Below are positions 1 to 64,000 of a DNA stretch of 64,000 nucleotides, piece after piece. The stretch spans positions 416,001-480,000 of the forward strand of contig JBBCGK010000001.1 of the NCBI GenBank assembly GCA_037200965.1, read 5' to 3'. Positions within the stretch are counted from its first letter, which is position 1, and the number at the start of each line of letters is the position of its first letter. The position numbers were made by a program, and so were the translations under genes. Source of the DNA: a bacterium. GTDB taxonomy: Bacteria > Patescibacteriota > Minisyncoccia > Phycocordibacterales > Phycocordibacteraceae. The notes under the pieces were generated by a model that was not told where the DNA came from, made no database searches, and was given only the letters and a program-made list of their open reading frames with translations.

Positions 1-481
1 GCGGCGCGAAAAGCTCCGTGTCGATGCCAACCGGCATCCGCCGGGCCTTTCCCAGAAGCGCGGGCGCGGCGTAGGGCGACGTATAGAACACCTTCCGCGC
101 AAGAAACGCGGCGAGCTTGAAGCGCGCGTCGCGCTGCGGATGGTTGTACCAGAGAGCCGCGTGTTTCCTGAATACCCGCCAGAACAGTCCGCCGAGAATC
201 ATATATTCGGGATTCATGTGCACGAAGACCGTATCGTAGCGGCCGCGCAGCTTCCATATGAGCATTTTGAAGCGGTATGCATACGCAAGGCGGCTTCGCG
301 CGCCCTGTTCTTTTCCGAGAGAACATACCCGCACGTTGTCCGGAAGCGCGTGCGCTCCTTCACGCAGACAGATCACCTCGATGCTTTCGCATCTTCCCGC
401 GAGTTCTTCAAGCCAATGATGGAAGAAGCCGAGCACCGGATCCTCGCGGTCGACCGTTTGCGTGGCGATAAGGAGTTTCAT
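1..481 (-). CDS. glycosyltransferase (GT4-like N-terminal domain); gene starts inside the window and runs off its left edge
   Basis: Manual minus-strand translation from the ATG at 479-481 gives MKLLIATQTVDREDPVLGFFHHWLEELAGRCESIEVICLREGAHALPDNVRVCSLGKEQ... with no stop before position 1. ATGA overlap with the stop of the upstream glycosyltransferase. Absent from the ORF track because it has no in-window stop. Confidence 0.55.
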   Translation of the reverse strand, partial: MKLLIATQTVDREDPVLGFFHHWLEELAGRCESIEVICLREGAHALPDNVRVCSLGKEQGARSRLAYAYRFKMLIWKLRGRYDTVFVHMNPEYMILGGLFWRVFRKHAALWYNHPQRDARFKLAAFLARKVFYTSPYAAPALLGKARRMPVGIDTELFAP

Positions 482-1614
482 GAGAGCGTGCGGGCGAGGT
501 CGTTTGCTATGAGTGTCGGCTGGTCCGTGTACGCGGCAAGATGTTCCCTGGCGGCGACTTCGGCGCTCCGCACCATGAGTTGCCTGGCTTGCGCGTCCTC
601 TATCATGCCGACCATGGCTATCGAAAGCGCTGCGGGATCGGCGACCGGCACCGAAAGTACGTCGCGATATCCCCGGAACACTTCCCCGACGATGCCGACA
701 TCGGTCGTGATGATCGGCACCCGGGCGAGCGCGGCTTCGATGAGCGTAAGGCCGTAACCTTCATACGCGCTCGCTTGTATAAACGCTTGCGCGCTTTGCA
801 GAAGACCCCGGGCGTCGGCGCGTTCGCCAAGGAAGAGCACGTGCTTTTCAAGGCCCCATTTATGCACGTACCGCTCGAGCTTGCGGCGCTCGCGTCCCCT
901 GCCGACAAGCATGACGCCCGCTTGCGGATACTGCCCGTGCACGCGCGCAAGCGCGTCTATTATGTCTTCTATGCGCTTTTCGGGCTCAAGACGCCCGATC
1001 GCCACGAATGTGAACTTAAAGTCGTGCGGCGGAAGTGGTACCGGGGCGGATATCTCAAGCGGCGTCGCGATCGGAATAACGGTAGGCTCCTTGATGCGCG
1101 TGCCGTAGCGGAGCGTAAGCGAGTCCTTGATGCGCTTTGAGACCGCACGGATGCCGTCGGCTTTGGGAAGTACCTGGTCGGCAAAGCGGAGGCGGAAACG
1201 GTTCAAAAACGGCATGCGAACTTTGAGCGAGTGGAGGTTACCGTTTCTCGTAAACCAGGGGGAAAGGAAGTCGGTATGTATCTGTATATAAAGTTTCGCG
1301 TTCGTGCCTTTCACCGCCCAGAGCGCGATAAGGCCGTACTCGAACGGATCCTGCGCGGCAACGACATCGATGTTATAGGCAGTGATAAGCGCCCGGACTT
1401 TGGGCGGAAGAAACGCGAGTATAAGAAGTCGGGGCGTCCGGACCGGATGCAGGAAGAGCGTACCTTCCTGCTCTTCGCGCGCGCCCCGGGCGGCCCGGGA
1501 AATGATGTGCAGCTCGCCGCCCTTGATCGCGGCTGCATACGCGCGCATGCGCGCCCTCGAAGCGCTTCCGGGATTGAAAATCGATGGATCGTTCGAGACG
1601 AAAAGGACGTTCAT
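478..1614 (-). CDS. glycosyltransferase family 1 (GT4 fold)
   Basis: 378 aa. C-terminal GT1 motif ...ASAYEGYGLTLIEAALARVPIITTDVGIVGEV...; lies in a run of glycosyltransferase genes. Confidence 0.8.
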   Translation of the reverse strand: MNVLFVSNDPSIFNPGSASRARMRAYAAAIKGGELHIISRAARGAREEQEGTLFLHPVRTPRLLILAFLPPKVRALITAYNIDVVAAQDPFEYGLIALWAVKGTNAKLYIQIHTDFLSPWFTRNGNLHSLKVRMPFLNRFRLRFADQVLPKADGIRAVSKRIKDSLTLRYGTRIKEPTVIPIATPLEISAPVPLPPHDFKFTFVAIGRLEPEKRIEDIIDALARVHGQYPQAGVMLVGRGRERRKLERYVHKWGLEKHVLFLGERADARGLLQSAQAFIQASAYEGYGLTLIEAALARVPIITTDVGIVGEVFRGYRDVLSVPVADPAALSIAMVGMIEDAQARQLMVRSAEVAAREHLAAYTDQPTLIANDLARTLS

Positions 1615-2708
1615 ACGAGGGATTTTAGAAATGTGGCGGTTCTAGGAATCAGAGCCTCGACGGAAAAGCGTTTCGCGGATTCGCGCGCTTCCCGCGAAAG
1701 GCGCGCAGCAAGCTCCTTGTCGGAAAGAATGCGCCTGAGGGCTTCGACAAGCGCATCCGCATCGCCCGGCGGCGCGAGAAGCCCGTTCTCTCCGTTGCGT
1801 ATGAGTTCGCCGTTTCCGCCGACATCGGTCGTGACGACCGGAACGCCGAGCGCGAGCGCTTCGATAAGCAGATGCGAGAGGCCTTCGTATGAGGTATTGA
1901 GCACGAACGCGTCCGCGCTTTCCATGACCGTAAGCGTATCGGCGTGCGAGAGCCGTCCTGTAAGCACTGCCCGACTCCCGAGTTTCTTCGCGTGCGTCCC
2001 GATGTTCGCGTGTTCGGGCCCGTCGCCGACGATCGCGAGCGATACGCTCGGAACCGACTCCGATACCGCTGCGACCGCGTCTATCGTGCCTAGCATCCCC
2101 TTCCACGGTACCAGGCGGCCGACGGATACGACAAGAGGCCGCGAAAGCGCGGCCACCGATTCGTGCACCCTGCCCGGTTTTTCTGACTGCATGGCGTTAT
2201 AGATAACTTCGATTTTCTCTGCGGGGATGCCCCAAATCGCTGTAACGTCCTTGAGGTATGTGCTCGGGACGATCACGCGGACCGCGTTTTTCGCGACCCT
2301 GGTTTGGATCCATCTAAGTGCGCCAACTGGGAATGGAACCGTCTTCGTCCGGACGAACGTATCCAAATCGGCCACGATTCCAAACCGCTGCCTCCCCTGC
2401 TCCCAGGCATAGTCGCCGACGATCTTTACGACAAACGGCTTCCCCGCCCGTTTCGCGGCCTTCATCGCCGGAAAGCCGACCGAGACCGGGTCAAGCGCGA
2501 GTATCGCGTCCGCTTCCCGCGCTGCCTTAAGAACGCGGCGATAGTAGGCGAAATGCCGGATAAGCTTCGGCAGATGCCGTACATCCGAGAACTTCACCAC
2601 CTCGACCTCGATTCCCTGTCCAGGAAAGCCCTCGACAAGGAGTTTGGCGTAGGTAGCTGGCCCCCCGGACTCGGGCGGGTATAAAGGAGTCGCTATGACG
2701 AGCCGCAT
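1611..2708 (-). CDS. glycosyltransferase family 1 (GT4 fold)
   Basis: 365 aa. Motif SYEGLSHLLIEALALGVPVVTTDVGGNGELI; 4-bp overlap with the downstream gene. Confidence 0.8.
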   Translation of the reverse strand: MRLVIATPLYPPESGGPATYAKLLVEGFPGQGIEVEVVKFSDVRHLPKLIRHFAYYRRVLKAAREADAILALDPVSVGFPAMKAAKRAGKPFVVKIVGDYAWEQGRQRFGIVADLDTFVRTKTVPFPVGALRWIQTRVAKNAVRVIVPSTYLKDVTAIWGIPAEKIEVIYNAMQSEKPGRVHESVAALSRPLVVSVGRLVPWKGMLGTIDAVAAVSESVPSVSLAIVGDGPEHANIGTHAKKLGSRAVLTGRLSHADTLTVMESADAFVLNTSYEGLSHLLIEALALGVPVVTTDVGGNGELIRNGENGLLAPPGDADALVEALRRILSDKELAARLSREARESAKRFSVEALIPRTATFLKSLV

Positions 2709-2717
2709 GGGGCCATT

Positions 2718-3929
2718 CTAGCGGCTTTCAAGCATCCCGTCGAAGAGCGCTTTCATGTTCTGCGCGATGAGGTCCCAATCGTACTTCTCAAAGGCGAGGG
2801 CTTTTGCCGTCGAGAGGACTTCTTTTACCTTGTCTGGCCGCGAGAGTATATCTTTCACCGCAAGCGCAATCTGCTCCGGGTTGTTCTTATCGACCGCCCA
2901 CCCGGTCGTCGGCTTATCGGGATTGCGCTTTTCGTCGAACAGGAAGTCCCCGATGCCGCCTTCCTGCGTCGCTATTACCGGAAGCTCCGCCGCCATCGCT
3001 TCGACGAACGAGTTGCCCATGCCTTCCGAACGCGACGGCCTGATGAAAATATCGCACGCCTTGAGCGCGAGCGGCATTTCCGCATGGCCAATCTGTCCGA
3101 GGAAATGCGTACGTTCCCCGACGCCGGTAGTTTCTGCGAGTTTCTTGAGGACTTCTTCGTCAGGACCGATTCCGTAGATTATAAAATGCAGGTTCTCCGG
3201 GAGAAGCGCGAGTGCGCGTATGACGTCGTCTAGGGCGTTCTTGTGCACCAGCCTTGAGGTCGTGACCAGAAATATGTCGCCCGGTTTCTTGCCAAGCTTC
3301 TCACGCATTGCCTGTAATTCGCCAGCTGGATATAGATGCGAAAAATGTGCGGCATTCACCGCGTTTGGAATAACCTCCGCGGGGCCTTTAAAGCCCATAC
3401 GCCTGCCCCATGTCAGCAGGAAGTTTGAGATGGGTTGGAGCACGTCCGCCTTCGTGAAGCCCCACCTAAAAAGCGGCCATACGGGCCTCGCGATCTTCTC
3501 GATGTGCTCTGGCGGGTCCCCTTCCTGAAGCGTCAGGAGATATTTCACTTCGGGATGAAATGTCTTGAAGAGTCCGGCGGGAATACCGGTCGCATGTGCC
3601 ATCATCGCCCAGACGCCGTCAAAGTGGTGCGCTCGATGAAGCTTGAGCGCTGCGAAGAAAGCTCCAAACTGATACCAATGTTTGAGATAGTGGAGTGGAT
3701 ACCGTTTCAAGTCGTTCATCGATGGATTCAGACGCGCAGCACCGATACGGTGCACGACGACGTTCCTTATACGTTCTGTTCTCGGCAAGCCAGAGTCGAC
3801 ACGCAGTGTCAGCACATGAAACTCGAGTTGTTCGGGATCGATACGATCCGTTATTTCCTTGATAGCGACTTCCGCCCCACCTATGAATCGAGGATAGTAA
3901 TTAAGAGAAAATATGAGGATTTTCCTCAT
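2718..3929 (-). CDS. glycosyltransferase family 1 (GT4 fold)
   Basis: Start moved to the internal Met (MRKILIFSLNYYPRFIGGAEVAIKE...), which gives an ATGA overlap with the upstream gene's stop at 3926-3928. C-terminal motif SRSEGMGNSFVEAMAAELPVIATQEGG. Confidence 0.75.
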   Translation of the reverse strand: MRKILIFSLNYYPRFIGGAEVAIKEITDRIDPEQLEFHVLTLRVDSGLPRTERIRNVVVHRIGAARLNPSMNDLKRYPLHYLKHWYQFGAFFAALKLHRAHHFDGVWAMMAHATGIPAGLFKTFHPEVKYLLTLQEGDPPEHIEKIARPVWPLFRWGFTKADVLQPISNFLLTWGRRMGFKGPAEVIPNAVNAAHFSHLYPAGELQAMREKLGKKPGDIFLVTTSRLVHKNALDDVIRALALLPENLHFIIYGIGPDEEVLKKLAETTGVGERTHFLGQIGHAEMPLALKACDIFIRPSRSEGMGNSFVEAMAAELPVIATQEGGIGDFLFDEKRNPDKPTTGWAVDKNNPEQIALAVKDILSRPDKVKEVLSTAKALAFEKYDWDLIAQNMKALFDGMLESR

Positions 3930-5371
3930 AGCGATGTGTGCGCAGCCCTTTGGAGTATTTGCGAGTATGCGAAGCGCATTGCATTCGCGAACGAGTCGCC
4001 CGAGCCAAGTAACCTTTGTGCCCGCATGCGCGAGGCAAGCGAAGCGAGACGCCTGCCCTGCTCCGCATTTGAAGCATAAACCTGATCGGCGGCGCCAATG
4101 AACATACGCAGGAAAAGGCGGACATACCAAGATATATCCTGATCGGCGAGCGTGATGAGAAGCGGTACTGGCGACTCCTTACGAACTGAGAGGGCCGCAA
4201 GCGCGCCGTAACTTGCCATGAGTGACCATGAAAACAGGTACCGATGTTCTCGCACGAGCCTTTTCCCCGTACGCGCACCCAGAAACGGAAGAAGGTATTT
4301 ATCGAAGGAGTTTCCAAAACCGATACGATGGATAGTCGCGTTCGGCACCGGACAAACCGCATGGCGCGCATGCGAAACGTAATGCGTTGTAACGATATCG
4401 AAATGCAGCTCTGGCATCTGACGCATGAGCTCGCAAAGCGCGTCTTCAGCGGGTCCCGAGACCGGATGAAACGTCGTCGTAAAGACGAGCACGCGTTTTT
4501 CAGGTTCCGCGGCAGCATTCGTCCGCACCGTTTCCTTTCGTACGTATTCCTTAAGTGCACGAGAAGGACTCCACCCGAGCGAGCGCGTCTTGCCTGTATC
4601 AATGTCCGCCTGCGCGCGGTTGCCAGCGCGTTCCGGAAGCATGATGAGCGTACTGCTATAGAGCTTCGCGAGGTCGAGGATGGATATGCGGTCGTCGCTC
4701 CCGATCCCGTATCCGTCGCCATTTCCTTTCTCGCCGACAAGTATGAGGCCGTCGACAATATCTTCGACATGCGTGAAAATACGTTCCTGCGTTCCGGGAG
4801 CGACGACCGTGAGCGGCAAACCGCGTATGGCCTGCTGGCGGAATATTTCAACGACGGTGCCGTACGCATCCCCGCGCTCGCCGGGACCGTATACGTTATA
4901 GAAATAGGCGATCGCGTAGGAAAGCTCAAACCAAGTTCCGTAGTTGACGATCAGCTCCGTCATACTCGCCTTTGACCAGGCGTAAGGACTTTGGTCACGT
5001 CCGAGACCACTATCACCGAACTTGGTGGAACTGCCAGCATAGACCAGTTTTGCGCGGCGGCGGCGTACAAATTCGAGTACGGCAAACGTGCCGAACTGAT
5101 TCAAGTCCCAAACTTGCTCAATATCTTCAAAGCTTTTCTCGACACGGGAGTATTCCCCAAGATGATAGACAATGTCCGGAGTCTCGGGAATGAGCTTTTC
5201 TATATCCTTCGTATGTCCCTCCCTATAGTCGACGCCTGGAACATGATTCTCGCGGGAACCCGTAAAATAATTGTCGAGAGAAATGACCTTGTGCCCGTCC
5301 TTTATGAGCCGTTCGCACAGGTGTGAGCCGATAAAGCCCGCACCGCCGGTCACGAGGATAGTCTTTTGCAT
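3926..5371 (-). CDS. NAD-dependent epimerase/dehydratase (SDR) fused to a C-terminal GT4 N-domain-like region of about 190 aa
   Basis: N-terminus MQKTILVTGGAGFIGSHLCERLIKDGHKVISLDNYFTG (Rossmann GxxGxxG); ...YAWSKASMTELIV (YxxxK). C-terminal part KRVLVFTTTFHPVSGPAEDALCELMRQM... resembles a glycosyltransferase N-domain. One uninterrupted frame. Confidence 0.65.
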   Translation of the reverse strand: MQKTILVTGGAGFIGSHLCERLIKDGHKVISLDNYFTGSRENHVPGVDYREGHTKDIEKLIPETPDIVYHLGEYSRVEKSFEDIEQVWDLNQFGTFAVLEFVRRRRAKLVYAGSSTKFGDSGLGRDQSPYAWSKASMTELIVNYGTWFELSYAIAYFYNVYGPGERGDAYGTVVEIFRQQAIRGLPLTVVAPGTQERIFTHVEDIVDGLILVGEKGNGDGYGIGSDDRISILDLAKLYSSTLIMLPERAGNRAQADIDTGKTRSLGWSPSRALKEYVRKETVRTNAAAEPEKRVLVFTTTFHPVSGPAEDALCELMRQMPELHFDIVTTHYVSHARHAVCPVPNATIHRIGFGNSFDKYLLPFLGARTGKRLVREHRYLFSWSLMASYGALAALSVRKESPVPLLITLADQDISWYVRLFLRMFIGAADQVYASNAEQGRRLASLASRMRAQRLLGSGDSFANAMRFAYSQILQRAAHTSL

Positions 5372-5553
5372 GCCTTGAGGATAAGGGTTTCGTGAAGGAA
5401 TACAAGGCGAAAGCCGCCCCCGCCAGAAGCAACCTCGGCTGCTTCTGGCGGGGGCGATTACTCTTTCCTTGGCATAGCGGACTTTGGTTACGATCCAACA
5501 ATCTTTGTCCGACGTTCCTTAGTACTCTCCGTTCGGGGAAAAAGTTTCAAACA

Positions 5554-7545
5554 CTATGCCTCGCCCTTGAGTATTTTCTTCAGCGTCTCTTCAGGAACTT
5601 CGAAAGGCTGCACTCCTGGCGTTTTTTGCTGCGTTTGCGGTTCTTGCCGCGGTGCCGGAGCTTGGGGCACAACATCTGTCGCCGCGGAAGGCGCTACGGC
5701 TGGCTGCTTCGCGATAACGCTCGCGAGCGCGTCCTTGAGCGAACTTTGCTTCTCGGTCTCTTTCTGCTGTTTCTCCTTCCCGGCCGATGCGGTCATATTC
5801 TTGAGTATTGATTTAAGCTCCTCGGTGGTCTTTGCTTTCGGTACGGGCGGAACGCGTTCCCGGATCGGCGCGTTTATGGGCCGGTTTTGCTCTACGGAAG
5901 CGGGCTCGCCCATGGGAAGCTCTTCCCGGTGCGGGCGCGGCGGAAGCGCCTCTTCCTTTGGTCGTGGAGGGAGCGTACGCTCCGGAGAAAGGACAGGAGC
6001 GCGCATCAGGGTCCTTGCGGGAGAAGGCATGCGGGCCGGAACCGGGCGCTCGCTTGCCTCGCGCCGTGGCGCGGCAGGCACCGGGCGGGCCCCGGGCCCC
6101 GGCACTTCGCTTCCCTGGTTCGCAAGCGCCTTTTGCATGGCGACATTGCTTGGGGCTTTTCTCGGGGCCCCTGGCGGGCCGTACGAGGCCTTGCGCATGC
6201 GTGCGTCGACCGGCGCTTCGGAGGCGACGCTCGCCTCAAGCTCGGCGACTATGGCGCTTTCGATTCCTTCGCGCGGCGAGGTGAACTGCGCGCGGGAGGA
6301 GGCGATAACCTCGTTCCGGTACGAAACGGGCGGCGCTTCGATCGGCGGTATGGTTACGGCCGAAAACGGCGGCGAGCCGACGCCGTCGATCATGAGGGTC
6401 AGGTATATCTGCCGCTTGTCGAGACCGACGATGTCCTCCTTGAGGAAGGCGGGCGAAAAGACCGTTTCGAGTGTCTCGGCGTCGAAGGGACCGACGCGGA
6501 ACGCGACCGTCGTGCCCACGTTCCCGAATACGGCGTCCCGGACCTCTTCTTCCATCTGTTCGATGTACTGGTGCGCGATGACGAGGTTAAGTTTGTATTT
6601 TCGGGCTTCGGAAAGAATCTCGGCAAACGTCTCGTTCGCGAAGTTCTGGAATTCGTCGACATAGAAATAGAAGTGCGGGAGCCGGGCGAGGTCGGCGCCG
6701 TGGAGATTCGCGCGGCTCATGGCGCCGAGAAAGATGCGCGTCGTTAGCATGGAGCCCAGGAGCCGCATGTTGGTCTCGCCGACAAGCCCCTTCGAGAGGT
6801 TGATGATGAGTATCTTCCGGTTGTCCATCATCTCCCTGATGTCGAACGAGGACTTCGGCTGCCCGATAATGTTTCGAATGAGCGGGTTCCCGGTAAACTG
6901 GCCGATCTTGTTCTGGATCGCGGGCGTCGCCTCTTGCGTGTACTTGTCACCGTAGTTTGCGAATTCCTTGACCCAGAAATCCTTCACGACCGGATCTTTC
7001 ACGTTATCGACGACTTTGGTGCGATAAGCCCTGTCGGTGTACATGCGGTTCACCCCGAGAAGCGTCGCGTCCGGGTATTCAAGGAGCGCGAGGAGCGTGT
7101 TCGTGAGGATGTACTCCATGCGGGCGCTCCAGGCGTCCTCCCAAATCTTCTTGAAGGTCGCCATGAGACCCGAGACCACGAGGTGTCGCTTGTCGTACCC
7201 GACGTCTTCCATCACGTTGAAAGCGATCGGATTGTCCATGTCAAACGGCGCGAAGTAGACCACGTCCTTGATGCGCTCCTGCGGGACGTACTCCAGGAGC
7301 TTGTTGGCAGTCTCGCCGTGCGGGTCGATAAAGGTGAGACCTTCGCCGTTCCGAAGGTCCTGGATCGCCATGTTCTCAAGCAAGGTCGACTTGCCCATAC
7401 CCGTCTTCCCGATCACGTACATATGGCGGTCGCGGTCCTTCTGCTTGATGCCAAATGGCACTTTCTTCCCTCTCGAGTCGGTCGCCGCGAAATAGGTAAC
7501 GCGTTCCGGATTATCCATGCGCCTATTATACACTTTCCAACGCAA
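5554..7545 (-). CDS. TraD/VirD4/TrwB-like (type IV coupling protein family, FtsK/HerA superfamily) ATPase with a long Pro-rich C-terminal tail
   Basis: Walker A VIGKTGMGKSTLLEN followed by ...FIDPHGE (pattern of TrwB GTTGSGKS...VDPNGD); Walker B FYFYVDEFQNF. C-terminal roughly 260 aa is low-complexity and P/A/R/E-rich. Paralog at 59402..60715. Confidence 0.6.
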   Translation of the reverse strand: MRWKVYNRRMDNPERVTYFAATDSRGKKVPFGIKQKDRDRHMYVIGKTGMGKSTLLENMAIQDLRNGEGLTFIDPHGETANKLLEYVPQERIKDVVYFAPFDMDNPIAFNVMEDVGYDKRHLVVSGLMATFKKIWEDAWSARMEYILTNTLLALLEYPDATLLGVNRMYTDRAYRTKVVDNVKDPVVKDFWVKEFANYGDKYTQEATPAIQNKIGQFTGNPLIRNIIGQPKSSFDIREMMDNRKILIINLSKGLVGETNMRLLGSMLTTRIFLGAMSRANLHGADLARLPHFYFYVDEFQNFANETFAEILSEARKYKLNLVIAHQYIEQMEEEVRDAVFGNVGTTVAFRVGPFDAETLETVFSPAFLKEDIVGLDKRQIYLTLMIDGVGSPPFSAVTIPPIEAPPVSYRNEVIASSRAQFTSPREGIESAIVAELEASVASEAPVDARMRKASYGPPGAPRKAPSNVAMQKALANQGSEVPGPGARPVPAAPRREASERPVPARMPSPARTLMRAPVLSPERTLPPRPKEEALPPRPHREELPMGEPASVEQNRPINAPIRERVPPVPKAKTTEELKSILKNMTASAGKEKQQKETEKQSSLKDALASVIAKQPAVAPSAATDVVPQAPAPRQEPQTQQKTPGVQPFEVPEETLKKILKGEA

Positions 7546-7588
7546 CGGCCGCGCCTAAAGACGCGGTCGTTGCTTATTTTCGTTTTTT

Positions 7589-7816
7589 CTACCCTACGCT
7601 ACTGATTTCTTCAGAGCCGCCTGGCGCCGGAGCGGGAGCGGCGGCGGAAGCGCGTATCTCCGCGCGTACCCTTGATTGACGCAGCGAGAGGCCCGCGACC
7701 ACTATGGCGATGCCAAGGATCGGTAGAAACCATGAGAGCCACGAAACCGGAAGGCCCGAAAAAGGCGAAAGGAAAACGAGGACGCCAAGAAGTATAAGGG
7801 TACTTACGCGGGACAT
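7589..7816 (-). CDS. small hydrophobic (two predicted TM segments) hypothetical protein
   Basis: 75 aa: MSRVSTLILLGVLVFLSPFSGLPVSWLSWFLPILGIAIVVAGLS...; sits in an intergenic gap. Confidence 0.3.
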   Translation of the reverse strand: MSRVSTLILLGVLVFLSPFSGLPVSWLSWFLPILGIAIVVAGLSLRQSRVRAEIRASAAAPAPAPGGSEEISSVG

Positions 7817-7828
7817 GGCCAGATTCTA

Positions 7829-8512
7829 TCAAGGACTCACGATGACGACAAATTCTCCCCGGATCTCGCCCGGAAACGCCGCGAAATGCGCCCGGCACTG
7901 GGTAGCGGTGCCGACGACGAGCGACTCGTAGAGTTTCGTGAGCTCGCGGCAAACGGCGACCTTCCGATTGGCGTCGAGGACCTCGACAAGAGAATCGAGC
8001 GCTTTCTCGATACGGTGCGGGGATTCATAAAAAACGACAGCGCGCCGGCTTGTTCCGATTTCCTTAAAGAGCGTCTGCCGCCCTTTTTTATGCGGAAGGA
8101 ATCCGAGGAACGTGAACTCCGCAGCCGGGAGTCCCGCGATCGAGAGTGCGGCAGTAAGGGCCGAGGCGCCAGGGATGGCCTCGATCTTTACCGATTCCCC
8201 GAGCCGCTCGCGCGTTTCTCTTACCAGCTCGTTTCCGGGGTCCGAGATGCCCGGCGTCCCCGCATCGGTCACGAGCGCGACGCGCTTTCCTTCCCCAAGA
8301 AGCGCGAAGATCTTCGAGGCAGCCTTGGGGCCGCTTCGCGCATGGAAAATAAGAAGCGGCTTCGAGATTTCATAGCGCGCCAAGAGCTTCGCCGTCACGC
8401 GCGTGTCCTCGCACGCTATCGCGTCGGCCTGCCTGAGCGTCTCGAGCGCCCGCAGCGTGATGTCACCCAGGTTGCCTATGGGCGTTGCCACAACGGAAAG
8501 AGTCCCGAGCAT
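7829..8512 (-). CDS. rsmI: 16S rRNA (cytidine1402-2'-O)-methyltransferase
   Basis: MLGTLSVVATPIGNLGDITLRALETL...AIACEDTRVTAKLL...DAGTPGISDPG matches the RsmI / tetrapyrrole-methylase-like fold. Confidence 0.8.
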   Translation of the reverse strand: MLGTLSVVATPIGNLGDITLRALETLRQADAIACEDTRVTAKLLARYEISKPLLIFHARSGPKAASKIFALLGEGKRVALVTDAGTPGISDPGNELVRETRERLGESVKIEAIPGASALTAALSIAGLPAAEFTFLGFLPHKKGRQTLFKEIGTSRRAVVFYESPHRIEKALDSLVEVLDANRKVAVCRELTKLYESLVVGTATQCRAHFAAFPGEIRGEFVVIVSP

Positions 8513-8619
8513 CGTGTCCGTACCTTACCACCATGCGCTTCGTCCGAACAGCGCAGGACGCTGTTCCCGGGATTATTCGTGGATAAATTGCCGGGTCCAC
8601 GAGTCGTGATCCGGGGGTA

Positions 8620-9477
8620 TTAAGAACAAGTTGGCACAAGCGTGAGTGATTTCGTTAAGTAAATACGGGGCGAATTGAAGATTTCCGGCGAGGAAAATCT
8701 GAAGCAGAATTCCCTCACGTATTCCTCCAAGTTCTCGCTCCAGTGATGATGATACATCCTGCGCACGAAGGTGCGGTATACCCCGAACATTCCCTCGATC
8801 TCAGAGGTGTGCTCGAACTCGAATTTGGAGTGAATATCTCGCTGGTGCGACACCGGCCAGCGTTGGCTGATGTTCTTGTATATCGACCCGCCATCGGTCC
8901 AGAGCTCGCTTCCCGGCGCCACATGCTCGAACAGGAATGAGACGGCATCAGTCTTGGTTGGGTACCTGCCGTGGAATACCTCGAAGGCGAGCTTTCTCGT
9001 ACCTTTCTGCTTGGCCATGACGAGCGCGGCGTTTTTGAAGTACGCTTCGTCCATTTGGACGATACGTTCGAGCACATGGGTTTCCTGGGGCAAATGGAGC
9101 CTGAAGGTGGCATACCAACGCCTGACCGTGCGTTCCGGAAGGCCAGAGAGCGTGACGGCTTGGCGTACCGGCTCTTGTATGGTCCAGCACCAGAGCAGCA
9201 CCCACCACTGCTCGAGGGGGAGCTTCAGATTCGAGAGCCAGGTGTGCGAGGTGAGGGAGAAGCGGATGCGGCACGTGCGGCACCGATACCGCTCCTGTTG
9301 CTTTTCGATCCTTCGTGACCGGCACGAAGGACAGAACACGTTCTTGCCGAAGAGCGTACGGCGCAAGAACTTCCGAATCTGCGCTTCGCTCGGTATCTGT
9401 TTGAGAGTGTACATAGCTTCCATGGTATGGGAGCTGTGCCAACTGAGTCTGAATGCCCTGATCCGGGGACTTGACAA
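8620..9477 (-). CDS. IS1595-family (ISXO2-like) DDE transposase
   Basis: N-terminal zinc ribbon CPSCRS...YRCRTCR, then IVQMDEAYF...TDGGSIY...E, typical of DDE_Tnp_IS1595. Real start probably MEAMYTLKQ near 9423. Confidence 0.75.
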   Translation of the reverse strand: MSSPRIRAFRLSWHSSHTMEAMYTLKQIPSEAQIRKFLRRTLFGKNVFCPSCRSRRIEKQQERYRCRTCRIRFSLTSHTWLSNLKLPLEQWWVLLWCWTIQEPVRQAVTLSGLPERTVRRWYATFRLHLPQETHVLERIVQMDEAYFKNAALVMAKQKGTRKLAFEVFHGRYPTKTDAVSFLFEHVAPGSELWTDGGSIYKNISQRWPVSHQRDIHSKFEFEHTSEIEGMFGVYRTFVRRMYHHHWSENLEEYVREFCFRFSSPEIFNSPRIYLTKSLTLVPTCS

Positions 9478-9500
9478 TACAATATACTAAGGTGTATAAT
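9471..9500 (+). promoter_or_regulatory. near-consensus sigma70-type promoter (TTGACA-18bp-TATAAT)
   Basis: TTGACA at 9471-9476 and TATAAT at 9495-9500. A 7-bp inverted repeat ATTGATG...CATCAAT lies just downstream. Confidence 0.5.
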
Positions 9501-9547
9501 TGATGCCGTACCCTGTACATCAATCATCACGCTAAGAGGAGAGTTAC

Positions 9548-9658
9548 ATGGATATGACCACCTTACCCTTCGTTGTCGCTTTGGCGACGTTCGGGCTGTA
9601 TTTCGCGGGCCTGTTTTTCGAGGCACGCGCGACAGCGATCCCGTACTTCCGCCCGTAG
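9548..9658 (+). CDS. 36-aa hydrophobic peptide ORF with a strong ribosome-binding site
   Basis: AAGAGGAG 6 nt upstream of the ATG; MDMTTLPFVVALATFGLYFAGLFFEARATAIPYFRP*. Below the ORF-track length cutoff. Confidence 0.3.
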   Translation: MDMTTLPFVVALATFGLYFAGLFFEARATAIPYFRP

Positions 9659-9680
9659 ACCGAAAAACGGGCGTCTCATT

Positions 9681-9720
9681 GGCGCAGGCTCCGTAAGGAA
9701 CCTGCGCCAACCTGCTTTTC
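9681..9720 (+). terminator. hairpin plus T-run downstream of the mini-ORF
   Basis: GGCGCAGG-ctccgtaaggaa-CCTGCGCC followed by aacctgcttttc. Confidence 0.4.
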
Positions 9721-9745
9721 AAGATGAATCAAAATCGGTAACGGT

Positions 9746-11029
9746 CTAGGTCTTAGGTGCGGCGAGCATGTCCGCAATTTTATAAATATCTCCTGCGCCC
9801 ATGGTCATAAGGGAGTCGCCGGAGCCATACGTTTCGAGCACCTTCTCGATAGCGTCAAACGAAGGAAGCGCTGCGGCGTCGGTGCCTTCCGCACGGATAC
9901 GTTCGGCGAGTATGTCACTTGAAATGGTGCCGTCGTCCGTCTCACGCGCCGCATAGATGGGAGCTATAAGGACCTTGTCCGCGTCCTTGAAGGCGGTTGC
10001 GAAATCGTCGAGGAGGTCGCGGGTGCGGCTGTAAAGATGCGGGTGGAAGGCGACAACGACCCTGCCGTTCGTCTTTTCCCGAAGCGCCTTCAAGGTCTCG
10101 CGCACTTCGGTCGGGTGATGCGCGTAGTCATCGTATACGTCGGCCCCGCTCTTGGTTTTTCCTTTGTATTCGAAACGCCGCCAGGTGCCGTGGAAATGAG
10201 AGAGCGAAGTGGCGATGGAACTTTCAGCGATAGACGGAAGAACGGCGCGGGCGGCCCCGGCGGCAGCGCGGGCATTCATTTGATTGAAGCCTCCCGGAAG
10301 CCGCAGCTCATAGGCAGGCTCGAGCGTATAGTCGATAACGGGCGCCACGGCGTCGGCGAGCACCGCCGCGATATTCGCGTCGTGGGGGTTCGTGACGATA
10401 CAGCCGTCCTCGGGCACGTTCCGTATCGCCGTACGAAACGTTTCCTGAAGAGCTGCAAGCGACGGGAAATGATCGGTATGGTCCCATTCGAGGTTGGTGA
10501 CCACGAGCACCGAGGGGGAGAGCTCGAGCAGGTGATCCTTATATTCGCACGCCTCGACGACGAAAAGATCCGAATTACCGGAAAGATAGTTGGAGCCGAA
10601 ATCCTTGACGATAGAGCCGACGATGGCGGTCGGAGAAGCCCCGGCGTCGGCGAGAATCTTCGCAAGCATGCCGGTCGTGGTCGTCTTCCCGTGCGTTCCG
10701 GCGACCGCGATCGTCTTCTTTCCCCGCGACACTTCCCCGAGCATGGCGAAGTACGAGAGTTCGGGTATGCCAAGCTCCCGGGCGCGCATTCGTTCCGGAT
10801 TTTCCGGAGGCACCGCGTCGCTATAGATGAGCCTGTTCGTGAGAGCCTCTACGTTCTCCGCCTTTTGACCTATCACGACCCTGATCCCCTTCTTCTCCAA
10901 TAGCTCCGTCACCGGACCCGCCTCCCTGTCCGATCCGGTTATTTCATTTCCCTGCTCCTTGAGCATTTGCGCGAGCGCGCTCATCCCGATGCCGCCGATG
11001 CCGGTGAAATGGAGTTTTTGAGGGTTCAT
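9746..11029 (-). CDS. murC: UDP-N-acetylmuramate--L-alanine ligase
   Basis: MNPQKLHFTGIGGIGMSALAQMLKEQGNEITGSD... and the Mur-ligase P-loop GTHGKTTTTGM. Confidence 0.85.
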   Translation of the reverse strand: MNPQKLHFTGIGGIGMSALAQMLKEQGNEITGSDREAGPVTELLEKKGIRVVIGQKAENVEALTNRLIYSDAVPPENPERMRARELGIPELSYFAMLGEVSRGKKTIAVAGTHGKTTTTGMLAKILADAGASPTAIVGSIVKDFGSNYLSGNSDLFVVEACEYKDHLLELSPSVLVVTNLEWDHTDHFPSLAALQETFRTAIRNVPEDGCIVTNPHDANIAAVLADAVAPVIDYTLEPAYELRLPGGFNQMNARAAAGAARAVLPSIAESSIATSLSHFHGTWRRFEYKGKTKSGADVYDDYAHHPTEVRETLKALREKTNGRVVVAFHPHLYSRTRDLLDDFATAFKDADKVLIAPIYAARETDDGTISSDILAERIRAEGTDAAALPSFDAIEKVLETYGSGDSLMTMGAGDIYKIADMLAAPKT

Positions 11030-12099
11030 GCGCCTGTGCCAAGCACGATATCAGAAATATCCCGGCGAAGCTCGTTGATGGCATCCGGGCTCGAGCGCTT
11101 GGGATACGTCCTGTTGGAGAGAACGGCAAACGCTGTTTCCCGTTCCGGATCGACGACGCAGAGCGTTCCCGTGAACCCTGTTTTCCCGAATGTGCTCGGA
11201 CGCACGTGATTTCCCATGAACCTCGGCTCGTTGAGTTCCCATCCAAGGCCCATCGATACGCCAGGCAGGCTGAGCTGGTTGGTATGCATCTGCGCGACCG
11301 TCGCGGGCTCGAAGTATTTGATGCCGCTCAGCGAGCCTTCGTTCAGAAGCATCTCGAGGAAGATGAGGATGTCCGGTACGTTCGTAAAGAGGCCGGCGCA
11401 ACCCATGGGATGCTCTTTCTCCAGAACGAAGCTGGTCTCGTCGTGTACGAATCCCTGCACGAGCCCCCGCCATTCGTCTATCTCCGTCGGCGGAATGCTC
11501 TTCTGGTCGCGAGGAAAAAAGGTTGAGTTCGTCATGCCAAGCGGCTTGAAGAAGTATCCGTGTCCGACTTTATCGACCGTCGAACCTGTTATGTTTTCTA
11601 TGACCAGGCTAAGGAGGAGCGCCGGAAGATTCGAATATTTCGCCTGTTCGCCCGGCCGGGCCTTGAGATTCACGTGCGGAAGATTCTTTCCTATTTCTTG
11701 CGCAGTCGCCTTCGTGACGTCGAATCCGGGCGTCGGAAAATCTGGGATAATCGCGTATGTGAGCAGGTGCCGGATGAGCGTCTCGTGTGTGTAGTTATTT
11801 TTGTAAGTCGGCAGATGAGTGACAAGCTTGTCGTCGAGGGAAAGCTTCCCTTCTTCGATCAGTTTGAGCGCGATGGAGCTCGTCGGGATCGATTTGGTGA
11901 TGGAGGCGACATCATACGATGTATCCGCCATGACCCGGGGACTTTCCGGTTCGTAGGTGAAGCGGCCTTCCGCGAAAATCTCGCGCTTCCCGTCGCGCCC
12001 TACGATGCCGACGACGGCACCCGGGAAGACTCTTTCTTCGATAGCGCGTATAAGCCTGTTTCGGAGTGCTGATTCCATAGACGCTATCAACTCTAGCAT
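11026..12099 (-). CDS. serine hydrolase, beta-lactamase / penicillin-binding-protein-like family
   Basis: S-x-x-K active-site motif within SYDVASITKSIPTSSIALKLIEEGKLSLDDKL; 357 aa. Confidence 0.65.
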   Translation of the reverse strand: MLELIASMESALRNRLIRAIEERVFPGAVVGIVGRDGKREIFAEGRFTYEPESPRVMADTSYDVASITKSIPTSSIALKLIEEGKLSLDDKLVTHLPTYKNNYTHETLIRHLLTYAIIPDFPTPGFDVTKATAQEIGKNLPHVNLKARPGEQAKYSNLPALLLSLVIENITGSTVDKVGHGYFFKPLGMTNSTFFPRDQKSIPPTEIDEWRGLVQGFVHDETSFVLEKEHPMGCAGLFTNVPDILIFLEMLLNEGSLSGIKYFEPATVAQMHTNQLSLPGVSMGLGWELNEPRFMGNHVRPSTFGKTGFTGTLCVVDPERETAFAVLSNRTYPKRSSPDAINELRRDISDIVLGTGA

Positions 12100-12146
12100 T
12101 TTCGATGCATGGGTGCCTTTTCTCTGCCTCTGCTACACTGGCCCGT

Positions 12147-13067
12147 ATGGCCCGAATCTATGACAAGGCGTATTTCGGTTCAAAGGTGGTGCCCATTGAT
12201 GACGCAGCGCTCAACATCACTACCTCAGCTGTACTCTACGGGCTCAGCGTCTATACGGTATTCCCGGTATGCGTGACGCAAGACGGACTCGCAGCGTTTC
12301 GCCTGTCCGACCATTTCAAGCGCCTTATCGAGTCGGCGCGCATAGTTGGAATCGACACATTCGAACAGGAATGGACGTATGAGAAGTTCTTGGTGGCCGT
12401 GAAGGAGACTACGGCCGCAAACAGCATCCGCCAAGACGCATTCGTGCGCGCGAGTGTACATGTGAGTGAGCGCGTGCCGGGCACGCGCTCGAGAGGACTG
12501 GCGACGACCTTGAGCATGTTCGTCTATGAAGCACTCCCGATCATCCCGCAGGACGGGACGCGCCTCAAGACGAGCGTCTGGAGGCGCGTCCCCGACTATG
12601 CGATTCCTTCCCGCGCGAAGGTAAACGGGGCGTATGTGAACTCGGTGCTTGGAAAGCAGGACGCGCTCGACAGCGGGTACGACGACTGCATCTTCCTAGA
12701 CGCCGAAGGCCATGTCTGCGAATTGTCCGCGGCAAACATCTTCATCGTCCGCGACGGCATGCTTGTTACACCGCCGACCTCAGGCGATATTCTTGAGGGA
12801 ATAAACCGGCGCACCATACTCGAGCTTGCGAAGAACATGGAAATCCCCGCGGTTGAACGCACGATCGACCTTACCGAACTCTATGTGGCGGAGGAGGCAT
12901 TCGCCTGCGGTACCTCTTCCTTCATCGCTCCTATCGCCGAGATCGACAAGCGTCGTATCGGTTCGGGTGCGATAGGCCCGATTACGACACGGATACGGCA
13001 ACAACACACGGCCGCGCTTCACGGGAGCGATCCGGCTTACCACAAATGGCTTACGATTTTAAGCTAG
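12147..13067 (+). CDS. class IV (branched-chain / D-amino-acid) PLP aminotransferase
   Basis: Start placed at MARIYDKAYFGSKVVPIDDA... (the ATG at 12105 would nearly abut the divergent gene). ...EAFACGTSSFIAPIAEID... is typical of IlvE/Dat. Confidence 0.65.
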   Translation: MARIYDKAYFGSKVVPIDDAALNITTSAVLYGLSVYTVFPVCVTQDGLAAFRLSDHFKRLIESARIVGIDTFEQEWTYEKFLVAVKETTAANSIRQDAFVRASVHVSERVPGTRSRGLATTLSMFVYEALPIIPQDGTRLKTSVWRRVPDYAIPSRAKVNGAYVNSVLGKQDALDSGYDDCIFLDAEGHVCELSAANIFIVRDGMLVTPPTSGDILEGINRRTILELAKNMEIPAVERTIDLTELYVAEEAFACGTSSFIAPIAEIDKRRIGSGAIGPITTRIRQQHTAALHGSDPAYHKWLTILS

Positions 13068-14272
13068 TTTTCTGCAAGAGTTGAAATCCATTTCCTGTAC
13101 TGCGCACTCTTGTCCTTATAGTCCTTGAAGAGGTTGAAGCTCGGTGAGGCATTCGAAAGAAGAACGATCCCGCCAGGGCGCGTATGCGTATACGCGGCAC
13201 GCACCGCTTCTTCCATAGAAGATACGGGGATGATATTCCGCTCGCTCACTTCGGCCACCATCTTGGCACCCGTATCGGGAAATATGATAAAGGTTTGTAT
13301 CTTGGTCTTCCCCAATTCTTGAGCAAAAGCATCAAATGAAATGCCGCGATCTTCTCCGCCGAGGATGATGGTATCGACACCGGAAAGAGCGTGTACGGAA
13401 GCCATCGAGGCTTCCGGAATGGTGGCGAGAGAGTCGTCGTAAAATGTGATGCCGCGATACGTTCCGAGTCTCTCCAGTCGGTACGGGAGCGGAATAAATG
13501 TCTTGATATGTTCGCGGGCTTCGGCTTCCGAGATACCCAACGCCTGCACCGCCGCGACCGCAAGCGCACAATCCTTTTGATTATGCTCGCCGAGGAGTTT
13601 TGTCTCGAAGCTTTTGCTCATATCCGGCCGCACTACCTTTCCTGCAAACTGAATAGCAAGATCACTGCCGTTTATGAAAACATCTTCCGAACCTTGGAAA
13701 CGCGCGATATTGAGCTTCGCCTCCTTGTACTTTTCAAAAGAACCGTGATGGGATAAATGTTCCTGATAGAGATTCGTAAGGACGGCAACGTGTGGGGAGT
13801 GCGTCAGGTATTCGCACTGATAACTCGACAGCTCAAGGACATGAAGCTGACCCGGAATATCCGCGCTCAGGATATCTGCGTCGGCAATACCAATATTGCC
13901 CGAGAGCCGGACGGTACGGCCCGCTCCTTTGAGTATGTGGTAAATCAGCGAAGAGACGGTACTCTTTCCTTTCGTACCCGTGACCCCGATGGCCCGGTCG
14001 CGCACGCGTTCAAGCACCAAGTCGGTAAACGTGGTGACGCGCGTTTTCGAAGAAGCAAGCCGGAGCTTTCTCGTCGGTATGCCGGGAGTCTTGTAGACAA
14101 TCTCGATAATGTCCGGTATCGAGAGCCCGAGATGCACGGTCGCATCCAATCCCCCAGGGTCTATAGCCGCTTCGTCGAAAATATGGAGTTCGGCCTTTCC
14201 TTTGAAATATTCATAAGCGGCATGGCCTTCCAGACCGAAACCGGCAATCCCGATGATAGGCTGTGCGCTCAT
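13064..14272 (-). CDS. murD: UDP-N-acetylmuramoyl-L-alanine--glutamate ligase (MurD or MurD2-type)
   Basis: IGIAGFGLEGHAAYEYF...GVTGTKGKSTVSSLIYHIL; Mur ligase domain. Confidence 0.8.
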   Translation of the reverse strand: MSAQPIIGIAGFGLEGHAAYEYFKGKAELHIFDEAAIDPGGLDATVHLGLSIPDIIEIVYKTPGIPTRKLRLASSKTRVTTFTDLVLERVRDRAIGVTGTKGKSTVSSLIYHILKGAGRTVRLSGNIGIADADILSADIPGQLHVLELSSYQCEYLTHSPHVAVLTNLYQEHLSHHGSFEKYKEAKLNIARFQGSEDVFINGSDLAIQFAGKVVRPDMSKSFETKLLGEHNQKDCALAVAAVQALGISEAEAREHIKTFIPLPYRLERLGTYRGITFYDDSLATIPEASMASVHALSGVDTIILGGEDRGISFDAFAQELGKTKIQTFIIFPDTGAKMVAEVSERNIIPVSSMEEAVRAAYTHTRPGGIVLLSNASPSFNLFKDYKDKSAQYRKWISTLAEN

Positions 14273-15588
14273 GGCTGGTGATAGTCGGCGGGAATGCCGT
14301 GCTCCCCGGTCGTCTCAGAAAGCATGGGCAAATACGCACCTCCTTCCATAATCGGCAGAGCTGCCAACACCGCCGGGAGCGGCAATCCTGCGTCGCTATA
14401 CTGCTTCGCGGAAAGATAAAGCGCGAGAAGATTTTCCTTGAACGTACCCACACAATCAAATGGCTTCCCCTCGTGCATACCGATCAATTCCTCAAAGAGC
14501 GGAATGAGAGCCGCATCCTCAAAGAGATTCTTCCTGAAGATATTGAAAACGGTGTTTGGCGCAAGAAATGCGGATAACGCTCCGAACATGAAAGCGCATT
14601 TCGCGCATTCGCCACACCACGACCCGGTCTTAAGGCCCCGATTGCAAGAAACGAAATACGGAAAATATTGCGGATATTCGATGAATCTGCGGACCACCTG
14701 CAGCTCGTAGAGCGGCCGGATAAGGGAAAAGAGGCGGATGCCTGGATTCACATACTTCCGGACATACTCTGCCGCCATCTTCTCGAACTCATAGCTTTTC
14801 GAATACTGATGGTTAATATTCTGACCCAGATACTCGACATTACCTTCGCTCGCGCTCCGTTCAAGCGAGGGAATTATATCGGTGAAGCCGTTCGCCTGCG
14901 CGGCAAGCACGGCGCTCATCATGTATGTGGCGGTGATAGGCACGTGTCCGTTCGGCGCTCCCCGCTTCACAAGCTCCATGACGGGAGCGAAATTCTTCGC
15001 CACATCGCGCCTGACGCTCACACAATCGGTGACTCCGGACACTTCGCGCAGGCGCGGGCCAAAAGGGAGCGGTTCGAGCTCGAACCATGAAAATGCTTTC
15101 TCTTGCTTTTTTAGCAGTTCGCCAGTCACCAAGCTGTCCTTCCCTCCTCCGAAAGGCACCAGCGCGCGGCGCGGGCCATTCGGGATACTTTGAACCGGCA
15201 AAATATCGGGTGCCTGAGGGTCTCCAACCACGTGTACCAGCCCTCGAAAGTCGATCTTGTTGACATAAAAGAATTCCCCAAGACCCTGAGTATATAAATT
15301 CTCCCAAAATGCGATTTGTTCCGGCAAAAGCCGCCCCGCTTTTATAACAATTTCCGGAGCAAGGATTGCTTTCCAAAAGCCCGCAAGTTCCGCGAGACCG
15401 AGTGCAAACGCAGCTGGTCTTAATGTTTCGGGGTTTGTGCCGTCTGGGAATGTATACCCAAGTTCGTGGACGAAGCGGTGCCCGGCATCGGTCGTATAGG
15501 TATAGGCAACCTTCCCCCGTTCGATATCTATCGCAAACGCATCGAAATAGAATCTGTGCGCGAGCGGCGAAGGTTTCATCGCGTCCAT
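14269..15588 (-). CDS. PP-loop (SGGxDS-type) ATP-pyrophosphatase family protein with a C-terminal Cys cluster; candidate UDP-MurNAc-L-Ala-L-Glu epimerase (MurL-like)
   Basis: ALVPFGGGKDSLVTG at about residue 150; CNRGLKTGSWCGECAKCAF (a QueC-like Cys cluster). ATGA-type coupling with murD. The MurL assignment is an inference. Confidence 0.4.
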   Translation of the reverse strand: MDAMKPSPLAHRFYFDAFAIDIERGKVAYTYTTDAGHRFVHELGYTFPDGTNPETLRPAAFALGLAELAGFWKAILAPEIVIKAGRLLPEQIAFWENLYTQGLGEFFYVNKIDFRGLVHVVGDPQAPDILPVQSIPNGPRRALVPFGGGKDSLVTGELLKKQEKAFSWFELEPLPFGPRLREVSGVTDCVSVRRDVAKNFAPVMELVKRGAPNGHVPITATYMMSAVLAAQANGFTDIIPSLERSASEGNVEYLGQNINHQYSKSYEFEKMAAEYVRKYVNPGIRLFSLIRPLYELQVVRRFIEYPQYFPYFVSCNRGLKTGSWCGECAKCAFMFGALSAFLAPNTVFNIFRKNLFEDAALIPLFEELIGMHEGKPFDCVGTFKENLLALYLSAKQYSDAGLPLPAVLAALPIMEGGAYLPMLSETTGEHGIPADYHQP

Positions 15589-15633
15589 GCCCCTATTCTA
15601 CCCGCAGAACCGCACTCACGCACGAAACGGAAC

Positions 15634-16182
15634 CTACTCGCACTCCCTGGTCGAAGTCGCGTCCTGGTGCGTCACCGGAAGCGGGCTTCTCGGCATGACG
15701 ATGATGCTATACGGGGTCGAGAGGGACTGCGTCACCATGCAGCCCTTGCCCGGGACGGTGAGGGTGACATAGACGGTACGCTCGGTCGCGCTGTCCTCGA
15801 CTTTCGTGACCGCGATGGCGTATCCCCCGGTTGGCTTTTGCCCGGCGAACACCCCAACGACCTCCTGCGAGGAAAGGTCGACCGCGGGCGTCGTCGAACT
15901 GGTACCGAACGCGAGTTTCCAGAGTTTCGCAATCCCCTCGGCATCGGTCGCGAGATAGTTCTTGCGGGTCGTAACGCCTCCGGCATGGGTGCCGGTGGTG
16001 AGTGTCGTGAAGTCCACGGGGCCTCCTATCTCCATCGCTTCGGTCGAGTTCGGCGTCGTAGTAGCCACCTGCTCGACGGCGGGCACGCCCATCATAAGCT
16101 CGTCAGGAGTGTAAAAATAAAGATAGGCACCGATGATGCCGGACGCGATGATCATCCCGACGATGATAAGAAGGTCTTTCAT
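15634..16182 (-). CDS. membrane-anchored hypothetical protein
   Basis: Start at MKDLLIIVGMIIASGIIGAYLYF (TM anchor); Thr-rich linker; C-terminal beta-rich domain. Confidence 0.5.
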   Translation of the reverse strand: MKDLLIIVGMIIASGIIGAYLYFYTPDELMMGVPAVEQVATTTPNSTEAMEIGGPVDFTTLTTGTHAGGVTTRKNYLATDAEGIAKLWKLAFGTSSTTPAVDLSSQEVVGVFAGQKPTGGYAIAVTKVEDSATERTVYVTLTVPGKGCMVTQSLSTPYSIIVMPRSPLPVTHQDATSTRECE

Positions 16183-16237
16183 AGGTCTAGTATACCTTCT
16201 GTGCGGGCCCCGGGGGCGTTCTCCACAGGGAATTTTG

Positions 16238-16310
16238 TGCACGCTCTAGGATTCGAACCTAGGACCGCTCGAGTATCAGTCGAGTGCTCTACCAACTGAG
16301 CTAAGCGTGC
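16238..16310 (-). tRNA. tRNA-Ile (anticodon GAT)
   Basis: The reverse complement folds as a cloverleaf: GCACGCT-TA-GCTCAGTTGGTAGAGC-A-CTCGA-CTGATAC-TCGAG-CGGTC-CTAGGTTCGAATCCTAG-AGCGTGC-A. No encoded CCA. Confidence 0.8.
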
Positions 16311-16564
16311 AGTTTCGTGATAGTACCAAAATCCGCCTGTTATTTCCACTTTCCCCACCCCCTCCCTTTCCCCCGAACCTTGCCTGTTATAGTGAGCCTA
16401 TAGATGGTCCACCGTGGCAACACGCGCGAACCGAAATTCCTCCGGTCGAGGAGGACTTCTACTCCCGAGTCGAAACTGCGCCGGCATCGCAACAAGGAGC
16501 GCATCTGGCAAAGATGCGTAAAGCGCCTCAAGGTCGCGGAAGTGCCTGCGGCTGCATAGGCCAA

Positions 16565-16598
16565 AAAGAAAGACCCGGATCACCCGGGTTCTTTCTTT
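16565..16598. terminator. long near-perfect palindrome (terminator or RNase III processing stem) between the 16S 3' end and tRNA-Ile
   Basis: AAAGAAAGACCCGG-atcac-CCGGGTTCTTTCTTT, T-rich on both flanks. Confidence 0.35.
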
Positions 16599-16929
16599 AT
16601 TCAGTGCATCGAAAACCTGTAGTCGCGTTCTCTTTTGTTCCGCCTATCCTGCTCCCGCTCAAAGGCTCACGTGTGGCCTTCAAGCGACCGCCGGGTTACG
16701 TTATCCGGCTTCCGTAGCGCGTTTGGGGACGACGCTAATCTCCCACTGTCCTTGCAGACAATATCGACATGATATGCCTTTCGGGCGATATCGGTTCCAA
16801 TTGGATATGTTCCACGAGCAGCTTCCGCTACCCGTGCCTTGTTTCGACTTACTCCCTGTCATTGAGTTTGCCGTAGTCCTGCATACGCAGAATTTCGGGC
16901 ACCCCCAACTCCCTTGAGTTGACGGGCGA

Positions 16930-17820
16930 ATGTGATACTTAGGCAAGTTCACGTTCCCACGCAGCGAGCGGATTTCCCGCACTGCGCGAGCCCCCGGCGT
17001 GCATTTTCGATTTCAACACAGCGATCTTCCTAACCCCTTCTTTCGTGTGATGGGCTTTCGCAATCGCGAGCTCGAGGACTTGGTAAAATAGCTCAAAGTC
17101 CTTTACGCGCTTGCTTTCAAGCGGGTGCCTTTTGAAAAAAGGCACCACGACTTGCTTCAAGAGATCGTAGCTGAAGATCTCGAACCGATAATTATCCCGT
17201 TGATTCTTCCGATATTCGCGTTGGAAGTATATCTTTCCGCATCCCCAGAATTTCTGTACTTTCTCAAGAAGAGGAAGTTCGTCTTCCCGCATCTTGATGT
17301 AGTAACGGCACTGCACCCGGTAACTTACCGAGCCATGCTCTTTCTTAGGTGGAAGCAGATAGACACAGAAACTCCCTTCGCCATCGGTCAAACCGACGAT
17401 GTAATCAGCGGATAGCACGCCTGGTTTTGTCCTTCTCGCGTTCTTCTTGTGGAAGAGCGCAATACTACGACGCAGCTGACTCCCAGTGTCTTTTGATTCC
17501 TGCATACCGACATAGTATCAATGAGTTGACACTACGGGTATTCAAGAACCGTTGCCGTTGTGGACAACTGGGTCTCCCCGGGTTACGCATACTTCTATTC
17601 CATACATCCTCTACGGGCCTTTCTTCGGCACCTTCCCTATCCTCACCGCCCACTGATAGGTCGATGCGGCCCTTTTTGTGTACAGGCTGTGTTTTGCTTC
17701 CAGATCCTTCAGTCCATACCTTACGGCATTGGACCTATCTTTCGGCTACGCTCCCCACGACGAGTGAGGAGGAGTGGATTTGAACCACTTAGAACTATGC
17801 GCTGCCGGGCGCATTTATTT
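16930..17820 (-). mobile_element. 16S rRNA intron (about 890 nt) at roughly E. coli position 1400 (between CTTGTACTCAC and CGCCCGTCA)
   Basis: The 16S exon sequence breaks at about 17821 and resumes at about 16929. The ORF inside is a LAGLIDADG endonuclease. Confidence 0.7.
16939..17505 (-). CDS. LAGLIDADG homing endonuclease (single-motif type), intron-encoded
   Basis: Motif IVGLTDGEGSFCVYL; 188 aa; lies inside a 16S intron. Confidence 0.7.
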   Translation of the reverse strand: MQESKDTGSQLRRSIALFHKKNARRTKPGVLSADYIVGLTDGEGSFCVYLLPPKKEHGSVSYRVQCRYYIKMREDELPLLEKVQKFWGCGKIYFQREYRKNQRDNYRFEIFSYDLLKQVVVPFFKRHPLESKRVKDFELFYQVLELAIAKAHHTKEGVRKIAVLKSKMHAGGSRSAGNPLAAWERELA

Positions 17821-18395
17821 GTGAGTACAAGACTCGAGAACGTATTCACCGTAGTATGGCTGACCTACGATTACTAGTGATTCCGGCTTCATGAGGTCGG
17901 TTGCAGACCTCAATCCGTACTGGGGGCGGTTTTCGGGATTAGCTCCACCTTGCGGTCTTGCATCCTTCTGTACCGCCCATTGTAACACGTGTGCAGCCCA
18001 GGGTATCAAGGGACATGCTGATCTGGCGTCATCCCCACCTTCCTCTCCCGTGAGGGAGCAGTCTCGCCTGACATATATAACAGGCAACGGGGGTTGCGTT
18101 CGTTACCCCACTGAAGGGAACAGTTCAAACCACGAACTGACGACGACCATGCATCACCTGTCCAGCACCCTCGAAGGCTCCGTCCCTTTCGGGTCGGATG
18201 CAGCTGGATTTCTAACCCTGGTAAGGTTCTTCGCTTGCCGACGAATTAAGCCACATGTTCCACCACTTGTGCGAGTCCCCGTCTATTCCTTTGAGTTTTA
18301 AGCTTGCGCTCGTACTACCCAGGCGGCTCGCTTATCGCGTTAGCTTAGCCCCACAGAGGGTCGATACTCCGTAGAGCGAGCGAGCAACGTTTAGG

Positions 18396-18427
<32 letters not shown>

Positions 18428-18685
18428 ATCCCCTGGCTTTCGTGTGTGAGCGTCAGGAACGTACCAGTCTATTGCCTTCGCCTTTGGTGTTCCCCATGAT
18501 ATCAACGGATTTCACCCCTACACCATGAGTTCCATAGACCTCTTACGCCCTCGAGCCGTACCGTTTCCCGTGCGGACCGGAAGTTGAGCTCCCGGATTTT
18601 ACGCGAGACTAATACGGCCGCCTTGACACCCTTTACGCCCAGTGATTCCGGATAATGCTCGGGGCCTCTGTATTACCGCTCCTGC

Positions 18686-19628
18686 TGGCCATCGTGTGTG
18701 GCATGCCGCACGGGCATGCCGCTCATATCGCTATGAGGATCGGACTATATCATCACCCACCAATACTGATGGGGCTCGGCGTGTAGTCTCTGAGGGGTCA
18801 AAGTATATATTCCGATGATCAGAAGGAAGCTTGTACCTGAAACAGGGCAGGATGTAAGGGGCGACGGTTCTTGTAAACGCGTCGCGTCCTTCTTTCCCGA
18901 TATACAGTTTCGGATACCGCTTCCCGCGGCACAGCGACAAATAGGTTTTTGCCGCGATGCCGAATCTCTCTAATAACAGCGCTTGCAGTCGCTTCACCTC
19001 CGATTCCGTGAAAGAATCAGTACTGATGTGGTACGCATAATGGGATTTTGCTCGATAATCGAGCCTCCCATCATCCATGAACCACACCGCGAGCGTGAGC
19101 GGCGACCGGAACAATTCGGTGATATTTCCAGGAACGACCTTCTCGCGTCCCGCGTAGAAGATTTTGCGCATGTCTTCGAGGTTCTCGAAGAAACGCGTTC
19201 CGAAATACCACTGTTTCGTATCCGGTCTTTGCTTCGGAGGAGTTTTGACGAGATGCGCGAAGTGACTATAAAGCCACACTACATACTCCTTTCGTTCCTC
19301 CGATTGCTTTACCTGCAATCGGGTGCCTCGATAGCCGTTAAACTCGAGATTTCCATCTCCGAGCATGAGGCCTACGAGCACATCCCGTTGTTGCTTCGAG
19401 AGCGCACAGATCATCTTCACAATTATACTCGACTTCCCTGCTGATTGTCTCTTGGGATCTGATTTTGATTTCAAAGAAATCTAAACCAGACGCAGTCCAC
19501 AAGAGAGTTCCAGCATATAGCCAAGTTTTCGATCTCGATTTCTCGAGAAAGCTGCACGCGGTAACGAACGGTTCGTGAGAACCGTTCGATTTGCTCCAAT
19601 GCGCAGAGCCACCTGCGCACGTGTACAG
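18686..19628 (-). mobile_element. 16S rRNA intron (about 940 nt) just 5' of the 515 region
   Basis: The exon stops after ...AACTCTGTAC near 19629 and resumes at GGCCAGCAGGAGCGG near 18685. Confidence 0.7.
18731..19474 (-). CDS. LAGLIDADG homing endonuclease (two-motif monomeric type), intron-encoded
   Basis: Motifs LVGLMLGDGNL and LAVWFMDDGRL; 247 aa. Confidence 0.7.
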   Translation of the reverse strand: MKSKSDPKRQSAGKSSIIVKMICALSKQQRDVLVGLMLGDGNLEFNGYRGTRLQVKQSEERKEYVVWLYSHFAHLVKTPPKQRPDTKQWYFGTRFFENLEDMRKIFYAGREKVVPGNITELFRSPLTLAVWFMDDGRLDYRAKSHYAYHISTDSFTESEVKRLQALLLERFGIAAKTYLSLCRGKRYPKLYIGKEGRDAFTRTVAPYILPCFRYKLPSDHRNIYFDPSETTRRAPSVLVGDDIVRSS

Positions 19629-20209
19629 AGTTAGGAGCCCCTTATTCCCCGGGTACCGTCAATTACTTCGTCCCCGGGAAAAGCTGTTTACGTACCTAAG
19701 CACTTCGTCCAGCACGCGGCGTCGCTCCGTCAGGCTTGCGCCCATTGCGGAATATTCTCGTCTGCGGCCTCCCGTAGGAGTATGGGCCGTATCTCAGTCC
19801 CATCGGTGGGGGTCAGCCTCTCAGCTCCCCTAAACGTCGTAGCCTTGGTGAGCCATTACCTCACCAACTAGCTGATATTACGCAGGTGACTCCCGGAGCA
19901 ATAAATCTTTACTCTCGCGAGACCATCGGGAATTACCCAACCTTTCGGCTGGCTATGCCCGACTCCGGGGGATCTCCCTGCGCGTTACTACCTCGTTCGC
20001 CACTGCCCTTGCGGGCCGTTCGACTTGCATGACTTATCCACGCCGCCAGCATTCATCCTGAGCTAGGATCAAACTCTCATTAAGAATAGGCGGAACAAAA
20101 CAAAACATAACTTACAGGTTTTCTTGCACCCCCAAGACCGTGCCGGTCCTGGGGACTTTATTCGTATGTCAGAGAGCAAATAAAACCGGCCCCCTGTGGG
20201 GCAGGTAAA

Positions 20210-20245
20210 GCCATACTATAGGAGGGCGGGAGGGGCGTCAAGAGG
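20210..20245 (-). promoter_or_regulatory. putative 16S rRNA promoter (TTGACG-17-TAGTAT on the minus strand)
   Basis: The reverse complement reads tcTTGACGcccctcccgccctccTATAGTATgg, about 110 nt upstream of the 16S 5' end. Same architecture as the 23S promoter. Confidence 0.45.
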
Positions 20246-20338
20246 CGTTTTGATGGGCGTCGTAACGAACCGGAGACCCTTTGGACAGGCCTTAGCGCTT
20301 ATGGTATATCTGGCCCAGATCCAACGGAGATTACGCAC

Positions 20339-20824
20339 ATGGGAACTCGGGTAGCCGACATGGCCAAGGCCATGGGAATGTCCTATATAGACCTGAACCG
20401 CCGACTCTTTCCAGTCAACGCTCCCGCCAGGCTGGTGCCGACCATTGAAGAACTCGAGGAGGAACTGGAAGAATCTGAGACGATGGGCGAGGTCGCGTAC
20501 GTCATAAACGAAACGAAGCCCGGAAGCCCCCTCAGGCACCGGGCAACCCAGAAACACTATGCGCTCTGGATCAAAGCCCGTGACGAAGCGCGCACGATTG
20601 CTGAGTGGTACGAAGTGCATCGCTTCGCGCGATTCGACAAGCAACGCGACGCTGCCAGGGCCAAGATCGACAATATCTTCGAGTCGAAATTCAATGCGGC
20701 AGACACTCTCCCGAAACTCATGGAACTTTGGGAAGCGTTGCCGCGGAAGAGCAGGACTTTCGGCTATCTGCGGACACGCATGCTCTTCAAGATCGCCGAA
20801 TACTACCAAGATGAAGGGGGATGA
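20339..20824 (+). CDS. hypothetical protein
   Basis: 161 aa with ordinary composition. Preferred over the overlapping minus-strand ORF 20216..20809. Co-oriented with the downstream pyrH. Confidence 0.4.
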   Translation: MGTRVADMAKAMGMSYIDLNRRLFPVNAPARLVPTIEELEEELEESETMGEVAYVINETKPGSPLRHRATQKHYALWIKARDEARTIAEWYEVHRFARFDKQRDAARAKIDNIFESKFNAADTLPKLMELWEALPRKSRTFGYLRTRMLFKIAEYYQDEGG

Positions 20825-20949
20825 ATCTTTGAAAGGGCCTGCGGAAACGCGGGCCCTTCACTGTTTCCCTTATAAAACGATTCTTACCTCCGACAAGTTG
20901 CATGCGGCGTTGAAAAGCGTATGCTGGTTGAAGCCGTCAAACCTTACCT

Positions 20950-21642
20950 ATGAGCGCATCACCGCGGGAGCGTGTTGTCGTGTCTGTCGGAGGGTCTCTT
21001 ATCGTCCCTGAGGGGATCGATGCTTCATTTCTCGCGCGCTTCCGCGAGCTTATTCTCAAAAAGATTTCCGAGGGCTTTTCTTTTTATATCATCACGGGCG
21101 GCGGGAAGACCGCGCGCAGCTATCAGGAAGCCGCGCATCTTGTTCGCGGCGATCTCCCGCGCGAAGACCTCGATTGGCTCGGCATCCACTCGACCAGACT
21201 CAACGCGCACCTCATGCGCACGCTTTTTCGCGAGCAGGGGCACGCGAAGATCGTAAAGGATCCGACAATGGTCCCTGAGGAAAGCCCGGTTATCATCGGT
21301 GCCGGATGGAAGCCCGGCTGGTCGACCGACTATTGCGCCGTGCTTGCGGCAAAGGCGCTCGGCGCGAAGCGCCTCGTGAACCTGTCGAATATCGACTACG
21401 TATACGACAAAGACCCGAGGAAATTCGAGGGTGCGAAGAAGCTTGAAAAACTATCCTGGAGCGAGTTCCGAAGCCTTATCCCTGCCGAGTGGGATCCGGG
21501 GCTCTCTTCCCCGTTCGATCCGGTAGCGGCCAAGGAAGCGGAGGCGCTTGGTCTTGAAATCGCCATCATGAACGGCGCGCGTCTTGATGAATTTGAAAAC
21601 TATTTAGAAAATAGGAACTTCGAGGGAACGGTCATTTCATAA
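20950..21642 (+). CDS. pyrH: uridylate (UMP) kinase, short / archaeal-type
   Basis: Amino-acid-kinase fold: VVVSVGGSLIVPEG...FYIITGGGKTARSY...IIGAGWKPGWSTD. Confidence 0.75.
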   Translation: MSASPRERVVVSVGGSLIVPEGIDASFLARFRELILKKISEGFSFYIITGGGKTARSYQEAAHLVRGDLPREDLDWLGIHSTRLNAHLMRTLFREQGHAKIVKDPTMVPEESPVIIGAGWKPGWSTDYCAVLAAKALGAKRLVNLSNIDYVYDKDPRKFEGAKKLEKLSWSEFRSLIPAEWDPGLSSPFDPVAAKEAEALGLEIAIMNGARLDEFENYLENRNFEGTVIS

Positions 21643-21683
21643 CGAAACGGGCCGCTTTCGCGGCCCGCAAGTTGGGGAAGACC

Positions 21684-22580
21684 TTAGTGATATAGGAATG
21701 AGGAATCCGACATCACGACCTGTCCGAGCGACAGGTCTTTGACCCATCCCGGCATTTCAGTCCGATGCTCATGCACGAGCGCGGCGAGGCGCAACTGCAT
21801 GCTCGCCTCGGAACCTGTGATTTTCTTCTCTTCGATCTCACGCAGCACTCGGGCGATCTTGTCGGCAAGATACGGCGCAAGCGCTCCGGTAAACACGTTG
21901 AGCTGCATACCGGACCTGTCTCTGGTCTCTTGCGGGCCCAATGCCTGATAGTGCGTCGCAAGAAGTCCCTGGAGCGATGCGTTCGGCTTGAGCCTGAAGT
22001 CGACTGAAACGAGAGCATGGATGGTATAGCCCCCGTACCAGGCAACTGTGACCGGTACAATAGCGGAACGGCGCCAGACCGGCACCGGGACGCTACGTAC
22101 TTCCAGGCGTTCGGCCTGCACGATCTGCCCCGGCAAGAGCATCCGGCCATCGTCGGTTATCCGCACATACCCAGGAGCGGTACCGAGCAGATGTCCGCCT
22201 TGGTTTATGTAGAGCGCCGCCGCAGTCGGCATGAGGGCGAGCAGCGTGAAGACGCTCAGCGTGATCGGGATAGCTTCGTCGGTCGCTTCGTAGAACCAGT
22301 ACAGCGGACCGAAGTATTTGCGCGTCTTTCCTGTCCAATCATCTGTCCACACGAGAATAAGCGCGTAGGCACTGAGACAGATAACGCCGCCCGCCGACAC
22401 CCAGATCGGCGTCCATTCCCAGAACGCGGCATTGTCTTCCATGGCGCTCACCCCATAGGCGTCCAATAGATACAGGGACGAAAAAAGAAAAGCGGCGACA
22501 CTCACGGCGAAACCGGCAGCAATAAAGGCGGTCCGGCCCAGCCAGTGTGGGAGCTCGAAGCTCCGCGTTGTTGCAGTCAT
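21684..22580 (-). CDS. hypothetical integral membrane protein
   Basis: 298 aa with several hydrophobic segments. Confidence 0.45.
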   Translation of the reverse strand: MTATTRSFELPHWLGRTAFIAAGFAVSVAAFLFSSLYLLDAYGVSAMEDNAAFWEWTPIWVSAGGVICLSAYALILVWTDDWTGKTRKYFGPLYWFYEATDEAIPITLSVFTLLALMPTAAALYINQGGHLLGTAPGYVRITDDGRMLLPGQIVQAERLEVRSVPVPVWRRSAIVPVTVAWYGGYTIHALVSVDFRLKPNASLQGLLATHYQALGPQETRDRSGMQLNVFTGALAPYLADKIARVLREIEEKKITGSEASMQLRLAALVHEHRTEMPGWVKDLSLGQVVMSDSSFLYH

Positions 22581-22666
22581 TGGATTATCCTCCGTAACGA
22601 GCTTGGTTGCCTAAGGCATTATAGCAGATAAACGTGGCACTGTAAAACGACGACGTCCACTGATCG

Positions 22667-23218
22667 TTATCTTGAAACTTCCGAGAGGATCCGGTCTATC
22701 TGCTTATGAAGCTCTTCGAGCGTGCCGTCGTTGGTGATTGTAAAGTCAGCCGAATCAATGACGGCACGGATATTGTGCTTTGCCGGATCGTTCGATGCTA
22801 TTTCCCGCTCGTTGTCCTCGACAAACTTCTCAAAAGAAACCTGATCGGTCTCGGTTCCCCGCTTCCGTATACGTTCGTAGCGCGCTCTGACATCCGCGTC
22901 CACGCCCAGGATTATGGCCCCGTGCTCCCGGAGGAAATTCGCCTCTCCGAGCGTATGCAATGACTCGATGATAACATCGGCTCCGTACGATTGCGCGCGC
23001 TTCAGAAGCTCTCCCGTGATATATCCGGCTCCATGTTTCGCGCGTAAATCGTTCGCGACGATGCTCAGATTATCGCGAACGCGCGGAAGGCCCCGGCGAT
23101 CCACTTCTTCCCAGAGAAAGTTACGAACCGAGAAATGTGTAAATCCTTGTTCTTCGACCAAGTACTCGACCACCGTTCCCTTCCCCGCCCCGAGCGTCCC
23201 GGCGATACCGAGAATCAT
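22667..23218 (-). CDS. P-loop nucleotide kinase family protein (dephospho-CoA-kinase / dNMP-kinase-like)
   Basis: MILGIAGTLGAGKGTVVEYL (Walker A); 183 aa. Confidence 0.55.
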   Translation of the reverse strand: MILGIAGTLGAGKGTVVEYLVEEQGFTHFSVRNFLWEEVDRRGLPRVRDNLSIVANDLRAKHGAGYITGELLKRAQSYGADVIIESLHTLGEANFLREHGAIILGVDADVRARYERIRKRGTETDQVSFEKFVEDNEREIASNDPAKHNIRAVIDSADFTITNDGTLEELHKQIDRILSEVSR

Positions 23219-23221
23219 GGG

Positions 23222-24130
23222 CTATTTCTTCGCGAACCGGTGCGCGAGCGGGATAAGGAGCGGGGCGGAGCGGCAGATGGAAGAGAACGTTCCGGCGACG
23301 ACGCCGACGAGCATCACGAGCGCGAAGTTGACGGTCACGGGCGCGCCGAAGAAAACGAGTGCGAGGAGTGCGAGCGCGACCGTGAGCCCGGTATTGATGG
23401 AGCGCGTCATGGTCTCGTCGATCGACTTGCCGATCGTCGTCTCGAACGATTCCTTAAGCCCGGTCTTCTCGTTCTTCGCAAGGTGCTCGCGGACGCGGTC
23501 GAAAATGACGATAACGTCGTTCACGCAGTACCCGAGAAGGGCAAGAAGGGCGACCACGAAGAGCGAATCGACTTGAGCGCCCGTGAAATGGCACAGCGCC
23601 GCGAAGAAGCCGGTCGGCACGATGATGTCGATCGCGAGCATGGCGACGACGGTAAGACCGTAGGTCCAGCCGGGGACCGGAGGCGGGACTTTCCGGAACG
23701 CCCAGGCGATATAGAGCACGATGGCGAGGACGACCGCGAGGATGGCCCAGATCGCTTTCTTGCCAAGCTCGGTGCCGAGAGCAGGCCCGACGCTCGTGAA
23801 TTTGTCTTCGGTGAACTCCGCCGTGCCGCCAAGGGTAAGCGCGGAAAGGACTGCCTCGTGTTCCGCGGGAGTGAGCGTCCGGGTACGAAGCGTTACGCCC
23901 GTCTCTCCCGACTGGCGGAGCGATATTTCCCCGAGCGCGACCCGGTCGGTAACGCTCTTCTTAAGCACGTCGAGCGAAGGCTCGGACGTGGTGTACGTGG
24001 CCTCAAGGAGCGACCCGCCCGTGAAATCGATGCCGAGCGGAAGACCGAAGAAGACGATGGCGCCGAGCGCGGCGGCAAGGATGACTCCGGTGATCCAGAA
24101 GAACAGCGTGCGATGGTTGACGATATACAT
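23222..24130 (-). CDS. secF: protein-export membrane protein SecF
   Basis: MYIVNHRTLFFWITGVILAAALGAIVFFGLPLGIDFTGGSLLEA...; adjacent to secD. Confidence 0.85.
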   Translation of the reverse strand: MYIVNHRTLFFWITGVILAAALGAIVFFGLPLGIDFTGGSLLEATYTTSEPSLDVLKKSVTDRVALGEISLRQSGETGVTLRTRTLTPAEHEAVLSALTLGGTAEFTEDKFTSVGPALGTELGKKAIWAILAVVLAIVLYIAWAFRKVPPPVPGWTYGLTVVAMLAIDIIVPTGFFAALCHFTGAQVDSLFVVALLALLGYCVNDVIVIFDRVREHLAKNEKTGLKESFETTIGKSIDETMTRSINTGLTVALALLALVFFGAPVTVNFALVMLVGVVAGTFSSICRSAPLLIPLAHRFAKK

Positions 24131-24133
24131 ACG

Positions 24134-25435
24134 TTATTTGCGAAGCCCGCTACCAGTAAGAAAACGCCATGCCCCCGTGTTTGCTTCGGGCAGTATCGCA
24201 AGCAGGAAGATGCGCGAGACGGTGACGGCGGAGACGAGCGAAGCGATGACGCCGAGCGCGAAAACGAGCGCGAAGCCCTGGATGAGGCTCGTTCCGAGCC
24301 AGAAGAGAATCACCGCGGAAATAAGCATCGTAAGGTGGCCGTCCCTGATCGCGGGCCACGCGCGGCTGAAGCCGATGTGCGCGGCTTCGCGGGGCCCCTT
24401 CCCTTCGCGAAGCTCTTCCTTGATGCGCTCGAAGATGAGCACGTTCGCGTCGACCGCCATACCGACCGATATGATAAGCCCCGCGATGCCGGAGGCGGTA
24501 AACGTGACCGGAATGAATTTCATCACGGAAAGGACGAGCGCGAGATAGCCGACGAGGGCAACGTCCGCGACCAGGCCCGGAAGACGGTACCAAAGAAGCA
24601 TGAAAACCGCGACCAGGAGGAATCCGACGATGCCGGCAAGCACTCCGGCGGTAATGGCGTTCGCGCCAAGAGTCGGCCCCGCGGTGTTCGAACCGATAAG
24701 TTCGATCGGGACCGGAAGCGCGCCGAAGTTAAGGTTCTGCACCAGGCTCTTCGCTTCGGTCGCGTTGAACTTACCGGTAATGGTTGCGGTGCCGCCCGGA
24801 ATCGCCTCCTGAATGACGGGCGTCGAAATCGGCGAGCCGTCGAGGAAGATGCCGAGTATGTCGCCGACGTGCTCGCTCGTGATTTTCTCGAAAAGCTTCG
24901 CGCCTTCGTCGTTGAACTTGAGAAGGACAATAGGGCTTCCAAGCACGTTGCTTGCGCCGCCGTTCCCGAATTCAAGCGACGCATTCGCAAGATACTGGCC
25001 GGTGAGTCCGGTCGAGACGAACTCGGTCGTCGTGCCGACCGTCTTCTGGAGCCGGAATTCGAGCACCGGCGTCTTGCCGATCGCGTCGACCGCGGCCTTC
25101 ACGTTCGTGACGCCCGGGAGATCGACGATAAGGCGGTCTTCCGCCTGGCCGTTGAGGGTGCTCGCCCGCTCGGTCTGGACGAGGGGTTCCGCGACGCCGA
25201 AGAGGTTCACGCGGCGCTCGATAACCTGATGAAGCGACGCGAGGGCGCCCGGGCGGCTTGCCTCAGCGATCGAGGCAGTATCCGCCTTATAGGTGAGTTC
25301 GGTACCTCCCGCAAGGTCGAGGCCGAGCTTGAAGCGCCACGGGGACTCGGGATTGGCCTGGGTCGACCAGACGAACCATATAAGCGCGGCTCCTATGATA
25401 AGGAGCCCGATGGCGGCAAGCCGATGATGCTTCAT
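24134..25435 (-). CDS. secD: protein-export membrane protein SecD
   Basis: ...LGLDLAGGTELTYKAD... and the RND-like C-terminal TM bundle; 433 aa. Confidence 0.85.
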   Translation of the reverse strand: MKHHRLAAIGLLIIGAALIWFVWSTQANPESPWRFKLGLDLAGGTELTYKADTASIAEASRPGALASLHQVIERRVNLFGVAEPLVQTERASTLNGQAEDRLIVDLPGVTNVKAAVDAIGKTPVLEFRLQKTVGTTTEFVSTGLTGQYLANASLEFGNGGASNVLGSPIVLLKFNDEGAKLFEKITSEHVGDILGIFLDGSPISTPVIQEAIPGGTATITGKFNATEAKSLVQNLNFGALPVPIELIGSNTAGPTLGANAITAGVLAGIVGFLLVAVFMLLWYRLPGLVADVALVGYLALVLSVMKFIPVTFTASGIAGLIISVGMAVDANVLIFERIKEELREGKGPREAAHIGFSRAWPAIRDGHLTMLISAVILFWLGTSLIQGFALVFALGVIASLVSAVTVSRIFLLAILPEANTGAWRFLTGSGLRK

Positions 25436-25495
25436 GATGGGCCTAGTATAAGGAATTAGGGGCCGGATGCAACCGCATCCGAACCAGGTGGAATC

Positions 25496-25765
25496 TTATT
25501 CAAAAAGATCGGCATGGGTGCCGGTGCGGTGGAGGATAATACTGGATTCCGTGACGGCATAGACGAGGAGCCAGTCGGGTTCGATATGGCATTCGTCGGT
25601 TCCTTTCCACTCCCCTTGAAGGGGGTGAGGCTTGTAGTCCGGGGGAAGGCTGCCTTGAGCCGCAAGCAAGCGCGTGACGGCCACCATCTTCTCTCGATCT
25701 TTCCCCCGTTTTAACTGACGCCGGATATCTTTCTTGAACCGGCTTGTTTGAAGAAGAATCCTCAT
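25496..25765 (-). CDS. yafQ: type II toxin, YafQ/RelE family
   Basis: MRILLQTSRFKKDIRRQLKRGKD...DYKPHPLQGEWKGTDECHIEPDWLLVY. ATGA overlap with the upstream antitoxin. Confidence 0.7.
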   Translation of the reverse strand: MRILLQTSRFKKDIRRQLKRGKDREKMVAVTRLLAAQGSLPPDYKPHPLQGEWKGTDECHIEPDWLLVYAVTESSIILHRTGTHADLFE

Positions 25766-26031
25766 GCGCGCATAGCGCGCAACTCCTTCTCCCATGCATC
25801 GAACGATTTCGGCTTCAGCAGCCCGCGGCCCTTACGGGCATCGCGGATGACTTTTGCGGTTTCGGCGTTGGGGATATTGGTACTGAACGGGAGTCCTTGG
25901 TTGAGGGTTACTTGCGTATAGAAGAGCGTAACGGCATCCGTCGGGGAGAGGCCGATTCTCGAAAGCACCGCCTCTCCCCTGCGCTTGAGCGAGGGTTCCA
26001 TGCGGGCTCGTACCGTTGCGGTTTTTGCCAT
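25762..26031 (-). CDS. dinJ: type II antitoxin, RelB/DinJ family
   Basis: MAKTATVRARMEPSLKRRGEAVLSRIGLSPTDAVTLFYTQV...; translationally coupled to yafQ. Confidence 0.65.
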   Translation of the reverse strand: MAKTATVRARMEPSLKRRGEAVLSRIGLSPTDAVTLFYTQVTLNQGLPFSTNIPNAETAKVIRDARKGRGLLKPKSFDAWEKELRAMRA

Positions 26032-26069
26032 ATGCGCAGTGTAGCCCATTTGGGCTACACTTGCAAATC

Positions 26070-26882
26070 CTAAGAGTATTCGGCGAGCTCGATAACGTTC
26101 TCAAACAGTTTCGCAACGGCGACCGGACCCACTCCTCCCGGGACGGGCGTAAAAAGAGAACATTTTTCGGCACCCGCCGGATCGGCATCTCCCCTTATAA
26201 CGCCGCCGGACTCGGAGGTGCCCGCATCGATAAGGATGACTCCCTCCTTGATTATCTCAGGCTTCACAAGCCCCGCGGAACCCGCGCCCGCGACGATAAT
26301 GTCCGCGCCGGAAAGCATGCGCGCGAGCTCTTCCGGAGCCGTTTCGATGGTCGCTATGGAAACGTCCGCACCTTGGCGGTTAAGCCATGTCGCAACCGGA
26401 GCGCCGACCAGCCAGCCATTCCCTATGACTACAGCCTTCTTCCCCGCTATCGATACGCCCCTCACTATTTCCGCGACCGCGCCGACGACCGGCGGCAGGA
26501 GCGCGCCGTCTTCTCCTCTTTCAAACCGCGCCCGGGCCGCGGACGAAAGCACGTCAGCGTCTTTTTCCACAGGAATCGCGTCGAGTACCGCCTGCGTATC
26601 GACCGTGGCCGGAAGCGGAAGCTGTACGATGAGCGCGTCTTCCGTAGCGGCCGTGACCGCGGCGATGAGCTCGGTTGTGGTCGCGGTCTCCGGGAGCGTC
26701 TGCACGATCATCCCGATACCGGCCTCCGCGGCGCGCTTTTCTTTGATCTTAAGATACGACGCCGTCGCGGCATTGCCCCCGCAGGCAACCACGCGAAGCG
26801 TCGGCATGCGTCCGAGCTGTTCGGAACGCGCTCTGGCGCGCGAGAGTATATCCGCTGCGAGTCTCTTTCCGTCGAGAATCAT
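26070..26882 (-). CDS. folD: bifunctional methylene-THF dehydrogenase / methenyl-THF cyclohydrolase
   Basis: Start at MILDGKRLAADIL (ATGA overlap with the upstream stop). ...VIGNGWLVGAPVATWL... and ...PVPGGVGPVAVAKL... Confidence 0.8.
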   Translation of the reverse strand: MILDGKRLAADILSRARARSEQLGRMPTLRVVACGGNAATASYLKIKEKRAAEAGIGMIVQTLPETATTTELIAAVTAATEDALIVQLPLPATVDTQAVLDAIPVEKDADVLSSAARARFERGEDGALLPPVVGAVAEIVRGVSIAGKKAVVIGNGWLVGAPVATWLNRQGADVSIATIETAPEELARMLSGADIIVAGAGSAGLVKPEIIKEGVILIDAGTSESGGVIRGDADPAGAEKCSLFTPVPGGVGPVAVAKLFENVIELAEYS

Positions 26883-27943
26883 TTGTGGCGGCGCGCGCTT
26901 TCGGGCACGAACGACTCGTACGCGCCGTTGGTGTAATAGAAGGCGTCGAAGCTCGGGTAAGCATATGCATATCCGAGTTCCCTCGTAACTTTCGAGCCGT
27001 CGACCGCGATGGGATACGAATAGCTTTTCCAGGCCCCCTTGCCGGTCGGAATCTTCCCGCGCGAAAGATGCCAAAATACGAAAAACGGGAAGCGCACCAT
27101 CCACGGATATACGGGAAGCAGCCGCTTCCCCACCGCCTTCGCCATATCGGGCCCGAGAACAACCGGACCCGGAGGGCAGATATTGAAGACCTCGTATCCC
27201 TTGACCGGTTCGCCAAACGCGAGACGCTCGACGATACCGACGACGTCGTCCTCGTGTATGAACTGCCGGAGCCACTTAGGCGTGACCGGAACAAAGGAAA
27301 CCATGCCGGAGACGAGACGATAGGCGAAGGAATCCTTGAGCTGCCCCGAAAGCGCGGCCTGAAGCCCGAACCGGATACGCATGAACCGCCCGCGGGGGCC
27401 CGTGATGGCCGCGGGGCGCACGACGGCGACGTTCACCCGCTTATCGCTTTTCGCATATTTCTCTTCGAGATGCTCCTCGGCAATCCTCTTCTCTTCCGCA
27501 TATAGATAGTCCATTTTTCGGAACGGCTCGTCTTCCGCATACCGGTGTCCGGTCGAGTTGTCGGGATACGCGCCATAGGAAGCGACGGTGGAGAAATGGA
27601 TCAGGCGCTCGACCGAAGGTTCGCCGAGCGCGAAATCGAATACCGCGTCGGATCCGTCGATATTCCACTTCCACGTAAGCGCATGATCGCCGTACACCTC
27701 CCGTATCTGCCACGCGGTGTGGATCACGATATCCGGCCTTTCCGCCCGCGCCCGCTCCTGCCAGGTCCCGTCGGAAGTATTGGCCTCTATATAGAGAAGC
27801 TTCGGTTCCTTGGCGAGCAGTTCCGGAAGCGGTTCTTTATCGACGCCGATGATGCGTCCGATGTCCTCGCGCTTCGCGAAGCGTTCGACGAGCATGGCGC
27901 CTACATACCCTGCCGCCCCGGTGATGAGTATCGTGCGCTTCAT
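26879..27943 (-). CDS. NAD-dependent epimerase/dehydratase family protein
   Basis: MKRTILITGAAGYVGAMLVERF (Rossmann); 354 aa. Confidence 0.7.
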   Translation of the reverse strand: MKRTILITGAAGYVGAMLVERFAKREDIGRIIGVDKEPLPELLAKEPKLLYIEANTSDGTWQERARAERPDIVIHTAWQIREVYGDHALTWKWNIDGSDAVFDFALGEPSVERLIHFSTVASYGAYPDNSTGHRYAEDEPFRKMDYLYAEEKRIAEEHLEEKYAKSDKRVNVAVVRPAAITGPRGRFMRIRFGLQAALSGQLKDSFAYRLVSGMVSFVPVTPKWLRQFIHEDDVVGIVERLAFGEPVKGYEVFNICPPGPVVLGPDMAKAVGKRLLPVYPWMVRFPFFVFWHLSRGKIPTGKGAWKSYSYPIAVDGSKVTRELGYAYAYPSFDAFYYTNGAYESFVPESARRHK

Positions 27944-27944
27944 A

Positions 27945-29315
27945 TCACCATGAGCTTACGCGAAACAGCATCCTTTTGATAGTCTTGAGCGCGATAACGA
28001 TGTCGAGCCCGAGCGAGCGGTATTTGAGGTAGTAGAAGTCGTAAGCGAGGCGGGTTTTGGTCTCTTCTATGGATTGCGGGCTGATGCTTCCCTGCTCGTA
28101 CTGCTGGTTGATCTGCGCCCAGCCCGTGATGCCGGGCTTCACGATATAGCGGGCGTCGTAGTACGGAATAGCTTCGGAGAGACGCTTGCCGAGCCCTTCG
28201 ATATCGCTTCGGGGGCCGATGAGCGAGATTTCGCCCCGAAGGACGTTGAGCCATTGCGGAAACTCGTCAAGCGACGTCACGCGAAGGAAGCTGCCGACGC
28301 GTGTGACCCGGTTCTCCCCTTCCGTCGTCCATTCGCCGGAACTTGCGAGATTCTTGGTCATGCTCCGGAACTTGCGCGCGGCGACCGGCCTTCCGCACTC
28401 CCCTATGCGGACCTGTTCGATGAATACGGGACCGGGACCTTCGAGTTTCTGCGCGAAATACACGAAGGGCGTAGCGAGCGCGGTTACGAGGCCCATCACG
28501 AGGCCCCCGATGATATCGATTGCGCGCTTGGCGGCCATATACGCAAGCGACGGATTCGCGGAAACGTGCTTGAGGAACCATTCGTGCTTCATAAGCGAGA
28601 GCGGGATGCGGTCGAAGACCTCTTCGTATACCTGCGTGAATTCGGCAAACTGGTAGGTGCGCCTGAAGCAGGACAGGTGATAGATGAGCGGCAGGAGGCC
28701 CTTGGCAACGGGGTGCTCGGTATCGACGACGAGCATCCCCACGTTCGCTTTCTCGAACTCCGCTTCAAGCGCTGCGGCATCAAGGTCCGCGAACTCCTCC
28801 GGGGTGCGGACAAGCGCGAATTCGAGATGATAGCGGGAATTCCCGTTGACTTCCCGCACAAGCTCGTCCGCTTCCGCGCCGCTTGCGATGAGCGCCGCGC
28901 GAAAACGAACGCGGCGGCTGGTCAGTTTCGGATAGAGCGCAAGGCGCCAGAGGAAGATAAGCCCGAGCGAGATGACGAGATACAGAACGAGATTGGTTTT
29001 CGGGGCGATGCCGACGCCGGGCACGAGAAAGAAGAAGAGTGCGGCGAGCACGATGTTGAATACCTGCGTCTTGAGGAGCGCATCAGCCAGCCGGCTCTTG
29101 AAGAGGATTACCCGCTTGCCATAGAGGCCCGAGAGATAGAAAACGAGGATCCATAGCGCGAACAGGAGCGCGAATACCGGGAAGTGAGCGCCGAACGTCT
29201 CGCGGCTCGGGAGTTCCCCGTAGCGAAGGAGAAGGGTAAGCCAAAGCGCCGCCACGAAGGCGGCAATATCGCCGAGAAACAGGAGCGCGGCTCCCCTTTT
29301 GCCACCGTGAGTCAT
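27945..29315 (-). CDS. polyprenyl-phosphate sugar phosphotransferase (WbaP / bacterial sugar transferase family)
   Basis: N-terminal TM helices plus a C-terminal ...RPVAARKFRSM...VGSFLRVTSLDEFPQWLNVLRGEISLIGPR... motif. Confidence 0.8.
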   Translation of the reverse strand: MTHGGKRGAALLFLGDIAAFVAALWLTLLLRYGELPSRETFGAHFPVFALLFALWILVFYLSGLYGKRVILFKSRLADALLKTQVFNIVLAALFFFLVPGVGIAPKTNLVLYLVISLGLIFLWRLALYPKLTSRRVRFRAALIASGAEADELVREVNGNSRYHLEFALVRTPEEFADLDAAALEAEFEKANVGMLVVDTEHPVAKGLLPLIYHLSCFRRTYQFAEFTQVYEEVFDRIPLSLMKHEWFLKHVSANPSLAYMAAKRAIDIIGGLVMGLVTALATPFVYFAQKLEGPGPVFIEQVRIGECGRPVAARKFRSMTKNLASSGEWTTEGENRVTRVGSFLRVTSLDEFPQWLNVLRGEISLIGPRSDIEGLGKRLSEAIPYYDARYIVKPGITGWAQINQQYEQGSISPQSIEETKTRLAYDFYYLKYRSLGLDIVIALKTIKRMLFRVSSW

Positions 29316-29350
29316 CGGATACGGTTATACTATAGAACATCTACAGCCGC

Positions 29351-30481
29351 ATGGAAGTTACGCCCCCGCACAAGATTCTCTACGTCATCACCAAGGCAAA
29401 CTGGGGCGGCGCGCAGAAATACGTCTTCGACCTCGCGCTTGAGGCGAAAAAACGCGGGTACGATGCGGCGGTCGCGTACGGCGAGGAGGGGCTCCTGGCA
29501 AAAAAACTCGCGGAGGCGGGCGTGCGGACGATGCGCGTCGCGGCGCTTCGCCGCGACGTATTGGGGCTCGGGGAGTTCAAGGCGGCGGCGGAGCTGTGGC
29601 GTTTGTTTCGGGAGGAACGTCCGGACATCGTGCACCTTAACAGCTCGAAAGCGGGGTTTATAGGCACGCTCGCGGCGCGGATGGCCCGCGTGCCGCGCAT
29701 AGTCTTCACGGCGCACGGATGGGCCTTCAACGAACCGCGCCGGAAGTTCGAGAAGAACCTTTTCGGCATCCTCCACCACCTCACCATTCTCGGGACGCAC
29801 CGGACGATCTGCAATTCGGAAGCCACGTACCGGGACGTTGCGTGCATGCCGGGCGCCCGGGGAAGGCTTGTCGTGATATATAACGGGGTCGAACCGGTGG
29901 AACTGCACGGGCGGGCGGCGGCGCGCGCGAAGCTTGCCCCCGGTCTTAAGGCTACATTCTGGCTCGGTACGCTTGCGGAACTCCATCGCGTGAAGGGCCT
30001 TGATGTCGCGCTCAGGGCGTTCTCGAAGATCGCGGAGCGCTTCCCCGACATGGCGCTTGTGCTTATGGGAAGCGGCGAGGAACGCGCGCATCTCACCGCC
30101 CTTGCGCACTGGCTTGGCATCGAGAAGCGCGTCTTTTTTTGCGGACATGTGGAAAACGCGGCGGGCTATCTCCCGGCGTTCGATCTGTTTCTCCTTCCGT
30201 CGCGCTCCGAAAGCTTCGGGTACGTGGTGGCCGAAGCGGGGCTTGCGAGGGTGCCCGTGATCGCAAGCAGCGTGGGCGGCGTGCCGGAGCTTATCGAACA
30301 CAAGGTGACAGGGCTGTTGGTACCTCCGGACGATGCCGATGCGCTCGCGCAGGCGATAGCAGACCTGCGGGAAGATCCCGCGCTTGCCGCCGGACTTGCC
30401 GGGAAGTTCTTCGAGCGCGTGCACAGGGATTTCTCAAAACAGAAATCGCTTGACGAGACATTCGCGCTTTACGGCCTTTAG
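29351..30481 (+). CDS. glycosyltransferase family 1 (GT4 fold)
   Basis: ...RSESFGYVVAEAGLARVPVIASSVGGVPELI...; 376 aa. Confidence 0.8.
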   Translation: MEVTPPHKILYVITKANWGGAQKYVFDLALEAKKRGYDAAVAYGEEGLLAKKLAEAGVRTMRVAALRRDVLGLGEFKAAAELWRLFREERPDIVHLNSSKAGFIGTLAARMARVPRIVFTAHGWAFNEPRRKFEKNLFGILHHLTILGTHRTICNSEATYRDVACMPGARGRLVVIYNGVEPVELHGRAAARAKLAPGLKATFWLGTLAELHRVKGLDVALRAFSKIAERFPDMALVLMGSGEERAHLTALAHWLGIEKRVFFCGHVENAAGYLPAFDLFLLPSRSESFGYVVAEAGLARVPVIASSVGGVPELIEHKVTGLLVPPDDADALAQAIADLREDPALAAGLAGKFFERVHRDFSKQKSLDETFALYGL

Positions 30482-31614
30482 CCTATATATTCCTGGCCCG
30501 CGAGCGAACGCGAGACGCTCCTGCCGTGCCGGGCAAGCGATGAGACGATGCCAAGCGCCGCGAATTCCATAAGGAGATGCGACCCGCCGGAGCTCATGAA
30601 CGGTATCGTCGTGCCGGTAACCGGCAGGAGTCCCAGGTTGATCCCCGCGTGTATGAAAAGGTGCGCCATAAGGACGAGGGCGACGCCAAGCGTGAAGAAC
30701 GCGTCGAAATTGGTCGCCGCGCGCTTCGCGATATCGATGAGGCGGGCGAGCAGGAGGCCGTAGAGAAGCAGGAGAAGGAGAACGCCGACGAAGCCCCACT
30801 CTTCGGCGAACGCGGCGAACACGAAGTCCGTCTCGTATTCCGGAAGGAACCGGAGCTTCGACTGCGTGCCGTATCCGATTCCCTTCCCGAGCCACTCCCC
30901 GGAGCCCACGGCGACCGTCGCCTGATAGGCGTTATAGCCCGCGCCGCGGATGTCGGCCGCGGGATTGAGGAAGGCGACAATGCGCGTCCGCTGATAGTCG
31001 TGAAGGCCAAGGGACCAGAACCCCGCCGCGGCGACGATGCCCGCAAGCGCGACGAGCGCCAGATGCTTTTTCGAGATGCCGGAAACGAGCATCATGCCAA
31101 GCCATACGGCGGAAAGTATCACGGCGGTCCCGAGATCGGGCTGCACGAGGACCAGAAGAATCAGGGCGGCCGCATAGAGGCCGGAAATGATGACGTGCTT
31201 CAGCTGCGCGATGTCGACGTGCCGGCGAGAGAGGTATTTCGACAAAAGCATTACGAGCGCGAGCTTCGCGAAATCGGCGGGCTGGAACGAAAAGCCGCCA
31301 AGAAGAAACCAGCTTTTCGCCCCCATTACCTTATGCGCGACAAGGAGGAGGAGCGCGAGGAGCGCGACCGCAAGCGCGTACGCCGCGAACACGACCTCCT
31401 TGCGCCTCAGGAACCGCAAATCAAGCGAGGAAAGGGCGAAATACGCGAATACCGCGAGGACGAGCCACTCAAGCTGGCGCGGCGCGAGGCTTGCGCCCAC
31501 GCCGAACGTATTCATGGTAAGGACGCCAAGCAGCGTGAGCGTTATGGCCGGAAGGATGAGGAGCCAGTCGAACCGGCGGGGGAAGCCCTCGGCCTTCGAA
31601 AACAGTTCCCTCAT
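30478..31614 (-). CDS. SEDS-family cell-cycle protein (FtsW/RodA)
   Basis: Ten or so TM segments; ...QPDLGTAV..., ...PEYETDFVFA..., ...TGTTIPFMSSGGSHLL... Confidence 0.8.
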   Translation of the reverse strand: MRELFSKAEGFPRRFDWLLILPAITLTLLGVLTMNTFGVGASLAPRQLEWLVLAVFAYFALSSLDLRFLRRKEVVFAAYALAVALLALLLLVAHKVMGAKSWFLLGGFSFQPADFAKLALVMLLSKYLSRRHVDIAQLKHVIISGLYAAALILLVLVQPDLGTAVILSAVWLGMMLVSGISKKHLALVALAGIVAAAGFWSLGLHDYQRTRIVAFLNPAADIRGAGYNAYQATVAVGSGEWLGKGIGYGTQSKLRFLPEYETDFVFAAFAEEWGFVGVLLLLLLYGLLLARLIDIAKRAATNFDAFFTLGVALVLMAHLFIHAGINLGLLPVTGTTIPFMSSGGSHLLMEFAALGIVSSLARHGRSVSRSLAGQEYIG

Positions 31615-32375
31615 CGCGGGAGCATAATGACGGGCTTGACCTCAATGCGGGCTACCGGGGCCGGGAAGGCCGCGTTCCAGGTGAAGATCGCAGAAGCGCT
31701 ACCCTGCGGCTGGATCGCTTCGAGCACGGTCTGCGAGGCGCCGACCGCGTTTCCGGATGCGTCGAATACCGTCGCGACGACTTTCGTATTGTAAAGCGGC
31801 TCAACGTCGTCGTTTTGGAGAACGGCAGTGATGCGGGGCGCATCCGGCGTGCCGCCAAGCTCCGCGCTCCTTGCTTTCGGAAGTACGCGCGTCTCCCGAT
31901 AGCTTTCCCACAGGACGGAATCCTGATCGAACGTAAGAAACACCCGAACGACCTGCTGGTTGCCGGAAAAGAAATTCGGCACGTAGACCGGGACGACCGA
32001 CTTCGGCGGGAGGTCAACCGTACCGTTCGAGCTCGCGATGATCACATTCCCCGCTCCGTAGAGATCGATGCGATACGGGGCGCTGCGGGCGGCAGCGGAT
32101 GGATTCTGATTCTCGACGTACGCGATCACATCGGTACGGCCCGCGCGAGGCGAGAGCGCCCTGACGAATTGCACCACCGGAGCTTCGGTCTTGACCGCAC
32201 AAAGGTACGGACAGGGTCCGCCGCAGTCCACGCCTTCTTCGCCCTGGTTCTGCTTCGTGTCGGTACATGAAGGCGCCCTATACACCGCGGCAAACAGAAT
32301 GGCCGCCGCGAGCACAGCCGCAAGGGCGATAAGCCCCCCGAGTATCCAGAATCTTCGTCGCGCTGCCCAGGACAT
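31611..32375 (-). CDS. membrane-anchored hypothetical protein
   Basis: MSWAARRRFWILGGLIALAAVLAAAILFA (TM anchor); CxxxC...CGGPCPYLC. Confidence 0.45.
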   Translation of the reverse strand: MSWAARRRFWILGGLIALAAVLAAAILFAAVYRAPSCTDTKQNQGEEGVDCGGPCPYLCAVKTEAPVVQFVRALSPRAGRTDVIAYVENQNPSAAARSAPYRIDLYGAGNVIIASSNGTVDLPPKSVVPVYVPNFFSGNQQVVRVFLTFDQDSVLWESYRETRVLPKARSAELGGTPDAPRITAVLQNDDVEPLYNTKVVATVFDASGNAVGASQTVLEAIQPQGSASAIFTWNAAFPAPVARIEVKPVIMLPR

Positions 32376-32760
32376 ATCTCTAGTATAAACGAATGCAGCC
32401 AACTCAACGAGTCGGCCGCAAACTCACCTTATGATCTCTTATCGTCTGAAAAGCACGCGGTCGACCGAAGCTTGGAATCGGCGTTTGCAGAAAGCGCATC
32501 CGCTTCCCGCGAACATATGTTCGTAGATAGCAGCAAGCGATGCATGCGGGTCCGCCGACGCTCCTAAACAGGTAGCGTAGGTGCCCACAAAAGGAACTTC
32601 CCATTCATCAATTGCCGCGATGTGCGGATATTTGTTCGCTAACGCCAAAACTTCTGCCGATTCTTGTCCCGAAGTTCTCATGGGCCTTACTCCTTCTCTC
32701 CTTTACCGGGAACTCGTAAATACGGTGCAAGGTTACGAAAACACGCCCGCAGTGCTGGCG

Positions 32761-32861
32761 ACTACCTACTCTCCCCCTTGCGGAGTACCATCGGTTCAAG
32801 AGGGCTTGACTGCCGAGTTCGGAATGAGATCGGGTATGACCCCTCCGACAAATCACCAGCA
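32761..32861 (-). rRNA. rrf: 5S rRNA
   Basis: The reverse complement reads GTGCTGGTGATT...CCGAACTCGGCAGTCAAGCCCTCTTGAACCGATGGTACTCCGCAAGGGGGAGAGTAGGTAGTCGCCAGCAC. Confidence 0.7.
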
Positions 32862-33269
32862 CCGCGGGCGCGTTTTATAAAACGGCACGCACGATGCAAA
32901 CGAGATACGTATAGATGGAAAATGCGAGCGCGCGCAGATTGTGGCACGCAGAGTTCCGCACAGTAGACTCGGCATATTAGTATTCCTCCGCTCCGGCAAT
33001 TGCTTGCCTTCCACGTAGAACCTATCAACCTGGTAATCTCCCAGGTGCCTGATAACGATTTCTAATCTTGGAGCACGCTTCCCGCTTATATGCTTTCAGC
33101 GGTTATCGCAACCCGACATAGCTACCCAGCGGTGCCCTTGGCAGGACAGCTGGCAGACCAGAGGTCAGTTCATCCCGGTCCTCTCGTACTAGGGACGACC
33201 CTCCTCAAAAATCAACGCCTGTAGTAGATAGGAGACCAACCTGTCTCACGCATGTTCTCACGCATTACT

Positions 33270-33915
33270 GCGTGCATCGGACTGTAACTTCATCGGTTCT
33301 CGATGTTCAACGTTCAGTCTCTACGGGCGATATACCTCCGTATCCGCTTCTTGGAGTAGTTCAGTTCTCCGAAAGCGTTTACGAGTTCGAGCAATTTCTT
33401 GAATGCTGCCTGATTCTGTTCGCGCTTCTTGCAGTCCAGGACCTTCTTCAGGAGAGCGATCTGTTTCTTCTTCAACCGAACGAAAGGTTCGACGAGTCGG
33501 ATCATCTCTTCTAAGTCGTCAAGACGCTGCACCGTGTACTCGCACACGCCATCCTTGCGTTCCCGAAGGGAACCGAACGGCATAAGCGTACACATCTTCT
33601 CGAAAGAATCCTTCGACTTGGCGGACTGGAAGAACACTATCGCTGGTGCAATCTGGTATCCGAACCGATAGGTTGAATTAGGTTTTGCACGAACGTAGAT
33701 GCTTCCATCCCCATCGAGGAATCCTGCGAGATAAGCCCTGTCAGTGTCAGATAGGCGAATTTGCTTCATATCTTCCCTCGGTATTATCCTACCATATGAC
33801 AGGTTAGGACTTCACCGATATAAGTTGAATTGTCGTACTGCATTCCTGCAATACGCCGCCGTGATCATGTCTTCTGCCTCGGGGCTCAGACCGTTCAGTG
33901 GCCGATGCTTTCATC
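33270..33915 (-). mobile_element. 23S intron (about 650 nt) in domain V near E. coli position 2590
   Basis: The exon breaks between GGGTTCAGAC (about 33918) and GAGAACATGCGTGAGACAG (about 33262). Contains a LAGLIDADG ORF. Confidence 0.65.
33314..33769 (-). CDS. LAGLIDADG homing endonuclease (single-motif type)
   Basis: Motif [13 protein letters not shown]; 151 aa. Confidence 0.7.
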
Positions 33916-34244
33916 TAGCCGCTGAACGGTCTGAACCCAACTCACGTAACATTTTAATTGGCGAACAGCCAAACGCTTGGGACCTTCTCCAGCCCCGCGC
34001 TATGTTGAGTCGACATCGAGGTGCCGAACTCCGCCGTCGCTATGGACGCTTGGGCGGAACTAGCCTGTTATCCCCAGAGTAACTTTTATCCGTTGAGCTC
34101 TGGCCGCATCTAAGGCGTACCATCGGATCACTATGCTCTGCTTTCGCATCTGCTCGGGATGTACCCCTTGCAGTTAAGCTCTCTTATGCCATTACACTAT
34201 CGGCACGGTTTCCATTCGCGCCTAGAGAACCTTAATAGACTCCT

Positions 34245-34550
34245 CCGTTACTTTTTAGGCGTGTGGTACTCAATCGCTTGAGCGCGCGATCACGGAATCG
34301 CACCTCTATGTCGCCATAGAGATCGGACTATATCTTCATCACCTTGCGGTGAGATCGGCGTGTAGTCTCTGAGGGTTCTCTTACGAGTCTTCCCTGCTGA
34401 TTGTCCGCACCGGACGGATTTTCACTCTTTCGAGTACCGCCGGATACCCGGATGTTCCAGCATTTGGCCGATTTGCTTGTACCGGTTGCCCGGCACAGTC
34501 CCCCTTTTTTATATTTATCGGTTTTCGGATGATGGTCGAACGGGCGCCGC
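34245..34550 (-). mobile_element. ORF-less 23S intron-like insertion (about 300 nt) in domain V near E. coli position 2450
   Basis: Lies between CTCCTCCGTTACTTTTTAGG and GCGCCCCACCAAAACTGCC. Shares the motifs GGACTATATCTTCATCAC, GTGTAGTCTCTGAGGGT and CCCTGCTGATTG with the other introns. Confidence 0.5.
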
Positions 34551-35104
34551 TTTCGAGGATAGCGCCCCACCAAAACTGCCTACCACGCACGGTCCCGAGG
34601 AGGATCCCTCCTCGGTTAGGAACTGCACAATTCAAGAGTGGTATTTCACTGACGAGTCCACGGGAGCCGAAACCCCCGCTTCAACCTCTCCCACCTATGC
34701 TACGCAGGAATCACGCAGCCCCAATACGAAGCTGCAGTAAAGCTTCTGGGGTCTTTTCGTCTAACTACAGGTAACCGGCATCTTCACCGGTAATGCATTT
34801 TCACCGAGCGAGTCCTCGAGACAGTTCCCCAGTCATTACGCCATTCGTGCACGTCGGAATTTACCCGACAAGGAATTGCGCTCTTCTATTCCTCTACGAA
34901 GGACCATTTCTTCACCCCCGAAGGGGTGCGCGGCGTATGGCCTCTCTTGTGAGCCGCGGATCTGCTATGCGTTGCCGCATAACGAGGTAGCTTGTCATGA
35001 CGTAATCTTTCGAACTGTTTACGGTCTCCTACAATCGTCCCAATCCGTTCCGCGCTCGATCGCTCGAACGCGGAACCTTAGGCATATCTCCTTCCTGTCG
35101 CCAG

Positions 35105-35920
35105 GAGGTTGGACTTTATCATCTCGCGTCTCAAGCGAGTCCGACGTAAAGTCTCTGAGGATTCATGTGTTCAATTACTAATCCGGGAGCGTCGCGAGCA
35201 TCTCTTGTAGAGCGTGCTTGCGGCCCTTTCCTTGTTGATTCATCGAGTATGCGAGTGTTGCTATCCTCACAAACCCTTCCTTCGTCCAGTGCTCCCGCTT
35301 CTCCATTGCCGCGACGATCTCCTTGAAGATCACGAATGTCTCGGCTTTGACGAGAAGCGGGTATCGCTCGAAGAACGGTATAACCCGCTCGACGATTGAA
35401 CGTCTCGAATCGATGCTGAAGTTGAGGACGGGATGAGTTCCGGATTTTCGATATATCGACCCTGTCCCGAAGGTTTCCTTCATGAGTTCAAGCACCTCGC
35501 GGTGCTTCTCATGCTGGTATACCTGGAAACAAGGATTGATCATCCATCCGAACTTTTGGGTCGGATGCTTGATGATCGATACCGAGAAGCTTCCCTCTCC
35601 GTCCACGAATCCTGCTACATAGTAGTTGCGCTGATGTCGCTTGCCACGGAAGTAGCTCATGACATCAGCCGAGTTATTCAGTCTCATGGCTAAGTTTGTT
35701 AGTTGTGAGACGAACACATGTCTTTCCTGCTGATTGACTGCACCGCGCGCATTGTTACCTGCTCGGTAGCGGCGGATACACCAGTTATTCCAGCATTTGG
35801 TCGGATTTTATAATCGCCCGACTTTTGACCTACTTGCGCAGGTTTGTAGGGTCCACGATTATAGTTATCGCCGACATTCACCAGGGCATATACAGCCCAG
35901 CACTATATCCGAAGACATAG
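35105..35920 (-). mobile_element. 23S intron (about 815 nt) in domain IV near E. coli positions 1915-1935
   Basis: The exon sequence resumes at CCTTCTGGCATCGGTCAGGCGTCACC near 35925. Contains a LAGLIDADG ORF. Confidence 0.65.
35178..35717 (-). CDS. LAGLIDADG homing endonuclease (single-motif type)
   Basis: Motif VAGFVDGEGSFSV; 179 aa. Confidence 0.7.
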   Translation of the reverse strand: MFVSQLTNLAMRLNNSADVMSYFRGKRHQRNYYVAGFVDGEGSFSVSIIKHPTQKFGWMINPCFQVYQHEKHREVLELMKETFGTGSIYRKSGTHPVLNFSIDSRRSIVERVIPFFERYPLLVKAETFVIFKEIVAAMEKREHWTKEGFVRIATLAYSMNQQGKGRKHALQEMLATLPD

Positions 35921-36059
35921 CACCCTCCGTACTTAACCTTCTGGCATCGGTCAGGCGTCACCCCCTATACATCCTCTTACGAGTTCGCAGGGAGCTGTGT
36001 TTTTGGTAAACAGTTGCCAGGGAATCTTTCGCTGCGGCCCGCGCACCACTTTAGCCTCA

Positions 36060-36415
36060 ACTCTTTTGGAAGGAGCGGAAACTAAAGTACTCGACGATCA
36101 AGACATGTTGTGAATCCGGATATCCGTTCCGATCTTCGTGGAATTATCCACAAAGAAAAGTCGGGGGCGTCTCCGTTCTACAACGTCATCCATCAGCTGG
36201 CCCAGGTCTTCCGGGCCGCAGATGTATTTCTGATCATCGTTCACGAACTCTAACGTGCACTCGGAAGCACTCGGATAACGATACTTGAACGACCTCAACT
36301 CTCTGGTCGTGAGCATCGTATACAGTACTTCGAGGTCAAGTTTTGTTCTTTGCTGCGTCATTTTGCTCTCCATATGTTGAGGACAAAGTGGTGCGCGGGC
36401 AGGCCTTATCGCTAA
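36060..36415 (-). other. insertion / expansion (about 355 nt) in 23S domain IV carrying a non-LAGLIDADG ORF
   Basis: E. coli has about 60 nt between CAGTTGCAGCC and CCGAAGTTACGG; this window has about 410 nt. An open frame (36098..36520 in the track; the internal Met frame reads MTQQRTKLDLEVLYTMLTTRELRSFKYRYPSASECTLEFVNDDQKYICGPEDLGQLMDD...) lies within it. Confidence 0.4.
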
Positions 36416-37642
36416 CTTACGGCCGCTTTTTTGCCGAGTTCCTTGAGGACCTCTCACTCGTTCGTCTTGGTCTTCTCGACCTGACCACCTGTGTCGGTTT
36501 ACGGTACGGTCGTCGCACATTAAGCTTAGAAGTTTTTCTTGGAACCGCGCTCTCTACTCTCCGCTCCCCCGTGGGAGAACGTTGCGGCTACGCTCGGAAT
36601 AGCGCATGGCGGATTTACCTACCACACTTCCTCGCGCAACCGACCCAAATCCAATTATGGGCGGTAGATACAGCAGTCCGTCGCTCCATCGCATATGCGA
36701 ACGGTCACGGAATATTAACCGTGTGTCCATCGGGTTCGGCTCTCGCCTACCCCTTAGGCCCGACTAACCCAGAGTTGATCATCATGGCTCTGGAAACCTT
36801 GGTCTTTCGACGTGCGGGGTTCTCACCCGCATTGTGGTTACTTGTACCGGCATCCTCACTTCCGTACGCTCCACGACGGGTTACCCCTTACGCTTCAGCG
36901 CATACGGAACGCTCTCCTACCGCATACCTTTCCCGAAGGAAAGGTACACCCGCAGTTTCGGCACTACGCTTAACCCCGATCATCTTCGGCGCAGGAACCC
37001 TCGATGAGTGAGCTGTTACGCTTTCTTTAAATGGTGGCTGCTTCTAAGCCAACATCCTCATTGTCGAAGGATTCCCACTTCCTTAAGTCGTACTGAGCGT
37101 AGATTTTGGGGCCTTAACTTGCGATCTGGGCTCTTCCCCTCTCGACCAGTGGAGCTTCGCCCCCACGGTCTAACTGCCATATTCTTGACCCTTGGTATTC
37201 GGAGGTTGATAGGGTCAACGAGATTTCTCCCTGTTTGACCCTTCCAGTGCTCTACCCCCAAGGGGAACATATGACGCCAACCCAAAAGCTGTTTCGGAGA
37301 GAACCAGCTATTACTAGATTCGATTAGCTTTTCACTCCTTACCACAAGTCATCCGAAGACGTTGTACGATCTACCGGTTCGGGCCTCCATCCGTCTTTCG
37401 ACGAACTTCACCCTGCTCATGGCAAGCTCATCTAGCTTCGGGTCGTATGCATACTACAGGCGCGCTATTAACACTCGGTTTCCCTGAAGCTCCATCCGGT
37501 AAAGGATTTAGCTACGCAGCATGCATACACTCGCCGGCTCATTCTTCAATAGGCACGCTGTCACGGATACGGCTTGCGCCGTTCCGCTCCAACCCCTTGT
37601 AAGTGCACGGTTTCAGTTCTATTTCACTCCCCTCTCGGGGTG

Positions 37643-37682
<40 letters not shown>

Positions 37683-38469
37683 CTGCGTGATATTTAGCCT
37701 TACCGGTTAGTTCCGGCAGATTCATTCGAGCTATTCGTGTCTCGAACTACTCAGGAACGGAAGCACAAGAGAGATCTCTATTTCGCGTACGGGGCCATTA
37801 CCCTCTGGGGCGCTGCTTCCCAGCAGCTTCCGCTATAGAGACCTTTTGTAACTCCTGCCGTATAAATACGGCGCTTCCGCCCTACAACCCCGAAGATCGA
37901 AACCTTCGGTTTGGGCTCTTCCCGTTTCGCTCGCCGCTACTAAGGGAATCGCGAGAGACGTGTTCCACCCCCTCGACGAATCGAGGAGCCGGAACACGGC
38001 TCGCTGTTGTTTTCTATTCCTCCGGGTACTGAGATGTTTCACTTCCCCGGGTACGCTTCCATCCTCTGTCGAGGCGGATTCCCGATATACGGGAGGGTTT
38101 CCCCATTCGGAAATCTTCGGATCAAAGGCTATAAGCCGCCTCCCCGAAGCATATCGCTGGCTGATCGCGTCCTTCATCGCTCACGCAAGCCTAGGCATCC
38201 ACCGTGCACCCTTATGTCTCCTGTGCGGAGATCTGTTCACCACAATCTGATAGCACTTGCATTTTGCTGACCGCACGGGCTTAGCCCATACGGTTTTGCT
38301 TACCATCTATACGTATTCGTATGTCAAAGGGCGCACTATCCACGCGATTTTTCCGACTAAAAAACCGCTCAGAGGAGCGGTCGCATTTGCATGCAAGGCC
38401 TTCCGGCCTTTATCCGCTACTCGTTGTTAGGGTTTTTCGGGTCGGTATCACGTGTAGGGAGAGTATAGG

Positions 38470-38502
38470 GGAGGGGGCAAAGGCTGTCAACAAGGGCATG
38501 AG
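38470..38502 (-). promoter_or_regulatory. putative 23S rRNA promoter (TTGACA-17-TATACT on the minus strand)
   Basis: The reverse complement reads gTTGACAgcctttgccccctccccTATACTc, about 200 nt upstream of the 23S 5' end. Confidence 0.45.
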
Positions 38503-38843
38503 TGGGTGGTTTATAAGGTCCGCCCGCAGATTTGACAAGAATATAGAACTAGTCCATAGTTATATACGAAACAGTGGAGAGTCGGCCTAAAGGCCGATAT
38601 GCTCATATGAAGCCAGGAGTTACGCCTCAGATGAAGGAAACAACCAGGACTGCTAAGGAGCGGCGCGAGCGGTCAAGAATTGCCATGTTGATTGTCGGCA
38701 TTCCTGTTATTTCGATCGTTCTGGCACTGATCGGGTTAGGGGTTCTTCTCTTGCATGGGCCCTTTTGACGGACTGATGTGTTGGGAGTGCGAAGCGAGCA
38801 ATCGCTTCCCTCCCTGCCCATCGGTTTTTGTTTTTATAGACTA

Positions 38844-38884
38844 AAAACAAACACGCCGCGCTTCTGCGCGGCGTGTTTGTTTTA
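38844..38884. terminator. bidirectional rho-independent terminator
   Basis: AAACAAACACGCCGCGC-ttct-GCGCGGCGTGTTTGTTT, with T-runs on both strands. Confidence 0.6.
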
Positions 38885-38898
38885 AAACCCGAGAAACC

Positions 38899-39579
38899 TT
38901 ATCCGACCTGCTCGCGAACCTTGTCGATGTAGCGGGCAGCCGCTGCCTGGCCGCCAAGGCCGAAGGCAAGGCCCACCGCCAGGGAAACCGCGATGACGAC
39001 GCCCGTGAAGAGGGTCTGCACGAAGGCGGTCGCGACCTGAAGCTGCGCGAGCGCCGCGAGGATCGCGAAGATCCAGATCGCCCATCTTGCGACGGAGCCG
39101 AGGAAGTTCGCCGACGGCATGTTCGCCGCGCGCGCTGCGCCCGCGACGAGGTTCTGCACCACGTCCGCGATCACCGCTGCGACGAGAAGGATAAGGACGG
39201 CCACGATAACCTGCGGGAGATACCCGAGCACTACTTCGCGAAGGAAGATCGTCACGTCGGAGAGCCCGAGTACGTCGAGGGACGCGATGAGGAACACGAC
39301 GATGAAGAACCACTTGACCAGGGCGCCAAGGAACGCGCCGGAGTTAAGGGTGAATCCTGCGCGGGTGAGGACGCGCTCTACGCCCGCCGAACGGAGCGCC
39401 TGATCGACGCGGATCGAGTTAATGATCTGCGCGACCACGCGGCCGACGCCTGCGCCGATAAGCCAACCGATGACGAAGATGATGATCGCGACGACGAGCG
39501 TCGGGATGAACTGCACGAGGCCGTAGAAGAGACCCAAAAACGACTGGCTGAGCACGTCTGACCAAGTAGTGAGAAACAT
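38899..39579 (-). CDS. multi-pass membrane protein with conserved-TM-helix repeats (MscS-like N-terminal module)
   Basis: 226 aa, highly hydrophobic, with repeated ...LV..F.....L...V segments. Confidence 0.5.
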   Translation of the reverse strand: MFLTTWSDVLSQSFLGLFYGLVQFIPTLVVAIIIFVIGWLIGAGVGRVVAQIINSIRVDQALRSAGVERVLTRAGFTLNSGAFLGALVKWFFIVVFLIASLDVLGLSDVTIFLREVVLGYLPQVIVAVLILLVAAVIADVVQNLVAGAARAANMPSANFLGSVARWAIWIFAILAALAQLQVATAFVQTLFTGVVIAVSLAVGLAFGLGGQAAAARYIDKVREQVG

Positions 39580-39726
39580 AGTGTGGGTAGTTTTTATAAT
39601 TGTCCCTCGAGGCTGCCTCTCTTGGAACGGTTATCCGGTAAAGCCGGCCCGGGTCTCCCCGTGTGGCCTGCTGTCTATAAGTGTAGCAGGGATGGGCAAA
39701 AACAGCCTTTCGGGTGTGGATAGTTT

Positions 39727-40293
39727 TTAGGAAGGTTTGAGCCCTATTTTATCGAAAATGGCCCGGTGCGGATAGTCGAGAACGTTCCGTATGAGGCGGT
39801 CGTAGACGCCCAGACGGTAGCGGAAGTCTTCCGTGGAGAACGAGGCGTAGCGTATCTCGCGCCCGAGCTCGGCTTCGATGCCGTGAACCGCTGCCTTAAG
39901 CGCCCGCTCGACAAGCTTGTCGCCTACGATAAGCAAGTCGATCTCGGATTCGGCGACGCCCGTGAAGAGCCCTGAAGTAACGACAAGGCGAAGAGTTCCT
40001 CCTTTTCTAAGTGCGGCCAGAACTTCGGCATTCTCCACGTTCGTCGTCGTGCGCACGAAGTCGGCAAGCGCGTCGTAATACGGGAAACGCTTCTCGGCGG
40101 CATACCCGCTTCCCCGCTTCTTGATAACGCCCGCGGCGGCAAGGGTGCTTATCTCCTTGCGCGCCGCGGCTTTTGAAAGCTTCGTCCGGAATGCCGCGTC
40201 GGAAACGGAGAACGCGGATGCGGGGTTGAAAATGAAAAGACGAAGGAGCTTGAGGCGGGCGTTCGAGCCGAAGAGTTTCGCGAGCGGATCCAT
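39727..40293 (-). CDS. hypothetical protein, possibly DNA-binding
   Basis: MDPLAKLFGSNARLKLLRLFIFNP... is wHTH-like. Confidence 0.4.
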   Translation of the reverse strand: MDPLAKLFGSNARLKLLRLFIFNPASAFSVSDAAFRTKLSKAAARKEISTLAAAGVIKKRGSGYAAEKRFPYYDALADFVRTTTNVENAEVLAALRKGGTLRLVVTSGLFTGVAESEIDLLIVGDKLVERALKAAVHGIEAELGREIRYASFSTEDFRYRLGVYDRLIRNVLDYPHRAIFDKIGLKPS

Positions 40294-40400
40294 ATTCGAT
40301 TCCGCGCATTCTACCGCGCTTCGAAGTCCCGTGTCCAAGCCTTGACGAAAACAACAAAAAACGCCCTGTGGGGGCGTTTTTTGTTGTTTTCGCTTTCGGA

Positions 40401-40874
40401 TTATTTGAGCGTAACCTTCGCTCCTGCCTCCTCGAGCTTCTTCTTGAGTTCATCGGCTTCCTCCTTCTTCATGTCGGCCTTCACGACCGACGGAGCCGCG
40501 TCGACGAGATCCTTCGCCTCCTTGAGACCAAGGCCGAGCGCCTCCTTCACCACCTTGATGACGGCGATCTTCGATGCGCCGGAGTCGGTAAGTTCGACGG
40601 TTGCGGTCGACTTCCCTTCCTCGGCGGGACCCGCGGCTGCGGGACCCGCGACCGCGACTGCCGCAGCCGAGACGCCGAACTTCTTCTCGAGCACCTTCAC
40701 GAGTTCTGAGAGCTCAAGAACAGTCATGTTCTCAACTTCCTCGACAAGCTTCTTGAACTTTGCCGGTACCTCCACCTTCTCCTCTTCTTTCGGGGCTGCC
40801 GCAGGAGCCGGAGCCGCCTCCGGCGCAGCTGCCTCGGGGGCCGCCGCTTCCTCTACCTTCTTTTCTTCGTCCAT
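40401..40874 (-). CDS. rplL: 50S ribosomal protein L7/L12 with an N-terminal Ala/Pro/Glu-rich extension
   Basis: ...[28 protein letters not shown]... and C-terminus [23 protein letters not shown]...[15 protein letters not shown]. Confidence 0.85.
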
Positions 40875-40899
40875 AGTAATGAGTTAAATGGGAATAAAG

Positions 40900-41394
40900 T
40901 TATGCCGCTTTCTTTTCCGCGATCTTGTTGAGCGCGACCACGAATCCCTGGATAGGGCTATTGATCACGTTCACGAACATGCCGCGAAGCACCGGTACCG
41001 GCGGGATGGTGGCGATGGCCGTCATCTGGCCCGCATCCGCGAATGCGTTCTCGAACACGCCGCCGACAATCGCGAGCGCTTCCTTGAGCTTCTTCGCGTG
41101 CTCGTAGATCGAGCGGGCGGGAAGCGTCGCGTCTCCCTTGCCCCAGGCGATCGCGATTTCTCCGGCAAGCTCCGGAACGTCTCCGGTATAGCCTCGCTCG
41201 GCGAGCGCGCGACGGATAAGCGTCTTCTTCGCGACATAGAACCCGACGCCCTCGGCGCGAAGCGCCTTGCGCATTTTGGTCGTGTCCGCGACCGAAAGCT
41301 TGTGGAAGCGCACGAATACGACCGAAGCCGCTTCGCCAAGCGCGCCCTTGAGCTTTTCAACGATGTCTACTTTCTTTTGTTTGGTGATTGCCAT
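40900..41394 (-). CDS. rplJ: 50S ribosomal protein L10
   Basis: Start at MAITKQKKVDIVEKLKGALGEAASVVFV...; sits upstream of rplL. Confidence 0.8.
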   Translation of the reverse strand: MAITKQKKVDIVEKLKGALGEAASVVFVRFHKLSVADTTKMRKALRAEGVGFYVAKKTLIRRALAERGYTGDVPELAGEIAIAWGKGDATLPARSIYEHAKKLKEALAIVGGVFENAFADAGQMTAIATIPPVPVLRGMFVNVINSPIQGFVVALNKIAEKKAA

Positions 41395-41640
41395 GTGATT
41401 TGTTAGTACGAAACGACACTGGTCCCGGAAGCTTTCGCTTCCGGGACCGAAGGAGGGCTCGACCTCTTTCACCCCGCATGAGGGGATCAAGATGTGCCTC
41501 GGCAGGGTTTACGGCCTTTCGGGCCACCTGCTGTCTTCGGTCCGTACCCGGCCACCATACTAAATGGTGGCCGATAAGGCAAGCGCCGCTTCATGAAGGT
41601 TCTTCATGAAATCTTCGTAATCCGTAGGTTCTACTGATTG
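41395..41640 (-). promoter_or_regulatory. structured 5' leader of rplJ-rplL (candidate L10 autoregulatory leader)
   Basis: Several perfect hairpins: GGTCCCGGAAGC-tttc-GCTTCCGGGACC, GGCCACCAT-actaa-ATGGTGGCC, CTTCATGAAG-gtt-CTTCATGAAG. Confidence 0.35.
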
Positions 41641-41672
41641 CGTTCCCCTTAGAAACCGTTACCCTCTACACT

Positions 41673-42350
41673 ATGCGCATCCTTATCGTGGAAGACGAGC
41701 CGCAGCTCGCCGAAAACCTCAAGAAGGGCCTTGAAATGAAGGGGTTCGCCGTCGACTGGGTCGCCGAGAGCGAGAAGGCGCGGACCCGGATCATGCTCTA
41801 TAAGAACGAGTACGACCTCATACTCCTTGACCTCATGCTTCCGGGCCTCGGAGGCGACGCCATCTGCCGGGAAGCCAGGGAAGCGGGGGTGAAGACGCCG
41901 ATCATTATCCTCACCGCCAAGGCCGAAGCCGAAGAGAAGGTGTCGCTCCTCAACTCGGGAGCGGACGACTACGTCGTAAAGCCGTTCTCGTTCGACGAGC
42001 TTGTCGCCCGCATAAACGCCGTGCTGCGGCGCCCCGAAAGCGCGCTTCCCGCCGCGCTTACCGTCCGCGATATCATTCTTGACCCGGCAACGAGACAAGT
42101 CACCAAAGCCGGCGAGAAAATCGCGCTTACACTCAAGGAATACTCTCTCCTCGAATACTTCATGCGCCGGCCGGGCGAAGCGCTTACCCGGGAAGACGTG
42201 CTCGATCATGTCTGGAATTTCGACTTCTCCGGGTTCAGTAACGTGCTTGACGTGCATATGAAGAATCTCCGCAAGAAGCTCGACGATTACGCGGGCGGCA
42301 CTCCCCTCTTCGAGACGGTGCGGGGCGTAGGGTACCGCCTGAATCCGTAA
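41673..42350 (+). CDS. OmpR/PhoB-family response regulator
   Basis: MRILIVEDEPQLAENL...ILLDLMLPGLGG...; winged-helix C-terminus ...VRGVGYRL. Confidence 0.85.
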   Translation: MRILIVEDEPQLAENLKKGLEMKGFAVDWVAESEKARTRIMLYKNEYDLILLDLMLPGLGGDAICREAREAGVKTPIIILTAKAEAEEKVSLLNSGADDYVVKPFSFDELVARINAVLRRPESALPAALTVRDIILDPATRQVTKAGEKIALTLKEYSLLEYFMRRPGEALTREDVLDHVWNFDFSGFSNVLDVHMKNLRKKLDDYAGGTPLFETVRGVGYRLNP

Positions 42351-42351
42351 C

Positions 42352-42519
42352 ATGGCCGATATCCCCCACGACATCCGCAGTTCCCTCGCGATCATCAAGA
42401 GCGGTACCGAACTCGCGCTCATGAATCCCGGGCTTGATCCTGAGTCGAAAAAGATATTCGATTCCACGCTTCGCGAAATCGACCGCATACACGAACTTCT
42501 GAAACAGCTTCCGAAATAA
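42352..42519 (+). pseudogene. 55-aa remnant of a histidine kinase (HisKA H-box only)
   Basis: MADIPHDIRSSLAIIKSGTELAL... matches the H-box consensus HDIRSPLT.I; no ATPase domain follows. 1 bp after the response-regulator stop. Confidence 0.4.
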
Positions 42520-42534
42520 AATCCGGGTAAATCA

Positions 42535-42560
42535 AAACCGCCCCGTACGGGGCGGTTTTG
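42535..42560. terminator. bidirectional terminator
   Basis: AAAACCGCCCC-gtac-GGGGCGGTTTT. Confidence 0.6.
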
Positions 42561-42577
42561 ATTTCTAGCGTGAGAAT

Positions 42578-44134
42578 TTACTTAATCCACGCACGGGTCT
42601 TCGGACCGAAGTAGCCAGCAGCAGGCGTGATGCCGACCGATGCCTGGTACTTTGCGAGCGCGGCCTGGGTAAGGGCCCCGAAGAGGTCGGTTTCCATACC
42701 AGCCGACCCTGGTCCCGTCGCGGCGACCATGAAGCCATGTGCGTTGAGCCACATCTGGAGAGCCTTCACGTCGGCTCCGCTTGAACCGATGGTGAGGTCG
42801 CGGGTGAAGGAAGCCGAAACTCCTCCCATCGCGTTTGCCTGCGCCATAAGTGCTGCGAGCTGCGCGTTGAGGGCTGCAAGCTGCGCTTCTACGCTCGTCG
42901 AGGTGGTAGTCGTGGTGGTGGTAGAACCGGAAGTGCTCGAGCTCGAAGAAGACGAGCCGCCGGAGCTGTGGTGATGGCTTCCGCCACCGCCACCGTTTGT
43001 GCTTCCCGCGCCCGCTCCCACTTCAACGTCGGTGCTGTAAGTGAAGGCGGTTCCTGCGACAGCGGCCGTACAGGTAACCATGACATCGTCTTCGGTACAG
43101 GTGACATCCGTATTCGAAGCAAGCTGCCCGTTCAGTGCTTCAACGACCTGCTGGGCAGTAACATCGGTTCCGGAGCTGTAACTATAATCAGTATCGTTGA
43201 TCGTTACCGTGTACTTCGCGCGAATGACGCTTCCCGGAGTAAAGGTAACTACCTGTGCGGTCGTGCCGTAGTTAGAATCGCCAAGGACGATTGACCCGTT
43301 CGCTCCGTTCGCCCGCGTGAAGGTCAGGTTGGCCGCGCTCGGGTTCGTTACAACGTATGCGCCCGTCGAGCCGTAGCTGGTACCGCCGGTGTACGTAGCA
43401 GCAGCGAGAGCCGCAGCAACTTGATTCGCGGTGAGCACGGACGTGCCGAGGTTGATGACGACACCGTCAACCGTCACCGAATGGTCGCCAGCGTTTGCCG
43501 GGAGACCAGCGGGAATGACGACGGTCGTCGTTGCCGGGATGGCGTTTGCGCCCCCGGCAAGCGCGGTGAGCGTAAATCCTGCGTTCGTCACGCCTTCGGC
43601 CCAATAGCCAGAGTTGACGGCAATATTTCCTGCTGCGCCAGCCGTGTCGTTTGTCAGGACCAGGATTCCCCCGCCGCTGTTAGAGGACGTAATGGTGAGT
43701 GCGGAGGTGACTCCATTGATTGCCGTGTTGATAAGTGCGGCAACGCTTGCGGCGTCGGTCGCGGCGCTAACTGCGATCTCGATGCCTCCTGCTACGCCGT
43801 TGGCATCTTTACAAGCCTGGGCCGTACCCGCATCGCTTGAAAGCGAGTTATCCACGTCGAAGTAGAAACAGACCGCGGTCGCGGCGACTCCGGTGTGCGA
43901 GAGGATGAAGTAATCGTTGTTCGCGAGGTTCGCTTTCGCGACGGCCGTCAGGGTTGACGTTGCCGCGATTGCTACGGTACCGCCGGTAAGGGCGATAGCC
44001 GGGATCGAAGCGGTCTCGGTATTGGCCACAGTTTCCTGTGCGGTCAGGGTCGGCGTGACCGCTGCAAGCCCGACCGAAGGAAGGACAAGAAGCGCGAGCG
44101 CCAGGACCGGGGTTAATAGGGCAAGCTTTTTCAT
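42578..44134 (-). CDS. secreted Thr/Ala/Gly-rich surface protein with a C-terminal peptidoglycan-binding (PG_binding_1-like) domain
   Basis: Signal peptide MKKLALLTPVLALALLVLPSVGLA; C-terminus ...GADVKALQMWLNAHGF...GYFGPKTRAWIK. Confidence 0.65.
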   Translation of the reverse strand: MKKLALLTPVLALALLVLPSVGLAAVTPTLTAQETVANTETASIPAIALTGGTVAIAATSTLTAVAKANLANNDYFILSHTGVAATAVCFYFDVDNSLSSDAGTAQACKDANGVAGGIEIAVSAATDAASVAALINTAINGVTSALTITSSNSGGGILVLTNDTAGAAGNIAVNSGYWAEGVTNAGFTLTALAGGANAIPATTTVVIPAGLPANAGDHSVTVDGVVINLGTSVLTANQVAAALAAATYTGGTSYGSTGAYVVTNPSAANLTFTRANGANGSIVLGDSNYGTTAQVVTFTPGSVIRAKYTVTINDTDYSYSSGTDVTAQQVVEALNGQLASNTDVTCTEDDVMVTCTAAVAGTAFTYSTDVEVGAGAGSTNGGGGGSHHHSSGGSSSSSSSTSGSTTTTTTTSTSVEAQLAALNAQLAALMAQANAMGGVSASFTRDLTIGSSGADVKALQMWLNAHGFMVAATGPGSAGMETDLFGALTQAALAKYQASVGITPAAGYFGPKTRAWIK

Positions 44135-44235
44135 CGTTAAATTAAAGTTGAGACTAATAAATACTTCTTCAGTATACCTACGCACTCCGCATGAAGATAA
44201 GTTATCCCCCATTGGTTCTTCCCTCCCTCAAACGC

Positions 44236-44261
44236 AAAACCCCCGCTTTCGCGGGGGTTTT
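44236..44261. terminator. terminator hairpin
   Basis: AAAACCCCCGC-tttc-GCGGGGGTTTT. Confidence 0.6.
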
Positions 44262-44316
44262 GCTGCCTGACAACTCGTCTGGCTAACGTGTTCCGGAACG
44301 AATCCCGGAAAGCTCG

Positions 44317-46293
44317 TTAGTCAGCCGTGATGTACACAGCGTCGGTCTCGTAGTCCGCATTGTCGAGGTCGACATTGAACTTCGAGAGCGGCGTGAGGTC
44401 ATTCTCTACAGAGTAGTTGACCTCAGCGAGCTGGATCGCGTACTGACCGGTGCCGGTCAAGGTGAGCGGATCAAGAGTGACGGTGAGCGTGAACGTTTCC
44501 GTCGCGCCTGCGTCAACCTTGAAGTTTCCGTTCTTCGTGTGCGCCGTCGAAGAAAGCGTTGCCGTCTTCGAGTCGAACGCGACCGAGGTGGTTGCACCGT
44601 TCTTGATGATGTCGTAGACCGCACCGGCAGTGTCGTTGCCAAGCGTCGAGCTTGCAGCCGTCTTACCGATGAAGATCGGATCATCCTCGTCAGCCGTCAC
44701 ATCGAACTTGATGATGAAGGTACCGTACGCATCGGAGTTGTCGGTCGAAGCCGTTACCGATTGCGAGGTGCTCTTCGGCGCGACATCGAAGCCGGTCTCC
44801 GAGACCATGTGGTCTTCAGAGGTTGCCGAGCCGGAGATGTCGGTCGATTCGACTTCGTCACCGCTTTCGACGCCCTCAGCCTCTACGCTCGAGTGATCGA
44901 TCGCGAAGGTGATGGTGTTCGGAAGGTCGGAAGCGTATCCGCTGTCCGAAGCGAACTCGACGGAGAGGGTGAAGGTCTTGGTGCTGTCACCGTCAACCTG
45001 CGCCTCAATGTCGTCAAAGTCGATGGTTCCGTCATCGTTGATGTCGCCATCGTACTCATCATCGCCGTCGGAGACGGTCGCCTTCCGGATGATATCCGAT
45101 ACATCGGCGGTGTTGAAGAGATCAGAGCTCGTCGCGACCGTGATGGTGAAGTCGGTGATGAGCGTATCCGCGTTGTCCTTGTTGCGGACATCCCATGCGA
45201 ATACGTCATATGCGTCCGAGGACTGGTCGTTCTCGACCTTAAGGGTCGTGGCATCCGGATTCTCGTCGCTTTCGCGGATCGAGAGGTCACCGTTCTCCTC
45301 GGCCTGGAAGTCGAAGCCAACCTTGTCGCTCGTCTTACCCGTGTACTGCTGGATGCCAGCGGCATCGATTGCGCGGATACCCTGGTCGGTCTCTACGGAG
45401 AGATCGAAGGATCCGTCATCGACATCGTCGTCGTCCATGTTGTCCGCGATGTCCGCTGCGAAGGTGAGCTCGGCAGTGCTGCCGTCCCTCACCATGTAAT
45501 CGAAGCCGGAAACCGAGATAGTGTAGACGCCGTCATCCTGGTCATCCCAATCGGCACGGCTGTCGGCATTGACATCGGCAAGCTTCTTGCCGTTGCCCCA
45601 TACCGAGATCGTGTCGAAGTAGTCCCAAGGGCGCTCGCTTGCGGAACCCGAACCGGTGAATTCCACCGTGAGTTCTGCGCGCTGCACGTTCACGTCACCG
45701 CCGTCAACGTCGAACTTCGCCGTTGCAAGCTTGACGTCCTGCTCGCCTTCCGCGCCGTCTCCGTCCTCCGAGCGGAGGTCGAAGTCAGTGAGGTCCGCCT
45801 CGCCGCCCTTAAGGGTCGTCGTGGTGGTCGTGGTCGAGCCGCCAGTCGTGGTGGTCGTGGTGGTCGTAGCGGACATCGAAGCGACCTTGGCGCGAGTGAT
45901 CGGACCGAAGTAGCCTGCTGCCGGGCTTACGCCGTTTGCAGCCTGCCATGCGGCGAGAGCCGCCTTGGTCTGAGCACCGAAGTAGCCGGTTGCGCCAGCT
46001 GGGATCGCGAAGCCTTTCGCGATGAGCCAGGTCTGGAGCGCGGTTACGTCTGCGCCGGTCGAACCGATGGTGAGGTCACGAGTGAACGTGGTGCTCGTCG
46101 TGGTGGTCGTAGAGCCGTTCACCTGCGCCTGAAGCGCTGCGATGGTCTGCATGAGCGTCGCGATCTGCGCCTGGAGATCCGCCTGGCTCTGTGCGTGTGC
46201 CGGAGCAACTGCCGCAACAAAGGAAAGCGAAGCCGCCATAGCGAGACCGGCCGCAACTGCAGCGATCTTGGAGATCGAAGTTGCTTTAGTCAT
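44317..46293 (-). CDS. secreted surface protein: N-terminal peptidoglycan-binding domain plus a long Asp/Glu/Thr-rich (probably Ca-binding) region
   Basis: Signal peptide MTKATSISKIAAVAAGLAMAASLSFVAAVAPAHA; ...GADVTALQTWLIAKGF...GYFGPITRAKV; D/E-rich repeats. Paralogous module to 42578..44134. Confidence 0.65.
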   Translation of the reverse strand: MTKATSISKIAAVAAGLAMAASLSFVAAVAPAHAQSQADLQAQIATLMQTIAALQAQVNGSTTTTTSTTFTRDLTIGSTGADVTALQTWLIAKGFAIPAGATGYFGAQTKAALAAWQAANGVSPAAGYFGPITRAKVASMSATTTTTTTTGGSTTTTTTTLKGGEADLTDFDLRSEDGDGAEGEQDVKLATAKFDVDGGDVNVQRAELTVEFTGSGSASERPWDYFDTISVWGNGKKLADVNADSRADWDDQDDGVYTISVSGFDYMVRDGSTAELTFAADIADNMDDDDVDDGSFDLSVETDQGIRAIDAAGIQQYTGKTSDKVGFDFQAEENGDLSIRESDENPDATTLKVENDQSSDAYDVFAWDVRNKDNADTLITDFTITVATSSDLFNTADVSDIIRKATVSDGDDEYDGDINDDGTIDFDDIEAQVDGDSTKTFTLSVEFASDSGYASDLPNTITFAIDHSSVEAEGVESGDEVESTDISGSATSEDHMVSETGFDVAPKSTSQSVTASTDNSDAYGTFIIKFDVTADEDDPIFIGKTAASSTLGNDTAGAVYDIIKNGATTSVAFDSKTATLSSTAHTKNGNFKVDAGATETFTLTVTLDPLTLTGTGQYAIQLAEVNYSVENDLTPLSKFNVDLDNADYETDAVYITAD

Positions 46294-46831
46294 AACTTGG
46301 TGTGCTTGTTTAATTTGGAACGCATGCGTCCGCGGCGTAACTGATAAGGTGCCGCGGCGCGCATGCGCGTTTTAAGTAATGTGAGTTCGCACAAGAACTT
46401 CGCACTTTCAAACTACCCCGCGAAACGCGGTATCGACCTGCGCTCCCCGGGTTAGTTGGCAAGGTTTGGCGGAATTCGGCGGTTCTTTCGTAGAGGTAAA
46501 GCGGTCGTTCGGTACTCCGTTTTAGCAAACGGGCAAACACGCGGATGCTCCCGCGATTTTCTATGTACGCGCTTTCACGCGTTATTTCATTTTCAAAGTC
46601 CGGTCACTTCTGCCTGCTGCCCCGTATACAGTGACTGGATCAAAGTATACGGGATAGCCGCGGCGTTCTATACCGCAAGAAGCCTGTATGAATGTGGATA
46701 ACCGACTCCGCCTGGAAAACACAAAGAGGCCGTTTCCGGCCGCAGTCGTGATTACCGGTAGGTCGTCACCACATATAGAAGATACCTCCTGCGGCGGCCT
46801 AAGTCAATCTACCTCTAACTACCCAAAGAAA

Positions 46832-47617
46832 TTATGAAGGCTGCCCGGCAAGGCGATATGAGGTCCACCTGCGTTCCCCCGCTTTAATCACAACTCCTTC
46901 ATCGACAAGGGCCTGGAGCTCCCGCTGGATAGTCTTCTCGCTTACGTCTCGTATTACCATCGAAACATCCTTTATATAGAGGGGGCCTTTCCCGCGCAGT
47001 ACGGCAAGTACGGCATCGCGGCGTCCTGATTTGCGCGGTTTGTCCGATATTTGTCCTATATGTCCTATATGCTCCGGGCGGTTCGCCGGTGTCCCCGGAC
47101 GCGATTGCGGAATGGGTTTTACAAGCGTCTGAATGTTTCTTTGCGTCAGGATCTTGGCGAGTTCGGCAAGGGTCGGCGTGTTCTCAAGCATGACGCGCGG
47201 CTCCTCATAGGCAGCAACTTCCTGGAGAAGTTCCCGGGCCTCATGCGCGATTAGGTCGGCATTCATGGAAGAGAGGAGGCCTCCGGTACGGGCGATCGCC
47301 AAAACACTTGAGAGCGCAAGAAGCTCGCGGGAAAGAGCCTCGCGCGCTTCTCGCGGTGCGAGTATCGCGCCGTCTATGAGGCCGACGGCGACCGCGTCGA
47401 TCTTGTCTCTTAGAGAGGGCGCGCGGGAAAATGCCGGACTTACTAAATGCACGGCTTTCGCGAGGCGCTCCGCTTTCTTGTAAATGAATACGCGACGTAT
47501 GTCCTTATCGAATATGTTGGAGAATATGCTCTTCTCTAGGACAAAGTCAGACAAGTCGGGGTTATAAGGACGCTGTGCGCTTGACTGGATTTCTGGATGT
47601 TGTCCTTTTTCCGCCAT
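46832..47617 (-). CDS. hypothetical protein with a C-terminal winged-HTH
   Basis: ...KTIQRELQALVDEGVVIKAGERRWTSYRL (DeoR-like). Confidence 0.45.
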   Translation of the reverse strand: MAEKGQHPEIQSSAQRPYNPDLSDFVLEKSIFSNIFDKDIRRVFIYKKAERLAKAVHLVSPAFSRAPSLRDKIDAVAVGLIDGAILAPREAREALSRELLALSSVLAIARTGGLLSSMNADLIAHEARELLQEVAAYEEPRVMLENTPTLAELAKILTQRNIQTLVKPIPQSRPGTPANRPEHIGHIGQISDKPRKSGRRDAVLAVLRGKGPLYIKDVSMVIRDVSEKTIQRELQALVDEGVVIKAGERRWTSYRLAGQPS

Positions 47618-47722
47618 AAAGTCTTTTATGTAGTTCGTCCTTGAGAAGGAGTATATGTCTTATATACCGCTCGCGCAAATGTGTATAACACCGCCAGAAA
47701 ACCTAAGTGGTACAATGCTTAA

Positions 47723-49960
47723 ATGAAGAAAGCCAAGAAGAAAAATGTCGAGACGTACGAAACGCTGTTGCGGATCGCTGCGGCCATAGTACTTCTCGCC
47801 CTTGGCGCGCTTATGGGACTTGCGGCGTTCGCGGACCTTGGCGGATCTCCTCTTGCGGGTCCAGTCGGCTCTACGATATTCGGGTTTGCGTATCTTCTCG
47901 TCGGTATCGGCGCATTTCTTCTGCCGCTCCTTATGATTTGGCTTGGAATCTATGCGGGTTTCAGGCGTCCGCGCATCGCGCCCCTTACCGCAGCCGGTAC
48001 CGCGCTCATCCTCGCTGCGGTGCTCGCTTTCGCCGGGCTGTTTTCCAAAACCGTCGGAGGCCTTGCAGGTGCTTCCCTTGGAGACGAACTTCAACAGTTC
48101 TTCGGATTTTGGGGGGCGCTTGTCCTGGTACTTGCGATAGCAGCTGCGGGGATCGTTATCGTAAGCGATGTGGCGGCCATAGTACGTGTACTGGTAAACG
48201 CGCTCGCCGCGCTTGGCCGGGCAATCGGGAACGCGTGGCTTGCGGCGATTGCGCGCAGGCGCGAACGAAGGCTTGAGCGACAGGCGCAGGAGCTTGAAGA
48301 CAACATTGCTACAGAATCTTCGGAAACGGAGGCCGAAGTGGCACCACAGGAAGTATCGGATGAGCTCGTCGAGCGAGACCCGCTCGTCACGATGTTTAAC
48401 GAAAGCCCGTCCCAAGCCCGTGCGGCGTCCCCCGGCGGCATCCCGAGCTTTGATGCCGAGTACGACGCCCCTCCCCTCTCACTCCTTGGGGGCGACAAGG
48501 GCAAGCCTGACGTAGGCGACATAAAGGCGAACGCCAATATCATCAAGCGCACGTTCCAAAATTTCGGCATTAACGTGGAGATGGACGAAGTATCGGTTGG
48601 CCCTACCGTCACGCGCTACGCGATAAAACCGGCGGAAGGAGTGCGACTTTCAAAAATAATATCGCTCCAAAACAACCTTGAGCTTGCACTCGCCGCGCAT
48701 CCCGTGCGCATCGAGGCGCCGATCCCAGGCAAGTCGCTTGTCGGTATCGAGGTCCCGAACGCCTCAAAAGCGACCGTGGGCCTCGGCGGCGTTATGGGCG
48801 CGCCGGAGTGGACCAAGAGCGCGAAGCCGCTTCTCGCGGCGCTTGGCCGTGATATCACCGGCACGCCGCACTACGTGAACATCGCGAAGATGCCGCACGG
48901 ACTTGTCGCGGGCGCGACCGGTTCCGGAAAGTCGGTTGCCATGCACGCAATCATCACTTCCCTGCTCTATCGGAACGGCCCGAACCAGCTGCGGTTCATC
49001 ATGGTCGACCCGAAGCGCGTCGAGCTCACCCTCTATAACGGCATCCCCCACCTTCTCACGCCCGTCATCACCGACTCGAAGAAGGCGATCCTTGCGCTTA
49101 AGTGGGCGGCGAAGGAAATGGAACGCCGCTACAACATCCTCGAGGCCGAGACCGTGCGCGATATTGATTCCTATCACGCGACCGTCTTTGAGCCCGCAAA
49201 GAAACTTAAGGGCGAGGCGCGCCCGGAAGCGATGCCGTTCATTGTCATCGTCATCGACGAGCTCGCCGATATTATGCAGACCTATCCGCGGGAACTCGAA
49301 GCGGCTATCGTGCGCCTTGCGCAGATGAGCCGCGCCGTGGGCATCCACCTGGTCCTTTCGACACAGCGCCCTTCGGTGAATGTCATCACCGGCCTCATCA
49401 AGGCGAACGTGCCAACGCGTATGGCGCTTCAGGTGGCCTCGCAGATCGATTCGCGCACCATTCTCGACTCGGGCGGCGCCGAAATGCTTCTTGGCGCCGG
49501 GGACATGCTCTATCTCTCGGCCGATATGCAAAAGCCGGTACGCATCCAGACCGCCTATATAGGAGAGGGTGAAGTGAAGAAGGTGGTGCAGTATATAAAA
49601 AAGAACAATGCGGGCGATCTTTCTTCGCTTGACCTTGGAGGTACAGGCGGCGCATCTGAAGGCCCGAATGACGCGATCCTCATGGCGGGAGAAGATGACG
49701 ACGTGGACGACGACCTCTACACACAGGCAAAGGCAGCGGTCGAAGAAGCGGGCCGGGCTTCCACGTCGTACCTGCAGCGCAAGCTCCGCATCGGATATTC
49801 CCGCGCGGCCCGCCTCATGGATCTCCTTGAGGCCAAGGGGGTCATCGGCACTGCCGATGGCAGTAAGCCCCGAGAGGTGCTCACGGCAGCGGGAGCCGCG
49901 GCAGCCGCGTCTTCCGCCGATCTCTCCCCTTCCGAAGATGAAGAACCGTCAGTCTTCTAG
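47723..49960 (+). CDS. ftsK: DNA translocase FtsK/SpoIIIE
   Basis: N-terminal TM domain; ...GLVAGATGSGKSVAMHAIITSLL...; gamma domain at the C-terminus. Confidence 0.85.
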   Translation: MKKAKKKNVETYETLLRIAAAIVLLALGALMGLAAFADLGGSPLAGPVGSTIFGFAYLLVGIGAFLLPLLMIWLGIYAGFRRPRIAPLTAAGTALILAAVLAFAGLFSKTVGGLAGASLGDELQQFFGFWGALVLVLAIAAAGIVIVSDVAAIVRVLVNALAALGRAIGNAWLAAIARRRERRLERQAQELEDNIATESSETEAEVAPQEVSDELVERDPLVTMFNESPSQARAASPGGIPSFDAEYDAPPLSLLGGDKGKPDVGDIKANANIIKRTFQNFGINVEMDEVSVGPTVTRYAIKPAEGVRLSKIISLQNNLELALAAHPVRIEAPIPGKSLVGIEVPNASKATVGLGGVMGAPEWTKSAKPLLAALGRDITGTPHYVNIAKMPHGLVAGATGSGKSVAMHAIITSLLYRNGPNQLRFIMVDPKRVELTLYNGIPHLLTPVITDSKKAILALKWAAKEMERRYNILEAETVRDIDSYHATVFEPAKKLKGEARPEAMPFIVIVIDELADIMQTYPRELEAAIVRLAQMSRAVGIHLVLSTQRPSVNVITGLIKANVPTRMALQVASQIDSRTILDSGGAEMLLGAGDMLYLSADMQKPVRIQTAYIGEGEVKKVVQYIKKNNAGDLSSLDLGGTGGASEGPNDAILMAGEDDDVDDDLYTQAKAAVEEAGRASTSYLQRKLRIGYSRAARLMDLLEAKGVIGTADGSKPREVLTAAGAAAAASSADLSPSEDEEPSVF

Positions 49961-49975
49961 GGCGCCGAAGACGCC

Positions 49976-50302
49976 ATGCTAGTCCGTATAGCTATCCCCC
50001 TGGTACTTCTCGCCATTCTTGGCTTCGGGGTCGTGAAAGGACTGCCGCTTGTCCTCGGGCCCCGCATCGTCCTTTCTTCCCCCGCAGACGGGGCCGTTAT
50101 TCCCGACGGATTCCTCGTGGTCTCCGGCACCGCGTACCGGATCGACTCGCTCACCCTCAACGGCGCAAAGATTCTCCCGGAGGCCAGCGGGCACTTCGAG
50201 AAGCTCCTGGTACTCCCTTCGGGGCATACTATACTGTCCCTGACCGCCGCCGACCGCTTCGGGAGGTCCACGATCCTTCGCCGCACGGTCGTCGTTCCGT
50301 AG
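49976..50302 (+). CDS. hypothetical secreted / membrane-anchored protein
   Basis: MLVRIAIPLVLLAILGFGVV...; 108 aa. Confidence 0.4.
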   Translation: MLVRIAIPLVLLAILGFGVVKGLPLVLGPRIVLSSPADGAVIPDGFLVVSGTAYRIDSLTLNGAKILPEASGHFEKLLVLPSGHTILSLTAADRFGRSTILRRTVVVP

Positions 50303-50352
50303 TCCTTTGTTTCAGATTTATTTCATAACTTACCCGTTAGCCTTACGAAACC

Positions 50353-51402
50353 ATGGCCGCCAAGAAATCCGCAAAGACCGCAGAAAAAGAAAATCAGGCC
50401 GAAGGGGCCGCGCCTCAGTCCGACAAGCAGAAGTCTATCGACCGTGCGATCAAGGAAATCCAGACCAAGTTCGGCGATGAGGCCATCATGACGTATGGCT
50501 CCACTTCCCCGGCAAAAATCGCATTCGTTCCGACGGGCTCGATCGGGCTCGACGCGGCGCTCGGGATCGGCGGGCTTCCCCGCGGCCGCATCATCGAAAT
50601 ATACGGGCCAGAATCCTCAGGCAAGACGACGCTTGCGCTCCATGTGATAAGCGAAGCACAGAAGCTTGGCGGCATCTGCGCGTTCGTCGACGCCGAACAT
50701 GCGCTTGATCCGGAATACGCACGCAGGATCGGCGTACGGCTCCAAGAGCTTTTGATATCGCAGCCGGATACCGGCGAACAGGCGCTCGAGATCGTCGAGA
50801 GCCTCGTGCGCGCCGGCTCGGTCGACGTGATCGTGGTCGACTCGGTCGCCGCGCTTACCCCGAAAGACGAGATCGAGGGCGACATGGGACAGGCCCAGAT
50901 GGGCAAGCAGGCCAGACTCATGTCCCAGGCGCTCAGGAAGCTCACGGCCATCACCGCGAAGTCGAAGACCATCATCATTTTCATCAACCAGATCCGCATG
51001 CAGCTCGGCGTGATGTTCGGGAATCCCGAGACGACGACCGGCGGCAAAGCCCTCAAGTTCTATACTTCCGTGCGCCTCGACATCAGGCGCATCGCATCCA
51101 TCAAGAAGGGCGAAGAAGTTGTCGGCGGGAGGGTGCGGGTGAAGGTGGTGAAGAACAAGGTGGCGGCGCCCTTTAAGACCACCGAGTTCGATCTCCTCTA
51201 TAACGAAGGCATCAGCCGCGAAGGCGAGCTTATCGCGCTTGGTGAGAAGTATGAGCTCGTGCAGAAATCAGGCAATACGTACAAATTCGGCGAACAGAAG
51301 CTTGCCGTCGGGTACGATGCTTCGCGCACCTTCCTCAGGGAGAACAAGGCTATCGCGAACGATCTTCTGAAGCAGATCAGAGCGAAGCTTGCGGAGGGGT
51401 AA
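50353..51402 (+). CDS. recA: recombinase RecA
   Basis: ...[20 protein letters not shown]...[10 protein letters not shown]...; 349 aa. Confidence 0.9.
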
Positions 51403-51408
51403 ATTCTT

Positions 51409-52149
51409 ATGAGGGAAGGATACGTCGCTCCGAAGCAATCAGGTGAGACATCGCCTGAAATGCGGATTACCGCTTGTATCGGAGCAAAGGCGGATTTCGA
51501 CCCGTACACACGAGCAGATATACACGATTTGGACGCCATCCCCGTCGACTATTACGGGAACACAAAAAAATGGAACCGCTTCAATCAACTTAATGGAGGC
51601 GAGGGTACCTATGTAATTTCGGCCATCGATGCAAGCAATAAGGAATCGAAAGATTATCTCGACTGTACCGGTCTTGCCGCCGTAGGCACGGATAAGAGAT
51701 CTGGTGAAACTGTTTCGCTTTTGACTCATCAAGACCCCAAACAGATCGTACAAGAACACCGCGATCGGTACATTGTCGATATGACATCGCGTTTAATGGA
51801 ATTGCATGACAACTGCTCCCCTCATTCAATCGATGTGATGCTTTTTGGTGGAGCGGCAAGGAATTCCGAAGATATGAAAGGGTACCGAGAATCAATTATG
51901 CTTCTAAGGAAACTGTGCGAAAAGACCCTAGGCATCGATCCGCATGTCGTAGTAGGACCGAACAATCCTGATTTTAATCAATGGGATTGGGAGGTTGGAG
52001 CGGTACTCGATACCAAGCATCGGCGACTTTATATTACTCGAGCGCCACAAGATACAGTTCGTGATGCCGAAACTAGTTTTGGATTCAAAGCTTCTGAACT
52101 CGAAAACGTCGAGAGGCGGTGGCGAAACCCTTCCAACGGAAAAACTTAA
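51409..52149 (+). CDS. hypothetical protein, low-GC island immediately downstream of recA
   Basis: 246 aa with no motif I recognise. Visibly AT-richer codon usage than the flanking genes. Confidence 0.5.
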   Translation: MREGYVAPKQSGETSPEMRITACIGAKADFDPYTRADIHDLDAIPVDYYGNTKKWNRFNQLNGGEGTYVISAIDASNKESKDYLDCTGLAAVGTDKRSGETVSLLTHQDPKQIVQEHRDRYIVDMTSRLMELHDNCSPHSIDVMLFGGAARNSEDMKGYRESIMLLRKLCEKTLGIDPHVVVGPNNPDFNQWDWEVGAVLDTKHRRLYITRAPQDTVRDAETSFGFKASELENVERRWRNPSNGKT

Positions 52150-52168
52150 TGGGTATCGTTTAGAATTT

Positions 52169-52504
52169 CTAGGCTTGTACTGAAATAGCAGCAGAAAAAA
52201 CAAACGCCCGCGCGGTCTCGCGCGCAAGATAGACAACCGCCACGAGCACGACGAGCGAAAGCAGCTGTACCGGCAGGCGTGTGTCAAGAAATGCAGAGAC
52301 CCAGAAGTGCATAAAGGCGTTTATATGCGCGAGCGACGGCGCGTTCGCAAATACCTTCGCCACCCACACTTCCCTGCCGATGCCGTAGAGCGCGAATGCG
52401 GCAAGAATAAGTGCCCCGGTCTCGAGGCTCAGGGCCATGCGCGAAGCGCGTATGATGCGCACCCGGCGCATCACGGTTTTCTGGATCGCAGAGGTTGGTT
52501 CCAT
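52169..52504 (-). CDS. small membrane protein downstream of the ECF sigma (putative anti-sigma factor)
   Basis: 111 aa with TM segments; position matches the usual sigma / anti-sigma operon layout. Confidence 0.4.
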   Translation of the reverse strand: MEPTSAIQKTVMRRVRIIRASRMALSLETGALILAAFALYGIGREVWVAKVFANAPSLAHINAFMHFWVSAFLDTRLPVQLLSLVVLVAVVYLARETARAFVFSAAISVQA

Positions 52505-52517
52505 ACGGAAAAGATAA

Positions 52518-53102
52518 CTAGCGCTGCTTGTTAAAAGTTTCCCTGAAAAGCTTCTTCGCCCGGTGTACCCGCGTCTTCACGGCCGAGACGCTCGCGCCTT
52601 CTATTCGCGCCATTTCCTCTTGGTTTTTTCCTTCAAGGAATTGGAGTCTCAAAAGCCTTGCGGCGGACTCCGGAAGCTTCGCGAGCGCCTGGAGCACCTC
52701 GTCCCTAGCGGTAAGGTCAGCAACGAAATCCTCGCGGTCGGCGATGCGCTCGAAGCTTTCGGGCTCTAACTCGGTGCGCACGCCCCGCTCGGCTTTCAGT
52801 TTCTGATACTTGGTATAGGCGACCCGGTTGAGGATGGCATACGCCCAGGAAGAGAAGCTCGCGCCCTCCTGGGCCTCATAGCGGTCGGCGTAGAGGTATA
52901 TGCGGGTGAAGGCGTCCTGCACCGCCTCTTCCGCGTCCTCGTCGCTCCGGAGTATCGCTTTGGCCCGCCGGAGCAGGGGTGCCTCGTAGCGGGCGACGAG
53001 GATGGCGAAATGCTCGGGAGAACTTCGGGAAAGGACGAGTATCTCGGCGTCGGGAAGCTCGGGGGCCGCCTCTCTTGAAAAGCTCATAATAGCCTGTATC
53101 AT
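52518..53102 (-). CDS. RNA polymerase sigma-70 factor, ECF subfamily
   Basis: Region 2 ...VQDAFTRIYLY...; region 4 ...LQFLEGKNQEEMARIEGASVSAVKTRVHRA. Confidence 0.8.
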   Translation of the reverse strand: MIQAIMSFSREAAPELPDAEILVLSRSSPEHFAILVARYEAPLLRRAKAILRSDEDAEEAVQDAFTRIYLYADRYEAQEGASFSSWAYAILNRVAYTKYQKLKAERGVRTELEPESFERIADREDFVADLTARDEVLQALAKLPESAARLLRLQFLEGKNQEEMARIEGASVSAVKTRVHRAKKLFRETFNKQR

Positions 53103-53177
53103 ACGCTACATCCGCGGGTCGGACATTTTTTATAACCGCCCTTCCCCGCCGTTAGTTTCAAGCACTAATCAATCCCT

Positions 53178-53753
53178 ATGGCAGTACTCAGCTACAACGA
53201 GATAGTCCCGAAGGTCGTGATCGAATACGAAGGCGCTCCGTACGAGGTGCTCTCCTCGCACGTGTTCCGCATGCAGATGAGGAAGCCCGTGAACCAGACC
53301 AAGCTCCGAAGCATGCTCACGGGCAAGGTCACCGAGATATCCTTTCACCAGAGCGAAACGGTCAAGGAAGCCGATATCTCGACTATGGAAGCGAACTATC
53401 TCTATACCAACCGCGGCCAGTCGTGGTTTGCCGAAACCGGCAACGCGAAGAACCGTTTCTTTTTCGAGGAGGACGCCGTATCTGACAAGGTGAAATACCT
53501 GGTCCCAAATTCGGAAGTCGAGATATTCCAATACGAGGGCAAGCAGGTCTCCGTGAAGATTCCGGTCAAGATCGATCTTAAAGTCACCGACGCTCCCCCG
53601 GCCGTCAAAGGAAACACCGCCCAGGGCGGCAGCAAGCTCGTCACGCTTGAGAGCGGGGCGACCGTAAACGTTCCGCTCTTCATAAACGAGGGGGATATCC
53701 TCCGCCTCAACACGGACACGGGCGAATACGTGGAACGGGTCGAGAAAGCGTAA
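53178..53753 (+). CDS. efp: elongation factor P
   Basis: Three-domain EF-P: ...KPVNQTKLRSMLTGKV... and ...KGNTAQGGSKLVTLESGATVNVPLFI... Confidence 0.85.
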   Translation: MAVLSYNEIVPKVVIEYEGAPYEVLSSHVFRMQMRKPVNQTKLRSMLTGKVTEISFHQSETVKEADISTMEANYLYTNRGQSWFAETGNAKNRFFFEEDAVSDKVKYLVPNSEVEIFQYEGKQVSVKIPVKIDLKVTDAPPAVKGNTAQGGSKLVTLESGATVNVPLFINEGDILRLNTDTGEYVERVEKA

Positions 53754-53757
53754 AGCG

Positions 53758-53787
53758 AAATGGCGGGACCCCGGGGTCCCGCCATTT
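53758..53787. terminator. terminator hairpin
   Basis: AAATGGCGGGACCCC-GGGGTCCCGCCATTT. Confidence 0.55.
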
Positions 53788-53808
53788 ACTGCAGCTCCGT
53801 TTCTTCGA

Positions 53809-54360
53809 TCATCGTGACCTCCGGCCGGTCCGAACGGTCACGGAAGAGTCCGAAGCGACGAACGTCAGTCCGTCAGGCGTAAGCGCGTAGGGAAGGAGGA
53901 AATATGATTTTCCCTGCGGTACGCCATATTCGCCTTCCCGTCCGAACCATTGCGAGCGAATACCAAAGACGGTGAAAACCCGCGCGACCGCGATTACGCG
54001 GCACGCTCCCGCGCCGGAGATCGCGACAAATCGCGCTCTTGCTACGCGTAGCGATACCGCATGCTCGAGCCTCTGCGTCATGTCGTGCCGAGCTACCGCT
54101 TGAACGACTGGTTCCGGCCATTTCAAACATTCAGCCGCTTTCACGCTTGCCGCCCGAATCTCGGCTACAGTCAATCGCCCGCCGACCGCTGACGGGCGAT
54201 CATACAGGTCGACAGACCAATCAAGCGCCATGATGAACATCATCCCGAGCGTGAATATGATGCTCGACCTCGGGATTGCCGCCTCTACTTCGGCAAGCAG
54301 TCTTTGCAACGTTTTGAGCCCAAGCACCGCAGCGCGCCGAGGCCAGGTTTGAATCCGCAT
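53809..54360 (-). CDS. hypothetical protein
   Basis: 183 aa with host-like codon usage. Confidence 0.35.
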   Translation of the reverse strand: MRIQTWPRRAAVLGLKTLQRLLAEVEAAIPRSSIIFTLGMMFIMALDWSVDLYDRPSAVGGRLTVAEIRAASVKAAECLKWPEPVVQAVARHDMTQRLEHAVSLRVARARFVAISGAGACRVIAVARVFTVFGIRSQWFGREGEYGVPQGKSYFLLPYALTPDGLTFVASDSSVTVRTGRRSR

Positions 54361-54446
54361 CGCTTTCGGGCCTCGTTAAGGTACGGGCGGCACCCCGTGT
54401 GCCGCCGCTTCCTGAAGCGGAGAGTGCCACAGCAAAAATGTAAACG

Positions 54447-54474
54447 CAAGAAGGCGGTAAAAACCGCCTTCTTG
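54447..54474 (-). terminator. terminator of the rpsF-ssb-rpsR operon
   Basis: CAAGAAGGCGG-taaaaa-CCGCCTTCTTG, T-rich downstream on the minus strand. Confidence 0.5.
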
Positions 54475-54492
54475 TAGTTTGCCTAACGAGAA

Positions 54493-54699
54493 TTACGCCG
54501 CGAGGTACGGCATGAGGGCCATGTAGCGGGCGCGCTTTATCGCCTGCGTGATATCGCGCTGCTTTCCGGCCGGAAGTCCGGTGCGCTTTCTGGGGAGCAT
54601 CTTCGCGTGCGGGCTCGTGAACTGGCGAAGATATTCCACATCCTTGTAATCGATGTGCTTCTTAAGCTCTACCTCTTCCCGTTCGGATTGATATGCCAT
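54493..54699 (-). CDS. rpsR: 30S ribosomal protein S18
   Basis: ...KKHIDYKDVEYLRQFTSPHAKMLPRKRTGL...AIKRARYMALMPY. Confidence 0.85.
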   Translation of the reverse strand: MAYQSEREEVELKKHIDYKDVEYLRQFTSPHAKMLPRKRTGLPAGKQRDITQAIKRARYMALMPYLAA

Positions 54700-54709
54700 A
54701 GGTGATTAT

Positions 54710-55159
54710 TTAAAACGGAATGTCTTCCGGGTTGATGTCTTCGTCCGGGTACTGGATCTCGTCGGCGGGCGCGCCCTTGTCCTGGCTTCCCTCTCCCGCG
54801 CCCTCCTGGCCGCGGGTACCTCCGCCCATTCCGGCACCCGCAGGACCGAACTGGAAGTTCTCGACGACGATCTCGGAGCGGTACTTCTTCTGCCCTTCGC
54901 TCTCCCAGGAACGGGTCTGCATGCGGCCTTCGACGAAGATCGCCTTGCCTTTCTTCATGTACTGGCCGATAACTTCCGCCTGGCGGCCGAACGCCACGAT
55001 GTTATGGAACTCGGTCGACTCCTGCTTCGCCCCCTCCTTGTTCTTGTATGTACGGTTGGTCGCGATCGAAAACGACGCGACTTGCTGGCCCGAAGGGAGC
55101 GCGCGGAGTTCCGGATCGCGGGTGAGGTTGCCGTAGACGAAAGCTTTGTTGAGATACAT
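54710..55159 (-). CDS. ssb: single-stranded DNA-binding protein
   Basis: MYLNKAFVYGNLTRDPELR...; OB fold; Gly-rich tail ending DIPF. Confidence 0.85.
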   Translation of the reverse strand: MYLNKAFVYGNLTRDPELRALPSGQQVASFSIATNRTYKNKEGAKQESTEFHNIVAFGRQAEVIGQYMKKGKAIFVEGRMQTRSWESEGQKKYRSEIVVENFQFGPAGAGMGGGTRGQEGAGEGSQDKGAPADEIQYPDEDINPEDIPF

Positions 55160-55171
55160 CTGGGTAAGGTA

Positions 55172-55660
55172 TTAGACGGTCGTAGCCGTTTCAAGCGCCG
55201 CGTCGAGCTCGACTTCGGAGATGCCCTCCTCCTTTTGCGGAACCTGCATGCGGATAGAGCGCAGATCGGCCGCATGACGAGCGGCCTCACGGTCAGTCTT
55301 CACATCGATAAAGCGAATGATGCGCTTCTCTTCCCCCGCTTTCGAGATAACTGCAGCATGTCCTTCGCCTTTCGCTTCATATGCGATCCATGCGAAGAAC
55401 GCGCTGTTGAAGTCGCGGCGTCCGCCTACATCGCTTCTTGAGATGGTGTACGCGAGCGGGATACTTTCCGGCTCTCCCTCGGCAACGATCTCGCCTGCGG
55501 CTTCTGCCGCATCGCGGATGCCCTGATAGACCTTCTTCACTTCCTCGCTTGGAAGCTCGGGGTCGATATGGAAACCAAGCTCGTATACGCGGGCCTCGCC
55601 ATCATCGATGTCGGCGTCGAATTCCGCGCTCTCCGCTGCCTGATCCTTCTTCTTGGCCAT
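55172..55660 (-). CDS. rpsF: 30S ribosomal protein S6 (acidic N-terminal extension)
   Basis: ...RVYELGFHIDPEL...; position in the rpsF-ssb-rpsR operon. Confidence 0.7.
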   Translation of the reverse strand: MAKKKDQAAESAEFDADIDDGEARVYELGFHIDPELPSEEVKKVYQGIRDAAEAAGEIVAEGEPESIPLAYTISRSDVGGRRDFNSAFFAWIAYEAKGEGHAAVISKAGEEKRIIRFIDVKTDREAARHAADLRSIRMQVPQKEEGISEVELDAALETATTV

Positions 55661-55717
55661 AATAGGGGCATCCTAGCACGCTGCCCTACCCCTCGCAAGG
55701 CAGCTTTAAAGCGTAAA

Positions 55718-56533
55718 TCAGGCGAGCTTAAAGATCCGCCTGGCGTTTATAAGAAGCGCTTCGCGGACAGTTTCGACTTCCTCCCCGCGGATGCGGGCGA
55801 TGGCGGAGACGACATCCATGACGGCCAAAGGATCGTTCCTCTTCCCCCTGCGGGATGAGGGAGCGACGTAGGGAGAATCGGTTTCGGAGAGAAGGTGCGT
55901 AAGGGGCGCGGCGCGTACCACCTCGTCATAGTCGTGGGTAAAAGTGAGCACGGCCGTATAGGACGTAGTGAAATCAAGCGCGAAGAGCTTGCGCGCCTCT
56001 TCGATGCCGCCTACGAAGAAATGTACATTTCCGGTAAGGCGGTCTCCGTGCTCGCGCTTCGCGCTTTCGAGAATATCGATGAGATCGCTATATGCGTCGA
56101 CCGTTCCCTTGGAAGGCCGCGCATGAATCATCAGGGGCTTCCCGGTCTCGGCTGCAAGCACGACATGGCTCTCGAATACCGCTCGCTGTTTTTTCTTCGC
56201 TTCGTCGCTTGTATCAACGGGGCGGAAATAGTCTAGCCCGCACTCCCCTATCGAAACTACCTTCGGGTGCGCGGCAAGCGAGCGGAAGGCCGTCTCGTCG
56301 AATCTTTCTTCGGGCGTGTCGTTCGGATGGAGTCCGACAGAGGCGTAGAAGTCGGGACGGCTCTCCACGAGGACTATCGCCTGCTCGGAAGACTTCCGGT
56401 CGACGCCGACAACGATGCCGCCGACCTCATTCTCCGCAAGATTCTCGAAGAGCCTTCCTCGGTCCTCGTCGAACAGGTCGAACTGGACGTGGCAATGCGC
56501 ATCGAAATACTTCATGCGGTTGAACGATAGCAT
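55718..56533 (-). CDS. TatD-family metal-dependent DNase/hydrolase
   Basis: ...MKYFDAHCHVQFDLF...SIGECGLDYFR... Confidence 0.8.
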   Translation of the reverse strand: MLSFNRMKYFDAHCHVQFDLFDEDRGRLFENLAENEVGGIVVGVDRKSSEQAIVLVESRPDFYASVGLHPNDTPEERFDETAFRSLAAHPKVVSIGECGLDYFRPVDTSDEAKKKQRAVFESHVVLAAETGKPLMIHARPSKGTVDAYSDLIDILESAKREHGDRLTGNVHFFVGGIEEARKLFALDFTTSYTAVLTFTHDYDEVVRAAPLTHLLSETDSPYVAPSSRRGKRNDPLAVMDVVSAIARIRGEEVETVREALLINARRIFKLA

Positions 56534-56548
56534 AAAAAGGTCTGAGTG

Positions 56549-56585
56549 AGTTGCACAACCTCCTTTTTACGAACGATCCTGCAGG
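56549..56585 (+). repeat. 37-bp direct repeat, copy 1 (left boundary of the cassette)
   Basis: AGTTGCACAACCTCCTTTTTACGAACGATCCTGCAGG, identical to 58765..58801. Confidence 0.8.
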
Positions 56586-56594
56586 TTAAAAGCC

Positions 56595-56903
56595 GTGACT
56601 GATTTTCATCGAAAGCACGGCTACGACGTGGGGACCGGGAACATGGCGGTCATGTCGCTCAGAATTGGACTACTCATAGAAGAACTGGGTGAACTCCACG
56701 CCGTGGTTTCAAAGGGTGTTGGCGACATTTCAGAGGAACACGCAGACCTCTTGTATCTACTTCTTGGAAACTGCGTCACGCTTGGTATTGATATAGAAAC
56801 TGCTTTCTTTGCAAAACATGCCATTAACATGCGGAGGGAAGCCAAGGTAGTGAGGGGGAACCGCCGTGTATCGGATTGGTCCCATGAAAAATCTCAGGAA
56901 TGA
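56595..56903 (+). CDS. small MazG-like nucleoside-triphosphate pyrophosphohydrolase (MazZ-like)
   Basis: GTG start; 102 aa with MazG motifs LIEELGELHAVV and EEHADLLYLLLGNC; 4-bp overlap with the next gene; low GC. Confidence 0.65.
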   Translation: MTDFHRKHGYDVGTGNMAVMSLRIGLLIEELGELHAVVSKGVGDISEEHADLLYLLLGNCVTLGIDIETAFFAKHAINMRREAKVVRGNRRVSDWSHEKSQE

Positions 56904-57931
56904 AAGCTACAGTCATCATCGGTGCGCAGTATGGCAGCGAAGGAAAAGGTAAGATTGCAGCTTATCTTTCAGATGAGTTCGCTCGTGCAGTTCGAACTGG
57001 CGGGCCAAACTCGGGGCATACCGTCGAGCGCAATGGCACGTTCTATCAAGTTCGAGCGGTCCCTAGTGCCTTCGTGAACCAACAATGTCGCCTCGCGATT
57101 GGTGCCGGGGCCATAATAAACACTGCCGTACTATTAGGAGAATTAACGGCATGTGGTATTGTCGAGGGGCGTTTGATAGTTGACCCTCAGGCTGTCATAA
57201 TTGATGAAGAATATCAAAATTCGGAACTAGATTTAATCAGTTCGATTTCGTCCACCGGACAAGGCGTTGGTGCAGCAATCGCAGCTAAGGTCTTACGTCG
57301 GAAAGTAACTCTCGCAAGAGACGTGCCCGAGTTGCGGCCACTGCTTGCCGATGTTGCTGGCACGATCAATTCCGAACTCCAACAAGGCCTAGCTGTAATG
57401 ATTGAGGGGTCGCAAGGATTTTTCTTGAGTTTGCATCATGGTTACTATCCGTTTGTAACAGGCAGGGAAACGACCGCAAGTTCATTTTGCGCCGAAGTAG
57501 GAATCGGTCCCAAAGATGTGGGTCAAGTGATTGGAGTTCTCCGCACCCACCCGATTAGAGTTGGCGGCCCTTCGGGACCTCTTCAAGACGAAATCGATTG
57601 GCAGACCGTCACCGCCGAGTCGGGCTACCCAACACCGCTGTTAGAGATAACTACCGTTACCAAACGAATTCGACGCGTCGGGAGGTTCTCAATGGCCGAA
57701 GCTAAACGATCTTTGATGATCAATTCGGCGACCCAAATTGCTTTAAACTTCGTCGACTACTTGGACCATGCAAACTTTGGACTTAGAAGCTACACCGCAC
57801 TGACTGCTTCAACAAAAAAATTCATCGACGCACTAGAGACACAAACGGGAGTTCCCGTTTCGCTGGTGGGCACGGGGCCCCGTAACAGCGATATGATAGA
57901 CTTACGACGCGAAAAGAACCTCCCCCATTAG
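56900..57931 (+). CDS. short adenylosuccinate-synthetase-family enzyme (PurA-like; candidate PurZ-like 2-aminoadenylosuccinate synthetase)
   Basis: 343 aa. VIIGAQYGSEGKGK (the PurA P-loop GDEGKGK but with Asp->Ser); GGPNSGHTV (GGxNAGHT); IEGSQGFFLSLHHGYYPFVTGRET (GAQG...YPYVTS); ITTVTKRIRRVGRF (TTGRRRR-GW). Confidence 0.6.
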   Translation: MKATVIIGAQYGSEGKGKIAAYLSDEFARAVRTGGPNSGHTVERNGTFYQVRAVPSAFVNQQCRLAIGAGAIINTAVLLGELTACGIVEGRLIVDPQAVIIDEEYQNSELDLISSISSTGQGVGAAIAAKVLRRKVTLARDVPELRPLLADVAGTINSELQQGLAVMIEGSQGFFLSLHHGYYPFVTGRETTASSFCAEVGIGPKDVGQVIGVLRTHPIRVGGPSGPLQDEIDWQTVTAESGYPTPLLEITTVTKRIRRVGRFSMAEAKRSLMINSATQIALNFVDYLDHANFGLRSYTALTASTKKFIDALETQTGVPVSLVGTGPRNSDMIDLRREKNLPH

Positions 57932-57939
57932 ATACCAGC

Positions 57940-58692
57940 ATGAAAAACCAATACTTTGGCGACTTGAGCGACTATAAGAAGTACGGTTTGCTGCGCACAC
58001 TTTCGATTGAGGGTGAGTGCTCGCTCACTGTGTGTTGGATGCTGACGCGAGATGATCAAAGTACCGACGGGCGGCATACAACTTATTTGGCGGACGTAAG
58101 AGAATGGCGCAACCATGAGCCGTTGGTATTTGATCTACTCGCGGACGCAGTCTTCAAAAATTCCCGTAATCTCGAAATAGTTGAAAAGTCCGGACTAATA
58201 CCGAACTCAAACTACTTTCGTGAGGAAATCGGCGATGCTCCCTCCCAACGGGAAGCTTTTTTTGCCCGATTGGCAGATGAAGCCCGCAATTCTGATATTG
58301 TGTTCTTGGACCCCGACAACGGCCTTGAAGTGAAGTCAGTCCCCTATGGCTCCAAGGGAGCACATAAGTACATTTATCGGTCTGAAATCGAAAAGTTATC
58401 TCGGAATGGACTTTCAATCTTGCTGTATCAACATTTTGGTCGGAAAGAACGGTCTGAGTTTATCCGAGCTATTGCATTGAAACTCATCGATTGGCTGAAT
58501 GTGGAGGAAGTATTTTCACTTCGGACGACGCATACCGTATTTTTTCTTGTGCCGAAAGCTGCCCACAGGTCGCGAATAGATCGATCCCTCCAGGCAGTAA
58601 ATAGACAATGGGGAGATAAGATCTTTATCGAGATACACTCTAAGGAGTCTGTATCAACGGTTACAACGAAAAATCAGTTAGACCTACTCTAA
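57940..58692 (+). CDS. hypothetical protein, third gene of the cassette
   Basis: 250 aa: MKNQYFGDLSDYKKYGLLRTL...IVFLDPDNGLEV...SILLYQHFGR...; no motif I recognise; low GC. Confidence 0.55.
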   Translation: MKNQYFGDLSDYKKYGLLRTLSIEGECSLTVCWMLTRDDQSTDGRHTTYLADVREWRNHEPLVFDLLADAVFKNSRNLEIVEKSGLIPNSNYFREEIGDAPSQREAFFARLADEARNSDIVFLDPDNGLEVKSVPYGSKGAHKYIYRSEIEKLSRNGLSILLYQHFGRKERSEFIRAIALKLIDWLNVEEVFSLRTTHTVFFLVPKAAHRSRIDRSLQAVNRQWGDKIFIEIHSKESVSTVTTKNQLDLL

Positions 58693-58755
58693 GTAAGTGA
58701 GCAACATGGATATTGGAAAGGAGCCTGACTTCGCCTCGGATGCCTACTTTGATAA

Positions 58756-59418
58756 TCCGCAACAAGTTGCACAACCTCCTTTTTACGAACGATCCTGCAG
58801 GACGATATCCACAAATCACTGCTGCGCAGCGCGGGCCTCGCGCATCTCTCGGCGGATGAGATTGGGGACTTGAGGGACTTGGCAGCGCATGAGCTACGGA
58901 ATGAGACCGCGGACCGCGGTGGTCTCATGGCGGGATTGCGACTGCGCCTGCAACAATGCGACACACGGCTATCACGCCTTACAGACGCGCTCCTCGACCA
59001 CCTCATCGAAAAGCAGGAATACGAAGCCAAGAAGGCCGCGCTCCTGGGCGAGCGGCGCGAACTGCTAGACAAACTGGAAAGCCCGGAGGCTTCGCGTCAA
59101 CCCGCCGACGGCGTGCTGCAAGCATTGGAACTGCCAGATGTCGTGGAAACACGCTACGAAATGGCTTTGCCGGACCAACGGCGCCGCATTGCGTCTGCAA
59201 TCGCTTGGAACCTAACTGGTAGCGGAAAAGAGGCCGTACCTGAGCTGAAATCTCCGTACCGGGAGATCGTACAGTGGCGTCTTTCCAATCCGGTGCGCCG
59301 TAACGGGGAGCGATCGGAACCTGACATAAAGCTGCTATACGAAGCGCTCAAAGAAGTCTGCCGGCGAGAAGACAAGCCGCCGCAACGTCCCCAACGTCCT
59401 GATGTCTCCGGCATATAA
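58756..59418 (+). pseudogene. N-terminally truncated recombinase-like ORF (C-terminal coiled-coil region resembling large serine recombinases); no catalytic domain
   Basis: The frame is open from 58756 (through the repeat), but the first usable start is the TTG at 58870. ...RLSRLTDALLDHLIEKQEYEAKKAALLGERRELLDKLESPE...DQRRRIASAIAWNLTG... matches the leucine-rich coiled coil and tail of large serine recombinases. The similarity is from memory, not a search. Confidence 0.35.
58765..58801 (+). repeat. 37-bp direct repeat, copy 2 (right boundary of the cassette)
   Basis: Identical to 56549..56585. Lies inside the open frame that continues into 58870..59418. Confidence 0.8.
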
Positions 59419-60715
59419 GGCGACATACTTTTTCGAGAATTGTCGCGCCTTATGCCGCGTGAATGTCAGGCAGATGCTGTTCTGCATGGATGCGAGCATC
59501 AGCTACTTCGCCCGCACCAACTTCCGCAACCGAAACCAGCTCTTCGGTGTGAGGCAAGCCGACCGTCTTTCGCACCTGTACGTCATCGGCAAGACTGGCA
59601 CGGGCAAGTCCACCCTCCTTGAAACCCTCGCCCGGCAAGACCTTCGGGCCGGGCGCGGCTTCGCCCTCATAGACCCGCACGGCGATCTCGTGGAACGGAT
59701 CGCGAGGGACGCGCCGGAAGCCGTCTATCTGAACGCCCCCGATCCCTCCCAGCCCTTCGGCTATAATCCGCTCCGGAGGGTCAGGGACGACAAGATACCG
59801 CTTGCCGTCTCGGGCTTCCTCGAAACCCTCAAGAAGCTCTGGCCCGACGCGTGGGGCGTGCGCATGGAGCACGTCCTTAGGAATACGCTGTATGCGCTAT
59901 TCGAGCAGGAGGATGCGCGGCTTCCCGATATCCTCCGCCTCTATGCCGACGAGACATACCGGAAGGCGCTCGCCAAGGGGATTAGGAACGATACCGTCCG
60001 CCGCTTCTGGCTCCATGAGTTCGAGCACTTCCACTTTCGCCAGAGGGCGGACGCCGTGGCTCCGATACAAAACAAGATCGGGGCGCTCCTTGCCGACCCC
60101 ACGCTCTATCGCATCCTCGTCGAGCCAAAGGAGGATATCCGCTTCCGTGCCCTCATGGACGGCGGCGGGGTTCTTCTGGTCAATCTCTCGAAGGGCAAAC
60201 TTGGCGAGGACAGCTCGCACATCCTCGGCGCGCTCATCGTCTCGACCCTGGGCCTTGCTGCCTTTAGTCGGGCCGACAGTCCCCCAACCTCCCGCCGCCC
60301 TTTCTTCGTCTATATCGACGAATTCCAGTCCTTCACGACCCTTATGCTCGCCGACATGATGTCGGAGCTGCGGAAGTACGGCGTGGGCCTTACCTTGGCG
60401 CACCAATATATGCACCAGCTTGAACCCGAGATACGGCATGCGGTTCTGGGGAACGCTGGGACGCTCATATCATTCCGTGTTGGCCCCGAGGATGCGTCAA
60501 TCCTGGCGAAGGAGTTTCAGCCGACGTTTGACACACACGATCTCCTGAACCTGCCTAACCACCATATCTATCTGAAGCTGATGATTGATGGGGTGCCGGG
60601 CGGGGCGTTTAGTGCAAATACAGTCGATCATTCGACGCGGGGAGAGACAAAGCTCGCACCGCTACGAAGGACTTCAGACTTGAATGCGGGCGAAAGCGCG
60701 TCTGACTATGTGTGA
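59402..60715 (+). CDS. TraD/VirD4/TrwB-like coupling-protein-family ATPase (paralog of 5554..7545)
   Basis: LYVIGKTGTGKSTLLETLARQDLRAGRGFALIDPHGD; Walker B FFVYIDEFQSF; collinear with the other copy at roughly 45% identity by eye. Confidence 0.6.
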   Translation: MSPAYKATYFFENCRALCRVNVRQMLFCMDASISYFARTNFRNRNQLFGVRQADRLSHLYVIGKTGTGKSTLLETLARQDLRAGRGFALIDPHGDLVERIARDAPEAVYLNAPDPSQPFGYNPLRRVRDDKIPLAVSGFLETLKKLWPDAWGVRMEHVLRNTLYALFEQEDARLPDILRLYADETYRKALAKGIRNDTVRRFWLHEFEHFHFRQRADAVAPIQNKIGALLADPTLYRILVEPKEDIRFRALMDGGGVLLVNLSKGKLGEDSSHILGALIVSTLGLAAFSRADSPPTSRRPFFVYIDEFQSFTTLMLADMMSELRKYGVGLTLAHQYMHQLEPEIRHAVLGNAGTLISFRVGPEDASILAKEFQPTFDTHDLLNLPNHHIYLKLMIDGVPGGAFSANTVDHSTRGETKLAPLRRTSDLNAGESASDYV

Positions 60716-60835
60716 GCGGGATCACGTTTTTTTGCAGATGGCACGCCCGCGTGGGCTGTTTTGGTAATTGCCATAGCGTCTTGGCAACAACTGGGCGTCA
60801 GTACCTGGCTTCCCTCACAGGTTGAATATATTACA

Positions 60836-60858
60836 GTATAGCTCAACCATATGTTGAG
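60836..60858 (+). promoter_or_regulatory. perfect palindrome overlapping the start codon of the ATP-grasp gene (candidate operator)
   Basis: GCTCAAC-CATATG-TTGAGTC; an upstream TTGAAT...TATAGC promoter-like pair. Confidence 0.3.
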
Positions 60859-61855
60859 TCGCCGCATGCCCGGTATTACCGAATTACTTTTGAAAATCGC
60901 GCCCAAGATCGGCGCAAAAGTGCTGATCGAGCCTGAGTGGGGCTACGTCGGGCAAATCGCCTTCCGAAGCGGTCGCAAGCGGTACTTCCGGTTCTCCAGC
61001 GTTGACGTGAATACGCTGGGCGCATCGGAAGTCGCGAAGGACAAAGATTTTGCGAACTTCTTCATGAAGCACATGGGTTATCCCATCGTGAAAGGAAAAA
61101 CGTTCTTCCGGGACGACTGGGCAGAGACAATCCGCTCCAAGCGAAAGATCACGGCCGCCTATCGATACGCGCGACGGCTGGGATTTCCGGTGATTGTGAA
61201 GCCTAACAGCGGCAGTCAGGGGAAAGCAGTATGCTTGGCTCGCACGAAGCGTCAATTCTATCGCGGAATGCGGGCGACCTTTGAGGTGGACAAAGTCGCG
61301 CTTGTCCAAATACCTGTTTCAGGAAAAGACTACCGCATCGTGGTCTTGGACCGAGAAATCATTTCGGCGTACTACAGGGTTCCGCTAAGCGTCGTCGGCA
61401 ATGGAAAAGCTTCCGTAGCGGCGTTGCTCAAGTCGAAGCAGAAAGAGTTTCGGCGCGCCGGGCGCGACACGGCGATCAGGGCCGACGATCCGCGCATAGC
61501 GGAAAAGCTCGAGCATCAGGGACTGAGCTTCGCTTCCGTTCTCCGAAAGGATCAAAAGGTTTTTCTTTTGGATAACGCCAACCTTTCGACGGGCGGCGAA
61601 TCGGAAGACGTAACGGAAAGCGTGCACAAGGAGTTCAGGAAAATCGCGGTGTCGCTTACGAGGGATATGGGACTGCGCCTGTGCGGCGTCGATCTCATGA
61701 TAGACGGGGATATCTCGGAGCCGCCCAAAACGTATTGGGTGCTTGAAGTCAATTCGGCCCCGGGGCTCGATCATTATGCGAAAAGCGGCGCGGCACAAAA
61801 CAAAATCGTCGAAAAGATGTATACGACGGTGCTTAAGAGCTTGGATCGTGACTAG
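60851..61855 (+). CDS. ATP-grasp ligase (RimK / cyanophycin-synthetase-N-like)
   Basis: ...FPVIVKPNSGSQGKAV... and ...YWVLEVNSAPGLDHY... are ATP-grasp hallmarks. Confidence 0.65.
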   Translation: MLSRRMPGITELLLKIAPKIGAKVLIEPEWGYVGQIAFRSGRKRYFRFSSVDVNTLGASEVAKDKDFANFFMKHMGYPIVKGKTFFRDDWAETIRSKRKITAAYRYARRLGFPVIVKPNSGSQGKAVCLARTKRQFYRGMRATFEVDKVALVQIPVSGKDYRIVVLDREIISAYYRVPLSVVGNGKASVAALLKSKQKEFRRAGRDTAIRADDPRIAEKLEHQGLSFASVLRKDQKVFLLDNANLSTGGESEDVTESVHKEFRKIAVSLTRDMGLRLCGVDLMIDGDISEPPKTYWVLEVNSAPGLDHYAKSGAAQNKIVEKMYTTVLKSLDRD

Positions 61856-61947
61856 CTCGTGTATAGTCCATACGACCGATCTTCCTGACACCAATAGGCA
61901 TCGGCCAAATCGTGATTGCTGACCAACGTTTTGCGCCGAGCGACCGC

Positions 61948-62238
61948 CTAGTCGGGATCGTAGGGATTATTGGTATCCGTGCCATTGCGCGAGGAACCAG
62001 ACGGCGAACTATACGGATCGACGCGCTTGTGACCTTGCTCGCCCGTATAGGGGTTCACGTTTGGATACGTCGAGTAATTGTTATAGGGATTGCTGTCAGG
62101 CGATGAGCGATGGTGTGGCGGAACATACGTGCCGTCCTTCCGCACATAGCCTCTGACACTGACGTCCTTCGCTGCCGCCTCAGCGCCAGTGGCCAGCAGG
62201 GTCGTGAAGACCAAAAGGGCGGCAAAAATCTTGCGCAT
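61948..62238 (-). CDS. small secreted protein (Pro/Tyr/Asn-rich)
   Basis: Signal peptide MRKIFAALLVFTTLLATGAEAAA; 96 aa. Confidence 0.45.
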   Translation of the reverse strand: MRKIFAALLVFTTLLATGAEAAAKDVSVRGYVRKDGTYVPPHHRSSPDSNPYNNYSTYPNVNPYTGEQGHKRVDPYSSPSGSSRNGTDTNNPYDPD

Positions 62239-62348
62239 ATTAACTCCGATCAAAAATGCGGCTCGATGCTAGTTTAGTGGCTGGCGCAGGGCCAGAGGAA
62301 TAATCTTCGCAAGCGTGCGTCAGGCCACGCCCTACGGTAACGCGTCGA

Positions 62349-63314
62349 TCAGTTCGCCTCGTCGAAAATCCCATTCAGGATCGCCCCAAGCCGCACCCCT
62401 GCCGCCTGCAAGCGCTCTTCCACGATGGCGGCGCGGTCTTCCTTGTAGTTGCCGTCGGGCGCGAAGACGCGAACGGCGCCACCGGTATACGTCTCGCTGT
62501 CTTCGGAATAGCGGCAGGTGGTGCCGGAGAGCGTACAGTATCCGGTGTCGGGCGCGCGGGAGACGGTGAGCGATTCGTTGGCCCATACCATCGGATCGAG
62601 CGACGCCTTCCACGTTGCCCGCTGCTCGTCCGTGATTTCCTTTTGAAGAACATTGCCAAACGCCTCGCGCCCAGGGCCTGCTGGCTTCGTCTGCGCGATG
62701 TGGAGATCACGCATGACTTGTTCGGGAATGCAGGTGTCCCACACGGTATGGAGCGCGGTTTTGCCGTCATAGGCGCAGCCCGAGACGCCCTTCACGCCGA
62801 CGCTGTTGCCGCCGCGATCATCGGCATACGAAATGTGGAGCGGCTGGTGTATGTCGCCGAGCCAGTGCCCGAGGAATTTGAGGGCCGTGCGCTTCTTGTC
62901 GGTTGAGGCATTCGGGTCTTTGAGGATGGCGATATCGGCGGGGATGGCCGTGAAAAGGCACGTCGCCGCATTCACGCACTTGGCCTCGGGGAAGCTCGTC
63001 CAATCGCGCGGCATATTGATGAAGTGCTCCGCCCTCCGGCTGCTTTGCACATCGCCCTTCTCGTCCGGCCAGGTGCAGGCCCCGTGGAAGGTTCTCGGTA
63101 TCTCCTTGCCGTCAGCGTCCTTAAGCGGGGTTTCTGAGCGGATAAGCTTGTTGACCGCCTTGCGGGCCGTCGGCGTGAGCTCCTTGTATGCGATCTCGCA
63201 GACCGCCTCGTGGCCGGTGCCGCCGAAGGCGAGGGCACCGCTCGTTGTGAGACAAAGACTGACGAAGCCACCAGCTCCAAACAGCGCAAGAAGAACCCGC
63301 CGACGTCCACCCAT
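62349..63314 (-). CDS. secreted S1/P1-family zinc nuclease
   Basis: Signal peptide; ...FLGHWLGDIHQPLHISY... (S1/P1 Zn-binding motif); ...TALHTVWD... Confidence 0.7.
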   Translation of the reverse strand: MGGRRRVLLALFGAGGFVSLCLTTSGALAFGGTGHEAVCEIAYKELTPTARKAVNKLIRSETPLKDADGKEIPRTFHGACTWPDEKGDVQSSRRAEHFINMPRDWTSFPEAKCVNAATCLFTAIPADIAILKDPNASTDKKRTALKFLGHWLGDIHQPLHISYADDRGGNSVGVKGVSGCAYDGKTALHTVWDTCIPEQVMRDLHIAQTKPAGPGREAFGNVLQKEITDEQRATWKASLDPMVWANESLTVSRAPDTGYCTLSGTTCRYSEDSETYTGGAVRVFAPDGNYKEDRAAIVEERLQAAGVRLGAILNGIFDEAN

Positions 63315-63486
63315 GTACCCGCTCCCCCTCACTATTCGTGCCCAGGATGCGAGGACTCGCCCTAGCCGAAGAACGGATGATGCCCGGATGATTTCACCCG
63401 TCCAAGAGGAATGTGCGCCTTAGACTTCGTATCGGGCCGGGCCTATGCTGCTTCTATTGGTGGGGTGTTTCTCAGGGGGTATTGGC

Positions 63487-64000
63487 ATGACTAGCGGCAC
63501 GCGAGTTTTTCCGACGCGTTCGTATCGGGCATCATTTCCCATTCATGCGCTTCTTGCCGTCTTCGCGCTTCTCGTCGCGGGTGCGTATGGCCCGGCCGGT
63601 TCGGCCTTGGCCGCGACCAGCGCGGCGTCCTTCTGCCTTGACGCATGCCCCGAGGGCGCGCCGGCAAAGAACAAGACGGTCGTGCACCATGTCTATGCGC
63701 TCAGCTCGAACCCCGACACGAAATTCGCCGATTGGGTCGCGTACAAGATCTCCAAAGCGACCATCGGGTCGAACTGTTCGCGCAAGTGGGCGAAGGACCC
63801 GGACCTAGCGGCCGGCACCACGCTCAAGCCCGCCGATTACAAGGACATCAGTGCGGCGCTCCAGTCCGACCGGGGCCATCAAGCGCCCTTGGCAAGCCTA
63901 TGCGGCTCGAAGTTCAATGCCGAGGCGAACTATCTCTCGAACATCACCCCACAAAAGTCCGACCTCAATCAGGGCGCATGGGTGCGGCTCGAAACCGCCG
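63487..64000 (+). CDS. secreted DNA/RNA non-specific endonuclease (Serratia NucA family); runs off the right edge of the window
   Basis: Manual translation: MTSGTRVFPTRSYRASFPIHALLAVFALLVAGAYGPAGSALA (signal)...SDRGHQAPLAS (DRGH active-site motif)...; no stop before 64000, so absent from the ORF track. Confidence 0.6.
   Translation, partial: MTSGTRVFPTRSYRASFPIHALLAVFALLVAGAYGPAGSALAATSAASFCLDACPEGAPAKNKTVVHHVYALSSNPDTKFADWVAYKISKATIGSNCSRKWAKDPDLAAGTTLKPADYKDISAALQSDRGHQAPLASLCGSKFNAEANYLSNITPQKSDLNQGAWVRLETA

Follow-up and report, generated by a model that had tools for sequence, protein, structure and literature searches.

The open reading frame at 56900-57931 of the window (the whole 64-kb stretch of DNA that was analysed) is best read as an intact Ser-type enzyme of the PurZ group that arrived as cargo of an ICE cassette and is now a recent, probably stranded passenger, not the enzyme of AMP synthesis of its host. 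We put the probability of this reading at roughly 60%. The frame has exactly the extent and length (343 aa) given in the earlier note. The features of the segment that carries it and of the adjoining DNA are listed below.

56549-56585, no strand: left copy of an exact 37-bp direct repeat, AGTTGCACAACCTCCTTTTTACGAACGATCCTGCAGG; host sequence directly left of the insert, 100% identical to 58765-58801 by blastn self-match and string check
56586-58765, plus strand: inserted segment of 2180 bp with low GC, 100% identical to part of an ICE-like element
56595-56903, plus strand: MazG/PRA-PH-like NTP pyrophosphohydrolase domain, 102 aa from a fortuitous GTG start; 5´-truncated remnant (Pfam PF01503, PRA-PH, 1e-6)
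56900-57931, plus strand: PurZ-like adenylosuccinate-synthetase homologue, Ser-type and predicted GTP-type, intact, 343 aa with ATG start (alignments, signatures, tree and fold)
57940-58692, plus strand: p250, 250 aa, RlmJ-like Rossmann methyltransferase fold by fold comparison; recurring neighbour of Ser-type PurZ-like genes
58706-58765, plus strand: start of a P450 gene (first 20 codons, remainder missing); the 402-aa P450 of locus L095 begins with the same MDIGKEPDFASDAYFDNPQQ, after which the sequences diverge
58765-58801, no strand: right copy of the 37-bp direct repeat; overlaps the insert by one base, its own first and the last of the insert
58870-59418, plus strand: 182-aa ORF whose similarity to a large serine recombinase is limited to the C-terminal part (phrog_95, integrase, positions 459-549 of 651, E 3.7e-4; no Pfam match)
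59402-60715, plus strand: TraD/VirD4/HerA-like P-loop ATPase, 437 aa (Pfam TrwB_AAD_bind and DUF87; PADLOC mad8 1e-16; phrog_5156 2.7e-46, positions 402-771 of 824)

The product of 56900-57931 begins with MKATVIIGAQYGSEGKGK. In the phmmer comparison with the PDB, GAQYGSEGKG pairs column for column with GGQWGDEGKG of P. horikoshii PurA, and the MAFFT alignments with E. coli PurA, P. horikoshii PurA, PurZ0, and the phiVC8-type and S-2L PurZ place Ser13 at the Asp13 position. Because the two methods concur, Ser13 is assigned to the Asp13 position and Tyr11 to the Trp position in an unshifted register. Both P-loop substitutions proposed in the earlier note are thereby upheld, and the alignments to E. 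coli PurA, P. horikoshii PurA and the PurZ structures show no register shift. The PurA hallmarks GGPNSGHT (His40, equivalent to E. coli His41), EGSQG (Gln172, equivalent to E. coli Gln224), YPFVTGRE and TTVTKRIRRVGRF are present, and Lys16 is likewise conserved, as in P. horikoshii PurA. TTVTK, which had been counted among the intact hallmarks, is not a generic feature of PurA: T251 is replaced by Gly in Asp-type enzymes, and TTVT is the tip of a PurZ loop.

The short archaeal or phage-like length is matched by the fold. The best PDB match is P. horikoshii PurA (2d7u/5k7x; 235 bits, 41% identity), on which the AlphaFold model (pLDDT 94) superposes with a TM of 0.92; PurZ0 (7vf6, TM 0.87) follows directly in the Foldseek order, and identity to any PurZ is 28–32%. 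Among family models, the archaeal PurA equivalog NF003295 scores 361.8 against a cut-off of 368, about 6 bits short, TIGR00184 scores 246.6 against 395.6, and the NCBIfam PurZ model NF038379 gives 219.3 bits, under its 300-bit cut-off. The PHROG match is phrog_1211 (6e-72), and the GenBank label is adenylosuccinate synthetase. The archaeal PurA match and this label favour a housekeeping (salvage) enzyme that converts IMP to adenylosuccinate, in which Ser would be a tolerated replacement of the catalytic base. Arg256, His40, Lys16, Gln172 and Asp286 are PurA-like as well, and no second purA or purB-like match was found in the 64-kb window. This reading is nevertheless highly improbable, with opposing evidence that comes from the residue at position 13, the foreign origin of the gene and the surroundings of its relatives.

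At the Asp13 position, 169 of 177 cellular homologues have Ser and the other 8 Gly; Ser is also found in 7/7 phage PurZ/PurZ0 sequences, and Asp in 21/21 Asp-type PurA, a set that includes E. coli, P. horikoshii, Elusimicrobia and Bathyarchaeota and in which 18/21 sequences are from Elusimicrobia. Ser13 is neither chance nor a sequencing change. The published conservation is 99% for Asp13 of PurA and 100% for Ser at this position in phage PurZ-group sequences (PMC12884076). A first scan for specificity-determining positions was discarded; it was confounded by the Elusimicrobia, and only positions agreeing in E. coli, P. horikoshii and Elusimicrobia were therefore kept. Seven signatures (S13, R215, P218-I219, a two-residue insertion at 224-225, W234, T251 and Y287) are common to 7/7 phage PurZ/PurZ0 and nearly all of the 177 cellular Ser-type sequences and are absent from 21/21 Asp-type PurA. 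The PurZ-like protein has the PurZ-group state at 7/7; R215, for example, replaces a Lys of Asp-type PurA. In a neighbour-joining tree of 60 sequences, a crude tree with few phage sequences and weakly supported branches within the Ser clade, every Ser/Gly-type sequence, phage PurZ and PurZ0 among them, falls into one clade (96% bootstrap) apart from the Asp-type short PurA. By these sequence criteria, the product is a member of the Ser-type (PurZ-group) branch of the short archaeal-type family and not a housekeeping PurA.

Several signatures lie in the pocket that binds dGMP in S-2L PurZ. In that crystal structure, Y21-G22-S23 lies beside the 2-amino group of dGMP, T273-T276 (TTVT) forms a loop tip, and an insertion after V241 pushes a Val against C2´ (PMC8342488). 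The corresponding elements of the PurZ-like protein are Y11-G12-S13, the T251-TTVT-254 loop tip and the insertion after V221 (224-225). A check of the residues around the 2´-OH and C2, called for earlier, thus finds these three elements as in S-2L PurZ, but Arg256 (E. coli Arg303, a ligand of the 2´-OH and of aspartate) and Val186 in the PurA state. The substrate is accordingly written as (d)GMP and would be a guanine nucleotide judging from the pocket. The guanine-donor pocket is kept, with Asp286 (E. coli Asp333) and the G324-T-G-P C-terminal loop as in PurZ0. Asp286 is retained in PurZ0 and in 177/177 cellular Ser-type sequences, and is N/Q in 5/7 phage sequences, those of ATP-type PurZ. 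As Asp286 is kept, the protein is predicted to use GTP as phosphoryl donor, like PurZ0. The suggestion of a PurZ-type enzyme instead of a housekeeping PurA is therefore retained in part: the Ser-type clade, the seven signatures and the foreign insert speak for it, but the enzyme is not an ATP-type PurZ (Asp286; 219 bits against 300).

PurZ0 is the GTP-dependent N6-succino-2-amino-2´-deoxyadenylate synthase of Gordonia and Arthrobacter phages (7VF6), and it is the closest structure that is not a PurA. Common to the two proteins are the short PurA fold, a Ser where PurA has Asp13, the TTVT tip, an R-V followed by the two-residue insertion, W234, R215, Y287 and Asp286. The PurZ-like protein is, however, only 32–35% identical to PurZ0, lies outside the actinophage PurZ0 branch of the tree, and has an ICE-type carrier, not a phage. 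The PurZ0 partners DutZ, DmtZ, DUF5664 and DpoZ-1 (PMC12884076) are absent here; instead the gene is accompanied by a kinase-MazG fusion, an RlmJ-fold protein and a P450. The ATP/dATP-dependent PurZ (phiVC8 DgsS 6FM1 and S-2L 7ODX; NF038379) shares the Ser13/Y-G-S pocket, the other six signatures and a MazG-type (d)NTP pyrophosphohydrolase partner; it differs in having Asn/Gln in place of Asp286 and Cys in place of Val186, and in its viral context with DatZ and polymerase partners. Archaeal-type PurA (2D7U/5K7X; NF003295) is the best match in both sequence and structure, with the same length, a GTP-type donor site and His40/Lys16/Gln172. Compared with it, the PurZ-like protein exhibits Asp13 to Ser, Gly to Thr251 and Lys to Arg215 exchanges and a loop insertion with Trp234, scores just below the cut-off, and is encoded without a purB partner on DNA foreign to the host.

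The stop codon of the MazG domain overlaps the start of the PurZ-like gene by 4 nt (ATGA). The domain has the same sequence as residues ~196-297 of the fusion protein encoded in L095 (297 aa), which has a P-loop kinase domain; since the genes at the ends of the insert are cut, it is a 5´-truncated remnant. Its best PDB match is S-2L MazZ (7ody, E 0.0026), and IEELGEL and EEHAD pair with the metal-binding residues E34/E35/E38 and E50/D53 of MazZ, so that acidic residues of the MazG/HisE type are present. The position of MazZ Asp60, which contacts the guanine 2-amino group (PMC8342488), is occupied by Gly. The MazG-like neighbour described earlier is thus real (56595-56903), but it amounts to no more than the C-terminal domain left from a truncated kinase-MazG fusion and lacks the MazZ Asp60. 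The adjacent p250 shares the Rossmann fold of the RlmJ N6-adenine methyltransferases and has DPDNG in motif IV, within an invariant F-x-D-P-D-N-G, where RlmJ has DPPY; it has neither the catalytic D-P-P-Y nor detectable sequence homology to these enzymes. A p250 profile search of the PDB sequences returned nothing even at E 10 and Pfam gave no match, and the fold comparison alone was informative. The P450 of the cassette is CYP107-like (TamI 1e-39).

A PurZ-group enzyme beside a MazG-type domain with S-2L MazZ as its best PDB match, together with the phrog_1211 match, could mark a prophage or phage remnant whose PurZ and MazZ swap A for 2-aminoadenine in the phage's own DNA. A relative (P0004) on a 107-kb contig that is orphan-rich, co-directional and phage-like points the same way, although the PHROG scans of that contig were uninformative and it is therefore not called phage. 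No DatZ match was found in the window, and among the genes scanned around the insert (51.4-63.3 kb) there was no DNA polymerase or phage structural gene; dUTPase and NDT domains were not found among the neighbours of the PurZ-like gene. The best viral relative in IMG/VR is only 45–46% identical, and none of 80 viral loci had the p250 or MazG type of this cassette, a negative that covers the p250 and MazG profile (single-sequence phmmer with DatZ/MazZ is too insensitive there). The donor site is moreover GTP-type and not dATP/ATP-consuming, and the complete cassette lies in an ICE/IME-like element and not in a phage. A phage-type Z-genome cluster is thus very unlikely. We know of no Z-genome phage in which a P-loop kinase, an RlmJ-fold protein and a P450 are the partners.

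The gene stands on an insert of 48.7% GC in a window with 57% GC elsewhere. The 2180 bp match positions 8647-10826 of L095 (contig JBBCBH010010880.1, 4.0 Mb, same assembly) with 0 mismatches, and the encoded PurZ-like protein is identical to the copy in the ICE element. The insert is placed between the 37-bp direct repeats next to tatD, and the genes at both of its ends are cut. Synteny with a close Paceibacteria relative of the host stops at 56518; the relative has metG at this site and no PurZ-like gene. Both the foreign fragment and this metG argue further against a housekeeping role. The insertion site is the edge of a non-syntenic island in the Paceibacteria (CPR) genome. To its right, the 182-aa ORF (58870-59418) is a remnant of an older mobile element, and the ATPase at 59402-60715 is likewise a remnant of a mobile element, because its match to a phage/plasmid family is confined to the C-terminal half. 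An assignment of this island to the same element family as the ICE was rejected, as it shares only a weak coupling-protein similarity (29% identity).

An exact copy of another contig of the same assembly, located about 1.5-3.7 kb from the end of a 960-kb contig, could also be an assembly artefact: the piece would come solely from the 4-Mb genome or from a small circle and would have been misjoined into the CPR contig. The right junction, which is found in one assembly only, and an exact 37-bp repeat around a gene-internal fragment, which fits no standard transposition mechanism, lend some weight to this explanation. We regard it as unlikely in view of the left junction and the reads. The left junction (host-unique sequence, 37-bp repeat and insert) is also present in an older independent assembly (L001) that differs at 2 other bases. 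A Logan unitig (L097) runs from the final 28 bp of the repeat into the beginning of the insert and stops exactly at 58765, where the ICE and CPR continuations part, as expected if the reads hold both contexts. The 2.2-kb piece was copied very recently from the mobile element of another bacterium into the tiny Patescibacteria genome. The PurZ-like gene is clearly accessory because it lies on this horizontally acquired fragment of an ICE cargo cassette. With the kinase domain and the P450 lost, it is therefore a recent and probably functionally stranded passenger; a search for promoter-like sites upstream of the truncated operon found none.

The intact cassette in the 4-Mb contig has the order kinase-MazG fusion, PurZ-like gene, p250 and P450, and the element that carries it encodes a relaxase, a coupling protein, a serine recombinase and AlpA, as in an ICE or IME. 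The closest homologues (P0002, 61%; P0003, 60%) have the same operon as the identical ICE copy. Kinase-MazG fusion genes are found upstream of PurZ-like genes in L084, L092, L086 and L095, and a P450 also in L092 and L084. In a one-genome-per-species scan, at least 600 stretches matched, 595 of which encode a relative, with some of Asp type included. Ser-type relatives are widespread in bacterial chromosomes and plasmids, where they keep company with genes for kinases, MazG, DCD-like, DUF7002, IrrE-macro and p250 proteins. They do not lie beside purB in the housekeeping fashion, and some cassettes (L084, L048, L050 and L079) have a purB of their own; the short PurA of Elusimicrobia is Asp-type with purB within about 90 bp in 18/18 loci. 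Ser-type copies are found on plasmids of S. meliloti, Agrobacterium and Burkholderia, and canonical purA is on the chromosome of S. meliloti, in a strain other than that with the plasmid copy. Agrobacterium and Burkholderia are assumed to carry canonical purA too. Both contrasts, in purB adjacency and in the plasmid copies, again tell against a housekeeping role. Matches on supposed E. coli plasmids were rejected as accessory Ser-type copies, being canonical purA on mislabelled chromosomes.

The two plasmid copies that were examined are both in defence-island settings. On pAt1D132a of A. fabrum, the Ser-type module is 3.3 kb from Gabija (GajB 8e-181), and on the B. thailandensis plasmid it adjoins PDC-S02 (2.7e-134), integrases and transposases. 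Proteins of sister subfamilies combine the PurZ-like domain in one chain with a P-loop kinase akin to the kinase part of the defensive dCTP deaminase (PADLOC dCTPase 8e-6); their partners are DUF7002, a dCTP-deaminase-fold protein, dNK kinases or an IrrE/CapP-like peptidase (5e-18) that carries a DarG-like macro domain. This architecture is analogous to that of the defensive kinase-dCTP deaminase, which has another catalytic domain; the copy in the window has no kinase domain left. These settings, and the position of the cassette as mobile-element cargo, raise the possibility of anti-phage or anti-plasmid effectors that upon infection would deplete (d)G nucleotides or produce toxic nucleotides, either Z-type or further modified. 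The toxicity of phage Z-cluster expression in E. coli (PMC8342488) is consistent with such a role. However, the association comes from other subfamilies, and the P450 and the RlmJ-fold protein are atypical defence components. None of the PurZ-like protein, p250, the MazG remnant and DUF7002 is covered by a PADLOC model, and no known defence system is therefore assignable; a literature search found nothing relevant on DUF7002 or on PurA-like/adenylosuccinate and dCTP-deaminase proteins in defence. We treat the defence role as possible, with the odds clearly against it. It fits the chemistry proposed below and differs only in biological role.

The CYP107-like P450 and the methyltransferase-fold protein downstream of the PurZ-like gene would also suit the synthesis of a modified purine nucleoside or nucleotide, for example a 2,6-diaminopurine derivative that is methylated and oxidised, comparable with ToyG/ToyF in toyocamycin biosynthesis. 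Among related cassettes, that of L086 encodes a carbamoyltransferase, a PfkB kinase and a dNK kinase and that of L084 has purB, and short PurA homologues serve in a 7-deazapurine nucleoside cluster. ToyG (toyocamycin/sangivamycin type) resembles the protein studied here as a plasmid-borne short PurA paralogue that aminates a non-standard purine nucleotide and has a dedicated PurB. In contrast, the ToyG-like enzyme examined is Asp-type with 0/7 Ser-clade signatures and lies outside the Ser clade, and its predicted substrate has no 2-amino group. No conserved transporter, resistance gene or further tailoring genes accompany the cassette, which comprises only four genes and resides on mobile elements. 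A small-molecule product accordingly has a low probability.

For the Ser-type enzyme of the ICE cassette, the preferred reading, the following chemistry is proposed from sequence and structural likeness. The enzyme would phosphorylate O6 of a guanine nucleotide with GTP, like PurZ0, most likely dGMP and possibly GMP; L-aspartate would then displace the phosphate to give N6-succino-2-amino-(deoxy)adenylate, which adenylosuccinate lyase (PurB) would convert to (d)ZMP. In the native setting, where a conjugative or mobilisable element carries the gene as part of the operon [P-loop nucleotide kinase-MazG fusion]-[PurZ-like]-[RlmJ-fold protein]-[P450], the MazG domain may supply the monophosphate from a triphosphate and the kinase may re-phosphorylate a product. 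The window holds only a 2180-bp internal piece of this operon, between the repeats by tatD.

Natural dZ-DNA has been reported only from phages, in which PurZ starts its synthesis (2026 paper, PMC13128860). The present analysis finds a PurZ-group enzyme lineage that is abundant outside phages, has conserved non-phage partner genes and is annotated everywhere as "adenylosuccinate synthetase". Because seven positions cleanly split the Ser-type from true PurA, they provide a simple rule to correct these annotations. The modules seen include kinase-PurZ fusions with DUF7002, IrrE/CapP-macro proteins with kinase-PurZ, PurZ with a dCTP-deaminase-fold protein and a dNK kinase, and kinase-MazG with PurZ, an RlmJ-fold protein and a P450. 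We tentatively suggest, as a speculation that may well prove wrong, that Z-type purine chemistry is not exclusive to phages. Ser-type PurZ-like enzymes might be the catalytic core of a large, so far undescribed group of plasmid, ICE and defence-island modules in bacteria and some archaea, which would convert (d)GMP to 2-aminoadenine-type nucleotides in order to starve or poison invading replication or to modify the DNA of the carrying element; the window would then present a fragment of such a module just after its transfer from a 4-Mb bacterium into a Patescibacteria cell. The 100% identical fragment in Patescibacteria represents a rare and datable case in which genes moved from a larger bacterium to a CPR cell. 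If cellular modules make or consume Z-type nucleotides, they would constitute a new class of nucleotide-based conflict system and also a new source of enzymes for making Z-DNA.

The PurZ-like open reading frame encodes a protein of the Pfam family Adenylsucc_synt (7e-59).

56900-57931, + strand: PurZ-like gene, ATG start, 343 aa, N-terminus MKATVIIGAQYGSEGKGK

The top match among PDB sequences is P. horikoshii PurA (2d7u/5k7x; 235 bits in phmmer), in which GGQWGDEGKG pairs column for column with GAQYGSEGKG of the query. The same register is observed in MAFFT alignments with E. coli PurA, P. horikoshii PurA, phiVC8-type PurZ, S-2L PurZ and Ghobes PurZ0. Therefore, Ser13 occupies the Asp13 position of E. 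coli PurA and Tyr11 the Trp position, as the earlier note had read from the sequence. His40, Lys16, Gln172, Arg133 and the R258-R259 pair are kept in the alignment. The AlphaFold model (pLDDT 94) superimposes on P. horikoshii PurA with a TM of 0.92; among solved structures, PurZ0 7vf6 (TM 0.87) comes directly after that enzyme. In the donor-nucleotide site, Asp286 (Asp333 in E. coli) is present in the query, in PurZ0 and in all 177 cellular Ser-type sequences. The aligned residue is Asn or Gln in ATP-type PurZ; the role of Q308/N297 at this position is taken from the S-2L structure paper (PMC8342488). The C-terminal loop of the query reads G-T-G-P. The query scores below the cut-offs of the NCBIfam archaeal PurA equivalog (361.8 against 368), the NCBIfam PurZ model (219 against 300) and the TIGR purA model (247 against 396). 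Asp286, the G-T-G-P loop, the structure ranking and these scores thus point to a Ser-type enzyme, predicted to be GTP-type, that stands between phage PurZ0/PurZ and archaeal PurA and resembles PurZ0 most in kind. The pocket residues suggest that its substrate would be a guanine nucleotide, of the ribo or the deoxy form.

The serine is shared by most close relatives. A search of a 5.8-billion-protein collection returned 2431 relatives at E <= 1e-10, of which the best 120 are 45-61% identical to the query. The motif G-[GA]-Q-x-G-S-E-G-K-G is present in 109 of these 120; the others carry Gly for Ser (8/120) or G-S-E-A-K-G (2/120), or are an N-terminally truncated entry without the motif (1/120). 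We compared 177 cellular Ser-type sequences, seven phage PurZ/PurZ0 and 21 Asp-type sequences (E. coli, P. horikoshii, Elusimicrobia and one Bathyarchaeota genome). Both Ser sets share seven features that none of the 21 Asp-type sequences has, and at each of the seven the query agrees with the Ser clade (query numbering):

S13: Asp in 21/21 Asp-type sequences
R215: Lys in 21/21 Asp-type sequences
P218-I219: Ser sets only
Two-residue insertion 224-225 (x-Ser): Ser sets only
W234: Ser sets only
T251: Gly in 20/21 Asp-type sequences
Y287: Ser sets only

Several of these signatures are explained by the S-2L PurZ structure, in which the dGMP 2-amino group has Y21-G22-S23 beside it, the reactants are covered by the TTVT loop tip (T273-T276), and an insertion after V241 pushes the Val toward C2' of the deoxyribose (PMC8342488). 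In the query, the aligned counterparts are Y11-G12-S13, residues 251-254 (TTVT) and an insertion that follows V221. Arg256 (Arg303 in E. coli, a ligand of the 2'-OH and aspartate) is invariant in the Asp-type set only, and the position is R, K or N in the Ser sets. In a neighbour-joining tree, all Ser/Gly-type sequences, including phage PurZ and PurZ0, fall in one clade with 96% bootstrap and poor inner resolution; the Elusimicrobia, Bathyarchaeota and P. horikoshii PurA lie outside it. The short PurA homologue encoded in a 7-deazapurine cluster of an R. leguminosarum plasmid is of the Asp type and lacks all seven signatures, so a short PurA can be recruited to another pathway without the Ser. 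This control fits the signatures being tied to a 2-amino substrate.

That cluster (L181; OyaliB plasmid p3, 200096-217091) is a complete toyocamycin/sangivamycin-type 7-deazapurine nucleoside cluster on a conjugative plasmid. Besides the short Asp-type purA-like gene it has folE, purB, queC, queD and queE, together with genes for an IMPDH/GMP-reductase-like protein, a nitrile hydratase subunit, a HAD phosphatase and a phosphoribosyltransferase. The purA-like/folE pairing also occurs on at least seven other R. leguminosarum plasmids.

The PurZ-like gene is flanked by a MazG-type frame and by p250, the gene of a 250-aa RlmJ-fold protein.

56595-56903: MazG/PRA-PH domain ORF (Pfam), upstream of the PurZ-like gene
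57940-58692, + strand: p250, 3' of the PurZ-like gene

The top PDB match of the MazG ORF is S-2L MazZ, with a weak E of 0.0026. Its metal-binding acidic residues are kept, and Gly stands at the position of MazZ Asp60, the guanine-N2 ligand. The ORF is the C-terminal domain of a fusion gene, read from a fortuitous GTG start nine bases inside an insert; its stop overlaps the PurZ-like start in ATGA, and a search for a promoter-like site upstream of it found none. The loci of the closest relatives, namely L092 (P0002, 61% identical to the query), L084/L085 (P0003, 60%), L086 (P0013) and L095, an ICE-like locus of the same assembly, have a kinase-MazG fusion directly 5' of their PurZ-like gene. 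The functional link between MazG and PurZ, to which the earlier note had pointed, is therefore real; the neighbour that it saw in the window is only a truncated C-terminal remnant. In 13 distinct loci p250 is the neighbour of a PurZ-like gene of the Ser type; one of them is on the orphan-rich 107-kb contig of the homologue P0004. Its family comprises at least 1208 proteins, has no Pfam model, and is also found without a PurZ-like gene, beside toxin-antitoxin and abortive-infection genes. Two such loci are L093 7001-8565 and L094 7001-9558: in one, p250 shares an operon with the gene of a DUF2726/Zn-ribbon protein near HipA; in the other, it lies beside AbiEii and Fic. One family member, P0244, is fused to an Atl1-like alkylated-DNA-binding domain.

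The stretch 56586-58765, exactly 2180 bp, is 100% identical to L095 8647-10826, which lies in a 4.0-Mb contig of the same assembly. L095 carries the complete genes, which encode a P-loop kinase-MazG fusion of 297 aa, a PurZ-like protein (343 aa) and a 250-aa protein that are both identical to those of the window, and a P450 of 402 aa, an ordinary CYP107-like enzyme. A tyrosine-integrase-family gene borders this cassette on one side. On the other side lie genes for AlpA, a TrwB-type coupling protein and a Replic_Relax protein, and a large serine recombinase is encoded further upstream; the element is ICE/IME-like. The insert has a GC content of 48.7%, compared with 57% for the rest of the window. 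Within the cassette it runs from about codon 193 of the kinase-MazG fusion gene to codon 20 of the P450 gene, and exact 37-bp direct repeats of host sequence bracket it (56549-56585 and 58765-58801). Such a duplication around a gene-internal fragment is not made by any standard mobile-element mechanism. It may stem from DNA uptake and illegitimate recombination in the Patescibacteria cell, or from an assembly-graph problem. The left junction is also present in an independent older assembly (L001), which differs at two other bases and ends at 58765, and in a Logan unitig (L097), which ends at the base where the ICE and CPR contexts diverge. We therefore think that the insertion in the CPR genome is real; the right junction is seen in one assembly. 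The PurZ-like gene here is an intact passenger on a freshly acquired piece of an ICE cargo operon.

The window belongs to a Patescibacteria (Paceibacteria) genome. Proteins under the names Candidatus Paceibacterota, Patescibacteria group or Parcubacteria match its RecA at 83-94% identity, and the contig that carries the window spans 960 kb. The rRNA genes, about 14 kb apart, are interrupted by insertions, one a group I intron; a split 16S and an intron-bearing 23S are typical of CPR bacteria.

17773-20084, - strand: 16S rRNA gene, ~730-bp insertion between matches 17773-18828 and 19562-20084
33882-38226, - strand: 23S rRNA gene, spanning 4345 bp, group I intron 34304-34520

In a close relative, whose RecA is 94% identical, the order FtsK-RecA-sigma-EF-P-S18-SSB-S6-TatD is kept and metG follows. 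The similarity of the window to it ends at 56518, the start of tatD, and synteny is absent from the whole part right of tatD. Two ORFs without family matches, 51409-52149 (246 aa) and 53809-54360 (183 aa), break the otherwise kept RecA-sigma-EF-P-S18 order relative to the close relative L185. A 30-bp perfect inverted self-match directly after the EF-P gene (53758-53787) is probably its terminator hairpin. Right of the insert, a C-terminal serine recombinase fragment and the C-terminal half of a TraD-like ATPase are remnants of another element. Genes for two nucleases (S1/P1 and Endonuclease_NS), for a 334-aa ATP-grasp ligase resembling cyanophycin synthetase and for a small secreted protein rich in His, Pro, Asn and Tyr lie in the non-syntenic stretch 60851-63332 and beyond (L096 15506-16411). 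This group at the contig end may be a nucleic-acid scavenging set.

A scan of one genome per species gave at least 600 matching stretches, 595 of those listed encoding a relative; partners were counted in the best 80 loci. The 18 Asp-type copies among these are all from Elusimicrobia, with purB within about 90 bp in 18/18, and represent the housekeeping case. Ser-type copies among the 80 never show this adjacency, and a few Ser-type loci have a purB of their own (L048, L050, L079, L084). The Ser-type partners are as follows:

DUF7002: 31 of the best 80 loci
dCTP-deaminase-fold protein: 27 loci
IrrE/CapP-like peptidase fused to a DarG-like macro domain: 19 loci (CapP 5e-18)
dNK-type kinase: 15 loci
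N-terminal P-loop kinase fusion: closest PADLOC match is the kinase part of a defensive dCTP deaminase
MazG-type proteins and p250: further partners

Plasmid copies of the Ser type occur in Rhizobium, Agrobacterium, Sinorhizobium, Burkholderia and Ralstonia. On A. fabrum pAt1D132a, 3.3 kb separate a kinase-PurZ and DUF7002 pair from a Gabija system, and on a B. thailandensis plasmid such a pair lies beside PDC-S02, integrases and a transposase. A module of two to three genes recurs in genomes and plasmids (L014, L037, L039, L052, L055, L183, L184 and others), comprising the IrrE/CapP-like peptidase-macro fusion, a P-loop kinase-PurZ-like fusion and DUF7002, which is not mentioned in the literature searched. 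This module is a candidate for an uncharacterised defence system. A second module (L002, L003, L012, L016, L031, L038, L063, L065 and others) joins a Ser-type PurZ-like gene to a ~334-aa dCTP-deaminase-fold protein with a C-terminal transmembrane or coiled-coil tail, often with a dNK-type deoxynucleoside kinase. The best IMG/VR viral relative of the query is only 45-46% identical, and none of 80 IMG/VR viral loci has either p250 or this MazG type within 6 kb.

The view that the enzyme is PurZ-type and not a housekeeping PurA finds support in the signatures, the phylogeny and the context, with the qualifications that the strict PurZ tests are negative and the gene does not belong to a phage Z-genome cluster. 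The literature found describes PurZ, PurZ0, MazZ, DatZ, DutZ, DmtZ, DUF550 and DUF5664 from phages only. A 2026 survey, which sampled at most two prokaryotic sequences per phylum, has four Ser/Gly sequences from archaea branching at the base of the PurZ group (PMC12884076), and a 2026 methods paper reports natural dZ-DNA exclusively from phages (PMC13128860). A literature search that did not cover the 2023 PurZ0 paper gave no account of the Ser-type clade in cells or of the genes that accompany it. The enzyme kind is already known. What appears undescribed is the non-phage lineage, its partners (kinase-MazG, the RlmJ-fold protein and P450; elsewhere DUF7002, the dCTP-deaminase-fold protein and the IrrE-macro fusion) and the defence-island setting. 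The cassette may serve Z-nucleotide synthesis for DNA modification, defence by nucleotide depletion or poisoning, or the making of a modified nucleoside product; we propose these candidate roles as rivals that would share the same core chemistry.

Follow-up and report, generated by a model that had tools for sequence, protein, structure and literature searches.

In the window, the stretch of 64,000 nucleotides that was analysed, a gene for a 250-aa protein directly follows a gene resembling that of adenylosuccinate synthetase, and the question raised by this locus is what such a protein contributes to its neighbourhood. The first-pass annotation had placed it as the third gene of a cassette, in the position in which phage Z-clusters carry DatZ. 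The features needed for the argument are as follows.

56549..56585, + strand: left copy of a 37-bp direct repeat, AGTTGCACAACCTCCTTTTTACGAACGATCCTGCAGG
56586..58764, + strand: inserted low-GC fragment of 2,179 bp, 99.95 % identical to part of an ICE-like element on contig L005
56595..56903, + strand: MazG/PRA-PH-like pyrophosphohydrolase domain of 102 aa with a GTG start (Pfam PRA-PH, E 1e-6)
56900..57931, + strand: PurZ-type adenylosuccinate-synthetase-like gene, 343 aa (Pfam PF00709, E 7e-59)
57940..58692, + strand: the target gene, encoding a 250-aa member of an unannotated family with a divergent RlmJ-like (m6A-methyltransferase-type) predicted fold
58707..58764, + strand: truncated 5' end of a P450 gene, the first ~19 codons (tblastn with the 402-aa P450 of L005 aligned residues 1-21 only)
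58765..58801, + strand: right copy of the 37-bp direct repeat

The 250-aa open reading frame, which had been reported earlier with its N-terminal (MKNQYFGDLSDYKKYGLLRTL) and central (IVFLDPDNGLEVKSVPYGSKGAHKYIYRSEIEKL) stretches, was confirmed and starts with an ATG codon. A search of a 90 %-clustered protein database returned 1,208 homologues at E ≤ 1e-3, mostly of 234-250 aa and none of them with a Pfam domain. Across 56 aligned sequences, with identities of 37-53 % to the window protein, 28 residues are invariant, and since M1 and K2 are among them, the start codon of the target is fixed. Residues that were still invariant once members with 25-28 % identity had been added are M1, Y5, D8, D11, K14, L18, L21, W33, D43, G44, R76, R104, D124-P-D-N-G128, and E149. 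The number of homologues together with the 28 invariant residues shows that the target is a real gene and no chance reading frame. Using a profile search of 1.84 billion representatives, 4,391 family clusters (50 % identity) were obtained at E ≤ 1e-3 and 1,180 at E ≤ 1e-30. A scan of one genome per species located the family in at least 567 species, which belong to many bacterial phyla and to the Thermoplasmata, Nanoarchaeota, and Halobacteria. The family is carried by 3 of 72,556 plasmids, and seven copies, all of them distant, were found among 2.9 million viral contigs. No homologue was present in 50,697 phage genomes, of which 219 carry PurA/PurZ-like genes. The models of Pfam (at E ≤ 1), NCBIfam, PADLOC, and PHROGs gave no meaningful match to the target, and none of the PADLOC 2.0 defence-system models matched the target or its homologue in locus L016. 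Phmmer and profile searches against PDB sequences gave chance matches only (aldo-keto reductases, an ankyrin protein), and a literature search that covered DUF7002, adenylosuccinate synthetase in defence, and RlmJ/DUF519 in DNA modification yielded no report on the family. The target, an intact gene, belongs to a large prokaryotic family that lacks annotation and is mostly non-viral.

The gene that precedes the target on the same strand ends 8 nt before its start codon (57932..57939), a spacer that had previously been put at 9 bp. Its product scored best with the NCBIfam model for the short archaeal-type adenylosuccinate synthetase (361.8 bits, below the cut-off of 368) and reached 219.3 bits with the PurZ model NF038379, under the curated cut-off of 300. 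An alignment with E. coli PurA and the PurZ of Vibrio phage H1, a phiVC8-like vibriophage, revealed that the sequence GAQYGSEGKG has a serine in place of the catalytic Asp13 of PurA, and the F12 position is occupied by an aromatic residue. The motifs TTVTK and NFxDY (here NFVDY) agree with phage PurZ and differ from E. coli PurA, NFVDY replacing the guanine-recognition motif TKLD of PurA. These features agree with the residues reported to set PurZ specificity, F12, S14, T262, F295, and Y298, and according to a 2026 study Asp13 is present in 99 % of prokaryotic PurA, with just four archaeal Ser/Gly sequences near PurZ. As judged from this alignment, the gene at 56900..57931 carries the PurZ signature residues.

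The cassette described earlier turned out to be no native three-gene unit but a fragment of a four-gene operon, cut within the first and the last genes. The identical target protein is encoded on two contigs of GCA_037975565.1, the 960-kb contig of the window and the 4.0-Mb contig L005, and the DNA shared by these contigs is confined to positions 56586..58770 of the window (2,185 bp, 99.95 % identity in blastn against L005 8647..10830). The source operon (L005 8071-11975) encodes a P-loop kinase::MazG fusion of 297 aa, the PurZ-like protein, the target, and a 402-aa cytochrome P450 of the cyclodipeptide-synthase-associated type. Genes for an integrase, a TrwB-like coupling ATPase, a relaxase, and AlpA surround the operon, which identifies the element as ICE-like; a SET-domain gene lies nearby. 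The window copy begins at the kinase/MazG linker of the fusion gene and stops 58 nt into the P450 gene. Its MazG-like reading frame, annotated by NCBI as a pyrophosphohydrolase, is identical to residues 196-297 of the fusion, and its stop codon overlaps the start codon of the PurZ-like gene (ATGA). With both end genes truncated, only the PurZ-like gene and the target are intact in the fragment.

The GC content of the three-gene block is 0.45-0.52 as compared to 0.58-0.62 in the flanks. The 37-bp repeat is perfect and occurs in the window in these two copies and nowhere else, with a chance expectation of 0, and the 37-mer is absent from the source element L005. The left junction of the fragment recurs in the independent assemblies L007 and L008 (a second MAG and a Logan assembly), from which it follows that the insertion is real. 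That the insert arose as an assembly chimera was rejected on two grounds: three assemblies show the junction, and no k-mer of the repeat is found in the source contig. To our knowledge, the 37-bp duplication fits no familiar transposon or integrase mechanism.

Of 83 non-redundant family loci, 12 have a PurZ-type gene at a distance of at most 6 kb; such a neighbour is lacking in ~86 % of the family members. In the reciprocal search, a family member was present in 8 of 80 metagenome loci anchored on a PurZ-type gene. Neighbour families outside PurZ modules each occur in at most five of the 83 loci, and the immediate neighbours are otherwise extremely heterogeneous. The linked synthetases all have GQ[YF]GSEGKG, or GEYGSEGKG in L044. 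The PurZ-linked members form one large clade in a neighbour-joining tree of the family and take up at least six other positions, which brings the number of separate tree positions to at least seven. Linkage to PurZ-type genes is far above chance and has arisen repeatedly, yet it is facultative, at roughly 10-14 % in both directions. The position in an operon behind a PurA-like gene, as first described for the window, is thus borne out and recurs (12/83 and 8/80 loci). The notion of an obligatory third component had to be abandoned, since ~86 % of the members are without a PurZ-type, MazG, or kinase neighbour.

Three types of module hold the pair: one with a DarT-like ADP-ribosyltransferase (ART) and a macro-M78 protein, one with a dUTPase/DCD-like protein, and the MazG/P450 type. 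Nine of the 12 linked loci represent one operon type, comprising genes for an M78 peptidase with a DarG-like macro region, a kinase::PurZ-like fusion of ~533 aa in which a P-loop kinase is joined to a PurZ-like domain, DUF7002, and the target. DUF7002 has the fold of the DNA ADP-ribosyltransferase DarT, with motifs Hxx / FFW / xxE, and the target lies directly downstream of this ART gene in 9 of the 83 family loci with a median gap of 35 nt. The operon resembles an as yet uncharacterised toxin/defence system of the DarTG type with a purine-nucleotide enzyme among its components; of ~14 complete DarT-type modules with room downstream, four contain the target. DUF7002 operons are widespread and were seen in L015, L016, L018, L025, L027, L029, L044, L048, and L056 and in many of L108-L172. 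Operons of a DarT-like DUF7002 ART (Lmac_3114) with an adenylosuccinate synthetase have been reported before (BMC Genomics 2025, PMC12522546) and correspond to the module that holds 9 of the 83 family members. The RlmJ-like gene is not described in that paper, and the window, in contrast to these operons, has no DUF7002 or M78 gene.

In the 80 loci anchored on PurZ-type genes, a P-loop kinase is a partner in 46, a DCD-like protein in 36, DUF7002 in 18-20, and the target in 8. The commonest partner directly downstream of PurZ-signature genes (36/80) is a dCTP-deaminase/dUTPase-fold protein of ~340 aa, with a C-terminal extension that, by eye and in one example, appeared to be membrane-associated or coiled. 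It was seen in L094, L095, L100, L103, L112, and L128, in about 30 further metagenome loci, and in L026, and a dNK-like kinase was found alongside the PurZ and DCD-like pair in 14 loci. In L026, the PurZ-like gene is followed by that for the DCD/dUTPase-fold protein (8997-9986) and then by the target. At one locus, the family member is immediately followed by a true adenylosuccinate lyase gene.

The family members that stand alone have genes for HipA, AbiEii, SMODS, SIR2, HNH, and GIY-YIG proteins, integrases, or transposases as neighbours. Some adjoin nuclease genes in the manner of restriction-modification methylases, namely an HNH gene in L003 and GIY-YIG genes on the Ensifer adhaerens plasmid pCTYH.Ch1_3 (L090). 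On this plasmid, a distant member is located between two annotated GIY-YIG nuclease genes (5014-7319) with overlapping stop and start codons, and an SOS-response-associated peptidase and a DNA methyltransferase are encoded near it. The L090 arrangement hints at a DNA-directed role. Several members (P0168, P0216, P0127, P0139, and P0144) carry C-terminal extensions of 200-380 aa. The extension of P0127 has a sub-threshold Pfam match to HEPN_Swt1 (E 7.6e-4), those of P0168 and P0216 share KYRDW(A/C)VHP, an R-x4-H, HEPN-like motif seen by eye only, and P0133 contains TPR repeats. JGI has named the extension of P0118, P0098, and P0181 Atl1-like; for P0118, this name was not confirmed by Pfam, in which the match to the MGMT DNA-binding domain was non-significant, and a PDB search gave spurious TAL-repeat matches.

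The target is predicted to adopt a Rossmann methyltransferase-type fold of a divergent RlmJ-like kind, in which a helical subdomain is inserted after strand 1. Strands 29-35 and 90-96 of the model are separated by helices spanning residues 48-84, and little or no variation is seen in residues 1-15. RlmJ, an rRNA m6A methyltransferase (PDB 6qe5/4blv), is the nearest fold to the model, at an identity of only 9 %, and is itself distinguished by a helical insertion at this point and by a conserved N-terminal tail that folds over the active site. A Foldseek comparison with viral structures gave generic methyltransferase-fold matches only, and the model shows no similarity to HD, Nudix, NDT, or dUTPase folds. 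The earlier statement that no P-loop, HD, methyltransferase, or nuclease motif can be recognised therefore stands at the level of sequence models, whereas the predicted fold is that of a methyltransferase. Aligning the family profile by hhalign with E. coli RlmJ alone or with a 14-sequence RlmJ alignment gave a probability below 1 %, the RlmJ alignment being shallow, with homologues that are all at least 83 % identical. Because sequence methods show no link to RlmJ, the residue correspondences listed here represent a by-eye register and not a computed superposition.

Motif X: G7-D8-x-x-D11-x-x-K14-Y15 in the target, G11-N12-x-x-D15-x-x-K18-H19 in RlmJ, in which the catalytic K18 is placed by D15
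Motif I region: T36 in the target, T41 in RlmJ
Motif II: D99 in the target, E118 in RlmJ, which binds the SAM ribose
Motif IV: F-x-D124-P in the target, I-D164-P in RlmJ
Motif VI: Y163-Q-H in the target, W195-Y-P in RlmJ, which stacks on the target base

Both K18, positioned by D15, and D164 are essential for catalysis in RlmJ. By position in this register, the family appears to retain the residues that form the target-base pocket of exocyclic-amine methyltransferases, i.e., Asp11, Lys14, Asp124-Pro125, Tyr163, and the N-terminal tail. Motif IV is invariant as D124-P-D-N-G128 and thus reads DPDN where RlmJ has D164-P-P-Y, a departure from the pattern (D/N)PP(Y/F/W). Motif I of the family is not glycine-rich, with W-M-L-T-x-D-D-x-x-x-D-G after strand 1, and one strand-helix unit between motifs II and IV, the motif III unit, is missing. 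The cofactor residues of RlmJ are H42, D143, G144, and F145, of which the latter three (motif III) bind the adenine of SAM. D99, the motif II acid, is absent from the most distant family members. As the cofactor site looks remodelled in motif I, the motif III unit, and D99, methyl transfer is uncertain. The family is best assigned to the RlmJ-like/amino-methyltransferase structural class, within which its catalytic motif and cofactor site are altered. A PD-(D/E)xK nuclease, suggested by the 'PD...ExK' in FLDPDNGLEVK, was rejected: K132 varies among family members, and the fold does not agree with this reading.

With RlmJ, the 23S rRNA m6A2030 methyltransferase (PF04378), and its Legionella homologue LPL1258 (PDB 2oo3), the target shares the fold without any Pfam or profile-profile signal. 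It differs from RlmJ in the lack of a DTHAGAG-type motif I and of the motif III unit, in having DPDN for DPPY, and in being ~30 residues shorter. RlmJ is also a proteobacterial housekeeping gene, whereas the target family is patchy and mobile and occurs in bacteria and archaea. The DNA N6-adenine methyltransferases T4 Dam, M.TaqI, and EcoDam, with (D/N)PPY, follow the same catalytic logic as RlmJ, the Asp/Asn of motif IV being positioned by a Lys/Thr of motif X. To the phage Z pathway (PurZ/PurZ0, MazZ, DutZ, DmtZ, and DatZ), the window is similar in that a PurZ signature is coupled to a MazG-like pyrophosphohydrolase, and the pairing of PurZ-like with dUTPase/DCD-fold proteins in related loci parallels DutZ of the PurZ0 phages. 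The module in the window is cellular or ICE-borne, however, and has neither DpoZ nor DatZ, its synthetase scores under the curated PurZ cut-off, and such cellular PurZ-type genes are joined by a P-loop kinase, a DarT-like ART, an M78-macro protein, or a P450. DatZ is an HD-domain dATP triphosphohydrolase, and the target resembles it solely in its position by PurZ-type and MazG-like genes. Its fold is RlmJ-like, an HD motif or domain is lacking, and the family is missing from phages, including the 219 genomes with PurA/PurZ-like genes, and a DatZ counterpart by homology was rejected on these grounds.

The reading that is tentatively preferred is that the target is a base-directed modifying enzyme which acts on the exocyclic amine of purines and accompanies PurZ-type modules, with a mechanism that we infer from the predicted pocket. 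The Asp-Lys...Asp-Pro arrangement and the stacking aromatic residue point to purine binding through the exocyclic amine, and since every partner acts on nucleotides of the guanine or adenine type or on DNA bases, a base-directed modifying enzyme is favoured. The protein would bind a flipped or free purine (adenine, guanine, or 2-aminoadenine) via this amine and subsequently modify it, the likeliest reaction being group transfer from an atypically bound S-adenosylmethionine-like cofactor. As a facultative accessory, it would assist PurZ-type modules for nucleotide conversion that reside on mobile elements and in defence-type islands and in which a dNTP pyrophosphatase is combined with a P-loop kinase, a PurZ-like synthetase and, in many cases, a DarT-like ADP-ribosyltransferase. 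The copy in the window came inside the 2.18-kb fragment of the ICE-borne operon (kinase::MazG, PurZ-like, target, P450). A more far-reaching version, which is improbable as it stands, would have bacteria and archaea run PurZ-type 2-aminopurine chemistry in conflict systems with a kinase, a dNTP pyrophosphatase, and a DarT-like toxin. The RlmJ-like family would then be the base-flipping partner at the level of nucleic acids, with a DPDN pocket that recognises or modifies the 2- and/or 6-amino purine (2-aminoadenine or guanine) in DNA or RNA, either to mark self or to attack Z-containing or modified invader DNA.

The heterogeneous contexts and the many members that stand alone would also suit an independent mobile gene, either an orphan DNA adenine methyltransferase with an anti-restriction role or a resistance-type rRNA/tRNA methyltransferase of the Erm/Cfr kind, which would be near PurZ modules only because variable islands are shared. 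The patchy distribution over bacteria and archaea at ~40 % identity, which suggests horizontal transfer, the rRNA m6A methyltransferase as nearest fold, and the transport of the window gene in an ICE-derived fragment are in line with this explanation. It is nevertheless doubtful, as PurZ-type genes are by far the commonest neighbour (12/83, against at most five for families unrelated to PurZ modules), the pairing occurs in three module types and at no fewer than seven positions of the tree, the two genes mostly sharing a strand and being separated by a few nucleotides, and the canonical SAM motifs of a working methyltransferase are missing. Unlikely, too, is an enzyme or sensor of free nucleotides in a 2-aminoadenine-type pathway, which would be a functional analogue of DatZ or DmtZ that removes adenine nucleotides, or would bind N6-succino-2-amino-(d)AMP or (d)ZMP in an adenine-N6 pocket without methyl transfer. 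The absence of the family from all 50,697 phage genomes and its near absence from the viral contigs tell against such an enzyme. The many members without a PurZ-type neighbour are hard to square with a dedicated pathway step, and likeness to the HD, Nudix, NDT, and dUTPase folds is lacking. What recommends it is that phage Z pathways always couple PurZ with dATP- or dAMP-clearing enzymes, that the target adjoins a PurZ-type gene and a dNTP pyrophosphohydrolase, that an unusual cluster of invariant charges (D8, D11, D43, D124, D126, E149, K14, R76, and R104) goes together with a remodelled cofactor site, and that an adenylosuccinate lyase gene comes straight after the family member in one locus.

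A non-catalytic regulator or sensor, i.e., a pseudo-methyltransferase controlling adjacent effectors, is very unlikely: the 28 invariant residues, among them polar and charged ones where RlmJ has its catalytic positions, point to catalysis beyond binding, most members are single-domain proteins, and the partner is not fixed. The occasional C-terminal fusions to HEPN-like, TPR, or winged-helix extensions would agree with such a function, but the assignments of these domains are sub-threshold or non-significant.

The fold points to base chemistry at an exocyclic amine, but the DPDN motif and the cofactor site are unlike those of any characterised methyltransferase, so that the reaction may be new. 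The family occurs in thousands of clusters from both prokaryotic domains, yet it is unannotated in Pfam, NCBIfam, PADLOC, and PHROGs. Were the target a mere mobile orphan methyltransferase, the result would be an ordinary one; the linkage data make this less likely. Enzymes with a PurZ signature are common in cellular and mobile-element DNA, often beside DarT-like toxins, a fact that has drawn little notice; cellular PurZ-signature synthetases with kinases, dNTP pyrophosphatases, and DarT-like toxins have been touched on only in passing in the literature. The pairing described here makes it testable whether cells make 2-aminoadenine nucleotides and for what purpose.

Some further observations concern the surroundings of the insert in the window. 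A gene for a TraD/HerA-like ATPase of 437 aa is located at 59402-60715; its product matches the PADLOC model mad8 (E 1e-16) and is 25 % identical to the TrwB-like ATPase of L005. It is preceded by a 182-aa reading frame (58870-59418) with a weak integrase-like match, and the site of insertion could be the decayed remains of another mobile element. A second low-GC island (0.46-0.50) is present at 51409-52149, flanked by recA and a sigma-factor gene; it holds a 246-aa reading frame for which no Pfam match is recorded.

Follow-up and report, generated by a model that had tools for sequence, protein, structure and literature searches.

The reading frame at 58802..59418 (+ strand) represents the 3' end of a gene for a large serine recombinase (LSR) and is inert, not an enzyme. 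It lies in a 64,000-nt stretch of contig JBBCGK010000001.1 (hereafter the window) from a genome that is that of a Parcubacteria (CPR) bacterium. An intact ATPase gene follows it, and sequence comparisons show the two to be a piece of the backbone of an element family that is widespread. Taken as a whole, the explanation that a dead recombinase 3' end and its usual partner ATPase constitute an element-backbone fragment, lodged within a foreign patch in a CPR genome, was judged highly probable.

The frame containing the second copy of a 37-nt repeat, R, is open from 58756 to 59418, encoding 220 residues without a stop, and the TTG at 58870 is its earliest start codon, which yields 182 aa; both points agree with the original prediction. 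GenBank annotates a product of 163 aa starting at ATG 58927. The recombinase-derived part, about 205 codons encoding a coiled-coil and a C-terminal tail, reaches the native stop. The frame at 58756-59418 had been interpreted as the C-terminal part of an LSR without the catalytic domain, and this was borne out by its matching only the region that follows the zinc ribbon. Aligned over 214 columns with residues 304-514 of the recombinase of locus L003, which has 516 aa, its product was 61% identical; the Resolvase, Recombinase and Zn ribbon domains of that protein occupy residues 5-147, 174-256 and 272-318, respectively. At the DNA level, identity to the gene of this recombinase was 75% from 58803. 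DNA homology begins at 58802, directly past the position of the last zinc-ribbon cysteine of the relatives. The product also matched the phrog_95 integrase at profile positions 457-549 and was 43% identical to P0002. An exhaustive HMMER search retrieved 390 relatives, and the match spans approximately residues 300-500 of the long ones (518-543 aa). Among those tested, all six long relatives (518-542 aa) carried the Resolvase and Recombinase domains and five of the six the Zn ribbon, and the three of intermediate length (370-435 aa) all started within the recombinase domain. A Pfam search of the 220-aa product gave no match: the resolvase domain (PF00239), with its nucleophilic serine, was absent, and the Recombinase domain (PF07508) and the zinc ribbon (PF13408) were both missing. 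Profile searches assigned the 182-aa ORF to no unrelated full-length family, and tblastn with the N-terminal 310 residues of the recombinase found no match in the 64.7 kb examined. Because the resolvase, recombinase and zinc-ribbon domains are lacking, the stub cannot cut or join DNA, and it is best regarded as a pseudogene fragment that, given its unbroken frame to the native stop, may have some residual role.

The gene downstream had been described as an ORF for a coupling-protein-family ATPase, at 59402-60715, overlapping the 3' end of the stub. The family assignment was supported and the overlap was not. Alignment of the ATPase with 22 homologues placed the conserved N-terminus at M29 (59486) rather than at the first in-frame ATG (59402), and the GenBank model likewise has 409 aa, so that the 17-nt overlap is probably unreal and, judging from the aligned sequences, a 67-nt spacer probably separates the two genes. 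The intact gene thus delimited (59486..60715, + strand) encodes 409 aa. The protein scored 36.5 bits against Pfam TrwB_AAD_bind (cutoff 20.5), and a sequence search of the PDB returned TrwB as the sole match (E=4e-9), in an alignment that crosses the P-loop. In the numbering of the 437-aa ORF, the Walker A motif GKTGTGKS is at residue 63 and FVYIDE at residue 302. An AlphaFold2 model (mean pLDDT 74, pTM 0.76) showed helices over residues 101-211 with moderate confidence, and in a Foldseek search with this model ranks 1-29 were all TrwB (E~1e-10, TM ~0.55), followed by HerA, Cag-beta and VirB4 as the next-best folds. The modelled overall fold resembles that of the hexameric TrwB/VirD4 coupling proteins, the all-alpha domain included, a likeness that applies at the level of fold only. 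The protein is soluble: no transmembrane anchor was found, the highest 19-residue hydropathy (1.51, at residue 271) falling within the ATPase core, and only about 34 residues precede the P-loop. The ATPase was 83% identical to P0004 over its full length and carries all family-invariant columns. At least 7,999 homologues were retrieved at E <= 1e-10, with 70-83% identity among the matches listed; 83% was also the identity of the nearest homologue in a set of 5.8 billion proteins, and the nearest named relatives belong to Rhizomicrobium MAGs. A modest match to mad8 (59.7 bits) was the sole basis for reading the protein as part of a defence system. No relaxase or type IV secretion system linked to the ATPase was found in the window, nor adjoining the gene in eight related loci. 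The ATPase may be expressed in its present host.

These eight other loci have a serine recombinase gene just upstream of the ATPase homologue: L003, L004 (two copies), the P0004 contig, L090/L091, L092/L093, L094 and a plasmid of Sulfitobacter, on which the ATPase has 49% identity. The order and strand of the stub and the ATPase are those of L003, both copies of L004, L090 and L094, and the DNA of the pair is collinear with L003 9316-11145. A recurrent backbone order emerged, consisting of an ArdC-like gene, a gene for ~170 aa, an HTH gene, a gene for ~430 aa, the serine recombinase, the ATPase and variable cargo. By tblastn, none of the four other backbone genes (ArdC-like, ~170 aa, HTH and ~430 aa) was found in the window or in its extension to the contig end, and the ~430-aa and ~170-aa proteins had no match in Pfam, NCBIfam, PADLOC or, by sequence, the PDB. 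A PurZ-like, MazG and kinase module recurs as cargo of this backbone, and in L094 a separate 905-aa TrwB-like protein is encoded ~3.7 kb downstream of the ATPase. The gene content of the family points to an integrative element of mobilisable type, in which neither a relaxase nor an origin of transfer nor an att site was recognised. Integration and excision of an intact element would be the task of its recombinase, and the ATPase would pump the element DNA or hand it over during transfer. A prophage or satellite origin was considered and is unlikely, IMG/VR containing only 18 relatives with at most 58% identity and phage records none above 28%. No description of the family was found, the literature not having been searched for it specifically; it represents a very abundant element backbone with interchangeable serine recombinases and defence-like cargo.

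The surrounding locus was compared with those of related genomes. The assignment of the host is supported by its rRNA genes, which are not linked to one another: an insert interrupts the 16S gene and an intron the 23S gene. Gene tatD (55718..56533, - strand; Pfam TatD_DNase E=7e-63; conserved start probably at M7) is the last of a conserved host block (EF-P, S18, SSB, S6, TatD), and the relatives of its product are all from Patescibacteria. Of 80 Patescibacteria loci, nearly all retained the order TatD-S6-SSB-S18-EF-P, and metG lay beside tatD in 40 of the 40 relatives with enough flanking sequence, MetRS being encoded a median of 155 nt upstream of tatD. No MetRS is encoded in the window, and the metG-tatD synteny breaks exactly at the first copy of R. 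In agreement with the original prediction, the region is not syntenic in the 80 related genomes, where no homologues of the recombinase stub, the ATPase or the right-flank genes occurred within 10 kb of tatD. Foreign DNA, at least 8 kb of it, has taken the place of the metG side of tatD that relatives conserve; its foreign origin is supported by the named relatives of the ATPase and the nuclease, by composition and by the identity of one segment to a 4.0-Mb contig (below). The contig extends only ~0.7 kb beyond the window, and in the 64.7 kb covered neither the far edge of the patch nor metG was encountered. The right flank (60716..64000), also non-syntenic with relatives and probably foreign too, comprises an ATP-grasp gene (60851-61855, + strand), a small ORF of 101 aa (61948-62253, - strand) and an S1/P1 nuclease gene (62349-63332, - strand). 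The best relatives of the nuclease share 55% identity with it and are encoded on multi-Mb contigs; those that have names are proteobacterial. The 4-mer composition of the nuclease region is outside the host range. A scan of 56300-61000 for promoters and terminators gave results at chance level.

Between the two copies of R lies a foreign segment, fragment A (56586..58764, + strand, 2179 nt), which contains a MazG/PRA-PH-like ORF (56595-56903), a PurA/PurZ-like gene (56900-57931), a gene for 250 aa with no assigned identity (57940-58692) and a 59-nt stub of a P450 gene (58706-58764). It is 100% identical (2179/2179 nt) to L005 8647-10825, on the 4.0-Mb contig JBBCBH010010880.1 from the same deadwood metagenome. 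On that contig its left edge falls inside a gene for 297 aa (AAA_18+PRA-PH) and its right edge 59 nt into a P450 gene encoding 402 aa. The repeat-bounded "cassette" of the original prediction is therefore not self-contained: it is an internal piece of a larger island, cut within genes at both ends. Elsewhere, the composite island of the 4.0-Mb contig holds a Replic_Relax gene and a gene for a 695-aa T4CP. Fragment A and the stub with its ATPase (fragment B) were probably acquired separately, because their similarity to the 4.0-Mb contig differs, with 100 and 75% nucleotide identity, respectively.

The two copies of R, exact over 37 nt, lie at the junction of host DNA and fragment A (56549..56585, + strand) and at that of fragments A and B (58765..58801, + strand), so that each borders a different foreign fragment on its 5' side. 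Such a match did not arise in any of 100 shuffles. No further copy was found elsewhere in the window with up to 3 mismatches allowed, in the contig extension with up to 12 mismatches or with any of its 11-mers, in the donor-like island and all related elements fetched, in IMG/VR or, searched as a 24-mer core, in JGI metagenomes. Neither R nor either of its halves was found, with mismatches allowed, in the 80 related loci, whose intergenic regions are strongly diverged. The relatives lack the insert, yet none has a single copy of R that would mark an empty site; the divergence of the intergenic regions keeps this from being decisive. R does not fold (z = +1.2). A part in the recombinase gene was considered for R, since its translation, C..S.LR, aligned with the last zinc-ribbon cysteine; this was rejected, as DNA identity to L003 was at chance level inside R and ~80% directly after it, indicating that R is not recombinase DNA.

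The source assembly is a PacBio HiFi co-assembly of deadwood from four samples (PMC11613949), which raises the question of whether a chimera, created where assembly crossed a 2.2-kb segment common to two genomes, could have joined a stub and an ATPase from another organism to this contig. Fragment A is indeed an exact repeat within the metagenome, the region is at a contig end, four samples were co-assembled, and everything to the right of the first R is non-syntenic and partly of host-unlike composition. However, L007, a MAG contig obtained independently from Illumina data, extends from FtsK to TatD and on through the first R and the whole of fragment A; an independent contig of 6629 nt begins ~140 nt upstream of the second R and continues without branching from the end of A through R and B into the nucleases; and L008, a Logan contig from an Illumina run, joins R to A. 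Moreover, the same 37-mer, otherwise unmatched, on either side of A ties both junctions to one molecule, and HiFi reads would usually be expected to span 2.2 kb. Logan contigs of both the Illumina and the HiFi runs support the junctions. The junctions are real, and a chimeric assembly was regarded as very unlikely.

According to the original prediction, the 37-nt repeats were att sites and the locus a decayed integrative or mobilisable element. The conserved recombinase-ATPase pair upholds the second idea insofar as a remnant of such an element is present, and nothing shows a complete element decaying in place. The full version of this reading, in which a complete element was inserted by its own recombinase, with the repeats as attL and attR around a cargo cassette, and then decayed, is very unlikely. 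It would account for the exact direct repeats, for a recombinase remnant and a transfer-type ATPase adjoining them and for the absence of the locus from relatives, but neither the stub nor the ATPase is enclosed by the repeats, and the segment that is enclosed has no integrase in its 2179 nt and, compared with its 100% identical counterpart, starts and ends within genes. The interpretation of R as att sites was therefore not sustained. Long direct repeats are not a known product of serine recombinases; in addition, neither the donor-like island nor any related element fetched contains R, and A and B differ in similarity to one contig (100 versus 75%). An alternative of another kind is that the ATPase, and perhaps the coiled-coil ORF, has been co-opted by the host, for instance as an orphan T4CP in DNA uptake or CPR type IV secretion. 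In line with this are the full-length ATPase with every family-invariant residue, the unbroken frame of the stub to its native stop, and the 5,713 VirD4-like homologues reported in Patescibacteria, mostly distant from virB4 (PMC12102498). Against it, no relative has the ATPase gene near tatD, no partner genes (recombinase, relaxase or secretion component) lie near the ATPase, and recent acquisition would equally have left the ATPase intact; moreover, because the family is so conserved (75-92% identity), conservation of the ATPase is uninformative about selection in this host. Domestication was therefore rated as unlikely.

Under the favoured explanation of a backbone fragment in a foreign patch, fragments A and B would have been captured separately by illegitimate recombination, and the insertion of A would have duplicated 37 nt beside B. 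No near-identical donor of fragment B was found, JGI metagenomes giving one weak match (46%). A more speculative proposal, to which we give little credence, is that the tatD-proximal locus is a capture site with repeated uptake of mobile DNA from a neighbour, possibly the bacterium's own host, through a repeat-associated mechanism. That a 37-nt sequence heads each fragment might then be compared, by analogy, with CRISPR-repeat integration or with target duplication at staggered cuts. Were there such a site, the 100% identical patch of 2.2 kb would identify the physical partner organism. On its own, the remnant is an ordinary dead mobile-element fragment and changes little; its setting is more useful. 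It provides a case, supported by reads, in which DNA entered a CPR genome very recently, coming from a co-resident and much larger bacterium or from a shared mobile element, and identity of this kind could help to propose pairs of host and symbiont, or of neighbours, for Parcubacteria, few of whose partners are known.

Compared with illegitimate integration in naturally competent cells, including its homology-facilitated form, the foreign fragments found here are likewise cut arbitrarily within genes, with junction microhomology of at most 1-5 nt. By contrast, an exact 37-nt duplication flanking the insert is an unusual signature for that process, and no anchoring homology was identified here. 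The stub is homologous to the post-zinc-ribbon segment of LSRs such as the phage integrases phiC31, Bxb1 and A118 and the transposon enzymes TnpX and TndX, and its full-length relatives have the canonical Resolvase-Recombinase-Zn ribbon order of these enzymes. Unlike them, it keeps only the last ~205 residues, without the catalytic serine domain and both DNA-binding domains. The ATPase shares with TrwB of R388 and with VirD4/TraD/TraG the Walker A/B nucleotide-binding domain with an inserted helical domain, over ~400 aligned columns. It differs from TrwB in its low identity (~19%) and the absence of an N-terminal membrane anchor, and from coupling proteins in that its neighbour, in the eight loci inspected, is a serine recombinase and not a relaxase. 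Finally, the intact relatives resemble IMEs and the AICEs of actinomycetes in combining an integrase with a single DNA-translocating ATPase, here of the FtsK/VirD4 superfamily; they also carry an anti-restriction gene of ArdC type, a gene for a small regulator and variable cargo, some of it defence-like, and are devoid of a mating-pair apparatus of their own. They depart from IMEs and AICEs in showing no recognisable relaxase or Rep gene and in their named hosts, which are Alphaproteobacteria instead of Firmicutes or Actinobacteria.

The reading frame that contains the second copy of a 37-nt direct repeat, R, is open from 58756 to a stop codon at 59416–59418 (220 residues). Its first start codon is a TTG at 58870, and the GenBank model (WDN10_02710) begins at an ATG at 58927 and comprises 163 aa. 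Profile searches of this stub against Pfam and NCBIfam gave no match, and it matched positions 457–549 of 651 of the PHROGs integrase family phrog_95. A word-indexed protein search returned, besides the protein itself, only a 369-aa "recombinase family protein" of a Rhizomicrobium MAG, 43% identical over its residues 192–330. The best comparator was located via synteny: a 516-aa recombinase encoded at locus L003 on a 4.0-Mb contig of the same assembly, with Resolvase (residues 5–147), Recombinase (174–256) and Zn ribbon (272–318) domains. The stub matched residues 304–514 of this enzyme with 61% amino acid identity, and the DNA sequences were 75% identical from 58803 onwards. No resolvase domain was found in the window or in a 0.7-kb extension of it, in agreement with the original prediction of a recombinase remnant devoid of its catalytic domain.

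When 1.84 billion representatives were searched exhaustively with HMMER, 390 relatives of the stub emerged, and no unrelated, full-length family. Fifteen of the best 149 were at least 480 aa long. Among long relatives (518–542 aa), in which the stub matched about residues 300–500, the Resolvase and Recombinase domains were present in all six tested, and the Zn ribbon in five of these. The N-terminus of relatives of intermediate length (370–435 aa) fell within the recombinase domain in the three tested, and the starts of short relatives were spread over various internal positions, such as an NPFYIG motif or a point just ahead of the zinc ribbon. Such varied starts indicate partial gene calls or fragments rather than a family with an N-terminus of its own. 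The stub is thus a dead gene fragment, the 3' part of a large serine recombinase gene with the native stop retained. Truncated recombinases were also seen elsewhere, of 385 aa (the second copy at locus L004, another locus with a related ATPase) and 369 aa (the Rhizomicrobium protein, locus L001).

The ATPase ORF reported downstream is present (59402–60715). However, alignment with 22 homologues placed its conserved N-terminus at M29 (59486), and the GenBank model has 409 aa; the 17-nt overlap with the 3' end of the stub described earlier is therefore probably not real. Its assignment to the coupling-protein type held: the score for Pfam TrwB_AAD_bind exceeded the curated cutoff, and TrwB was the sole solved structure matched by sequence (E=4e-9). 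An AlphaFold2 model (mean pLDDT 74, pTM 0.76) matched TrwB-deltaN70 at Foldseek ranks 1–29 (E~1e-10, TM ~0.55, about 400 aligned columns), with HerA, Cag-beta and VirB4 ranking below. The protein contains Walker A and Walker B motifs, has no membrane anchor, and is full length, with all family-invariant columns kept. At least 7,999 homologues were found at E <= 1e-10; among the matches listed, identity was 70–83%, and the named ones were all Rhizomicrobium MAGs.

In the host sequence, the 16S gene (17773–20084) is split by a 733-nt insert overlapping a 247-aa ORF (18731–19474, minus strand), the 4.3-kb 23S gene (32753–38226) carries a group I intron (34304–34520), and the two are unlinked, about 14 kb apart, features typical of CPR. 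The 80 relatives of TatD among GTDB species genomes came from Patescibacteria or Parcubacteria MAGs, apart from one labelled Bacillota and a few unclassified, and conserved the order TatD-S6-SSB-S18-EF-P. MetRS lay upstream of tatD, at a median of 155 nt, in all 40 loci with enough flank, and there is none in the window; synteny thus stops at the first R copy (56549–56585), and the essential metG must be elsewhere in the genome. Comparison with related loci L010 and L015 showed that upstream of tatD only about 15 nt (CTTTTTATGCTATCGT, 56534–56548) resemble the closest relative. Within 10 kb of tatD the relatives contained no homologue of the genes between the repeats, the recombinase, the ATPase, or the ATP-grasp protein and nucleases farther right, so that the region is not syntenic across relatives.

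The right flank comprises, within 60851–63332, an ATP-grasp protein resembling cyanophycin synthetase and RimK, a 101-aa ORF and an S1/P1 nuclease, and, beyond the window toward the contig end, an Endonuclease_NS gene. The best relatives of the S1/P1 nuclease, 55% identical, lay on multi-Mb contigs, proteobacterial where named, and the 4-mer composition of the gene was outside the range of host 2-kb windows. This suggests that the foreign patch, at least 8 kb long, probably reaches the contig end about 0.7 kb beyond the window.

R (AGTTGCACAACCTCCTTTTTACGAACGATCCTGCAGG) occurs as two exact copies, at 56549–56585 and 58765–58801, with zero matches across 100 shuffles. It terminates in an 8-nt palindrome, CCTGCAGG, and its reverse complement (minus strand of both copies) includes a perfect Shine-Dalgarno-like AAGGAGG; tatD has its first ATG 25 nt away, and there is no start codon at a usable distance. 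The original prediction took the copies for att-like repeats around a cassette, an interpretation that was not supported. Fragment A, the 2179 nt between the copies (56586–58764), is 100% identical to positions 8647–10825 of locus L005 on the 4.0-Mb contig. On that contig the left end of A falls within a 297-aa kinase-MazG gene, intact there but represented in the window by residues 193–297 only, and the right end falls within a 402-aa P450 gene, 59 nt from its start. A therefore comes from the interior of a larger island and is not a self-contained cassette. Fragment B, consisting of the stub and the ATPase gene (58802–60715), starts directly after the second copy. Serine recombinases are not known to make long direct repeats; since, moreover, the stub lies outside the repeat-bounded unit, the R copies are not att sites of this element. 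R showed only chance-level identity to the recombinase DNA. It was absent from the donor-like contig, all related elements fetched, 80 related Parcubacteria loci, IMG/VR and JGI metagenomes, and no third copy, even degenerate, was found up to the contig end. Most economically, A would have been inserted illegitimately next to a pre-existing R–B junction, with duplication of 37 nt. The only microhomology was CAACAA(G)TTGC, at the right junction of A.

The region derives from PacBio HiFi reads of beech deadwood that were co-assembled with hifiasm-meta (JBBCBH; PMC11613949), and an assembly chimera could in principle produce such a mosaic. This is very improbable, because the junctions recur in other data. 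A contig of the same strain in an earlier, separately deposited MAG assembly (GCA_015655515.1; locus L007) reads from FtsK through TatD and the first R copy into all of A. Another assembly contains a 6629-nt contig that starts ~140 nt before the end of A and continues across the second copy and B as far as the nuclease genes. Logan contigs from one Illumina and one HiFi run stop at the edges of A or show R joined to A. In addition, A is flanked on either side by one and the same unique 37-mer, which places both junctions on a single molecule. Across 8616 nt of host flank L007 is identical to the window, but it differs twice within A (57597 and 57739), two sites at which the 4.0-Mb contig and both Logan contigs have the bases of the window; these differences could stem from a consensus mixed from the two genomes or from repeated exchange between them. 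In itself the remnant is ordinary, and its interest lies in its surroundings, a mosaic of foreign DNA of proteobacterial type at a CPR synteny break. One patch of this mosaic is identical to part of a co-resident 4.0-Mb genome, and the 37-nt repeat stands at the head of each fragment.

The genes between the R copies (56595–58692) encode a MazG/PRA-PH-like ORF, a 343-aa PurA/PurZ-like enzyme and an unknown 250-aa protein. GSEGKG forms the P-loop of the PurA-like enzyme, which scored 362 bits on the PRK04293 adenylosuccinate synthetase model, just under the cutoff of 368, and reached 219 of the 300 bits required by the PurZ model. The set of nucleotide kinase, PRA-PH and adenylosuccinate-synthetase-like domains, variously fused, is also found as cargo next to the same recombinase–ATPase backbone at two other loci (L005, 8071–10753; L090, 14716–16803). 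It may serve nucleotide modification or defence; PADLOC gave no match except a dCTPase-like one for the kinase part.

The proposal that B is the remnant of an integrative or mobilisable element was supported by recurrence of the gene pair. Eight contexts (L003, the P0004 contig, two copies at L004, L090/L091, L092/L093 and L094) have a serine recombinase gene (508–597 aa) just upstream of a related ATPase; in some, the recombinase gene is oppositely oriented or is separated from the ATPase gene by one or two small genes. Usual upstream neighbours are a ~430-aa protein matching nothing, HTH, ~170-aa and ArdC-like proteins, and the variable cargo after the pair includes Fic, a ubiquitin-like protein with an E1-like enzyme, SMC-like and NERD/SEC-C proteins. 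The element family yielded neither a relaxase nor an origin of transfer nor an att site, and viral collections were essentially without close relatives. The ATPases were 75–92% identical across elements (L003, L004, L090, L092, L094), whereas the recombinase C-termini were unalignable, indicating that the ATPase gene belongs to the backbone and evolves slowly and that the integrase is interchangeable. The same pairing occurs on a Sulfitobacter plasmid, with an ATPase 49% identical, and gene content suggests that the parent of the recombinase–ATPase fragment was an integrative, mobilisable-type element.
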